Origin: Perkinsus olseni
Lineage: Eukaryota
DNA: 50,648 nucleotides
NCBI GenBank assembly: GCA_013115125.1
Contig: JABANN010000224.1
Span: 1-50,648 of the forward strand
Reading direction: 5' to 3'
Shown here: positions 1 through 50,648 of the stretch, piece by piece
How the letters are laid out: each line of letters begins with the position of its first letter
How positions within the stretch are numbered: position 1 is the first letter of the stretch
Made by a program: the position numbers and the translations under genes
Notes under the pieces: model-generated
What the model was told of the DNA's origin: nothing
Databases searched by the model: none
The model's input: the letters and a program-made list of their open reading frames with translations, nothing else

Positions 1-90
1 TCTCCATCGCAGCCCAATATCTCCGGATCTTGTGTTACACTTCTAGCAGCTCAGCTGCGAGTGTTGCTAGATCAATCTCAAGTTGCAAGA

Positions 91-2397
91 TCAGAAAGTA
101 GATCCACTCCTGTCGTCGTCGTTGCCAATGAAGATGGACTTAGAGGAGCGCTTAGTGGCATTGTTAGATGCCGAGTCGAAGTCCTTGTCCAGGATACGCG
201 AAGCACATGGCTTATGATGGCATCCAGGGCACTTAGAATGATACCCAGCGATAGATCGCTTGGCAGGGACATAGAATTCCTCAGTACGATAGGTCTTCGA
301 CCGAGGACGTAGTCGACTCGTAGCTCCACGAGTGGGCTTCCCATGCCCCCCGTGGTAGCTTGATGAGCTCCTAGAATGCGAGGACCCCCTAGAGCTCGAG
401 GGTGTCCTGCGACGGCTAGATGAGGAATGATCACGTTGATGACGTCGATCTCGATGACGCCTTGAGGATCGCCTCGAGCGGTCGGTGTGGGGACCGTCAT
501 CCCTAGATGAGCAACTGGGTTGCTGCCTAGGGTGATTAGACACTGGGCTTTGATCCTCACGCATATCGCGTTGATGGAGTGCTTGATGTCTTGGGCGACA
601 ACTATCGATATTGTAATACTGAGCTCCGTGTCGAGAGTCAGTAGTGCCAGCGGGAGCGCTGGCTAGATGGGGTCCCAATCCCATAGTTGCAGGATTCATA
701 GGTAGCTGTTCGTTAGGCGAACAGTAGTATGATTGTGGACCAGCATGGCCCATAGATGTACCATAGTAGACAGCGTTACCAACCGGAGGTAAATGCTGTG
801 AATTAGGATTAATGGTAACAGGTGGAGCTCGAACACTAGAAGAGGGATGATAGGTTGCAGCAGGTGTCGGCTCCGGAAGCCGCCCCATAGTGAAGACGGA
901 AGGCGGGTAGATCTCATTGCTGCTTGAGATCGGGTGGTTCACACCCATAGATGAAGGATAGGTCGGATCACCCCCGGAGTCTCCGGGTGAGACCGCGCCA
1001 GGATCATCATAAGTAGATTTGCCATTGCGATAGGCTTGGCCTTGTAGATCATGCCCCCTAGCATAGCTAGGTTGGTCTCCGTACTCGACTGGACCATGTA
1101 GACCACGTCCACTTGGGTAGGTTGAAGTCATAGCAACCTTGTTAGAGTACATCTTAGTGTCTCTAGAATATCCATCATAACCCCCACCATCGCCATTAGG
1201 GAAACCATCGATGCCACCACCAGTTAGATACCCACCACCACCAATACCAACGCCACCACCAGGTTGATGCCCACCAGTCTCAGCGTGATCGCCAGCGTTG
1301 TAGATGTCGTTAACCTGATCACCATTGTAGACCGGGTTGGATCTATTAGATAGATCCTGGTAGGGACCGCCTTGGCAGTGTGAGGGTTCTGAGCCACGTG
1401 ACCGTGCCGGCCGGGGGCACTGAAGGGGCGCTACTAACCGTAGATCTTGTCTAGGCTTTCGCTCATCGGCCTCACCTTTGCCCTCGTGGTAGATGTGACT
1501 AATTGAATACCCGTACTGACACGGTGGAAACTGGTTAGAACACGCAATAGTAGGCACAGAACATGGTATAGATTCGTCACTCATCAATCTTTCTGCCTTC
1601 CTCGGGCTCCCCTCTACGGGGCCTTCCGCAGGGGCTCGGATCGGTCTCAATGGCGAAGTCGATAGATGCTCGGCCTCGATGGGACTAGACTCTGGGCCGT
1701 CCTCGGGGCGTGTCTTAGATGGGGCTGTGGTCTCCATGGTTGGGGTTAATCCCTTCATAGGTTCACCGAAGCTGGGAGAACCATAGGGAAGTGTAGGGTT
1801 AGATGGACTTGATGTGGGACCAACAACATTAGATTCCTTAGAAGGATTAGGCTTCTTGGAGGTGTCTCCTGAAGCGTCGTTGGATGCCACGAAAGCACTT
1901 CCGATAGTTGGAAGGCCTTGTAGATGATGCTTTGCTGTAGATGACGACCCTTGTGAACTCGCTGTCAAGGTCTTCGGACCGCTTAGCCCACGCCCTATGA
2001 GTCTAGCAGAGGGAGGTCTTAGGCGAGTCTGGCTCCTCGTGCCATAGAAGCCTTTAGTAGATCTCCGTGCCGCCCGCGGACTCGTTCGGTCATCTTGAGG
2101 ATCTAGATGCCCCCCCTCTCGTCTGGAGGGTAGAGTCACTAGGGGGTGGTCGCTGAAGCCTTGTACAGGGGGTTCAGTACAGATAGATCGCTCCTTGTTG
2201 TCAGGGGCGTCGCTGTAGATGGTGTCGTCACCTTGAGGCTCGGACTGGGCTCGGGGAGAGATCCCGGTAGAATGTGCAGGAATCGATGGGAGCCTGGTTA
2301 TAGGGGAAGAGGAAAAAGCAGTAGATTTGCCTCTAGATCTCCCTTTGCGGACAGGACCGACAAAGGGAGGCAACTTAGAACCAGAACGTAACTCCAT
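91..2397 (-). CDS. Low-complexity gag-like ORF (768 aa), probably from a retroelement that continues off the left edge of the window
   Basis: Intronless ORF in an intron-rich region. It starts MELRSG (an LRS-type N-terminus, common in gag proteins) and is rich in Pro/Ser/Gly/Arg. It ends at SIFIGNDDDRSGSTF*, loosely like GREFLGFKDGR in the gag of the 26.7-32.0 kb element. A TGTTG start on the - strand at 2592 could be an LTR end. No pol domain is visible in the window. Confidence 0.4.
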   Translation of the reverse strand: MELRSGSKLPPFVGPVRKGRSRGKSTAFSSSPITRLPSIPAHSTGISPRAQSEPQGDDTIYSDAPDNKERSICTEPPVQGFSDHPLVTLPSRREGGHLDPQDDRTSPRAARRSTKGFYGTRSQTRLRPPSARLIGRGLSGPKTLTASSQGSSSTAKHHLQGLPTIGSAFVASNDASGDTSKKPNPSKESNVVGPTSSPSNPTLPYGSPSFGEPMKGLTPTMETTAPSKTRPEDGPESSPIEAEHLSTSPLRPIRAPAEGPVEGSPRKAERLMSDESIPCSVPTIACSNQFPPCQYGYSISHIYHEGKGEADERKPRQDLRLVAPLQCPRPARSRGSEPSHCQGGPYQDLSNRSNPVYNGDQVNDIYNAGDHAETGGHQPGGGVGIGGGGYLTGGGIDGFPNGDGGGYDGYSRDTKMYSNKVAMTSTYPSGRGLHGPVEYGDQPSYARGHDLQGQAYRNGKSTYDDPGAVSPGDSGGDPTYPSSMGVNHPISSSNEIYPPSVFTMGRLPEPTPAATYHPSSSVRAPPVTINPNSQHLPPVGNAVYYGTSMGHAGPQSYYCSPNEQLPMNPATMGLGPHLASAPAGTTDSRHGAQYYNIDSCRPRHQALHQRDMREDQSPVSNHPRQQPSCSSRDDGPHTDRSRRSSRRHRDRRHQRDHSSSSRRRTPSSSRGSSHSRSSSSYHGGHGKPTRGATSRLRPRSKTYRTEEFYVPAKRSIAGYHSKCPGCHHKPCASRILDKDFDSASNNATKRSSKSIFIGNDDDRSGSTF

Positions 2398-2933
2398 AAC
2401 TCCTGAGGCTTAACGCAATGAACTAGAGCGTTGAATAGATAACAGATCTATTGATTCTAGGGTAGGCGAACAGTAGAGATACTTCCCCGATACTATCAGC
2501 TAGATAGTACACTCAGATTACTCGTATAGAGCACTCAAAGCACCTTAAAGGCGACTAGATCACCCACTTCGGCCCCAGCCGTTTCAACAACATCGATCTT
2601 GGCGAGCGAGAAATCAAATAGCGCTGGCCCGACGGAGCGGCGCCTGCACAAGACCCTCGTCCGGGCGAGCGCGCAAGATTCGCACGGAAGCACGGAATGG
2701 TCCACAACAAGAGGTGGGGAATGCCGGGCGTCACCTGTACATGCTCCCGCAGCAGAAGTTCCGCTTACCAAGTCTAAAGGAATCTCGAAGGCCCTCTCAA
2801 TCAGGGCATCTTCGGTAATCGTGGCCCTGTAGGAGTGGAGATAGCTGAGCTTCGACCTAGGATACGAAGACACGGTGCTTCAGCATGGCTGGTCGCTTCT
2901 CAGTCGCATTATTGCCGTCATTCTTGAGCCTTC

Positions 2934-5422
2934 ATGAGTACACGATTCGTCCTCAAACTTGCCTACCGAGGAGAATGCGTCCGAGTTAGACCGGAGCCAC
3001 AGTATTGCAACAGATACAGCCACGTCTTAGAGTAGGCAGGGGAAGAGGGCGGCCTTCCGCTACGGGCGTATGGTCAGGTACGTCAGAGAGACCTGGCCGG
3101 AGTTAGCCAGGACTGAGGACTTTGGGGTTTATTATTACGATGAAGCCGGAGATCGCTGCACCCTCAACGAGAGGACCTTCCCTGACTGCCTTATGCTGCT
3201 GCAAGAGCGCAATACCTACAAGAACACTGAGGAGCTTCCCGTCCTCAAGCTCAAGATTGAACGCCATCCCGGGCACCGCCCGCTGGTCACCCCGCTACCT
3301 AGGCCCGCCCATGTCATGGAGGCGGCCTCTAGGCGTATCGAGCAGAAGATGGGGTGGGACAGGATGAGGTCCTCTGAGCCGGGGTCCAAGGGCGGCTATG
3401 AGGGCATGCAGGTGAAGCCGGTTGTGCATCGCGGCTTTATTTGTGATGGTTGCGAGATGGACCCCTTAGTGGGCGACAGGTGAGCTCTGATGGAGGTCGA
3501 TGGCAGTCTGTTGAGGGGTCTCGATGGGTGTATTATCGGTAGGGCACTGCTGCTGGCAGGTACAAATGCAACTACTGTGAAGACTTCGATTTCTGTGCTA
3601 AGTGCTTCGATAAGAGGCTTCTCTTGGGCCACAACCCTTTCCATGCTTTCACCTGTCACAAGACCCCAAGAAAGCCTCTCGGCAACACTTCCGCACGGAC
3701 TTCTACGACCAGTAGTGGCTCAGACAAGAATACCATGACCTCCACTAATCCCCGGGAGGAAAAGTCCGTGGGGGATGCTCCTGTGACGCCCCCGACCAAG
3801 ACTGTTGGGACTCTCCCGGAGCCCAGGTCCACCCGAGACGAGAGCGTCCAGTGGGAGAATGATAAGCACTGCATGGTCAGTGGGCCGTGGGGCAGTCTGG
3901 ACATCTTCGTCGACAAACCCACCGACCGGAATTCCCCTGCCTTGGCTGCCAAGGTCCTCGAGGCGTGTGCTGCTGCCAAGCGTGCCATGGGACAGGCTAG
4001 TGCGCCACCATTCGGGGTCGCTGCGGGCCCTGACAGCTTCGCCGTGGACGCTGGGATACACCTCGGCATTGAGTGCGACCTTTGTGGAGAATTGCCGATC
4101 GTCGGCGCCAGGTGGGACCCTCGGGTGCAGCGGCAAGATTTGGCTCCGATGAGCGTATCAGATACAAGTGCACGATCTGTCCCGATTATGATCTGTGCGA
4201 GAAGTGCTTTGCATTCACAAGCCCTTCGAAGTCTCACGAACATCCCAAGTCTTCCTTCCGCAAGCTCAGCCCACTGGATACCATTGAGATCCGAAAGAAC
4301 CCGGAGATCTGGACCACAAGGCACCAGCAGCAGCTGGAGCAGCAGGCGGCGCCCTCTGCCCCGACGGTAGCCGTTCCCACTGAGGCTCCAGTCGGGGAGC
4401 CGGAAGTCTGTGGCGGCCCTATGTTCGGACCAATAGCACTTATCAGCCCCGAGCCCGAACCAGCAGGGTGAGTTGGCTGCAATTTGGACCTTGTAAATAT
4501 TGCTGCCTGATCGTAGGGTCGTGGAGTCCACTGATGACAATATCTCGGCAGTCGAGCCTGAAATCGGGGAAGAAATTGAGATGGAAGAACCGCCAGCTGA
4601 GAGCACCTATGATGATCAAAGCAGTAGTGCTCGGTGGAGGAGCTACAGGATGGGAATTGGCCCGTGTCAGGCGATGTCTCGGCGTCGGACTCGCTGCCGG
4701 AAAGCTGGATGGACTTGGGAGAGATGGACAACACTGAGGATATCATGCTCGTGGGGACGCCTCGTTCCGCAGAGTTCCAAGTGCGTCTCCGTTCTCGCCC
4801 ATCCGTGCGCTAGATGCGAGTTTCTCTATCAGGTCATTGAGCCGCTTGTTGATGGAAAGTTGCCGGAGGGAGGGGATGATGTATGTCCTGTCCCAGTGAT
4901 TAGTGTGTTCCCCAGGGCTTTGGGCGAATAACGATAGTCGCCGACCTATCGCTTCTTGGTGCATTGACACTCTCAATAGAAGTTAGTGGTACTGGTATCA
5001 GCCTGATACCAGTACTGTTAACTCCTACTACTTTATGTCCTACCTGATACTCTCAGGTGCATGTCGCCGAGGTCCGGGGCCCTGGTGCTGGAGATAGGCT
5101 AGCTGAGGCTCTGGTCGAGCATGGCGTAGTCGAAGATAGAGAGAAGGCCACTTGGTTGATAGGCCAGGTGGGCTTTCGCTGAGGTCACGCCTGAGGGGGA
5201 TATACTCGGGCACCTGATCGTGCTTCAACTTGCCATTGCCGTACGCTCGCGTTTGGCTAGTATCTTTCCTCTGAGGATCATCTGGATCTCTATAGATCTT
5301 CGCTGTTCGTTTAGCGGGGCTCTTCGGCAAGTAGTTGTTCCCTGACTGTTTCTTTGTCGTAGGTATCAGCCAGCCAGGAGCTTCGGGGGATGCTCAGTGC
5401 ATTCCTCAGCGAGGTGCAGTGA
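2934..5422 (+). CDS. p62/SQSTM1-NBR1-like selective autophagy receptor (PB1, ZZ, ZZ, LIR, UBA-like), multi-exon
   Basis: Spliced by eye. PB1 with OPCA motif: MSTRFVLKLAYRGECVRV...GVYYYDEAGDRCTL. ZZ1: HRGFICDGCEMDPLVGDR/YKCNYCEDFDFCAKC...H..H. ZZ2: HLGIECDLCGELPIVGAR/YKCTICPDYDLCEKC. LIR: acidic SDSLPES followed by WMDL at 4706-4717. UBA-like end: LAEALVEHGVVEDREKATWLIGQ/VSASQELRGMLSAFL. Confidence 0.8.
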
Positions 5423-5833
5423 TGGCGTCTCACAATGACAAGCAAGAATCGAGTCTGAAGTAGATAGCAGCATCCATCCACCGCCAGCTGGCTGATGGTT
5501 TTGCTATTATTGCTGCATTTCTGAGAGGATTCAAGTTGAGAGGATTACCATCATCATTTACTCCCCCCTTTCATCTTATCACAGTTGTCAACCTTTTTGC
5601 ATCTCAAAGTAGTAGTTGAACCCTGATACCCCTTATAATGCTTTTATCATGACGATAGTGCTCGAGAGGGCGTCAGTATGACTGATTGTTCTCTCGAGCC
5701 TGCGGTCGTTTGGTCATATCTACGTACCGATACCACTCCTCGCGCTTGCGTTAATATATTGAGGGGGTGGTCAGTGGTGCCTTCCCGGCGTTCGTAATGA
5801 CCGTTGGGTCGCAGTGACGTTGTTGGAGTTGCT

Positions 5834-8409
5834 ATGGGTAACCTAATTTCTCTGGGCAACGTGTTGGTTGTGAGGGTGAGGTACTCCGGGGAGTCCTTCA
5901 GAACTAGGATCATAGCTGAACGTTTCGAAACCGTTAAAGACTTGAAGAGGTAGGGTAGGCTCTCAGGCCTGTCGTTCTCGATGCTCCCTATGCTGCATCA
6001 GACTTATCACTGAGGCCTGGTCGCACTTGAAGGGTAAGAGGATCGAGGTTTCCCTTCCAGACGGCAGAAACTTCGACCAGTCGGGAGATGAGACCTCCGT
6101 CTTGGAGCTCATGGAGGATGCTGCTAAAGAACCTTGTGGGGTTGTACCGGAGCTGAAGTTGGAGGTCAAGCTGAGTGCACCATTATCGAGGAAGACCGCG
6201 AAGTTGCCGGATGCTCCACGTCTGCAACCTAGCGGAGGAATTACACCGACACCGATCGATAAGCACGAAGTTGCCACTCTGCACTTGGTTGACTGTGACG
6301 ACTGCAACATGTTCCCAATCGTCGGCAAGAGGTGAGCCGGCTGGGTCCTCACTTTGGGGGTATCTTTCTTGCCACTGCTAGCTTCGCTATCAGAAGGCTC
6401 GTGAAATCCTTGTATCGGTATTGGTGCATCTAAGGTACATCTGTATCGACTGCCCGAAGAAGGTGGACCTTTGTTTCCGCTGCCACGCTGATCACAACAG
6501 TTCTCACACGACAGTCCTGTATAACCATGCGATGGATGGAGTTTGGAACAATCAGAGATTCGACGATGTCGATCGTGGACATGAGAAGGATGTGAAAGAG
6601 TACGTAGGGAGAGGGGTTTGTTACTCGGTATTCGCCTATCGTCGTGAGGAGGACTTCCACTCCCTAAAGCGTTGCTTGTTCTGGTTATTCTCCCCTCAGC
6701 GGCACTTTCCCAAGGCGATCGGCGACCAGTGTGTGCTGTGTAGGTTCGACCAGCTACAAGTGAGGCACAGGTCAGTGCCGATAATGATTGCTAAAGTCTA
6801 CAAGCGAGGCGAGGGGAGCGATACCGAAATTTCTTATTGCCGTGATGACACAGCTGACACGAAGTATGTTCTGAGATGTCATTCCTGTGGGGACTGCGAT
6901 ACTGCTGCTAGAAGGTGAGGGAGTTCTAGTGTCTGAATTCCTAGTGATATTGTGCCGTGGGGCTCAGGTTCAAGAGTGACGTGAGGGATGATATCGTCCT
7001 TTGCGAGCTTTGCTACCTCGTCCACGAGCCTAACATTCTCGGACTCGCCTACAAGTGCTCTCGCCTCATCGTTCCGGGCTTTTGGAATGAGCCTGGAGGG
7101 ACTCATTTCTGGAAAGCTGAGCACGATGATGCTACCTGTAGAGAGTGTGGGGCATGCCCAATTGAAGGAAGGAGGTAGAAGGAGAGCACCAACGCGAAAT
7201 TGGCATCACCAGGTGATCGCTGAGGATTGCCCTCTACTTTCGGACCATGTCGATTGGCAGCTCCTCGTTTGGAGCACCGAAGCTGATATTCTTTGCGGAC
7301 GTTTGCAGTAGTCAATGACGTTCCTTATTCTCGACCGTTCACAGCCTCAGTGATGCGCATTGTGTGAAACAGGCGCAACGCGAGACTGCTACCATGGCCC
7401 AGCGCCCTCACTGCCCTCCCATGTGGATAGTACATTGCGAAGCGCTCTTCTGTGAGGTTGTTATCAATTGCACAATAGAGGTCATAGGATATGATTGAGA
7501 GCATGGTGCCCTGAGCACCAGGGGTGTCTGGTCACGGCCGACCTGTCGGATACTGGTGGCCAGCGTCTGCTACGTTTCTTGCTGAGAGACTTAGCCTGGG
7601 TAAGACTTGACCTTTCCCAGGTATCGCTGTGCGGTATGCGCTGATTTCGACTTGTGCGCCAAGTGTTACAAGAAACCTGGCAGCAGGCAGCATAGAGAAG
7701 ACCACTACTTTACCCTCATCGCCAAGCCTGTGACACTATGGAGCGTTAAGACGAGGGAGCCTAGGGGAGTTCCTTTGGGTGATTTGCCCTGTGATATGTG
7801 CCACAGACTTCGTCAGGGAGGTGCCAAGTACGCATTCAACCGCCCCAGTGCCCCTGACTCTTATTACGTTGGAATGCACTTGTTCAGGTACACTCTTCGT
7901 TCCCTATTCGCCACCCCAATGAGGGATGCCCATTTCTGTTCGGACTGTTATCAGACGATGCTTCAGAGGGAGGAAACCGGGCTGCGTAGCTCGAGCGACA
8001 GGAACAGTCCCTGGGCGATCTCCAACAGGGTCAAGAGCGAAACCCTCTCGGCCCCGCATAGAAGTGCGTAGATTGATGCCATGTGTTAGCCCTTAATGGG
8101 TTCGCTACTGTAGGGAGGCGTGTGAGTGGCAGGCTGCGGGTCAGCGGAGCTGAATCGGAGCTATTCCAGGAAATCCTGGAGGCTATAGAGGCTGATGATA
8201 GGAATCATGAGGTGGGTAGTAGCGCTCTCGGTGATAAAACCAAACTTGACATAGGGAACGCTTCTCGTGAGATCCCTGCTGCCCCTGCTGCCCGGGAACG
8301 CTTCTGGGTGCCGACTGCTGGGTGTTGTTGGCAGTTATTCGCATCAGTAGCATTGGAGTACCTGAATGGTCGCGTGTCTGGAAGTAGTCGCCGTCGTCTT
8401 CTCTACTGA
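5834..8409 (+). CDS. PB1/ubiquitin-like plus multi-ZZ zinc-finger protein, paralog B (multi-exon; N-terminal MGNLIS)
   Basis: Exon 1 MGNLISLGNVLVVRVRYSGESFRTRI.../LITEAW. ZZ-like units: LHLVDCDDCNMFPIVGKR/YICIDC..DLCFRCH; HDDATCRECGACPIEGRR/YRCAVCADFDLCAKCY..H...H; plus two degenerate units. The 3' end is uncertain. Confidence 0.7.
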
Positions 8410-9667
8410 TTTCAGTGTCAGTCGGTGTGGGCAGAGGAGCCTCCAAGAGAGCCCCAGCCCGGCGACAGATTCCTGGCCGCAAGACCCGAGTGAGTGCAGG
8501 GGCCTATTCTGTCTATCAGCCTGTCCAATGAGTCGGACAGGCTATCCGATCAGCCTGTCCTGAACCATCGTACAAGCAGCCTTTCAACCTTTTCTGCTAG
8601 TAATAGCCTCATGTCTGCCGGTTGAATCGACGCTGTTATGATCCGGTCTTTCATCGAAATATAGTATTCGTAAGAGCTTCACTGAATATCATCTTCCCAT
8701 CGCCTATTATCAAGGCTTTTTATCCAACGAGTTAATTGAGGTCTCTGTGAGGGTGTCTTTTTGTCCTGCCAGCGGACTTATCTTCGGCCGAAGAGATCAG
8801 TCCGTTGGGAGAATGTACCTTCTTAGAGTAGAGCGTGATCATCTATTGTTCCAAACGAAATTGTCTCAATCGACGAAATACGTATAAGCCGAACTTTCAT
8901 CAGTCGACGCCTATCAGTGCTGGCAGTCCATTTAACGAAGGTCTCGACATTCTCGCACGGTCTTGAGTTGGAGGGGATGTCGCATTGGGTGTCGCATTGG
9001 TAACATTGGAGTATCTGAGTGACTGAGTTGACTAGCCCCGGGAGTGGTCGTATATCATCTTGGATTGATTTCGGTGTCAGTCGGTGTGGGTGGAGGAGCT
9101 TCCGAGAGAGTCACAACCCGGTCACAGATTCCTAGTCGGGAGGCCCGAGTGAGTGCAGCCCTCCCTATCAAGATTTTTCATTCGATAATTATGCCTCCTC
9201 TACCGTGGTATGCCCAGTTCTATCGGGTGAGCCAATCTCATTCCGATTAATTCGAAATCGTATTATTCGCATCAGCTTCATTCAATATCATCCATTCGTG
9301 TAATATCAAGACTTCTCATCCAAAGAGTTAGTTAAATTCTCTTTGAGGGTGCCGCTTCGTGCTGCCAGCGGACTTATCTGTGGCCTGAGGGGATCAGTCC
9401 GTTGGGGCAGTGTAGTTGCACCCTCTTCGCAGTATCGTAAACCATGTTCATCATGAGTAGAACTATCTATTGTTCCGAACAGAATCGCCGTTATCGAAGA
9501 AGTACGTACGAGAGCGGACTCCGATCGGTCGACGCTCATCAGCGCTTTGGCCTATGTCACGGAGGTTTCCACGCTCTCGCATCGTCTCGAGTCGCAGCGG
9601 GTGTCGCTTGCCGCTTAGCAGCAAATCCTATGGCCTAATGTTTCTCCTTCTCGCTTCAGTCTTTTGT

Positions 9668-10110
9668 ATGGAAGAGGACGCCTTCGTAATAGTCAGCGCT
9701 AGTAACAGTCCAGCGGTGGTGTGTCTTCGCATCTCTTACGGGCTTCCTGATTCTGTTGTGGTCTGGAGTCCGGACTCTGGCCGCGTGTAGCATAGTCGAT
9801 CCTCACTATTGAGGTTGTAGGTGATACTGCCGCATCATGCGGCAGCACATGGCCCGAGTGTGAGGGATTCGTATACGAGATGCGCAGTGTCGGTTCCGCG
9901 TGGCCAGGGGATGTCATTGAACAAGCCCTTGGAGAAGGGAGGTCTGGCCGTCCGGGTTCGGACTGATTGTCTCGAGGGCCCCCAGCTCCCGAATCGAAGC
10001 GTCCCTTCGCTGGTTGCGGACACCCTCGCGAAGGATGACCCGACCTCCGAAGTTCTTCGGACCCTCCTCTGCAAGAATGATTGTTCTTTCATCAGATGCG
10101 GAATATTTTA
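9668..10110 (+). pseudogene. Chimeric relic of ZZ-family genes
   Basis: The start MEEDAF resembles the paralog C start (MKEDAF, 19761). 9830-10110 matches paralog E at about 40020-40280, with deletions. Confidence 0.6.
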
Positions 10111-11265
10111 CCCGTCGTCTAAAGACAGGTAAACTTTTCGACGGGGCTCACGCACTCAGTTATCAGAGTTTGGGAGTGAAATTTCTCATGTGTATATCAT
10201 GATGATATTATCATCGACTGTGGAGAGTGGATTGGGTGGCTCAACGTGACCGTTTCATGAAAAAGCGGGCGAGCGAAATTTTTGGTCTCGTACGAGGTGA
10301 TCTGTTACGACAAAAACGACTAACTGTGTCGTATCTTGCGCCCATGTGAGAGACAGACACAACCATCTAGAACCAAGGTGCGCACCTCGAATATACCGAG
10401 CGAAATTTTCTCCCAATCATGCGCTATCAACAGGGCCCGACAGCGGGGGAAGGAGGAACGACTTCGTGCCTTCGTTTGAATATCCCTAACGGCGTAGTGT
10501 CATTTTTGATGTCATTTTTGATTTTCATGCTTGAGCGTCATTCTCTCGGTTTGATACCCGGGTCTATGTTGAAGCTGCTGAATTCGTGCCCGAGCGAGGT
10601 TTTCCAGTTCTTCGAGCTGCCGCGCTCTCTGGTCCTCCTCGTTACGTGGGAAAATTGTTTTACTAGGGCATAGTCCGGCGCGAATGCTCGGCGGAACGGC
10701 GAAATTGGTCATACTAAGGTATTATACTATAAAAATTCTTATGTTTACTACGCCGCTTAGGACTGAACTCATTGCCATCTAGGTCGAAAGAAAGGGCTGA
10801 CTTAAATAGAGGGGTGTGGCAAATCCATCGTGAGTGGATTTATCGCGAGCCTCTAACGGTCCATCACTGGGTTGACTGAGAAAGGACGGCCGTAGCTCGG
10901 CCCAAGCGAAGGTGCGCGTGCCGATGGTAGTACGCGAATACACTGAGGGGTCTCAAGGAGGTAAAAACAGACAGAAGAGTCGGGCAGACCTGCCAAAACT
11001 GGCCGCACGCCCTCACTGAGCATCGCTCAGGTGCGACCATTCGAGATATAGTGCTGATCATCGAGTAGCACTGGCAGTAATGATACTGGGTAGGATCGAG
11101 ACTCGATCATCGAGTCGTAACCTCCTTGCAGAAGCGGGCGGCTTTCAATGTCGAATGCAAAATAGATGCTACAAAATTCTGCGGACGCCACCCTCAAGGT
11201 CTTTGACAGTCAAAGTTTGACTAACCTAAGATCATGAGGTGAGTAGGCCTCGAAGGGGAGCTCTT

Positions 11266-11991
11266 CTATTTCATTGGGTTGAGAGCTAAGGTCCTCGTTC
11301 CTCCCCCTTGAAGATGCAGGTAGACCCTTTCTGGCGTAGCTGAGAGTACAAAAAAGGAAGGAGTACCTCCCGTCGGCAGGTCCGATCCTGGACAACTTTC
11401 CGCCACACCGCGGATGAAGCTTGCGTAGGTTGCATCAGCGCCAGGTAGAAAATTAATATTGGTTCTCTCGCCGACGATTAGATCACTGAATCGGCGGCCG
11501 TGGGAAGCATGTCTACATTCGAAGTCTAGAAACACGTCTGTAGGAGAGATCGTCAAAATCAATTTGAAACTGTCGTCTCCGTCATAGACGTATGTCCCCG
11601 GGACCAGAGGTAGGGCTCTTCTAGAAAATGTAACCTCTTCCCCTGCGAGTTGAGTCTTGAAAGAGGACTCGTCGTACGGAGACAGAACGGTCAATTCACC
11701 ATCTTGCATCTGGACTTCCGGGAAAGCATTAGTCATCACTCTCTCGAAGCGGCCGAAGTTTGGATATTCAACAGTGTAATCACCAGGTTCTCCTTCGACA
11801 GAATAGCCAATCTTGACCCTGACCGGTTGCTCGCCACGCCCCTCGAACTCCCACGACATAAAGCCATCCGACACAGAAGCTCGCATGTTGAGGGACGACG
11901 TTGACGCCACGTATTCTCCAACGAACTGAGCACTCGTAGTCACCAGAGCTAGAGCGGCGATGGAGAACCAAGTCGCAACGGGTTTTACCAT
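11266..11991 (-). CDS. Intronless secreted protein of the MVKPVATWF family, copy 1 (intact, 241 aa)
   Basis: Hydrophobic signal peptide MVKPVATWFSIAALALVTTSA/Q. Two beta-rich halves each open with G-x-Y (FVGEYV; VPGTYVY). Two conserved Cys in the second half. Five further copies occur in the window. Confidence 0.8.
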   Translation of the reverse strand: MVKPVATWFSIAALALVTTSAQFVGEYVASTSSLNMRASVSDGFMSWEFEGRGEQPVRVKIGYSVEGEPGDYTVEYPNFGRFERVMTNAFPEVQMQDGELTVLSPYDESSFKTQLAGEEVTFSRRALPLVPGTYVYDGDDSFKLILTISPTDVFLDFECRHASHGRRFSDLIVGERTNINFLPGADATYASFIRGVAESCPGSDLPTGGTPSFFVLSATPERVYLHLQGGGTRTLALNPMK

Positions 11992-12455
11992 TGAGAGAGT
12001 GGACTGGCTGTATAAAAAGAAGCTTCTAAAAATGAAGGAACGCAGAAGTCTTCCGCCGGAAGAGCAGATAAATTGAATCGGAAATGGGGTCCGTTATGTA
12101 CCTCAAACGTGAGAGAAATAGCGGGAAGTATGCAGTGGATGTAATGTGCAACTCGTCGCTCGGGCCTGATGTTAGGCAGAGAAAGAATCATTTATCCAGT
12201 TTGGCCTGTCTTCCGCGACTCAATAATCGATCGTGTCACACTGTAAGGGCTAGCTCGCACGCATAAGCTTGTGCGCCACCCATGCGCACTGGTCATAGCA
12301 ATTGAACGACATAACTGCCCTTCCCGGGTAAGTCAACAACAAGGACAATGACAGATAGTTTGCGTACAGGTCGCAAATGTCATAGATCCCCAATCGCAGT
12401 ATTTTTTTTATGACCCCGACACGGGGGAAAATGACATTTAGAGAGAGAGCAATGA

Positions 12456-12785
12456 GAGACAACGATGGGGACAGCCGGCGTGACAACCGGCAGCGACGCT
12501 AGCTACTAGTGGCTAGCCAATAGGACATCAGGACCCTCCCCAAGGGTCGCAGATCATGCCCCCACTCGACGCGATCCCCCATCGCCTCGACCGTCGATGG
12601 ACTACGGAGTGTACCTCTACCAGTGACTACTAGATGCTAGAAGCCTGGCGGCCGTCCCCCACCAACTTCCGGATGGACTCCGTCCGCACGTTGGCACGCA
12701 GTGTGACACTCGTGGTGACAGCGACACCGTGACACCAGACTGGTGTCACCAGTGTCTTCCCATCTCCATTGTCCCCATCGTGTCA
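12456..12785. repeat. About 270-330 bp element with imperfect terminal inverted repeats (MITE-like), upstream of the secreted-gene copies
   Basis: Left end GAGACAACGATGGGGACA, right end TGTCCCCATCGTGTC(TC), with inner GTGACACC/GCGACACC repeats. Other copies: 14676-14940, about 18977-19274, about 26714-32200 (split by the LTR element), and partial copies at about 32398 and 34935. Confidence 0.5.
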
Positions 12786-13522
12786 CGACTTTGTACCTTC
12801 GTTTAGATATCCCCAATGGCGTAGTGTCATTGGCGTTTGATACCCGGGTCTATCTTGAAGCTGCTGAGTTCGCGCCCGAGCGAGGTTTTCAGTTGTTCGA
12901 GCTGCTGCTCTTTCTGGTCCTCCTCGTTACGTGGAGAATTTCTTTTACTAAGGCATATTTCGGCGCGAATGCTCGGCGGCAAGGCGAAATTGGTCCTACT
13001 AAGGTATAATAATTTTTATGTTTACTACTCCGCTTAGAACTGAACTCATTGCCATCTAGGTCTAAAGAAAGGACTGTCTTAAATAGAGGGGATGTGGAAG
13101 ACCCACCATGAGTGGATCTATCCCGGGCCTCTAACGACCCATCACTGAGTTGACTGCGAAAGAACGGCCATAGCTCGGCCCGAGCAAAGGTACGCGTGCC
13201 GACGGTAGTACGCGAACACACTGGGGCCCCCAGTCTGGGGGGTCTCGAGGGGGTAAAAACAGACAGACGAGTCGGGTGGACCGACCACAACTGGCTGCAC
13301 GACCGCACTGAGCATTGCTCAGGTACGACCACTCGAGATATAGTGCTGATCATCGAGTAGCACTGGCAGTAATGATGATGAGTAGGATCGGCTCATAACC
13401 TCCTTGCCGAAGCGGGGCTCCCCAATGTCGGATACAAAATAGACGCTACAAAATTCTGCAAACGCCAGCCTCAAGGTGTTTGACTAACCAAAGATCAGGA
13501 GGTGAGTAGGCCTCGGAGTGGG

Positions 13523-14198
13523 TCAGTTCCAGTTCATTTCCTCGAGAGCCAAGGTTCTCGTTTCTACCCCTTGCAGATGCAGGTAGACTCTTTCCGGCGT
13601 AGCGGAGAATAAATAGAAGGATGGAGTCCCACCCGTCGGCAGGTCAGATCCTGGACAACTTTCCGCCACACCGCGGATGAAGCTTGCGTAGGTTGCATCA
13701 GCGCCTGGTAGAAAATTAATATTGGTTCTCTCGCCGACGATAAAATTGCTGAGAGATCGTCAAAATCAATTTGAAACTGTCGTCTCCGTCATAGACGTAG
13801 GTACCCGGGACCAGAGGTAGGGCTCTTCTGAGAAAGAATACTTCTTCCCCTTCGAGCAGGGTCGTGAAAGCGGTCAAGCCGTACGCAGCGAGAACGGTCA
13901 AGTCACCATTTAGCATCTGGACTTCCGGAAAAGCATTAGTCATCAGTCTCTCGAAGCGGCCGAAGTTTGGATAGTAAACAGTGTAATCACCATCGTCTTT
14001 GAAGACAGGATATCCAATCTCGACCGAGACCGGCTGCTCGCCACGCCCGTCGAACTGCCATACCGGAAGTTCATCCGACACAGAAGCTCGTATGCTGAGG
14101 GACGACGTTGTAGCCACGTAATCTCCAACGAACTGAGCTCTCGTAGTCACCAGAGCTTGAGCGGCGATAATGAACCAGGTCGCGACGGGTTTCACCAT
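13523..14198 (-). pseudogene. Secreted family copy 2, frameshifted
   Basis: 66 nt present in copy 1 (11478-11543) are replaced by a 10-nt filler TAAAATTGCT (13741-13750). The net loss of 56 nt shifts the frame; the C-terminal half is still recognisable in another frame. Confidence 0.8.
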
Positions 14199-16090
14199 TG
14201 AGAAAGTGGACTGGCTATATAAAAAGTAGCTTCTAAAAATGCAGGAGCGCGGGATTCTTCCGCCGGAAGAGCAGAGAAATCGAATCGGGGGGGGGGGAAG
14301 GGCGACTCTGTTATGTTCCTCAAAGAAAGGTGAGACAAATAGCACAAAGGATGCAGTGGATGTAATGTGCAACTCGTTGCTCGTAGCCGATGTTAGGCAG
14401 GGAAAAAATTATTCATCCAGTTTGGCCTGTTCTACGCGACTCAATAATCGATCGTGTCACACTGTACGGGCTAACCGGCACGCAGAAACTTGTGCGCCAC
14501 CCATGCGCACTGGTCATAGCGATTCAATGACGTAACTTCCCTTCCCGGTGAGTCAACAAAAGAGCCAATGAAAGCTAGTTTGCATACTTGATGCGAAAAC
14601 CCTAAATTCCCAACCGCGGCATTTTTTGCCACGCTGACACGGGAGAAAATGACATTTAGAGAGAGAGAGGAATGAGAGACAACGATGGGGGCAACCGGCG
14701 TGACAACCGGCAGCGACGCTAGCTACTAGTGGCTAGCAAATAGGACAATCCTCTATCGTCTCGACCGCCGACGAAGGACATCGGATTTACTGCGATTACT
14801 AGATTCTAGGCGTCCAGCGGCCGGCATTCACCGAATTACGGATGGACTCTGTCCGGACGTTGGCACCGTTGTCAAACTCGTGGTGACGGCGACAACGTGA
14901 CGCCAGTGTCTTCCCATCTCCATTGTCCCCATCGTGTCTCCTTTGCAGCTTACGCCGTTAAGAGGATCTCCTCAGTCATTTATCCGCTGATAGCACTCGT
15001 TTGCCTTAGCGTCTGAAGGATAGTCTTGAGCTTAGCGGTTTTGAACCGCAGGAAGTCCTCATAAGGAAGTCTGAAGGAAGTCCTTCAGGCTATGGAGACC
15101 GATAATATGAATCATGCGGTGGGGAGCGTACCCGGTGATAAAATTTAAACTCTACATGGGGAGCGGTTCTCGTGAGATCCCTGCTGCATTTCTGGTTCTC
15201 GCTGTTTGGAGGTTTTGACTGCGATTCACGTTATTGGCATTGGAGTATCTGAGTGACCGATTTGACTATCCCCTGGCGTGGCCGCATTCTCTCTGATCTT
15301 GGTTTCGGCGTCAGTCGGTGTGGGCGGAGGAGCCTCTCAGAGAGTTCTCTAGACCTCTCAGAATCCAGTGACAGATTCCTAGTCGGGAGGCCCGAGTAAG
15401 TGCAGCCCTCCCTGTCAACTCTTTCGTTCGCTGATTCTGCCTTCTCTAATCCTGGTAGGCTCATTGCTGCCAAGTGGACCAATCTCATTTCGATTCGGTC
15501 GAAATCGTATTATTCGCATCAGCTTCATTCAATATAGTCCAATCGCGCTTTGCCAAGACTTCTCATCCAAAGAGTTAGTTAAATTCTCTGTGAGGGTGCC
15601 GCTTCGTTCTGCCAGCGGACTTATCTGTGGCCTGAGGGGATCAGTCCGTTGGGGCAGTGTAATTGCGCCCTCTTCGAAATATCGGAAACCATGTTCATCA
15701 TGAACCATCTATCGTTTCGAACGGAACGGCTCTCATTGAAGAAGTACGTACGAGACCGGACTTCGATCGGTCGACGCTCGTTAGCGCTGTTGGCCTATTT
15801 CATGGAGGTTTCCACGCTCTCGAATCGTCTTGAGTCGGACAGGATGTCGCTTGATGCTCTGCAACGGGTCATCGGGTCGAATTTTCTCGGCCTCCGTTTG
15901 CTCGTTTTTCGTTTGTAAGAGGATGCCTTCTTAATCGTCACTGACGATTCGTCAGCGATGGTAAGCAGTTGCATTTGTATCTCTTACGGGCTTCCTGATT
16001 CTGTTGGGGTCTGGAGTCCGGACTCTGACCGCGTGTAGCATAGTCGATCCTTGCTATTGAGGTTTTCCTTGTAGGATGTGGTTGGTCATC

Positions 16091-16850
16091 ATGTTTGCCG
16101 AGCCCCTCTTCATCCTCAAGCTCCGCTACAGCGCCAAGTCTCTGCGTTGCCGCTGTCCTCTGGAGACTGTCAAGGCCGTCAGCGACTTGTACAGGTGAGA
16201 AAACTCCTCAGTGGTAGCTGTGCGGTTCCATCCTTGACCCTCAGTCTGATCGAGGAGGCCTGGCCGGCATTACATGGGTCTAATTACACCGTGCAAGACT
16301 TGCACTGCAAGTTCATAAGGGCACTGATTCATCCTCGTACGCTGAAGGCACCAAGAATGGCACTCTGCTCCACAGTCATGGTGTGATGCATGCTGGGTCT
16401 CCCAAGGAGCTTCGGCTGAACGTTAAAGGTGGTCCTGAAGCTATCCCGGTGAAAAGCCGCTCCTCGAGCCCTCCGAAGCCTATGGACGGCCATACAGTTG
16501 CTGTTCTGCACTTGGACAGCTGCCACGGCTGCGGGTTGGCACCGATTATCGGACGTTAGTAGGCCCGGCCACTCGATTTTTAGTGTTGCACAATCCTGTC
16601 TCCCTCTGTTACAGATGCTCAACCTGCTCGAACTTCGTGTTCTGTTCCCGTTGTTATGAGCACCATGATCAGAGCCTCACACTCACAGTGGTCGGTCTAG
16701 CCGTCAATGGGATTATCCCATTATCCCATCATCTCAACTGTCCCATTGGGATATGGGACAGTTGAGATGATGCTGCCGTATGTGAGGGATTCTTAGTAAC
16801 AAGTAAGTAGCCCGTAATACGGGAGATGCGTAGTGTTGGTTCCGCATCAT
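16091..16850 (+). pseudogene. 5' half of a paralog-E-type ZZ gene, disrupted
   Basis: Starts MFAEPLFILKLRY and closely matches 39394-40070, but carries small insertions and frameshifts, including a fold-back at 16727-16772. Truncated after the first ZZ. Confidence 0.75.
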
Positions 16851-17849
16851 GGCCAGCCTGGCCACGACATGACCGTGGCCAGTCGCGGGAAAGTGTATCA
16901 CAAAAAACTTCGTGGTAGTTCTCGTGAAAACCCGGTCGTCCACACTGAGATCCCCCTGGAAACGCTTCGCATGCACCTTCAGTTCCTTTTCACCTCCCAC
17001 GAAGTTGCCGTTGAAAACCAGTGCCTCCGGGCTCGAACGACTTTGTACCTTCGTTCAAACACCCCCCCCCCCACCATGTTTTCGAGTTTCTGGATATCCG
17101 AATTCATGTCAGACTGGCTCCATGGTACCCGAAGCAGCGTTCCCCTAACGATCATATCAACCTTGCGTTTGGTAACCCGGTCTACCTTAAAACCGCTGAG
17201 TTGCCGCCGAGCGAGTCCTGCAATTCTTCGAGCTGCCGCTCTTTTTGGTCCTCCTCGTTACGTGAGAAATTTGTTTTGCTTGAGCTGCTTTAGTAGAGCA
17301 CATTAGGGCACGGATGCTCAGCGGTAATGCCCAGTTGATCTTACTAAATATTTATATCTAAATGTTTACTACGCCGCTTAGGACTGAACTCATTGCCACC
17401 TGGGTCTAAAGAAAGGACTGTCTTGAATAGAGGGGGTGTGGAAGACCCACCATGAGTGGATCTATCCCGGGCCTCTAACGACCCATCACTGATTTGACTG
17501 ACAAAGAACGGCCATAGCTCGGCCCGAGCAGAAGTACAGTGCCGGCGGGAGTATGCGAAGACACCGAGGCGGTGATGGGGCGGAAAGATTCAGACGAGTC
17601 GGTCACCACGACTAGCGCACACGACCTCACTGAGCATTGCTTAGGTGTGACCATCTGAGATATAGTGCTGGTGATTAGCACTTGCAGTAATAATAATGGG
17701 TAGAACCGCGTCATAACCTCCTTGCAGAAGTGGACGGTTACCAGTGTGAAGTACAAAATAGATGCCACAAGATTCTGCAAATGCCAGCCTCAAAATGTTC
17801 GCCCATTCAAAGGTCATGAGGTAAGGAGGCTACGGAGTAGAGCGAGCCT

Positions 17850-18525
17850 TTATTTACACTGGAATTTGTTGAGAGCCAAGGTCCTCGTTTTGTGCCCTTG
17901 CAGATGCAGGTAGACTCTATCTTTAGTAGCTGAGAATACATAAAAGGAAGGAGTACCCCCCGTCGGCAGGTCAGATCCTGGACAACTCTCCGCCACATCG
18001 CGGATGAAGCTTGCGTAGTCTGCATTTGCGCCCTTTAAAAACTGAATGTTGGTTCTCTCGCCGTCCTCAAAATCACCGAATCGTTCTCCGCGAGCGGCAT
18101 CTCGAAATCTGATGTTCAGAAAGACGCTTGGAATATTCCCAGTATCCACCTCCAAGGTCACTTGCATGTCACCGTCGTCGAAGAGGTATGTACCCGGTCT
18201 CAGAGGAAGGGCCTTTCTGAGAAAGAATACCTCTTCCCCTTCGAGTAAAGTCTTGAAAAAGATCTCGTCGTACGGAGCCAAATGTTTCAAGTCGTCATCT
18301 CTTATTTGGACGCCCGGAAAAGTTTCAGTGATCAACTTTTTGAAGGGGCCGAAGTCTGAATGATCAACAGAGTAATCACCAGTCGAAGTCTAATTCGACG
18401 GAACCAGCAGACACAGAAGCTCGTATGGAAAAGGACGACGTAGACGCGAAGTATTCTCCAATGAATTGAGCGCTTGCAGTCACCAGAGTGTGGATTATGA
18501 GCCAAGTCGCGACGGTTTTCACCAT
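17850..18525 (-). pseudogene. Secreted family copy 3, frameshifted
   Basis: MVKTVATWL start at 18525. A deletion near 18380 splits the gene into ORFs 18376-18585 and 17850-18335. Confidence 0.75.
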
Positions 18526-19760
18526 TGGGAGAGTAGAGTAGTAGAAAAAAGTAGCTCTTAAAAATGAAGGAGCGCCCACGAGCAAATGAATTGATTCAGG
18601 GGGGTTCGTTATGTGCCTCAGAGAGAGCTGAGAAAAATAGCGGGAAGGATGATATGTGCAACTCGAAGCTTGTAGCCGATGTGACGGAAAGGAAACAATA
18701 ATCTATCCAGTTCGGTCCCTTTCCCGCTACCGAATAATCGATCACGCCGCACTGTCCGGGCTAGCTCGCACGCATAAACTTGGGCGCCACCCTTGCGCAC
18801 TGGTCATAGTAATTGAACGACATAACTACCCTGTCCGATTGAGGCAACTGGAAAGACAATGGCTGATAGTTTGCATACGGGCCGTAAAGATCATAGATCC
18901 CCAACCGCAGCATTTGCTACGCCGACACGCCGTGTCGGACACGGGGGAACAGGACATTTATGGAAAAAGTACATCGGGGGACAACCATGGGTACAACCGG
19001 CGTGACACCGGGGGTGACGCTAGTGAATGGGACATCTGGACCCGAACCTAGGGTCGTAGATCATGCCCCCGCTCGAGGCAATCCCCTATCGCCACGGGCC
19101 CTCCGTCGATGTACTACGGAGTGCACCTCTACCAGTGGCTTCTTGATACTAGTAAGTCTGGCGGGCGACCTCCACCAAGTTCCAGATAGGCTGCGTCCGC
19201 AAGTTTTGCACCCACTGTGACACCTGGTGACGACGTCACTGTCTTCCCGCCTCCATTGTCCCCATCCTGTCTCCTCTGCAACCTACGTCTTTGATAGCAA
19301 TCCCTCAGTTATCGGCTGACAGCACTCGTTTTTCTTAGCGTCTGAGGGGTAGGATACGGCTCAACGGTTCTGAATCGGAGCTATTCCAGGCAGTCCTCGA
19401 GTGAAGCAATCCTGGTCGGATTCGGTCCTTTATCAACAACCTATTGAGTATCATCCAATCGCGTATTTTCAAGACTTTTTACTCAACGAGTCAGCTAATT
19501 TCTCTTTACTTGCGCCTTTGTCGAGTTATCGTTTAACCATGTTTATTATGAGTAAAACCATCAGTTGTTCCGAACGAAATCCACTTTATCGAAGAAGTAC
19601 GTACGAGACCGGGCTTCTATTGGTGGACGCTTATCAGCGCTGTTGGCGTATTTCACGGAGCTTCCCACACTCTCGCATCGTGTTGAGTCGGAGAGGATGT
19701 CGCTTGCTGCTCTGCAACAAGTCCTATGGTCCAGGTCTTTCTCTCCGTTTCCTTTCCCAT

Positions 19761-21735
19761 ATGAAAGAGGATGCCTTCTTCATCGTTAAGCTCGTCTATG
19801 GGAAGGAGTCCCTCCAGTGTAGGTGCCCGGAGAGAACAGTTCACAGTGTTGGAGAGCTCCATAGGTAACAAGCAGCCCTGTTGTGAATCGGAGCGTGCTT
19901 TTCCTGTCTCAGGTTGATACAGGAGGCATGGCCGAGTCTGAAGTCGATCCCCTACAAGGTGGCTTTCCGTGGCGGTCAAGACCTAGACACCTGGGCACAT
20001 GACTACCCCACTTCGGGTCTGCTCTCGGAAGGGCTCGCTGACCTGGTGTATATGTTCCCTCGGTTGAAGCTCCGTGTCACGGCGTCGCAGAAAGTGAAAG
20101 TATCTTCGAGTCCGAAGAATAAACCACAACCAATGGATGGCCATAAGCCTGCTTCCATCCACTTGCAGAGCTGCCAGGGCTGCCAGATGTTCCCTATTGT
20201 GGGACGGAGGTAGGCGCGACTGCGTCATGAACAGAGCAACTGGGTTTCGTCAGTTTCAACTGCACGACCTGCCCTTCGGGGGTGCTCTGTGCATGGTGTT
20301 TTGATGATCATGATAAGAGCCATACCATAACACCACTAACTTTGTCCTTTGATGGGGTATGGGAAGGGAAGTTCCTCAAGCAGAACGCGCAAGATATGAT
20401 GGCCATTCTCAGAGAGAGGCACCGACCGTGGTCAGGGGACATAGTGAAGTGATTGAGGGCTCTGGAGGCTGGCAGCTTTCAGCTTTGTATTCGCCTCAGT
20501 TTCAATTCTATTCAAGGCGGGGAGAACCCACTTCCTTCGATGGTTGCTGAGGTCTTCTCCAAATCGGAGTCGCATCATGAAGCGATCGCCTCCACTCTAT
20601 GGGATGATGGGGAGGCCTTACTGTGCTACAGGCCGTACTGTCATGCTTCCAGGGCGTCAGCTCCTAGAATGCGGAAGTGAGTTTCCGACTTGACTCGGCT
20701 CGACTGGACCGACATGTCAGATTCCAGTGTGACGGCCGAGGAGATATCAACCTCTGCGACGCCTGCTTCATCCTGTGGGAGGATGATATCCTGAAGATAG
20801 CCTATAAATGCTCCAGGGTGTTGCTGGCGGGAGCTTGGAATCCAGCCGGGAAGGGTCCCTGGCGGCCAGTCCACTATGGTGTTACCTGCGGGGAGTGCGG
20901 AATGTGTCCAATCCGAGGGCGGAGGTGAGCAGGGGGAAGTGATGCTGTGGGAGCGTTCTCGGATGAATTATAGTTCTCAAGTTAGTTCCTGGTGGTGCGT
21001 CTGACCCTCCTTAGTGGACCTTATATAACCGGCAATGGGAATTGCTGTTTTACCGTCGTCACTTATGCGCGCCACTTCGCAGGTACCACTGCGACTTCTG
21101 TACGGAGCATGATCTATGCGAAGGGTGCTACACTGAGAAGGCCAATGCCAACCATAGAAATACTCATCTCTTCACTCTGGTGGTTAAGCCCATCAAGGTA
21201 TGGACGGTGCAGATAAGAGAGCCCAAGGGCACGCTGATGAGCACCATACCTTGTGAAAGGTGTGGTCAGCTTCCTACTGGAGGCGCTACGTAAGCCAGTG
21301 GGCTTCAAGGAGTACTCCAGCGGCTGTTTGCAGTAATATCTTTCGCTTCACTCAGTTACAGCACAGTAGCATTACCAGATTCCCACTACTGTCTGCCATG
21401 CTACCGCGAAGGACTTCGGTTCGAGGCGTTGTGTGTGCGGGGACCTTACAATGCCCAGTACTATCCTGTTAACAGAGGGGCTTTCAAGATACGCCAGAAA
21501 CAATTGGAAGCTCTGGAAAGTAGGAGTTGCGAGGGGTTTGATGTGATTGATCCCTCGTTGTTGCATCGCAGATTCGTTAGCAAGCTCGTGGCTGATGCAG
21601 CCGCTCGATAGGCAGTTGAACGGACAGGATCCCTACCCTCCCGAGGCAAACCATGCTCCTAACCCGGTGAGCGACTGGGCCGCTACTCATCTTCAGCAGG
21701 AGTCACTGTGGTTCTCTTCAGGTTTTATGGGCTGA
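19761..21735 (+). CDS. PB1/ubiquitin-like plus multi-ZZ protein, paralog C (multi-exon; last exon may reach about 22170)
   Basis: MKEDAFFIVKLVYGKESLQCR.../LIQEAWPSL; IHLQSCQGCQMFPIVGRR/FNCTTC; HYGVTCGECGMCPIRGRR/YHCDFCTEHDLCEGCY..H...H. Intron positions match paralogs B, D and E. Confidence 0.7.
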
Positions 21736-22168
21736 CGAGCCACCAAGAGTAGCTAAGCCACACCACCGTACTTTACTCTATCCCCCATCACAATAGCCTC
21801 TTGGCTATTGCTAGCTTCTCCAACCACTCTAAACCTTTATTGCTTTGTCGCTGTCCTCCAATCCTCTTCTTTTTGTGTTGTCTTTGTCACCGGGTTGAAG
21901 TGCATGCTGCTAGGCGATTTGAACTCTAAGATTATCCTATTACTTATCCTCCCAGCACCTGCCTCCGCATCAAGCTAGCGTGGGAGTCTGGAGACATGTC
22001 GCGCGCCTGGAATCATCCTTGTGGTCAAAAAGATGGACAGGCGTGCTGGGCCGATGAGACATTGGATGACAGAGTGAGTCCGTTGATCGTTCTCGCCGTC
22101 ACCCCTGCACACTACTCCTGGGTGCTGGAGTATTGCTTTCCGTGTCAGCCTCTCGTTCCCTTGGAGTG

Positions 22169-24252
22169 ATGCTGGATGACTACGTCCTCAAAGTGAACTA
22201 TGGAGGAGAGTCTCTCCGTATCAAACTGAAAGCGGAGAAGTTCAGAACTCTGGCTCACTTGAAGGGGTGAGTCGCAGGGATCCCTCTTGCAGTTGTAGCG
22301 GCCGGACTATTTTGCTTGGGGTTCTTTGAAGCCTTGTCTGTGCGTTCTTAGTGACGGGTCGTTTCTCAAAGTTCATTCCGTTTAGGTTGATCTCCGCGGC
22401 ATGGCCGTTCCTCGGTGAGGACGAGTGGAAGATCATTCGCCCTGACGGCGGCGTACTGGGACAGAGAAATCTTAAGAACTCGGTGGTCAGTCTGTTGTCA
22501 GAGGAAGTCAAGGATCCCTCTGGTCATGCCCCTGAGATCAAGCTCAAGGTTGTCCCGTCTGGGGAGTCTGTTGTGCCGGCCCCGACCGTGAGACAAGGGT
22601 CGGATGGCGATGGGCTGCAGGCTCTTGACGGCCATCCATTGGCTTTGGCGTATTGGGAAACGTGCGACGGATGCAAGATGTTTCCGATCATAGGAAAATT
22701 GTGAGAATATTCTCAGGACCGTCTGCTTGACCTAATTCTGTAACTTTTTTATCAGGTACATCTGCTTTACCTGCGGCCAAGTGGATTTATGCTATGCTTG
22801 TCGCAAGGGGCATCCCGGAAGCCACAAGCTCATCGACTACTCCCCATCCCTCGACGGTCTGTGGGACAACCGCGGCCTTGTCGAAAGTCTGCACCAGCAA
22901 GCTCTGAAGTTGAGGGTGCTGGCTGGTCCGACGGCACAGCCGAAGTTCGAGTGAGCCATGCTGTGGGAAGCTTTCCCGGTGGGCCTCAAGGGCGCGCGTT
23001 TCTTCAGGTTCGAAGATATCCAGAAGAATGCTCAATCCTCTCTGCCACCAATGGCTGCCCGCACCTTTGACGAGGATGAAATACCGGATAACATACCCGA
23101 CCGTACATGTTACCGAGACAGGGGCAAGGCAATTGACTTCTCGATCTTCTGCCACAGCTGTACCGCCATTGTTCCGGTCGCTAGGAGGTGACCTGGGGGG
23201 ATCTGCCGACCTCTGCTGCGCTACCGACGGTCCAGGTTCAAGACCGACACACGCGCTGCCATCAATCTGTGTGACACGTGTTACCTCCTCCATAAAGACA
23301 GGATCCTAGCGTTGGCCTATAAGTGTTCGAGAATATGGCCGCGGATCCACATGTGCCGAGTGCGGAAGGTCCCCGATCACCGGCGCCAGGTGAGTAACCG
23401 CTCTCGACCCTCGGCGTCGCGGTCATCTCGCGGCTTGATTCGAGTTGTTGAACAGAACCGAGGCCTGATGGAGGGCGTATGTATCATCAGGTACACCTGT
23501 ATCGTCTGCTCGGAGTTCGACCTTTGCTCTCGATGCTACCACAGTGGTGATCAAGCCAGTCACAAGGAAAACCATGCCTTCGCCTTGGTTGCCAAGGCGG
23601 TGCCTCTGTGGTCGTTGAAGATCAGGGAGCCTAGGGGAACTCCGATTGGGGAGATGAGCTGCAAGATGTGTGGCAACCATCCGCAGGACGGAGCGAGGTG
23701 GGTGTAGATGTCCCAGCCTACGCCATACGAATCACAGTAGGTATCGGATGAAGTTCGATCCGCCCGACAGCCGTAACGCCCTGTATTGCCAAACGTGCTA
23801 TCAGAAGATGCTCCAGAAGGAGGCGCTGCAGCTGAGGGCGCCTTTGGGCAGTGGAAGCCGCAATCCCCTGCCGTGGGCTCAATCGGCGAGGACGAGGAGT
23901 AGAACTTTACGCTTGGCTTTGACGAGTAGACCTGCTAGGTTCACAGCTCTAAGTGAATATGTTGTTTGTGTCGCAGCTTCGCTCGCCTCCCGGCTGAACA
24001 CTCACCCGCCCGTCATACAGATGATCCGAAGGCTCGCTCATCAGGTCGGACATTTCGATATTGATGACGATGATTCGGACTCGGTAAGTGGCAAGGGATC
24101 AGTCCCCAGCTTCGCTCTTTCTGCTCAACACTCGCTGTGGCTTCGCCATGTTGCTCCGTGACCTCTTCCTGTGTTGTCAGTTGGAGTGGGCGGTCGAGCC
24201 TCCCAAGGTTCTCAAGGCTGAGCGCAGGGTGTATGATGGGCCTGAGAGATGA
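22169..24252 (+). CDS. PB1/ubiquitin-like plus multi-ZZ protein, paralog D (multi-exon)
   Basis: MLDDYVLKVNYGGESLRIKL.../LISAAWPFL; YWETCDGCKMFPIIGKL/YICFTCGQVDLCYAC; YTCIVCSEFDLCSRCY..H...H. The last exon LEWAVEPPKVLKAERRVYDGPER* is homologous to the last exon of paralog E. Confidence 0.7.
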
Positions 24253-24632
24253 ACGTTCCCATGATGCTTCGTTAAGCTGAGTGCTTTTATGCTATTCATA
24301 GAATTTCGTCAGATCTTTCTTCATCATCGACGATCCGATTCTATCTATTCCACATGATCAGCCGGATAACAAAAGACTCTTCTCAAGTGGAGATTCTTGA
24401 GTTTCGCATAGAGTCAAGCGGCCACGGCCATGTCTCCTGGAGTTGAGGGCCTGTGCTCCATATGGTGCGATCCGATGATGGCGCGTTCATCGTTTGTGGC
24501 AGCCCTAGTAACAGTTCAGTCTAGCAGCCTATATCTCTGACGGGCTTTCTGACCCTGCTGTGATCTGGGAAGTGTAGCATAGTCGATCCTCATTATTGAG
24601 GTTGTTGTTGTAGTCGGGTGTGATTGGTCATC

Positions 24633-24770
24633 ATGTTTGCCGACTCCTTTGTGCTCAAGCTCCGCTACGGCGCCGAGTCCGTACGCTGCCGCTGTCCTAT
24701 GAAGACTATCAAGGCCGTCAGCGACTTGTATGGGTGAGGAAACTCCCCAGTGATAGTTGAACGATTCCGT
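24633..24770 (+). pseudogene. Exon-1 relic of a paralog-E-type ZZ gene
   Basis: MFADSFVLKLRYGAES... matches the sequence from 39394, then switches to the secreted-gene cassette sequence. Confidence 0.7.
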
Positions 24771-25459
24771 CGCTAATTCGTTAATCCATCATTAAGTGCT
24801 CGCTCAGCTCAGCGACTTCTTCAGGTCTTCGAGCTGCCGCTCTTTTTGGTCCTCCTCATCTCGTGGGAAATTCTCTCAACTGAGGCATATTCCCGCGCGG
24901 ATACTCGGCGGCGGCGCCGCCGCGGTGCGGCGAAATTGATCTCACTAAGGTATAATGATTATTATGTTCACTACTCCGCTTAGGACTGAACTCATTACAA
25001 TCTGGATGTAAAGAAAGGGCTAACTTGAATAGTGGGGCGTGGCATCCACCATGAGTGGAACTATCCCGGGCCCCTAACGACTCATCACTGAGCTGACTGA
25101 CAAAGAACGGCCATAGCTCGGCCCAAGCAAAAATACGCGTACCGACATAGGTACGCAAACACACTGAGCGGTCCCCAGCGTGGGGTCACACCAGGGGTCA
25201 GGAGACAGACGAGTCCGCCACCACGACTGACTGAACGACCGCATTGCTCAGGTGCAACCGTCAAAGATAAAATGCTGATCACTGGTTAGCAGTGGCAGCA
25301 ATGATAATGGGCAAGGCCGAGTTATAACCTCTCTGCGGGAGCGAGCGTTTACCCAGGTCGAATACAAAATAGGTGCTACAAGATTCTGCAAACGCCAGCC
25401 TCAAAGTCTTCGACCATTTAAAGACTATGAGGTAAGAAGGGCTCGAAGCGGAGCGCCTT

Positions 25460-26198
25460 TACTGGATTCTGTCGAGAGCCAAGGTCTTCGTTCGTAGCCC
25501 TTCTAGTTGCAGGTAGACTCTACTTGGCGTAGCTGAGAGTACAAAAAATGAAGGTTTCCCCCCCGTCGGCAGGTCAGATCCTGGACAATTTTCCGCCACG
25601 CCGCGGATGAAGCTTCTGAATCTGAATCTGAAGGGTCTGCATCTCCGCCAGGTAAAAACTGAATGTTGGTAGCTCCGCCGACGGTTAAATCACTAAATCG
25701 TTTACCACGACTTGCATCCGGGCATCTGAAGGTCATAAATACGCTGGCAGGAGTAATCCTCAAGGTCAATCGGAAGCTGTCTCCTTGGTCATAGACATAT
25801 ATACCTCCCCTCAGAGGTAGGCCTTCTCTAAAAAAGATTAGCTCTTCCCCTGCAAGTACAGTCTGGAAGGAGATCAAGCTGTACTGAGCCAGATCGGTCA
25901 AGTCACCGTCCTGCATCTGCACTTCCGGGAAGGCACTAGTGAACAAGCTTTTGAAGAGGCCGAAGTCTGGATAGTCGACAGTGTACTTATCAGAATCTCC
26001 TTCGAGAGGAAATTCAATCTTGATCGAGACCTTTGGCCCGGCACGCCGCTTGAACTCCCATATGAGGGAACCATCCGACACAGAAGCTCGCATCTTGAGG
26101 GTTGACGTAGACGCTGAGTAATCCCCAAGGGGCTGAGCACTCGTGGTCACCAGAGCCAGAGTGGCGATGACGAACCAAGTCGCGGCGGGTTTCACCAT
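25460..26198 (-). pseudogene. Secreted family copy 4, with a late frameshift
   Basis: MVKPAATWF start. A short repetitive insertion (TCTGAA repeats, about 25615-25635) moves the last quarter of the gene out of frame. It could still encode a 231-aa variant. Confidence 0.7.
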
Positions 26199-26943
26199 TG
26201 AGTGGAGTGGCTGTAAGAAAATCAGCTTCTGAAAATGAAAGAGGGCTAAACTTTAGCCCTCTTTCATTTTAGCCCCTTTAGCCGCTAAAGGGCATAGAAA
26301 TTGAATCAAGGGCCCTGATTCAGGGGGGAATCTCTTATGTGCCTCAAAGGAAGCTGAAGGAAATAGCGCAAAAGACCCTATGGATGTAATGTGCAACCCT
26401 AATCGGGTTACTCGACCCTTGTAGACGATGTGCGAAGCAGAGAAAAGAATAGTCTATCCAGTTTAGCCTGTCTTCTGCTCCTCAAAAATCGACCGCGTCT
26501 CACTGTACGGGCTAGCTCGCACGCATAAATTTGAGCGCCACCCCTGCGAACCGGTCATAGCAGTTGAGCAACACAACTGCTCTTCCTGGGTGAGACAACA
26601 GGGAAGACAATCGCAGGTAGTTTGCATACAGGACGCAAAGGTCATACATCCCCAGCCACAGCGTTTACTAGACCCGACACGAGGTAAAAGGACATTTATA
26701 GAGAGAGTATCGGGAGACAATGGTGGGTACATGTTTAGAGCTTCGGTCGGGACACTGGTTGACTCAAGAGCCATGGAATGAAAGAGTAGAAAAGTATATA
26801 GTTAATTAGTCAGTCTTTTATGCCGAGTATCTTGTGGCAGTTTCAACTGTGGCAGTTTCAACAAAGATACACTGAATTGGCGCTTGCCTTTGTGCAACAG
26901 CACAAACACGACGCCCCGAGATATATACATCATCATCATCATC

Positions 26944-29900
26944 TTAAGATTTAGAACTGCATAATAGCAGTAGAGGACTGGTGCAGATACCTGCAGGACC
27001 TCGTGGGAGAATCTCATCAGGTAGTTTTTTGAGCTTGTCCGAAGAGTGCCACGTACCATTCTCTAGTAGTATCCGGTTTCCTTCAACTTCCGAGACGACA
27101 TGAACTTGTCCGAGCCATGGTGGTGAAGCTTTGGGTTGTAGATCTGGAGCACGGACTAGTACTAAGTCGCCCACAGAGATCTCGTAGCTGTGACTGTTGT
27201 GCTTCTGCATGAGACGGAGGACACGAAGACGACAATCCGTCTTGTAGTTGCGCCACGTATCCCACTTAGTAGAAGGCAGTTGGACCACGTTGTTGTTGTC
27301 GAAGGGAGAGGTGTGAGACTCAGTAATCATATCCAGAGGGCATAGACCATTGGCCAGCATGTTGGTGGTGGTATTGATCTCGTAGGCAGCTCGAGAGATA
27401 GACTCACGCCACTTGTCATCATCTACGAAGGGAGTTGTCATGAACATACGACGTAACCTCTGATTCAATAATCGATGTCGAGCTTCTACGTGACCGTTCA
27501 TCCACGAAGCAGACCTCGGCACAAACTGGAAGTCGACGGACACCATAGCTTTGGATGCCACATGAATGGTTGATGCATTATCCGTGCGGATGTTCTGGAT
27601 AGCATGGTTGTACAGTCGATGAGGAAGGTTACAGGCACGTTGGATGTCCACGGAGGTAGGGGCTTTGACAGTAGGGTAGCATAGCAAGATGTTGGTCAGT
27701 TGATCAACCAAGTTGATGGAGTAGAACTTGCCTTGCCTTGTTGCTGGATCAGTTACATAAGGACCGAGAACATCTAGGTTGACAACCTGGAAGGCGAAGT
27801 CAGGGATGTTAACAACATCAGCTGTAGGGTTCTTAGGCCTGTTGTCACCGGGGTTAGTCTTGGTCATCAAACAAGCCATACAGTCACGGGATGCCGTTCT
27901 GGCGATGTCATCAATGTCGATGCCAGTAGTTGCAAAGTAGCTTCTCAGTGTTGTTGTAATCTCTGGAGCACCGCCGTGTCGTAGACTATGGAGATGTTTG
28001 GCACATGACACTAAGAAGTCATGGTCAGCAGTCAGGCGTAGGTTACCGTCATCTGACAGTGGTAGGGACCGATAAACTTGTAGTAGATCAGCAGGAAGTT
28101 GTACAGTATCATACGGTGTAGTAGGTGCAGTTGGTAGAGGCTGTAGTGGGACTTCAATAGGCTCTTCAAGTCTGGTCTTCTTCTGCGGCAGAGATGCATT
28201 GTTGGAGTCGTCATCTCTCTTGCGTACGATTCGGGCAACATGTACTTGTTGAGAATCATCAGTGATGGGTAAAGGTTGCACAGTGTAGCTGTCCAAGGTA
28301 TCACGGGCAGTGACTATGTCGACGTAGAGCTCAGACCGCGTCCCCGCATCAGCTTTGTTGAGCTCGGTAGGAGTGAACTCGACGTCGAAACGTCTCGACT
28401 TCATCAAGTAGTGAATGAGGTCGATGATACGTTGTAGTAGAACGGACTGTTTGCCGTTAGAAGCGACCTTGGCCGACGACAGGGCAGCATTCGCAGTCTT
28501 GTTGTCTCCTCGCAAGAGGATGGACTTGAACTGCTGTCGAGTGTCGACCTCGTAGTTGACCAGAATGCAGAGCGCATTGTACGCTGTGGTGAGCTCACGT
28601 ACATTAATATGAAGGGACCGTTCTTGCCGAGACCAGGGCCATTGATGTCTGAATATTATGCAGCCGTTCTGCTCAGCAACCATAGCACCCATCTGGTCGG
28701 AAGCATCGAACCATATAGTTACAGGGATAGAAGGATCTATATGTCGGCGAAGTGGTAGGGGTGGAGTTGACCTGACCAGCTCTTGCCATCGGACTAGTAG
28801 TTGCAGTGTGGAGTCGTCGATGACTGTCTTCTTCCAAAGAGCTTTATGTACTGCCCTAGCTCGAGATACCAGCGCAGTCAAGGCGTTCTTACATGGAAGA
28901 ATATGCCATCCGAAAAGATCCCATGCTTGTGATAGTTGACCAAGGAAGCTTAGTGCAGAGCTGTAGGTGGTGGGCTTCGTAAGGTCATAGTTAGTGCACT
29001 TCTCGTACTTGGCAGTAGGGAATATGATAGAGTCGCCATTGTCGACTATCATAGATCCCAGGATGGTCGTGCCGTTGGAAGCAGGGCCGTGTAGGGGCTC
29101 AGCAACTAAGATCATGTTGTACTCAGCAAAGTGGTTTATGACTGTTTGAAGATCATGATTGGGGTCAGTGTCGGTGAAGTAAAGAACCAAGACATCATCC
29201 ATGTAGCTGACGGCAACGTGTTCAAAGCCAGGGAGCTTGTGTAGTTCTCGCAGTACATGATTGACACACCATTCCAGCACCTTGGCATTAATAGAGCTGC
29301 CGTCCAACATATAGAGGTAGGTCAGAGTAGAGCCACGAACATGGACTTGTGACAGAAGCTGGGCGTTTTTTCCCAACCTGATGGAGCGGTAGCTGTCCTT
29401 GACGTCAAGTAGAGATGCTGTTTTCGCACTCCTGTACTTATTGAGGATCCGTGAGATCTTAGATTGACAGTCACGGATAGGATAATGGCGTTGGACTTGC
29501 CTCAGTAACTGGTTGCTGCAGATTGATGGTACCACGGGGCGGCATCGCTTTCGACCCTCCACAGGATACCAAGGAGAGGCGTAGTTGTTGACAGAGTGAG
29601 CAGGAGTGGCGACGACCTTGTTGGTGTTGAGAAGATCGTCGAACCTAGCCTCGGCCTCACGACGAACACGACCGTCAGATTTGAGGAGACGGTAGTGAAC
29701 CTTGGTAGCTTCAGGTGGTTGGTTTTGTAGTGCTAGCTGTAGCAGTTCATTGCTGTAGTCGACCATGAACTGCTTGTTGTTGTCCTCGTCTTTGATGGTT
29801 AGTATCCTACACCATTGATTGGAGTAGACGTGTTGGTCGATGACAAAACCATCATCAAGCGGTGGGAATGTAGGAGGCGTTGTTAAGGCTTCTTTAACAT

Positions 29901-31839
29901 TGTAGTCGACGTCACCCTTACGCTTGATCTTCACGGCATTGTTAGGGGCTGTTGTGGATGCCGGCGGAAGCAACTCACAGGGTGGAGCAACTGATGCCGT
30001 TGGTAGTGGTGTAGTAGAAGTCGTTGGGATTGGAGAGTGTGAGGTCTCAGATGGTGAGGCTGCAGAGTTCGATCTGGGCAGTTCACATGTTACCGGAGAT
30101 AGCGATGAAGGTACGCTACCAGTAGAGATCTGGGGAGGTACAGATCTGAAGAATAGAGATGCCAGTGCATCTTCACCATCCTTGAATCGTAGTAGTAGTC
30201 CTTGTCGGTCAAACCGAAGCGCATCCATTCCAAGTAGGGCATCGGAATGGATGAGCGGAGTCTGTAGCACCGCAGGACGCCATGGTAGAATGTGTGTGGC
30301 GTTACCATCGTAAACTGGTAGGTCTACTTGAAGGCAGTAGTCGCAGGAGAAAGACTTAGCTTCAGTAGCACTGTCGAATGTAGCGTGAAACGACAGAAGT
30401 TGAGCGCCCTCGACAGTTTTGACGATGAAATCAGCCAGCTTCTTTGAGATGAGAGACATGGTAGACCCAGTATCAGGAACAATCGTAAAGCCTTCACATG
30501 CTGGACAATTGAGGATTGTCACAGAGTCGGCATTAGGCGTTGTTGTTGGGGTAGTCGGTGCTGTCATCCTTGACACTTCAGTAGTGTGCTTGTAGGGGCA
30601 GGAGTCACCGTTCTTACACGATTGGCGAGCAAGGTAGGCCATGCATATCCTCTTCTCCTTGCAGAGTTTGATGACTTCGGGATCTTCGATCCGTTGTAGC
30701 CTTGTGGTAGTTGGATTGGTAGACTGGATAGGGGCTACCGAGGATGTTGATGTTGTTGAGTTTGACGTTGTTGTTGAGGTAGTCGTAGCGGTTGGAGTGG
30801 TAATAGCAGTTGTCGGAGGGGGGTTGGCTTCTTGGTAGTACTGTAATGCCATCGCAAGCTCGGTGACATCACGGATATTGGAGTATTGCTGATTGCAGAC
30901 TTTTCGCAGATGGGGAGTTAGGCCTCTCTTGAAGTAGTCGAGAACTTGACTGGCATGGAGATATAGGCCAACCGAGTTCGCCATGGAGATGGAGCTCTCT
31001 AGGGTATCCAAGTAGTCATGCACCGATACACTTTTTGATGCCATTTTGATAGCCGATAGATGCCTGGTTATCCTGTCATGGTCGTTGGTGGTAGCAAAGT
31101 GAGCTTGTAGGAACTCTAGAGCCGTCGTGAACATCAGCTCGTAGTTAGACATGAAGGCCTCAGGAGGAAGCGCGCGCTCTAGATGATCCATGAGCTTCAG
31201 TTTAGGACCTTGGCCTAAGCAGCGGCATAGATAGAGATAACAACCATGAGCACTGAGGGCATTCTGTCGGCATTCTTGTCTCGCAACCATGATGACATAG
31301 TTAATAGCACGCCCATCCTTGAAGCCGAGAAACTCACGACCGTCAGGTAGGCGTAGATTGGAGATGGAGGTCAGCAGTTGTGTGTGACTGGTTGTGGGGC
31401 TCGTCGTCGTATGGGTAGTGCTGGCTATAGTGGTAGTAGTCGGCTTGATTCCCCAAAAACTGAGATTGGTAATCTTGTCATTGAGAGTGTCAGCATGAGT
31501 GAGAGGTAGAGTTGAAGTAACAGTGGATTTAGTGGATGAAGTGAATGTTGAACTAGGGATAGAAGTAGTAGATGTCCGTGCCAAAGAAACCGACTGTGCC
31601 TGGCGTAGTTGGGAGCGCAGGTTTTGATAGAGTTGTCGGTATTTGACCTTAGTGGGAATGTCGACCTCTTGTTGGGTCATGATAGTTCCGAGCTCCGAAC
31701 GCTCGAGGTAGAGCAGGCAGCTCGCAGTGGGTAGTTGTAGAAGTTGAAGTAGTTCAGTAGTGGTTGAGTCATCAGTGAGTCCGTGGTTCTCCGCCATGTT
31801 TAGAGCTTCGGTCGGGACACTGGTTGACTCAAGAGCCAT
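26944..31839 (-). CDS. Single gag-pol polyprotein (1631 aa): gag, CCCH finger, aspartic protease, RT, RNase H, DDE integrase
   Basis: CCCH C-x8-C-x5-C-x3-H at 30586-30645. Protease VPDTGSTMS at 30466-30474. RT LDVKDSYRSI and SYMDD (29194-29205). RNase H WFDAS...HINVREL...GDNKT...NKAD. Integrase H-x3-H...CMAC, VNLDVLGP, IRTDN, NGHVE, and a C-terminal VGDLVLVR...WLG. Confidence 0.95.
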   Translation of the reverse strand: MALESTSVPTEALNMAENHGLTDDSTTTELLQLLQLPTASCLLYLERSELGTIMTQQEVDIPTKVKYRQLYQNLRSQLRQAQSVSLARTSTTSIPSSTFTSSTKSTVTSTLPLTHADTLNDKITNLSFWGIKPTTTTIASTTHTTTSPTTSHTQLLTSISNLRLPDGREFLGFKDGRAINYVIMVARQECRQNALSAHGCYLYLCRCLGQGPKLKLMDHLERALPPEAFMSNYELMFTTALEFLQAHFATTNDHDRITRHLSAIKMASKSVSVHDYLDTLESSISMANSVGLYLHASQVLDYFKRGLTPHLRKVCNQQYSNIRDVTELAMALQYYQEANPPPTTAITTPTATTTSTTTSNSTTSTSSVAPIQSTNPTTTRLQRIEDPEVIKLCKEKRICMAYLARQSCKNGDSCPYKHTTEVSRMTAPTTPTTTPNADSVTILNCPACEGFTIVPDTGSTMSLISKKLADFIVKTVEGAQLLSFHATFDSATEAKSFSCDYCLQVDLPVYDGNATHILPWRPAVLQTPLIHSDALLGMDALRFDRQGLLLRFKDGEDALASLFFRSVPPQISTGSVPSSLSPVTCELPRSNSAASPSETSHSPIPTTSTTPLPTASVAPPCELLPPASTTAPNNAVKIKRKGDVDYNVKEALTTPPTFPPLDDGFVIDQHVYSNQWCRILTIKDEDNNKQFMVDYSNELLQLALQNQPPEATKVHYRLLKSDGRVRREAEARFDDLLNTNKVVATPAHSVNNYASPWYPVEGRKRCRPVVPSICSNQLLRQVQRHYPIRDCQSKISRILNKYRSAKTASLLDVKDSYRSIRLGKNAQLLSQVHVRGSTLTYLYMLDGSSINAKVLEWCVNHVLRELHKLPGFEHVAVSYMDDVLVLYFTDTDPNHDLQTVINHFAEYNMILVAEPLHGPASNGTTILGSMIVDNGDSIIFPTAKYEKCTNYDLTKPTTYSSALSFLGQLSQAWDLFGWHILPCKNALTALVSRARAVHKALWKKTVIDDSTLQLLVRWQELVRSTPPLPLRRHIDPSIPVTIWFDASDQMGAMVAEQNGCIIFRHQWPWSRQERSLHINVRELTTAYNALCILVNYEVDTRQQFKSILLRGDNKTANAALSSAKVASNGKQSVLLQRIIDLIHYLMKSRRFDVEFTPTELNKADAGTRSELYVDIVTARDTLDSYTVQPLPITDDSQQVHVARIVRKRDDDSNNASLPQKKTRLEEPIEVPLQPLPTAPTTPYDTVQLPADLLQVYRSLPLSDDGNLRLTADHDFLVSCAKHLHSLRHGGAPEITTTLRSYFATTGIDIDDIARTASRDCMACLMTKTNPGDNRPKNPTADVVNIPDFAFQVVNLDVLGPYVTDPATRQGKFYSINLVDQLTNILLCYPTVKAPTSVDIQRACNLPHRLYNHAIQNIRTDNASTIHVASKAMVSVDFQFVPRSASWMNGHVEARHRLLNQRLRRMFMTTPFVDDDKWRESISRAAYEINTTTNMLANGLCPLDMITESHTSPFDNNNVVQLPSTKWDTWRNYKTDCRLRVLRLMQKHNSHSYEISVGDLVLVRAPDLQPKASPPWLGQVHVVSEVEGNRILLENGTWHSSDKLKKLPDEILPRGPAGICTSPLLLLCSSKS
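31779..31796 (-). promoter_or_regulatory. Putative primer-binding site
   Basis: TGGCGGAGAACCACGGAC directly follows the CA end of the 5' LTR. It is complementary to a tRNA-like 3' end ...GTCCGTGGTTCTCCG-CCA. The cognate tRNA was not identified. Confidence 0.65.
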
Positions 31840-33095
31840 GGAATGAAAGAGTAGAAAAGTATATAGTTAATTAGTCAGTCTTTTATGCCGAGTATCTTGT
31901 GGCAGTTTCAACTGTGGCAGTTTCAACAAAGATACACTGAATTGGCGCTTGCCTTTGTGCAACAGCACAAACAGTACAACCGGCGTGACACCGGGGGCGA
32001 TGCTCACGAATGGGACATCTGGACCCGAACCTCGGGTAGCAGATCATGCTTCCACTCGAGGCAATCCCCTATCGCCTCCGCCGCCGATGTACTACGGAGC
32101 GCACCACTACCAGTGACTACTACATACTAGGAGTCTAGTGGCCGACCTTCACCTACTTCCGGGTAAACCCCGAGTGGTATGGCACCGAGCACGTGCACGC
32201 CCGGGGGCGCACGCCAATGGCGTGACGCCATAGCTAGTAGCCCACGCCCGAGACTGTCAGCGACGGGTGACGTCGCGACAAGGGTGACCCCCCGCGCTCA
32301 TCTGGCCTTTCACTCTCAGCTCTGTCATAGATCCCCAATCGCAGCGTTTACTCCGCCGGCACGGGGGGAAAGCACATTTATGGGAAAAGTGCATCGGGAG
32401 ACAACGAAGGATGCAACCGGCGAGACACCGGAGGCGACGCTAGCGAATAATCTAGCTTAAAAGGCGCCAGCTTTCCGACTACGGAGCTTCAACTCTGTCC
32501 ACCGAAGCTTTACCAGAGTGGATCGCATTGAACGCGCAAGAGTTTTACCGGGGGAGGCTTCCCCAGCTCAGGAGGTGCGAAAGGACCTGTTGGGCACGTG
32601 TGGTCAGGCAGTGCCCAGCGGGCACCAGGAGGTGATGCATAACAACTTCTTCCCGATTAGCCCGAGCTTCCACGGACCTCGTGTTGAGGAGCAGTGCTAC
32701 GTAATCCAAGACAGTCTGCGAGCACCTAGGAGGCCTTCCCCGGATTGGCTTTGCGGAAAAGTGCGCGGACCTTTCCATGCATCCAAGAGGATCGACTAGA
32801 TCGAGTATTCGGATAGACAACCTGAACATTCACGGAGCCATAGCATCCGAGATGCTGCATCTCGGAACTTGTCACTTTGAGAGTAACTTGCTGTATCGAC
32901 ATGCATATACTTGATCGCATGGCCCATTTTCGACAGTTCCCGTTTTGTCCTCGCGGTATGCTCCCCTCAGAGGAACCCTCTTGGTAGATCGTGGCGTTTC
33001 GTGGAGACCACGTCGCGCATTGCCAGTTAAAGTAGGCGGTCGAGTCTCCTACGGAGCTCAAGGCTGAGCACAGGCCGTCAACACATAACACAGGC

Positions 33096-33500
33096 ATGTT
33101 TGCCGACACCTTCTTCGTGCTCAAGCTCTGCTATGGCGCCGAGTCCGTACGTTGGCGCTGTCCTATCAAGAATATCAAGGCCGTCAGCGACTTGTACAGG
33201 TGAGAAAACTCCGCTGTGGTGGTTGTGCGATACCACCCTTTATCGTCGGCGGCGCTAAAGACGTCCAACTACACGGTGTAGTCTACACCACGGGAGTTCA
33301 TAAGGGCCGTCGTTAAGCCTCGTACGATGAAAGCACGGAGATCAGCACTGTGCCCGACAGTATGACTGTATACATCACACCATGACAGGCATACTGGGTC
33401 TCCCAAGGAGGCTCGTTGAAGGAGCTTCGGCTGAACGTTGAAGCCTTTAACGTTCTATTCACCGGAGTGGCTTCAGGACCGCCCTGAACTTAAAGGCGGC
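33096..33500 (+). pseudogene. 5' relic of a paralog-E-type ZZ gene
   Basis: MFADTFFVLKLCYGAESVR..., a degraded match to 39394-39735. Confidence 0.7.
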
Positions 33501-33767
33501 CCTGAAGCCACTCAACCACTAAGAACCCGAACTCAGTGACTGAGTTAACCAACAAAGAACGGCCTTAGCTCGGCCCGAGCAAAAGTACGCGTACCGACAA
33601 GAGCACGCGAAAACGTGAGGAGCCCTCACGGAGGAAGAAAGGAGACAGATGCGGGTGGTTTCAATGTCGAGTACAGAACAGACGCTACAAGATTCTGCAA
33701 ACGCCAAACTCGAGGTGTCTGACCAACCGGACGTCACGAGGCCTGTGGGCCTCGAGGTGGAGAGCTT

Positions 33768-34493
33768 TCACTCGACTCTGTCAAGAGACAAGATCCTCGC
33801 TCCCTCGTACGCTTCTACTCGCAGGTAGACTCTATCCGATGTTGCTGAAAATACAAAGAAGGCAGGAGTACCCTCCGTCGGCAGGTCAGATCCTGGACAA
33901 CTTTCCGCCACATGGCGGATGAAGCTTGCGTAGCCTCCAGTTCCGCCACGTAAAATCTGAAGATTGGATGACTCGCTGACGATTAAATCACTGAAGCGCT
34001 GCTCGTGAACGGCATCTGTACATCTGAAGGTCATAAGTACGCTGTCAGTAATCGTCAAAGTCAAATGGAAACTATCTCCTTGGTCATAGCCGTATATACC
34101 CGGCCTCAAAGGCAGGGCTTTTCTGAAAAAATACAATGCTCTTCCTGTAAGTGAAGTCTTGAAGAAGAGCTCGTTGTACGGAGCCAGATTGGTCAAGTCA
34201 CCATCCTGCATCTCCACTTCCGGGAAGGCAGTAGTGACCAATGTCTTGAAGCGGCCGAAGTCTGCATAGTTAACAGTGTAATTACCAGACTTCCCAAGGA
34301 GAGGGAACTCAATCGATATTGAGAGCTTTGGCCCACTACGCCGCTCGATCTCCCATAAGAGGGAACCATCCGTCACAGAAGCTCGTACGTTGAGGGTCTT
34401 CATAGTCGCCAAGTATCCTCCGATGAACTGAGCACTCGTAGTCACCAGAACTAGCGTGGCGATGATGAACCAAGTCGCGACGGGTTTCACCAT
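33768..34493 (-). CDS. Secreted family copy 5 (intact, 241 aa from MVKPVATWF)
   Basis: Signal peptide and colinearity with copy 1 over the full length; ATG at 34493. Confidence 0.8.
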   Translation of the reverse strand: MVKPVATWFIIATLVLVTTSAQFIGGYLATMKTLNVRASVTDGSLLWEIERRSGPKLSISIEFPLLGKSGNYTVNYADFGRFKTLVTTAFPEVEMQDGDLTNLAPYNELFFKTSLTGRALYFFRKALPLRPGIYGYDQGDSFHLTLTITDSVLMTFRCTDAVHEQRFSDLIVSESSNLQILRGGTGGYASFIRHVAESCPGSDLPTEGTPAFFVFSATSDRVYLRVEAYEGARILSLDRVE

Positions 34494-35199
34494 TGACGAG
34501 AGTGGAGTAGCTGTGTTCAAAAGTAACTTCTGAAGCTGAAGGAGTGCTGGTGAGCAAATGAAGTGAATCGGAGGGGTCTGGCATGCGCCTCAGCGAAAGC
34601 TGAGGCAAGTAGCGAAGAAGACGCTGAGAACGTGATGTGGAATTCCAAAATTCCAGCTGATGTGAGGCAAAGGAAAGAATAATCTACCCAGTCCAGCCTT
34701 ATTTCCGCTACTCAATAATCGATCGCGTCTCTTTCTGCGGGCTAGCTCGCACGCATAAACTTGTGCGCCACCCTTGCGGAGAGGACACAGCAATTGGACG
34801 GCATAACTTGCCGTTCCGAGTGGGTCAACGAGAAAGACAATCGCAGCTAGTTTGCATACAGGATGCATCATACCCGGCCGCAGCATTTGCTTCGCTGACA
34901 CGGAGGGAAAGGACATTCATATAGGGAGCATCGGGAGGCAGGGACGGGTACAACCCGGCGAGGCACTGGGGGCGACGCTGGGAGACGGGACATCTGAACC
35001 TGGACCTAGGGCGGCCCTAGTAGGGCCGCAGATCATGCCCCCACTCGAGGAAATCCCCTCTCGCCTCGTCCGCTAATGCACTACGGAGGACACCGATTAC
35101 CTAGTAAACATTACTATGTGCTGGATATCTGTGCCATTCATGAGTCTACTCGGCAAGTGGGGCCGCCTTTGCCAAGCTACAGGATATCACATTAGCGAG

Positions 35200-35905
35200 T
35201 TGTCTGGAAGGATCGGCGCAGAGTGTTCTCAATGTAGGTTCGGCCAGCTAGAGCTAAGGCACGGGTCAGCACGAGGCGAGGGAAGCCATACCGAAATTTC
35301 TTATTGCCTCGATGACACACCTGGCACGAAGTACTTGTTGAGATGCGACTCCTTTGGGGATTGCAATGTTATTGCTAGGAGGTGTGAGGCGGTAGTCTTT
35401 AAGGTCCTGGTGACATTGCAGTGGCGCTCAGGTTCAAGAGTGACGTGAGGGATGATATTGTCCTTTGCCGCAAAGGCTTTACAAGCTTTGCTACCTCGTG
35501 CACGAGCCTGAGGTTCTCGGAGTCGCCTACAAGTGCTCTCGCCTGATCGTTCCGGGCTTTTGAGATGACTTGGGGTGACCAATTCGAAAGCTGAATCCCA
35601 CGATGCTACAGAGAGTGCGGAGTATGCCCGATTGCAGGAAAGAGGTAACATGGGAGTGGCTGCGCGAACTTGGCGTCGCTGAGTGGTCGCTGTGGTTCGC
35701 CCGTAACTGTGTGTCGGCGGGGTCGATTCAGGGCTCCTCGTTTGCAGTACGGGAGCTGATACTCTTTGCGGGAGTGTGCAGACGTCTATGGGGAGGTTTT
35801 TTCATCAACCGTTCACAGCCTTGACGATGTGTATTGTGTGAAGCAGTCGCAGCACGAGGATTCTACCGTCTCCCCGCGCCTTCACAGGACTCACTTGTGA
35901 ATAGT
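35200..35905 (+). pseudogene. Internal relic of paralog B (exons plus introns)
   Basis: Matches about 6715-7440 (GEGSHTEISYCLDDTPGTKYLLRC vs GEGSDTEISYCRDDTADTKYVLRC). Introns are retained, so this is a DNA-level duplication. Confidence 0.75.
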
Positions 35906-35909
35906 ACAT

Positions 35910-36603
35910 TGGAGTTGCACCCGTCTTGTGTAAAACGCGGGTGTTGCACGCGTTACGAAAAACACAACGCGATATGAGCGTAAATCTAGAGTATAACGCG
36001 TTAAACGCGGGATGGGCTCATAACGCGATATGTACAACGCGCGATGATAACGCCAAGCGTAATGTTGAGCACTGAGCATGACACACAGCCGAAAGGTTTC
36101 TACGTCCGAGAAACTATCAAAGAGCGACACCAATTCCAATCTGCTGGTGATATAGGAAGGTGAAATTAACAACAATTATACACGCACAGACCGACCTGGG
36201 AGGCTTGGTGGAGACTCTTTCGAGGCGACAGCTGCATTTTGCGTAAAGTATATGCTGCGCACGTATGCGCTGTTTGAAACAGCAACAGAAACAGCCCGTT
36301 TCTGAGACACGAGAACGCGCTGAGCTGCTCAAGATAATGATGGATTCGGCAGTACAAGGATAGGTGCGAATCGCCGCACCGCGTTGTGTTATACGCGTTC
36401 TACGATAGAACTTCTACCGCGACAACGTGTAGTATGCGTTATACGGTATAACTTATACCGCGTTATGGCGTTGCCGTTTAACGTGTTATGGCGTTGAACG
36501 CGCGCGTTATACCGCGAAGTGGTATCACTACACAACACATCGCGTTTTACGCCTGAAACACTTCGCGTAAAACTGTTTTACGCGTTTCACGGGTGCACCT
36601 CCA
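35910..36603. mobile_element. Non-autonomous DNA-transposon-like element with terminal inverted repeats and CGCG-rich subterminal repeats
   Basis: Left TGGAGTTGCACCCGT and right ACGGGTGCACCTCCA (14 of 15 complementary). AACGCG motifs cluster on the left and CGCGTT motifs on the right. No clear target-site duplication. Confidence 0.6.
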
Positions 36604-36639
36604 CTGGAGAGTGACACTGTGATTACATTATTACTTAAA

Positions 36640-37195
36640 AACTGAATATTGGTCCATTCGGAACTGCATATCGGGAAGGTTGCAGCGGCGACGATCAACT
36701 CACTGAATCGCTGAGCGTGGGTGGCATCTGCACACCTGGCATCTGCATACGCTCGTTGTAGTCGTCACGATCGTCAAGAATGTACTCGAGACCAGTGCTA
36801 CGGCTCTTCTGAAAAAAAATATCTTCTTCTCCGAGTAGAGTCCTGAGAAGGTTATTTTATGCGGAGCCAGATCGATCAAGACAGTGACTTGAAGCCAACA
36901 TCTTGCATCTGGGCTTCCGGAGAAGCACTCGTGACCAATATCCTAGAGCGGTCGGAGTCTGGATAGGCAACAGTGTAATTGCCAGAATCTCCTGTGAGAG
37001 GGAAGTCAATGAGACTTTTAGCCCGACGCTTCGGTCGAACTCCCACGGTAGGGAACCATCCGACGCTGACGCTCGCATGTTGAGAGATGACGTAGGGGTT
37101 GATAATCAACCGTTGATTGACCCCAAGAACTTTTTACTTGCAGTCACTAGAGCTAGAGTGGCGATGAGGAAGCAAGTCTCGACGAGTTTCACCTT
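36640..37195 (-). pseudogene. Secreted family copy 6, heavily degraded
   Basis: Start ATG changed to AAG (KVKLVETCFLIATLALVTAS). Fragments MRASASDGSL and FPLTGDSGNYTVAYPD lie in different frames. Confidence 0.75.
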
Positions 37196-37251
37196 CGAGA
37201 GAGTGGAGTGGCTGCATGAAAATTAGCTCCTTGAAATGGAGGAGTGCTGAA

Positions 37252-37716
37252 TTCAATTCAAACTTTATTGCCTGGGCGTTACAAGCTCAAATCTTATCGC
37301 CCATCACACGACCCGCGCAAGCGGATCCCGATATGGTTAGACCCAACCATAGAGCTGTAAAACAACATAGGTTAATCAATCTTTCATCATCAGCTCGGAG
37401 GCTCTTTAGAGGAACTTCATCACAACTCCGTCGTGCAGCCAGTCAGGACGAGGAGGGAGGCATGCTACACTGGGCAGCCTACTAGGCATGAGGTAGAAAG
37501 AAAGTGAAAAGAGGATCAAGTAGGCCCAGGACCAACAACTGCGATTGCGGAAACCCAGATGAGTAGATGGTGAGAATTTGTGTAGTAAAGGAGGGCCCAA
37601 CCAATACCGAGTCACCAGCAAGGGGGACGTGTGGGTATGGCAGGTTCGATCTCTACTTCGTACTGGGAAACCCCGGCCACCCTCACGCGACGTTGACGCG
37701 TAGAGACCTGTGAGGG
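37252..37716 (-). mobile_element. 465-bp non-autonomous non-LTR retroposon (SINE/SIDE-like) with a 5' ribozyme
   Basis: 11-bp direct repeat GGAGTGCTGAA at 37241-37251 and 37717-37727; the paralogous promoter at about 34541 has GGAGTGCTG once, with no insert. The 3' end on the - strand reads AATAAA-GT-TTGAATTGAA. Three stem-loops lie near the 3' end and an HDV-like fold at the 5' end. Confidence 0.85.
37648..37716 (-). ncRNA. HDV-like self-cleaving ribozyme (predicted)
   Basis: - strand parse: P1 CCCUCAC, A, P2 GGUCUCUAC, P3 GCG, L3 UCAACGU, P3' CGC, P1' GUGAGGG, P1.1' UG, P4 GCCGGG-GUUU-CCCAGU, J4/2 A-CGAA, P2' GUAGAGAUC. This is the full nested double pseudoknot. The C75-equivalent is at 37660. 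Confidence 0.85.
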
Positions 37717-39393
37717 GGAGTGCTGAAGAGCAAGGGGGAGGATTCTGTTATGTGCGTGTTACTCATTATGCGCCGATCGTCTTGTGCATGCGTGCATAGC
37801 TTGTTCTCCTCGAGAGAGCGAGCTTAGACTGAACAAGCGGAGCCCGTCGCTTCGCTCCGGAGTCGCTTCGCTCCAATGGCAGCGGCGGCGCTCTCAGCAG
37901 AAATGTTGTGCAGTTAAGCGTAAGTGCAGGAAAGTGTGAATTCTTCACGCGCGATGTAGTGAATGAGTAGAGTTCTTATGAGAGATGAAGAGAGGGAATG
38001 TGAACGTACCGGCTTAATGAGGAAGCTGTGGAGTTGATTGAGACGTATGTCAATTACGGGAAGATATAGAGATGGAACTGCGACAAACTTCTCGAATGTG
38101 AGTATTTCACGCACGATTATGTTGAGCTCAAATAGAAGAATTAATAGAAGTATTAATTAGTACAAACCTTGGACAATCGGAGCCTTCGATGGCCGATGCA
38201 GTTTCGGGCGCGCGCGAAAAAGCGCAAGATATGCAAGAGTGACAAGAATATAGGCTTTGCTCCATTCCCATAGACCCCGGGCATGAGCACCGAAACCCAC
38301 AGAATAATTCCCGGGGGTGGGGGGAGTTATAGAATAGACTCTCAAAACCGACCACCCTGTTCTTGTTTACGGAGCTTCAACTTGTCCATCAGAGTGGACT
38401 CTATTGAACGCGCCACAGTCTCCCCCAGCTCAGGAGGTGCGAGATGGTTCGCCGCCGACGACCCAGCTCAGAAGGGAACCTTCCGATGAATCGTCGGACG
38501 CGCGTGCCCGCGTACGAGATCGCAAGGTCATGCGTAGCAACTTTTTCCCGATTGATACGAGCTGCCACGGGACGCGTGTTCAGGAGTACTGTCACATAAT
38601 CCAAGGCAGTTCGCGAACACTCAGAGGCCCTCGCCTCAATCGGGAGTCCCGATTGGGTATCAGGAAAAGTGCGCGGGCCTTCTTCATTCTCGAGTCGTGG
38701 ATTCTCTCCACCTTTCCTTGCAACCAAGGGTATCGAGTATTCGGCTAGACAACCTGGAAAATCAGCGACGACATCGCATCTCGGAACTTGTCACTTCGAA
38801 AGTAACTTGACGTATCGGTATATGCCTCTCAGAGGAACCCTTACGAGTGATCATGTCGCCTCGTAGTCACCGCTTCGTCTGTCGTTAGTTGGAGTGGGCG
38901 CCGCCCACTGGGCGGTCGAGCCTCCTAAGGTTGTCAAGGCTGAGCACGGGGTGTATGACGGGTCTGAGAGATGAACGCTCCCATGATGCTTCGTTCAGTT
39001 GAGTGCGTGTATGCTACTTCTCATAATTTTGATAGGATCTCTCTCCATCATTGTCCTTCTGATTCTATTTATCAGCTCAGAATCAGCCCGATGGCAATGG
39101 ACTTCTCTCGAGTGACGATTCTTGAGTTTATCATCGACCCGAGCGGCCAAGCCTAGGATGTCCCATCCGGGACCACCGGTCAACGACTTGTACTCCAGTC
39201 GGTACGGCCTGTTGATGGGGCATTCGCCGGTTGTGACAGCGCTAGCTTTATGGTCATCTAGCATTGTGTGTACTTGTATCCCTAACGGGCTTCCTGGCTC
39301 TGTTGTGGTCGGGTAAGTGTAGCCTAGCCGATGCTTATTATTGAGGTTGTTGTCGTAGGGTGTGGTGGATGTCGTAGGGTGTGGTTGGTCATC

Positions 39394-41386
39394 ATGTTTG
39401 CCGACTCCTTCTTCGTCCTCAAGCTCCGCTACGGCGCCGAATCCCTACGCTGCCGCTTTCCTATGAAGACTGTCAAGGCCGTCGGCGACTTGTACAGGTG
39501 ATCAGGTTTCTGAGGTATAGTTGTGCGATTCCGTCGTTGGTTTTCAGTTTGATCGAGGAGGCCTGGCCAGCACTGAAGACGTTCAACTACACCGTGCAAG
39601 TTCATAAGGGCCGTGATTTATCCTCGTATGCTGAAAGCACGGAGATCAGCACTCTGCTCGACAGTCATGGTGTGATGCATGCTGGGTCTCCCAAGGAGCT
39701 TCGGCTGAACATTAAAGGCGGTCCTGAGGCTACTCCGGTGAAAAGTCGCTCCTCGAGCCCTCCGAAGCCTATGGACGGCCATACAGTTGCTGTTCTGCAC
39801 TTGGACAGCTGCCACGGCTGTGGGATGGCACCGATTATTGGACGTTGGTAGGCCGGACAAGTCGAGTTTTCCTGTTGCACAATCCTGTCTCCCCCAGTTA
39901 CAGATGCTCAACCTGTTCGGACTTCATGTTCTGCTCCCGTTGTTATGAGCACCATGATCAGAGCCACACACTCACGGTGGTCAGTCTAGCCGTCAATGGG
40001 ATATGGGACAGTCGAGATGATGCTGCTGTATGTGAGGGATTCTTACGGGAGATGCGTAGTGTCGGTGCCGCGTGGCCGGGGGATGTCGTCAAGTAAGCCA
40101 GTGGAGAAGCCAGGAGCCTCGCATGGATCTGTGGCCGTTTAAGGATCAAGGACCTCCAGCTCCCGGATAGGAGCCTCCCTTCGATGGTTGCGGAGACCTT
40201 CCCGAAGGATGACCCGCCATCTGAGGATCGTCGAACCCTCCTTTGCAAGGATGGCTGTTCCTTCATCAGCTACAGAATATTTTGCCATTGCTGTAGCAGT
40301 GCCAGCAACAGGGCCAGACAGTAGGGAGGATGGCATAGCTGCTTTTCGGACTGTCTCCGTTCCGTCAGGTTCCGCTGCGACGGTCTCGGTGGTGATATCA
40401 ACTTGTGCGACCCCTGTTACCTCACACATCGCAGTAAGATTCTGAAAATTGCCAACAAGTGTTCGAGGATCGTCACTCCGTCCTACTGGAACGAAGGCAA
40501 CACTCAAGCCGTGGAGCTAGTACATTACGGCTCGACCTGTGATGGCTGTGGGGTTTCTCCAATAGTGGGACGAAGGTAATAACAGACTCGGAGGGGAGGC
40601 GGATCTGGTGTTGGCTGCACTGCGGAGAAGGGACAGCTCATTGTGACATGCCCTGTCTCCTGCTCAGGTATAAGTGCAACTACTGTGCTGAGTATGAGCT
40701 CTGCAGTAGATGTTTCAAAGAGCCTGCCAACAAGCAGCATCGTTTGGAGCATCTATTCACGCTCATCGCTAGGCCTGCTAAGTTATGGACCGTCCGCACT
40801 AAGAACCAGAAGGGCACGCTTTACAGCGAGATGAAGTGTGAGATGTGCGGCGTCCTGCCCCCAGGGGGTGCCAGGTAACACCCGAAGGTTCGGGAACCCA
40901 CTCAGCTCGTTCGAGGCTCCTTCGTGCAGGTACACTATCAAGTGTGACTGCAAGGCTCAGATGTGCCTCGATTGCTATAAGGACGACTTGCAGGGTCAGG
41001 CGGTACTGTTGCGTGGAGAGTTCTTCGACTACCCCAACCCAGTGAGCTTGCAGGCTTCTATGGATAGGGAGAGGCAGCGTCATGTCTTGAAAAGTGAGCG
41101 AAGGACGACCCTTAATGCTGGTTTCACTTGCGGGCTCAGTATCCGTGGCAAGCTTGCTGCTCTTGGGCCCTATGGAGAAGGCTGCTAGGATGGCAGCGGA
41201 GGGGAAGGTAGTGGAGGAGGACGACAAATTGCCAAAGGGGAGGGTAAGCAACCACTTTAGTGTGTTGAGTACAGTAGTTGTTAAACTGGAGTCTGGCAGG
41301 TGATCTGGGCTGATGAGCTCCCTCGAGAGGTCAAACCTCATCACAGAGTGGTCCGTACCGGATGTGGCTGCGGCCATCGTCATTAA
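39394..41386 (+). CDS. PB1/ubiquitin-like plus multi-ZZ protein, paralog E (multi-exon)
   Basis: MFADSFFVLKLRYGAESLRCR.../LIEEAWPAL; LHLDSCHGCGMAPIIGRC/YRCSTCSDFMFCSRCYEHHDQSH; HYGSTCDGCGVSPIVGRR/YKCNYCAEYELCSRCF..H...H. Last exon VIWADELPREVKPHHRV...*. Confidence 0.75.
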
Positions 41387-41753
41387 GGTTCCCCCGTAGC
41401 CAATCATTTCATTTTCCAATGCAGTTGCCGGGGTTAGTAATCACCGGTTAATACGTACTTGCTTCTCAACGCCGCAGCTAAGAGAAGCTTCAATTTTGCA
41501 AGGGTTTCAGAACAGTAGCGAGACCCGTTAAGGACGATGTTACAGTCTCCTGCTGATCTTGTGAATGTTTCAATTAGAGCCCAGCGTCTTTGCGTTGCTC
41601 AAGAGGGTATCGAGAGAGCAGACTGGGGAAGGGTCGCCTGGCGTAATTGTGCGCCGCCCTTATTAGTGTTGATGGTCGGGCGGCGGGGGTTGAGAGCACT
41701 TACTGTACGTTCGCGTCAACCGCTTCTTCCAACGACGATCTCGCGGGATACGG

Positions 41754-43287
41754 ATGCGCCGACTGAACAGCCTCCTTTTAGTGGCTTTACCCTCCCTTGT
41801 TGGTAGTGTCATCATATACGTGCGTCGATCATCTAAGCAGACCAGCAGCAGCAGCAGAGTGAGGGTAGACTGGGCGTATGGCTTTATAGTCTCGATGGCG
41901 GCGTTTGCCCTTACCTTCCTGGCCTATAATGCATATTTCATTATGGACCACGGCCGAACAGAAGGTAGTACTAGTCCGAGACGAGGGAGCTATTGCTGGT
42001 GCTGATGGCTGGAAGATTGACCCTAGAACGCCTTAGAGAGGTTGTAACGCAATATGAGAGCCGCCTGGGTTCGGAGGCCTTCTGCTCGTGGATCAGCGTG
42101 GTCAATCCACCCAACCCTAGATACAGCGACAGGAGCTAGTGGTCATTGGAGAGGCTGGACACTGGCCCTAGCCTTCGATGTACCTTGGCTACTCTGTCTG
42201 CTATGCTATCTTCGGTGAGCATCAGGGGCAGCCTTACCTTGGCCATGAGGGAACCTTCAATTTCAGAGTACTCATGATCAAGCCTGGTAAGGTCCCTCGG
42301 AGGTGGACGGAGTATGTTACGAAGAATGCTATACGTGTCAGCGTTACAGAGCAATCGACCTTCCAGGTGGGGCCTTTCGCTTTGATAGCTCCACTCACTC
42401 CCCTGGTTAGCCCCGCACTTCTTCTATCTGTGGTGCCTGCATGCGGCATCGGCCCGAGAGAGCTCATCACTGTTCAATCTGCGGCGAATGCGTGCTGCGC
42501 CATGACCGTCATGACTGGCTTATCGGTGAGAATCTCCCTCGCGTGAAATGGCGAGGCCACTGTTCCTGCAGGCACTTGTGTGGGCTTCCGCAATCACAAG
42601 TTCTACATCCTTTTCCTGTTCTACGGGGCAGTGGCATCCACCATGTTCCTGGTCTTCATGGTGCCCCACTTCGTCGTGAGAGTGAGTGGTTGCGCCATCT
42701 GCTGCCGTATCCACTCAGCACTGCTTAGGTCTTAACTGCGGCCTCGCTCACGCCGGAGTCAAGTGGCGCATCTCATCCTCTCCCACCAGCAGCCGCCCGT
42801 GTTCTCGAGGCTTCGATCTTGTTGGTTGCAGTAATAATCAGTGGCCCTTCTCGGGAGATTGGCGATCGTGTGCGGCTTCGTCTATCATGTTCTTCTCCAT
42901 TCAGTTCCTGGCCCTACCCTACTTCTACTATCACCTATCCATCCAGGGCGCCCAGCTCTGCCGTAACGTCACCACGCACGAGGCTGAGTACGTTGCTACC
43001 AACCCGTATGATTTAGGCACCAGGATAGGCAACGCTGCAGCGGTAGTATTAGGGTCCGTGGGTCCCTTGCAAGCTCCCCTCAGGTGTTTGGGACGGACCT
43101 AGGTCCCCTCTTCCTCTACTGGCTCTTACCAGTGGATCCCTGCCGTCCTGAAAGCGATGGGCTGTTCTATCCAATCCCATCCAGTCCGAAGTCAACTCCC
43201 TGTTCGATCGAGGACGGCAGTTACGATGAGTCCATCCAGGCGCTACTGGGAGCTTCCTTCGGCAACACTAAGCGCATAGACAGGTGA
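41754..43287 (+). CDS. DHHC-family palmitoyltransferase-like membrane protein with a DRHD variant motif (multi-exon)
   Basis: Transmembrane segments; PG motif; CGACMRHRPERAHHCSICGECVLRHDRHDWLI/GTCVGFRNHKFYILFLFY; NVTTHE; NPYDLG; FG...WLLP. Confidence 0.85.
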
Positions 43288-43691
43288 AGGCAGCTCTTCC
43301 CTCCTGAATAGCTTGCGGACGAATGCGACTTGAATCGCTCTGGGTGATCCCTGCAGTTCAACTTTGAAGCGTTCTCAGAATCTTTGACTCGGACATGAAG
43401 CATCTCATCTTAAAAGGCCGGAAAAGTTGCCACCTTGGCGAAGAGGAAGAAAAGATGGACGAGACCAGGCGATTGTAAATCTTCGCTGATCGACGCGTGT
43501 AAGTCCTCTGCCTCAGAGCCCCCTCCAGGATGAACTCCTATTCCTCGTGCATCCTGTAGAAGTGTTACTGTACGTGTGCGGTTATTACTGTCATGACCCG
43601 AACGGATGTGATGATCCGAACTTGTCTTGCGTTTTGGGGTTAGTAGTGCTTCTCTTCGCTCTTCTCAAGTTTCCTCTGTCTTTTTCTGTCC

Positions 43692-46547
43692 ATGGCGAAT
43701 CCTGCCGAGGATACAGGCGGTGGTGACCCGAGCTCAGAGCAAGCTGCTCGACCTTCCCCGAGCTCCGACCCTGTGACTATACTGACTGCCAAGGGCACTG
43801 AACGGTCCGACCGCGCCATAGCTCTTTCTTCCCTGCTGATCTCCATCAACAGGGGCCGGATGTCTCTTCTAGAGCTCGTCCAGCAGCTGCAGTCCAAGCT
43901 GGTGAGTGAAGACTCTGGTGTGCGGCGGCTGGCGGTGGAGCTCCTGTCCGACGTCATCGAGAGATTGCCGAAACTACCACTTGGCACAATGCAGGTGAAG
44001 ACGGTTGGTCGGTTTTTCGTGGACAAGCTTGAAGACTGGGTCTGCATCGAGTTCGCCTTGAAGGGGCTCATCGGCCTTCTCACTAATCATGGCCGTAAGC
44101 TTGCGACCGCTAAACTGACGGTAGAGGAGATCAAGAAAGAAGAAGACACCGATGACTACATCGGTATGCTGTTGACAGGGGATGAGCGATTCGAGGGACA
44201 AAACGGAGCTCCGCCTCCCGCCTTCCACTGCGAGATTTTCCTTCACCTCATTATTAAGCACGTATTGCTCTACGTCAACGCGCCCTCTCAAAGCCAGCCT
44301 GTTCGGTATGCTGTACTCAAGCTGTTGGAGCTGGTCATAGGGCAGCCTGAGCTCCGAGAGGAGGTCATCAACTCGACATCGGTGGCGAAGGTCCTGGCTC
44401 AGGGCGTAGTCATGGAGTGTGAGGACGAGAGGGACCCAAGGAACCTTCTGTTGGCCTTCGAGCTTCAACGAGAGGCCATGTGCTTCTACGCAGAGCATTT
44501 GAAGGGTCTTCAGGCGAACCATAATAATGATGAAGAATATCCCGATGGTGGGTTCGAACCTGCGACCGACCTCGGCAATTTCGCGCAGATCGTCTTCGAG
44601 GCTGCTACAGTGTATTTTCCCGTCAAGTTTCAGCAGCGGGACACTGACGTGGCGGACATCTCTCAGGAGAAGCTCAGTCGGGCCCTTTACAATGTGCTGT
44701 TCGAGAGCGAGGAGGCCATGGTCCGTCTAGCGATGCCCTCCCTTTTGGATATCCTGGCCAACCCCGAGGATGAGCTCAGCATGCTCACTGCGCAGCGGTA
44801 CATCAGTGAGGCTATCGTCACTAGTCCCTACAAGGACCTCATTGCCAAGGAGTACTCCCGAAGGACTTTTTCGGTTTGCCTCGATCAAGTTACCAAGGAG
44901 ACCGCGCCCCTGAAGTTCCTGCTCTGCGAACTCTGGCTGGCGTTTGTACGAGAGACGGGGGCTAGGAACTGCAAGGATGCAGTAGAATCGCTTCTCTTCA
45001 TGTTCGCAAAGTCCGGTGAATCCGACGATGAGCCCAAGGCCGCTGGAGTGCAGCAACTCCTCCTGGCCAGCGGCCGGGGTAGCTTCGAGTTCTACGATGA
45101 GATTACAAGCCGCGCTATCGTAACACTCTTGAGCTCACCGCAGGCCGTGGAAGAGGACAAGCATGGTGTAGTTGACTTTTGCATGAAGTTCCTCAGTGAA
45201 GGCAGCATCTGTGACGAGGGCCTTGCTGAGCAGGTGGCTGAATGCCTACTCAAGCTGCCCGATAAGGATATCCACCTGGCGTTGGCTGCAGTAGTTCCAG
45301 CCTGTAGTGCCGACTCGCTCGTCGTGAGCAAGGCTATGAAGCTTGCCATCAGCCGTCGTTGGACGAGTGTTGTGAAGAAGGCCTACCCTCGACATCCTAA
45401 GATCACGCTGGAAGAAGTCGTCCCAGCACTGCAGCAACGAGCTGATCAGTCAAGTGACATGTCCTGTGCGATCGTGGCACAGATTTTTGCCGACCATCCG
45501 GCCGAAGCCATATCCCTGCTGAGCACGGTTGGCGTGGCTGATATTGCTAGGTCGAGGGAATGGCCCGAAGATGCTCTCAGTTTTCTAGTGGACAACCTAC
45601 CTGAGGTGGCGACCTGGCCGTGGCCTCTTATTGTAGCCAGTCCTATTAATGAAGGCTCTTTGGCCTCCCTAGCATGCAGGCTGGCAGACGCCAATCAGCC
45701 CATGTGCCAGAAGGTGGTATCTTTGGTTGAGTCTAATCCTCGAAGGTTTGCCGGTCTGCTCGCTGGCCTTCCTCAAGAGGAGCTTCCTGAGTGCCGGGTG
45801 TCGAACTGGTCTACTCTGTTCAAATCGGTGGTGATTGATCCCCCAGCGGCCCTGAAGGTTCTCGAGGTATGCCCTGACGATGCATTTGATGCGTGCTTGG
45901 CATCAGCCTTAGTCAAGGATGCTGACCCCATCATCTGGGCCACGGTGATGAAGGTCGGGATCGAGCGTGACCGGTCGAGGACGATAGAGCTAGGCAAAAG
46001 CTCGATGGCAATAGCGGGACTCAAGAGACTCTTACACAGCAACACAGTTGAGTTGGACGAGGCCGAAAGGAAAGCAATCGTCTCCGGTTTGTACGACCCG
46101 TCGGCAGATCGGGGTGTCGCCATGTGCTTGCTCAGCGCACTGGACACCCCAGATCTCGAGACATATGGTGAAGAGCCCAGGCGGTCGATGCTGATGGGCC
46201 TGAAGGAAGGTGCAGGCGAGGCCTTCGTCTTTGCTTGCAAGTTGTTCCTTCGACTACTCTCGAGACCCCTTCTCCGAGCGGACTCCCAGAGCGTCATCCC
46301 GGCCCTCTGCGACAAGCTCGAGTCCGACGACAGCCGACCGCTCACCGCAATATCTGCCTGCCAGTGTCTCTATAAGATTGGTAAAATGAGCGACTTAGCG
46401 GAGCTCATTCCCAAGCAGTACTACCAGAGAGTTTTCCACGCATTGAAGCAGCCGTTGGCCCACCATAAGATGGTCGTGAGACGGCAGGCCACCATAACGT
46501 ACGGTGTCTGGATGTGCGCCCAAGTGGACGGGTTCTGCGAACGATGA
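43692..46547 (+). CDS. MMS19: MMS19/MET18 homolog (cytosolic Fe-S assembly targeting complex), 951 aa, intronless
   Basis: SLLELVQQLQSKLVSEDSGVR, ERDPRNLLLAF, FE...YFPVKF, and C-terminal HHKMVVRRQA...W match MMS19 N- and C-terminal HEAT-repeat motifs. Confidence 0.85.
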   Translation: MANPAEDTGGGDPSSEQAARPSPSSDPVTILTAKGTERSDRAIALSSLLISINRGRMSLLELVQQLQSKLVSEDSGVRRLAVELLSDVIERLPKLPLGTMQVKTVGRFFVDKLEDWVCIEFALKGLIGLLTNHGRKLATAKLTVEEIKKEEDTDDYIGMLLTGDERFEGQNGAPPPAFHCEIFLHLIIKHVLLYVNAPSQSQPVRYAVLKLLELVIGQPELREEVINSTSVAKVLAQGVVMECEDERDPRNLLLAFELQREAMCFYAEHLKGLQANHNNDEEYPDGGFEPATDLGNFAQIVFEAATVYFPVKFQQRDTDVADISQEKLSRALYNVLFESEEAMVRLAMPSLLDILANPEDELSMLTAQRYISEAIVTSPYKDLIAKEYSRRTFSVCLDQVTKETAPLKFLLCELWLAFVRETGARNCKDAVESLLFMFAKSGESDDEPKAAGVQQLLLASGRGSFEFYDEITSRAIVTLLSSPQAVEEDKHGVVDFCMKFLSEGSICDEGLAEQVAECLLKLPDKDIHLALAAVVPACSADSLVVSKAMKLAISRRWTSVVKKAYPRHPKITLEEVVPALQQRADQSSDMSCAIVAQIFADHPAEAISLLSTVGVADIARSREWPEDALSFLVDNLPEVATWPWPLIVASPINEGSLASLACRLADANQPMCQKVVSLVESNPRRFAGLLAGLPQEELPECRVSNWSTLFKSVVIDPPAALKVLEVCPDDAFDACLASALVKDADPIIWATVMKVGIERDRSRTIELGKSSMAIAGLKRLLHSNTVELDEAERKAIVSGLYDPSADRGVAMCLLSALDTPDLETYGEEPRRSMLMGLKEGAGEAFVFACKLFLRLLSRPLLRADSQSVIPALCDKLESDDSRPLTAISACQCLYKIGKMSDLAELIPKQYYQRVFHALKQPLAHHKMVVRRQATITYGVWMCAQVDGFCER

Positions 46548-46650
46548 GCTACTCCTGAACGTGTACAGTTTCACTGCTTTAATCAGTCTTGTTGGTCCTC
46601 GTGTTGTCAATCCAATCAATGATAGGGACTCTGAAGTTCCTAGTTATGAC

Positions 46651-50648: not shown

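Follow-up and report, generated by a model that had tools for sequence, protein, structure and literature searches.

A short retroposon family of Perkinsus olseni with LINE-like ends and a predicted HDV-like ribozyme at its 5' end

We confirm that a 465-bp repeat on the minus strand of contig JABANN010000224.1 of Perkinsus olseni (assembly GCA_013115125.1; the window below is the whole stretch analyzed, positions 1 to 50,648) is a genuine dispersed short retroposon. Its copies are dispersed and flanked by target duplications, its ends are held in common with LINEs that encode an AP endonuclease (APE) and a reverse transcriptase (RT), and both its head and its tail covary. The element is very probably a bipartite, non-autonomous member of a LINE lineage with an Ingi/L1Tc-like anatomy, whose RNA would be cut by a ribozyme and mobilized by a LINE.

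The element in the window and its copies

The insertion (family A) has the following parts:
37252..37716, minus strand: short non-autonomous retroposon of family A, 465 bp
37717..37727: target-site duplication on the element's 5' side, 11 bp, a single motif in paralogous genes
37241..37251: target-site duplication on the element's 3' side, 11 bp, whose first 2 nt continue the tail repeat
37252..37269, minus strand: AATAAA and (GAATT)n tail

An earlier reading made from the sequence alone (the sequence-only reading) had proposed an 11-bp duplication, and GGAGTGCTGAA is indeed found at 37241-37251 and 37717-37727 with 465 bp in between. By itself this repeat is weak evidence, because 14 direct-repeat families of 10-21 nt lie within 1.4 kb. 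Homology between copies breaks at the duplication borders of the window element, and the empty site is seen in paralogous secreted-protein genes of the window, which have a single GGAGTGCTGAA motif in the same context. The element starts on the minus strand with CCCTCAC at 37716, and its 3' end is as had been described: the minus strand reads AATAAA-G-T-(TTGAA)2 to 37252, running into the target. The tail repeat unit across family-A copies is GAATT, except in copy C2621, which has poly(A) instead.

With the whole element as query, at least 29 matches were found on 26 contigs of the 39.9-Mb assembly (22 contigs with family A and four with a sister family), as the proposal of a multi-copy, dispersed, non-autonomous mobile element predicts. 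Six family-A copies are complete and 87-96% alike; divergence among them is 2-3% in the first 116 nt and the tail, and 6-8% in the middle. The youngest family-A copies are under-assembled, because three heads and three tails of A type stop at contig ends (the assembly consists of 3353 contigs). Among four sequencing runs examined out of 24 listed, contigs of an RNA-library run (X6) cover the element at depth 3-15, which by itself does not establish transcription from the element.

Twelve elements from three families were tabulated for duplications: nine have one of 10-12 bp (0-2 mismatches); in one element it is 8 bp long, and in two no clear one can be recognized. The tail repeat extends 1-5 nt into the target in eight of the nine well-defined elements (a raw count), and no target sequence preference was evident by eye among the 12 insertion sites. 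No terminal inverted repeats were found, in keeping with a non-LTR retroposon, and some copies (C1, C3297 and C3165) are 5'-truncated. The copies bear the usual marks of target-primed reverse transcription, as had been suggested: duplications of variable sequence, a repeat tail and 5' truncations.

Partner LINEs and the origin of the short families

The sequence-only reading took the element for an internally deleted LINE with an unseen autonomous partner. A partner lineage does exist and is represented by two LINEs; the parent LINE of family A itself was not found. An RT scan located LINE C487 (G000:C487), in which the RT lies downstream of a head match. It is 4144 bp long, with an exact 11-bp duplication and a (GAGTC)n tail; behind a short leader at the 5' end, a single frame interrupted by frameshifts encodes APE, RT, an RNase H-like region and a Cys/His motif. 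LINE C715, the closest other lineage to C487 in the genome (35-42% protein identity), is 4450 bp long and has the same layout, an exact 11-bp duplication and a (GCGTT)n tail. Both LINEs have a single ORF with APE and RT and no ORF1; both are broken by stops or frameshifts, and their frames were read in pieces. The RNase H region scores weakly (Pfam RNase_H at E 0.006, below the cut-off), with 28 of 29 PDB matches being RNase H (best E only 0.0015) and the motifs visible. A protein search with part of C487 gave 29 distant matches, the best 21-29% identical and carrying no clade names, and a search with the C-terminal part of C715 gave nothing. Judged by its layout, the LINE anatomy appears to fit Ingi best.

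Both LINEs carry the element's head fold and 3' stem, so that RT-encoding relatives sharing both ends are at hand. The similarity differs among the three short-element families: family A is ∼80% identical to C487 in its initial 109-116 nt, with 56 of 70 bases of the head matching, and 65% identical in the tail (47 of 72), and matches C715 at 45 of 70 head bases and 42 of 72 tail bases; family B (C3165, C286) is 88% identical to C487 over 75 nt at the 5' end and 92% over 91 nt at the 3' end; and family C (C582, C10, C2771, C1438 and others) is up to 92% identical to C715 at the 5' end and 87% at the 3' end. RT matches downstream of the C286 head were discarded as an unrelated insertion (this RT does not match the C487 protein). 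Two features are pertinent to the relationship of family A with these LINEs:
37601..37716, minus strand: 5' 116 nt shared with LINE C487 (∼80%) and with the short elements of family B
37376..37489, minus strand: 37-codon mini-frame after a pyrimidine tract, no LINE homologue

It is possible, though rather unlikely, that family A is a direct and fairly recent internal deletion of a GAATT-tailed LINE of its own (unassembled or recently lost), with the mini-frame joining the start of the ORF to its end. A third pair of short element and LINE would be expected, because families B and C are each paired with a LINE that has the same tail repeat and ends 83-92% identical to theirs; the fragmented assembly, with its six A-type ends at contig ends, could conceal one. 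The peptide does read at 37489-37376 as had been given, its frame is open in five of the six complete copies (the window copy has a stop) with no gap columns in the six, and both LINE frames likewise open with an ATG behind a pyrimidine tract. But the 37-codon peptide matches short copies only (eight out of eight), and with eight synonymous and 20 non-synonymous changes the dN/dS ratio of the mini-frame is 0.79, on which we rejected it as a selected protein; it may be an old ORF remnant. The middle of family A (element bases 117-385) has no significant match to LINE C487 or C715 and shows no colinearity with either up to a junction (the parent may be unassembled). It does match the middle of the family B short elements, with a score of 46 against 23.7 ± 4.0 for shuffles (0 of 300 shuffles reached it). 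Thus the partner lineage is real, yet family A is no simple deletion of either LINE, because its middle resembles that of B and neither LINE; the idea of a LINE ORF with start and end fused fares no better.

Searches for the missing parent point the same way. No multi-kb element with family-A ends was found when the DNA of each end was searched separately, nor was a LINE with such ends found with the head and tail patterns, the mini-peptide or the LINE proteins as queries, or among the 122 matches of the RT scan and the 18 of the APE scan (the DNA inspected comprised 30 of the 122 RT matches, 20 further regions and the APE loci). When 14 APE loci and a set of other RT loci were scanned with a head model (R1), it picked up no additional head. 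In addition, contigs of the young subfamily in Logan run X4 (depth 465) adjoin short-element middles (depth 489), with the caution that depth is not copy number. We therefore favor, over a recent deletion, old internal deletions as the probable source of the short families, which would since have evolved as short elements, because the A and B middles resemble each other and not the LINEs.

Other remnants were encountered. The 5'-truncated LINE fragments C571 and C2996 (L110, L112) belong to the C487 and C715 lineages and are ∼71-73% identical. More copies of the C487 lineage exist than are assembled, because C2553 and C636 are 95% identical pieces of it. At C2702:56760-56841 (L127) a family-C tail is followed by a 5'-clipped head, and in an RNA-library contig (run X6, record 20) a clipped head comes directly after a tail of B type; elements may insert beside each other's tails.

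Folds at the two ends of the element

Three hairpins had been proposed ahead of the tail:
37332..37351, minus strand: hairpin 1, family A only
37310..37327, minus strand: hairpin 2, core CCGC-N4-GCGG also in LINE C487
37273..37303, minus strand: distal 3' stem with AA bulge, common to both LINEs, covarying

All three can be formed at these positions, but the minimum-energy structure gives solely the middle one as drawn; folding of the last 124 nt has a z-score of -2.5. The distal stem is common to the three families and both LINEs and covaries: among 17 sequences (tail alignment A4, without C1604 and without C1560, which has an internal tail duplication) 95% of cells are paired, three of 11 pairs are changed on both sides, and the covariation score was reached by 0 of 500 shuffles. 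Recognition of a 3' stem by the RT is a notion based on stringent LINE/SINE pairs, and by analogy the distal stem is likely to be the RT recognition signal.

The sequence-only reading missed an HDV-like fold of the first 69 nt, with the following predicted parts:
37648..37716, minus strand: predicted HDV-like ribozyme, element bases 1-69
37716-37710/37686-37680, minus strand: P1 of predicted ribozyme, CCCUCAC/GUGAGGG
37708-37700/37656-37648, minus strand: P2 of predicted ribozyme, GGUCUCUAC/GUAGAGAUC
37699-37697/37689-37687, minus strand: P3 of predicted ribozyme, GCG/CGC
37696-37690, minus strand: L3 of predicted ribozyme, UCAACGU
37679-37678, minus strand: 3' strand of P1.1 of predicted ribozyme, CA/UG
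37677-37662, minus strand: P4 of predicted ribozyme, one mismatch in the window copy
37660, minus strand: candidate catalytic C57, J4/2 ACGAA

These bases fit a nested double pseudoknot (P1, P2, P3, P1.1 and P4) that begins at the element's first base, and by this model they fold like an HDV-like self-cutting RNA. Usually base 1 of HDV-like ribozymes is a G; the element has a C paired with a G. L1Tc also begins with a C, and the L3 loop of the element is presumably similar to that of Pr77. The defining helices and the catalytic C of HDV-like ribozymes are given in passages of PMC3185411 and PMC13635239; the likeness, judged by sections of PMC13635239 and PMC10879173, lies in the nested double pseudoknot, the C in J4/2 and the two-pair P1.1.

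The covariation of the head was assessed on 14 heads (12 distinct). For P1, P3 and P1.1 (the only helices counted, as head alignment A1 misaligns C715 in P2 and P4) 96.5% of cells are paired, a figure that overcounts events because the covariation rests on about three lineages, and four of 12 pairs are changed on both sides; the covariation score was reached by 0 of 500 shuffles, and control structures slid along the alignment are 37-65% paired. For the A and B heads alone, three of 27 pairs are changed on both sides, which 61 of 500 shuffles reach. Alignment A2, in which the C354 row has the wrong orientation, did not enter the counts. When P2, P3 and P4 were modeled on the A and B heads, without C715, the model found the C715 head at E 4e-8 with 18 of 18 pairs standard, and P1, which is not in the model, also pairs there (seven of seven). 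Among 21 distinct heads, position 5 of P2 is CG in nine, UA in nine and AU in two, and the J4/2 C (C57) is kept in 18 when the best register is chosen. The duplication adjoins base 1 of P1, the predicted cut site, in eight of the nine well-defined elements; the ninth (C3165) is 5'-truncated.

Pattern searches gave 25 sites for the core pattern and one for the reversed control. A looser descriptor without P4 was passed by 18 of 30 head loci and by one site in 3.0 Mb of random sequence, its sole match in the window being at 37699; a strict descriptor was passed by seven of 15 heads, with the window copy failing on its P4 mismatch. The head pattern and the descriptors were written after the sequences had been seen, and heads that do not fit them may have been overlooked. 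The head folds no better than shuffles (z from -0.2 to -1.8), pseudoknots being outside the folding model, and Rfam gives no match for it (none to E = 1 in 36800-38200).

In four family-C heads (C582, C1814, C2771 and C2570; L121, L125, L129 and L137) ∼5 nt stand in place of P4, and P2 shows a compensatory change. We regard them as candidates for minimal HDV-like ribozymes of a eukaryotic retroposon; minimal forms without P4 are placed in metagenomes and phages in the relevant parts of PMC13635239 and PMC10879173, whereas here they are predicted in a retroposon subfamily.

The head might instead be mainly an internal DNA promoter (as Pr77 also is), with an inherited HDV fold that has lost its cutting activity in family A. 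Exact +1 starts would equally follow from such a promoter, conservation runs to base 116, beyond the fold, and C2621 (L006), a family-A copy with a perfect 12-bp duplication and the poly(A) tail, has its candidate catalytic C changed (C57 to U in the RNA, T in the DNA), a type of change that inactivates HDV-like ribozymes according to passages of PMC10879173 and PMC13635239. However, between families P1, P2 and P3 have changed on both sides in ways that keep the pairing and not the sequence, the change in C2621 may postdate its insertion, and the two roles are not exclusive; we find this explanation improbable. An ordinary Pol III SINE, with a head derived from a small RNA and a LINE-derived tail, is very improbable indeed: the length is SINE-like and a B-box-like GATCGAACC lies at element position 66 (the absence of A and B boxes claimed earlier thus stands for the A box and falls for the B box, going by the box consensus sequences), but there is no A box, no tRNA by ARAGORN and no Rfam match, and the element has internal T4 runs. 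The head has its homologue in the 5' end of the LINE itself, and the B-box-like motif, which overlaps P2, differs in the youngest subfamily as well as in both LINEs.

Comparison with known retroposons and genomic setting

Under the ribozyme-headed, LINE-mobilized cycle that we prefer, transcription of the element would either proceed by read-through or begin at a promoter in its own head. The HDV-like ribozyme would cut just before base 1, so that the released RNA has a precise 5' end and the new copy retains the ribozyme. A LINE protein (of C487/C715 type, or of an unassembled closer relative) would bind the 3' stem, its AP endonuclease would nick the DNA, and a few bases of the tail repeat would pair with the target; reverse transcription would then leave an 11-12-bp duplication.

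The comparison with NARTc and RIME made in the sequence-only reading is apt, as there too a short element and an APE-RT LINE have ends in common. Like NARTc/L1Tc, RIME/ingi and SIDER, as treated in parts of PMC3185411, PMC4035085 and PMC3383444 (the NARTc/L1Tc arrangement in the latter two), the element is short and non-coding with LINE ends: the trypanosomatid elements have the first ∼77 nt and the 3' end in common with a single-ORF APE-RT-RNase H LINE, their HDV-like fold (P1, P2, P4, a 3-bp P3 and a 1-2-bp P1.1) lies at base 1 as predicted here, and L1Tc duplications are 11-12 bp long (PMC3383444). There are differences, however: the host is a perkinsid alveolate, the tails are pentanucleotide repeats (GAATT, GAGTC and GCGTT) rather than poly(A), the covarying stem is longer than the 21-30 nt that L1Tc and NARTc share at the 3' end, and the end identity of family A to its nearest LINE is 80%/65%, compared with 97%/77% for NARTc.

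According to Kojima 2018 (PMC5786205), no clades other than RTE, Ingi, Vingi and R2 are known to contain bipartite elements, and 5' ribozymes occur in Ingi. Such non-autonomous LINEs (PMC5786205; R2 SIDEs, PMC3414825) likewise have the 5' and 3' ends of a LINE without its ORF; they belong to clades linked to 5' self-cleaving ribozymes, and parts are exchanged among short elements, as here (PMC5786205). What is new is the host lineage, the occurrence of three families alongside two LINEs cognate to them, and the sister heads that lack P4; the mechanism is a known one. R2 has no APE. The partners here have an APE and an RNase H-like domain and dispersed insertion sites, and Vingi is without RNase H in the portion of PMC13708176 concerned. 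Our literature search found no report of a Perkinsus ribozyme, of Ingi or of such non-LTR elements in Perkinsus (an earlier description, for example in Repbase, is possible), and no relevant report of HDV-like ribozymes in dinoflagellates or alveolates. Pairs of ribozyme-headed LINEs and short elements would extend to alveolates, and the three tail types, two cognate LINEs and variants (P4-less, C57U) make a natural set for studying LINE template choice and ribozyme needs.

The element lies beside a dead gene copy, as had been noted: the start codon is lost, ∼56 nt beyond the element's tail, and the element has the same sense as this copy, upstream of the lost start. Were the ribozyme active at this site, it would cut any transcript reading through. 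A wider picture, which we consider doubtful as a whole, is that perkinsids harbor trypanosome-like ribozyme-headed LINEs together with short families that live freely, survive the loss of their parents and exchange tails (one subfamily having an HDV fold reduced to the P4-less form), and that sense insertions upstream of genes cut transcripts, silencing or remodeling copies of secreted-protein genes. If true, such transcript cutting would have a counterpart in SIDER2 of Leishmania, to which this trans-splicing lineage is unrelated.

The dead copy belongs to a tandem family of signal-peptide-like proteins of ∼240 aa on the minus strand, several copies of which look broken:
11266-11991, 13716-14198, ∼17850-18585, 25503-26198, 33768-34493 and ∼36780-37200, minus strand: copies of the tandem secreted-protein family

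The family has no Pfam match, and the Atlas clusters of a paralogue of the neighbor gene are all eukaryotic, Perkinsozoa being the commonest. At 37757-37828, 30 bp from the element, there is a 72-nt fragment of a high-copy repeat with very high contig depth (40 scored out of 96 candidates are 83-100% alike); elsewhere it forms the sharp start of a longer dispersed element. The window also contains a 1631-aa gag-pol-like ORF of an LTR retrotransposon (26944-31839, minus strand, with an RT match), the start of whose frame is repeated at 26463-26774, a single-exon MMS19-like gene (43692-46547, plus strand) and a tRNA-Trp(CCA) gene (50568-50639, minus strand).

What the first reader, a model, noticed from the sequence alone, without database searches (positions are those of the whole stretch)
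37648..37716. HDV-like ribozyme whose predicted cleavage site is exactly the 5' end of a short retroposon
Seen in sequence: on the - strand, 69 nt fold into the complete HDV topology. P1 has 7 bp, P2 has 9 bp (one GU), P3 has 3 bp, L3 is the 7-nt UCAACGU keeping the U20/G25 equivalents, P4 is short, and J4/2 is CGAA. P1.1 is a compensatory variant (CA/UG instead of the usual CC/GG), which argues against a chance fold. The first P1 base (37716) directly abuts the target-site duplication, so the inserted RNA began at ribozyme position +1. Established knowledge: HDV-like ribozymes process the 5' ends of R2, RTE and trypanosomatid L1Tc/ingi-family retroelements. Inference: this is a ribozyme-released retroposon family in a Perkinsus-like alveolate, which I do not know to be described. 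Self-cleavage would free the element from read-through host transcripts. Caveat: position 1 is a C-G pair rather than the preferred G-U, so this copy may cleave slowly.
Basis: partly seen in the sequence, partly recalled or inferred. Interest (0 to 1): 0.92.

Follow-up and report, generated by a model that had tools for sequence, protein, structure and literature searches.

The report
Ribozyme-headed short retroposon in Perkinsus
A 465-base mobile-element copy in a Perkinsus (oyster and clam parasite) genome begins exactly with a sequence that fits the full fold of an HDV-like self-cutting RNA, a known trick of retroposons that I did not find reported for this group of organisms.

Summary
On the minus strand, 37716..37648 forms every HDV-like element. 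These are P1 (7 bp), P2 (9 bp, one G-U), P3 (GCG/CGC), L3 (UCAACGU), a two-pair P1.1 (C-G, A-U), a short P4 and J4/2 (CGAA). My descriptor hits only this site in the window and none in 384.6 Mb of shuffles.

The 465 nt from 37716 to 37252 are a real insertion. A 9-11 bp duplication flanks it, and a paralogous gene copy holds the empty site once. There are no inverted ends.

Public-run contigs show a multicopy family. Two contigs diverge exactly after 37716 and four at the 3' end, which is a (GAATT)n tail. The commonest family variant restores a 5-bp P4.

The host is Perkinsus, closest to P. olseni.

The C1-G37 pair has an active precedent in L1TcRz of Trypanosoma cruzi.

Against: no Rfam HDV family matches, no partner LINE lies in the window, and no RNA 5' ends could be seen. 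Cleavage is therefore inferred, not shown.

Verdict: a new member of a known kind.

The parts
37717..37727 (-). Upstream copy of the target-site duplication. It reads TTCAGCACTCC on the minus strand; the certain core is CAGCACTCC, 37725..37717.
   Evidence: Direct repeat D1 and sequence. Paralogue 34549..34541 holds this 9-mer once where both flanks meet.
37648..37716 (-). HDV-like ribozyme, 69 nt. The predicted cut is 5' of 37716, the element's first base.
   Evidence: All pairs listed. Only descriptor hit in the window. 0 hits in 384.6 Mb of shuffles.
37710..37716 (-). P1 5' strand (positions 1-7, CCCUCAC). It pairs with 37686..37680.
   Evidence: seven Watson-Crick pairs. No variant at 5% or more in the family.
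37700..37708 (-). P2 5' strand (positions 9-17). It pairs with 37656..37648. A8 at 37709 is J1/2.
   Evidence: eight Watson-Crick pairs plus one G-U.
37687..37699 (-). P3 (GCG/CGC) enclosing L3 (UCAACGU, 37696..37690). L3 holds the U...CG equivalents of U20, C24 and G25. Its C22 and A23 form P1.1.
   Evidence: The L3 motif U19/C23/G24 is part of the published descriptor (PMC6326823).
37678..37686 (-). P1 3' strand (GUGAGGG, 37686..37680), followed by U38 and G39 (37679..37678), the 3' side of P1.1.
   Evidence: A23-U38 and C22-G39.
37661..37677 (-). P4 region (positions 40-56). It is short in this copy. In the commonest family variant A53 is G (37664 T>C on the + strand), which gives CCGGG/CCCGG, 5 bp.
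   Evidence: for this copy. table 3: 37664 T>C at 1011.4 of 1469.2 in X1 and 34.4 of 34.4 in X2; 37671 C>A falls in the P4 loop.
37657..37660 (-). J4/2, CGAA, with the presumed catalytic C57 at 37660.
   Evidence: It fits CRRA (PMC6326823). C57 and A60 carry the same numbers in the C. briggsae ribozyme (PMC13635239). The only family variant here is G58>A, which still fits CRRA.
37260..37647 (-). Body of the retroposon. No recognisable coding capacity and no tRNA-like part. An AATAAA lies at 37269..37264.
   Evidence: Depth in X1 is several-fold to about 50-fold above the flanks.
37250..37259 (-). 3' tail, GAATTGAATT. Other copies carry at least one more GAATT unit.
   Evidence: Loose ends at 37250 in 3 X1 contigs and 1 X2 contig, whose unlike part ends in GAATTC (table 7).
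37241..37251 (-). Downstream copy of the target-site duplication. 37250-37251 overlap the tail, so the duplication is 9 to 11 bp.
34541..34549 (-). Empty target site in a paralogous gene unit: a single CAGCACTCC.
   Evidence: The upstream flank aligns to 34588..34541 and the downstream flank to 34549..34468.
36857..37190 (-). Decayed copy of a secreted-protein gene family, just downstream of the insert. Its ATG is now AGG and the reading frame is broken.

Best explanation
Window 37716..37252 (minus strand) is one copy of a multicopy, non-autonomous, non-LTR-type retroposon of a Perkinsus genome. Its first 69 nt encode an HDV-like double-pseudoknot ribozyme.

Proposed mechanism:
1. A copy is transcribed as part of a longer host or read-through transcript.
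2. The ribozyme folds and cuts immediately 5' of C1 (37716), using C57 (37660) as general acid. This frees an RNA that starts at its own first base and still carries the ribozyme.
3. A reverse transcriptase/endonuclease supplied in trans by an unidentified LINE primes on the (GAATT)n tail. It copies the RNA to its 5' end at a new staggered nick, which makes a 9-11 bp duplication.

Shown here: the fold, the insertion, the duplication, the multicopy family, and the common 5' end at +1.
Inferred: catalysis, read-through transcription, and the trans-acting partner.
For: - Fold: all helices and core residues are present. It is the only descriptor hit in the window, with 0 full hits in 384.6 Mb of shuffles and 0 of 21 natural core look-alikes with P1 and P2.
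- Insertion: direct repeat at both ends, paralogous empty site, and 0 inverted repeats in 37230-37740.
- Multicopy family: X1 depth is 1380-10946 inside the element, against 97-240 in the bins 37100-37234, 37721-37747 and 37829-37900. 20 of 24 listed runs from 11 studies hold part of it.
- Common 5' end: two X2 contigs run on into unlike sequence right after 37716, with agreement 0.58, meaning different flanks. A 552-nt X2 contig ends at 37716.
- Common 3' end: loose ends at 37250 in 4 contigs.
- Variants: 3 of the 18 listed variant sites in the element lie in the ribozyme. None touches P1, P2, P3, L3, P1.1 or C57/A59/A60. One (A53>G, the majority form) completes P4. By my own arithmetic, the chance that all 3 fall in the 19 non-core positions of 69 is about 0.02.
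- Precedents: L1TcRz cleaves before C1 and has G37 in a G-C-rich P1 (PMC3185411). P1.1 with a U:A pair occurs in a fast ribozyme (PMC13635239). L3 and J4/2 fit a published descriptor (PMC6326823).
Against: - No Rfam HDV-type family matches, at gathering score or at E up to 10 on 551 nt and on 86 nt.
- The +1 pair is C-G, not the G-Y of the published descriptor, and one P1.1 pair is A-U, not C-G.
- No helix shows a compensatory change, because the paired positions do not vary among the copies seen. Covariation support is therefore nil.
- The ribozyme is not more conserved than the body: 3 variants in 69 nt against 15 in 396 nt.
- No autonomous partner is in the window. The one RT gene is an LTR element with no similarity to the insert.
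- RNA 5' ends could not be examined: raw RNA runs X23 and X24 gave 0 and 1 laid reads.
- Only 2 contigs document the shared 5' end, and 50 further loose ends were not shown.
- This particular copy has a weakened P4 (A53).
Confidence: 0.75

Rival explanations
1. The element is a retroposon, but its 5' end is set by transcription initiation from an internal promoter. The HDV-like fold is then an inactive relic, or is too slow to matter.
For: - A constant 5' end at +1 is equally expected from a fixed start site.
- In L1Tc the same 77 nt are both a promoter and a ribozyme (PMC3383444 abstract; PMC3185411 discussion).
- The +1 pair is C-G, not G-U.
- There is no Rfam hit and no covariation.
Against: - Every core residue and helix is intact in all variants seen.
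- The majority variant improves P4.
- A full match is not expected by chance, so the fold must have been selected at least in the family's founder.
- C1-G37 is active in L1TcRz.
- The two roles are not exclusive.
Confidence: 0.17
2. The fold is a chance match at the end of an unrelated repeat.
For: - The descriptor was written after seeing the site.
- The nested MFE is not unusual (z = -0.57).
- No Rfam family matches.
Against: - 0 full matches in 384.6 Mb of shuffles, and only 55 core matches.
- 0 of 21 natural sequences with the same 21 core bases pair in P1 and P2.
- The match starts at exactly the base where the insertion starts.
Confidence: 0.04
3. The segment is not a retroposon but a DNA transposon, a solo LTR, or a local duplication artefact.
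For: 9-11 bp duplications also occur with some DNA transposons.
Against: - No terminal inverted repeats.
- A simple-repeat 3' tail that varies in unit number between copies.
- Strand-specific structure.
- Different flanks in other copies.
- A clean empty site.
Confidence: 0.03

Closest known systems
L1TcRz / Pr77 at the 5' end of L1Tc and its short derivative NARTc (Trypanosoma cruzi; ingi/L1Tc clade, also SIDER)
   Same: - An HDV-like ribozyme makes up the first roughly 70-77 nt of a non-LTR element and of its non-autonomous short form.
- The cut falls before base +1, so the ribozyme is inherited by each new copy.
- The +1 base is C, with a G-C-rich P1 ending at G37 (PMC3185411).
- The host uses spliced-leader trans-splicing (for Perkinsus: PMC3101222, abstract only).
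   Different: - Different eukaryotic supergroup.
- L1TcRz has a one-pair P1.1, while this one has two pairs.
- This element ends in (GAATT)n. From memory only, L1Tc/NARTc end in poly(A).
- Promoter activity is unknown here.
- Sequence homology to Pr77 was not tested, because I had no reference sequence from a tool.
R2, RTE and Baggins ribozymes and their non-autonomous derivatives in metazoans
   Same: A 5' HDV-like ribozyme frees the element from a co-transcript. Non-autonomous SINE-like derivatives keep it (review PMC6765202; R2 paper PMC3774820).
   Different: - R2 is site-specific in 28S rDNA and has long J1/2 inserts.
- Those hosts are animals.
- The tail and target here differ.
- No coding partner is known for this element.
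Minimal cellular HDV-like ribozymes (CPEB3, C. briggsae)
   Same: - Compact size, about 69 nt.
- Catalytic C at position 57 and A60 in J4/2.
- A P1.1 that is not CC/GG (PMC13635239).
   Different: Those are intronic or of unknown role, not element heads. They start with G by the published descriptor.

Membership tests
HDV-like (double-pseudoknot) self-cleaving ribozymes | P1 helix of about 7 bp beginning at the cleavage site | tested here: met
   Seven Watson-Crick pairs, 1-7/31-37.
HDV-like (double-pseudoknot) self-cleaving ribozymes | P2 helix crossing P1, closed by J4/2 | tested here: met
   9 bp, 9-17/61-69, with one G-U.
HDV-like (double-pseudoknot) self-cleaving ribozymes | 3-bp P3 with an L3 carrying U...C-G (U20, C24, G25 equivalents) | tested here: met
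   GCG/CGC with L3 UCAACGU. The motif is as in PMC6326823.
HDV-like (double-pseudoknot) self-cleaving ribozymes | P1.1: L3 positions 2-3 pair with the two bases after P1 | tested here: met
   C22-G39 and A23-U38. Non-CC/GG P1.1 is known in active members.
HDV-like (double-pseudoknot) self-cleaving ribozymes | Catalytic C heading a CRRA/CNRA J4/2 | tested here: met
   CGAA at 37660..37657. The family variant CAAA also fits.
HDV-like (double-pseudoknot) self-cleaving ribozymes | G at +1 paired with a pyrimidine (G-U wobble in HDV) | tested here: not met
   C1-G37. This is not a strict requirement of the class: active L1TcRz has C1 and G37.
HDV-like (double-pseudoknot) self-cleaving ribozymes | Mg2+-dependent self-cleavage giving a 5'-hydroxyl product | not testable with these tools
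Raw RNA runs gave 0 and 1 reads.
Rfam HDV-type sequence families (HDV ribozyme, CPEB3 and the like; names from memory) | Covariance-model score at or near the gathering threshold | tested here: not met
   No such family is listed at gathering score, or at E up to 10 on 551 nt or on 86 nt. I do not file this RNA under any Rfam family. These models omit the pseudoknots and are narrow.
Ribozyme-headed non-LTR retroposons | Insertion flanked by a target-site duplication, with an empty site elsewhere | tested here: met
   9-11 bp repeat and paralogous empty site at 34549..34541.
Ribozyme-headed non-LTR retroposons | Many copies with different flanks and a common 5' end at ribozyme +1 | tested here: met
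   Depth excess in X1. Two X2 contigs diverge right after 37716 and one contig ends there. This rests on few contigs.
Ribozyme-headed non-LTR retroposons | 3' tail of poly(A) or a short tandem repeat; no LTRs or inverted ends | tested here: met
   (GAATT)2 here and at least 3 units in other copies. 0 inverted repeats.
Ribozyme-headed non-LTR retroposons | An autonomous LINE that shares the ends and supplies RT/endonuclease | tested here: inconclusive
   None in the 50.6-kb window. The only RT gene is an LTR element without similarity to the insert. No whole genome was available.
Trypanosomatid Pr77 hallmark family | Sequence homology to the 77-79-nt hallmark | not tested
   No reference sequence was obtainable from a tool. 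Only 'starts with C1, G-C-rich P1' is known from passages.

The most novel reading that the evidence does not exclude
Perkinsus carries an active family of short retroposons that free themselves from host transcripts with an HDV-like ribozyme. This would be the first such system in alveolates. It would have arisen in parallel with, or be distantly related to, the L1Tc/NARTc Pr77 system of trypanosomatids, another lineage that relies on spliced-leader trans-splicing. Like that system, it may double as an internal promoter or as an aid to translation.
Probability: 0.45. Interest if true: 0.6.

Novelty: new member of a known kind. Interest (0 to 1): 0.5.

Why it matters
It would extend ribozyme-processed retroposons from animals and trypanosomatids to an alveolate parasite.

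It adds a natural HDV-like ribozyme with a C-G pair at the cleavage site and a C-G/A-U P1.1. It also offers a second lineage in which trans-splicing and long read-through transcripts may favour self-releasing elements.

In practice the 69-nt head gives a precise marker for annotating this repeat family in Perkinsus genomes, and for finding its coding partner.

The mechanism itself is established, so this fills a taxonomic gap and does not add a new principle.

Tried and rejected
- Whole-genome search: no genome is held for this window.
- Other copies in the window: none. BLAST of the element and its flanks found only the neighbouring gene family.
- Rfam: nothing relevant.
- Link to the 1631-aa RT gene (26944..31839): rejected. 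It has 179-bp identical terminal repeats, a weak integrase match, and no similarity to the insert.
- Metagenome scan with a 23-nt core: 0 hits.
- Metagenome scan with a degenerate core pattern: 21 hits, 0 with P1 and P2. All are taken as chance.
- Raw RNA runs X23 and X24: 0 and 1 reads laid, so there was no test of RNA ends.
I draw nothing from it.
- Protein atlas for taxonomy: uninformative beyond 'eukaryote'.
- Earlier findings of this scan: three look-ups, all empty.
- Coding capacity of the insert: only stop-free frames without known features. Not pursued.
- Ruminski et al. 2011 (PMC3308841) is not held.
- I did not fold the majority variant in a script. The effect of A53>G on P4 was reasoned by hand.

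Full report
**1. The observation**

Read on the minus strand, window 37716..37648 is a 69-nt stretch. Ribozyme position p corresponds to window coordinate 37717 - p. A script listed every proposed pair:

- P1: 1-7 with 31-37, seven Watson-Crick pairs.
- J1/2: A8.
- P2: 9-17 with 61-69, eight Watson-Crick pairs and one G-U.
- P3: 18-20 with 28-30 (GCG/CGC).
- L3: UCAACGU.
- P1.1: C22-G39 and A23-U38.
- P4: short, G43-G45 with C50-C52, plus C41-G54.
- J4/2: CGAA, with C57 at 37660.

The bases upstream of +1 (...ACUCC) cannot extend P1 against U38.

**2. Is it more than chance?**

I wrote an HDV-like descriptor with these requirements:
- P1 of 7 bp.
- J1/2 of 0-3 nt.
- P2 of at least 5 bp.
- P3 of 3 bp.
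- L3 of 7-8 nt with U at position 1 and C-G at positions 5-6.
- Two Watson-Crick P1.1 pairs.
- J4/2 of CNRA.

Results:
- It hits one site in the window on both strands, 37716.
- A looser version also returns only that site. It allows one P1 mismatch, a one-pair P1.1, L3 of 6-9 nt and a longer P4.
- The full descriptor gave 0 hits in 300 dinucleotide-preserving shuffles, 30.4 Mb.
- It gave 0 hits in 3797 shuffles, 384.6 Mb.
- The core alone gave 55 hits in 384.6 Mb, about 0.014 per window.
- As a natural-sequence control, 21 metagenome stretches share the P3-L3-P3 sequence, the UGG and the CGAAG. Of these, 0 have a matching P1 and P2.

Two cautions apply. The descriptor was written after I saw the site. 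The ordinary nested MFE is not unusual (z = -0.57), which is expected because P1 and P2 cross.

Rfam gives no HDV-type match at gathering score. It gives none at E up to 10 on 551 nt or on 86 nt. I therefore place the RNA in the HDV-like class by fold, not in any Rfam sequence family.

**3. The ribozyme heads a real insertion**

TTCAGCACTCC lies at 37727..37717 and again at 37251..37241.

The sequence downstream of the insert is the 5' leader and signal-peptide start of a secreted-protein gene family. The family has four other copies in the window, all on the minus strand. The copy next to the insert is decayed: its ATG is now AGG and the frame is broken.

Both flanks of the insert were aligned to paralogue 34588..34468. 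They meet and overlap there on a single CAGCACTCC at 34549..34541. This is an empty site, and it fixes the duplication at 9-11 bp.

The insert has no inverted ends, no tRNA-like part and no evident coding capacity.

**4. It is a family, and other copies start at +1**

- The element's sampled words occur in 20 of 24 listed public runs from 11 studies, 7 of them with at least half of the words.
- X1 holds this very locus. A 99-nt contig covers 37687..37785 with 0 differences, and a 712-nt contig covers 37100..37279 with 0 differences.
- In X1, summed depth is 97-240 in the bins 37100-37234, 37721-37747 and 37829-37900, but 1380-10946 inside the element. The tool warns that this is not a copy number.
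- In X2, two contigs run on for a median of 255 unlike letters immediately after 37716, with agreement 0.58, which means different flanks. A 552-nt contig ends at 37716.
- At the other end, three X1 contigs and one X2 contig diverge at 37250. Their unlike part ends in GAATTC, so other copies carry at least one more GAATT unit than the two seen here.
- Fifty further loose ends were not shown, so the count of independent 5' junctions is a lower bound, and a small one.
- One X1 contig lacks 37341..37596, which points to a shorter subfamily.

**5. Variation**

One search lists 20 variant sites, 18 of them inside the element and 3 inside the ribozyme:
- 37671 C>A is G46>U, in the P4 loop.
- 37664 T>C is A53>G.
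- 37659 C>T is G58>A, at the second position of J4/2, which the CNRA/CRRA motif leaves free.

A53>G is the majority form, at 1011.4 of 1469.2 in X1 and 34.4 of 34.4 in X2. By hand, it turns the C42/A53 mismatch into a pair, so P4 becomes CCGGG/CCCGG.

No listed variant touches P1, P2, P3, L3, P1.1, C57, A59 or A60. The chance that three variants all fall in the 19 non-core positions of 69 is about 0.02. This is my arithmetic and a post hoc test.

Against the reading:
- Paired positions do not vary, so there is no covariation evidence at all.
- The ribozyme is not less variable than the body (3 in 69 against 15 in 396).

**6. Organism and context**

The MMS19 gene at 43692..46547 is 94% identical to a Perkinsus olseni protein, 81% to P. 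marinus and 76% to P. chesapeaki. The window is therefore from a Perkinsus close to P. olseni.

The only reverse-transcriptase gene in the window is at 26944..31839. It has a CCCH finger, RVT_1 and a weak integrase match. Identical 179-bp terminal repeats lie at 31973..31795 and 26908..26730, and it has no similarity to the insert. It is an LTR element, not the partner.

**7. Comparison with what is known**

- In T. cruzi, L1TcRz occupies the first 77 nt of L1Tc and NARTc. It cleaves before C1 and has G37 in a triple G-C end of P1 (PMC3185411, passages). Its P1.1 has a single pair.
- A published descriptor fixes G1-Y, CC/GG in P1.1, U/C/G in L3 and CRRA in J4/2 (PMC6326823, passages). This RNA meets the last two and departs in the first two.
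- The fast C. briggsae ribozyme has a U:A and a C:U pair in P1.1, and its catalytic C is C57 (PMC13635239, passages).

**8. Is it in print?**

- 'HDV-like ribozyme' with 'Perkinsus': 0 papers.
- 'Perkinsus' with 'ribozyme': 2 papers, whose titles and abstracts (a riboswitch survey and a Bacillus anthracis typing paper) show no bearing on the question.
- 'Perkinsus' with retrotransposon terms: 11 papers. I opened one, which describes DNA transposons of P. marinus.
- An alveolate/HDV-like search listed nothing relevant among the 15 shown.
- A further search, 'Perkinsus' with 'transposable elements', 'genome assembly' and 'repeat' from 2018 on, held 16 papers; none of the 12 listed concerned Perkinsus repeats or ribozymes.

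The searched library omits most subscription papers. Ruminski et al. 2011 is not held, and supplements were closed. Hit lists of the structure-based searches could already contain Perkinsus entries.

**9. Verdict**

The fold and its position at the first base of a duplicated, multicopy insertion are real. The best reading is a ribozyme-headed, non-autonomous non-LTR retroposon (confidence 0.75). Catalysis, read-through transcription and the trans-acting partner are inferred.

The main rival is that an internal promoter sets the 5' end and the ribozyme is idle (0.17). The two are not exclusive, as L1Tc shows.

It is a new member of a known kind. Interest is moderate (0.5).

Noticed in passing
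window 26730-31973 (minus strand): LTR-type retrotransposon with identical 179-bp terminal repeats (31973..31795 and 26908..26730). It has one 1631-aa ORF with a CCCH finger, RVT_1 and a weak integrase match. It sits inside the tandem gene array, and its flanks match contiguous sequence in paralogous units.
   Followed up: partly
window 11266-11991, about 18400-18650, 25503-26198, 33768-34520, 36857-37190 (all minus strand): Tandem family of secreted proteins of about 230-250 aa, with a conserved signal peptide (MVKPVATWF...) and a conserved 5' leader. No Pfam match for three of them. The copy next to the insert is a pseudogene.
   Followed up: partly
window 37617-37627 and 37729-37739: Exact 11-nt repeat (AGCAAGGGGGA on the + strand), once inside the element and once in its upstream flank, 112 nt apart. 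It may be chance (roughly 0.03 by my estimate) or may relate to target choice.
   Followed up: no
window 37341-37596: One X1 contig joins 37340 to 37597, skipping 256 nt. This suggests a shorter subfamily of about 210 nt that keeps the ribozyme head and the 3' part.
   Followed up: no
window 37748-37828: The upstream flank is itself multicopy in X1 and X2 (depth 1400-2600 in X1; loose ends at 37756, 37801 and 37828). Part of it is homologous to the intergenic region of paralogous gene units.
   Followed up: partly
window 50568-50639 (minus strand): tRNA gene, the only Rfam match at gathering score in the window (55.8 bits).
   Followed up: no
window 37193-37716: A 552-nt contig of run X2 (a different organism label from X1) carries the same junction of element and downstream gene leader, with 7 differences. 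The same insertion, or a duplicate of it, therefore exists in a close relative.
   Followed up: no
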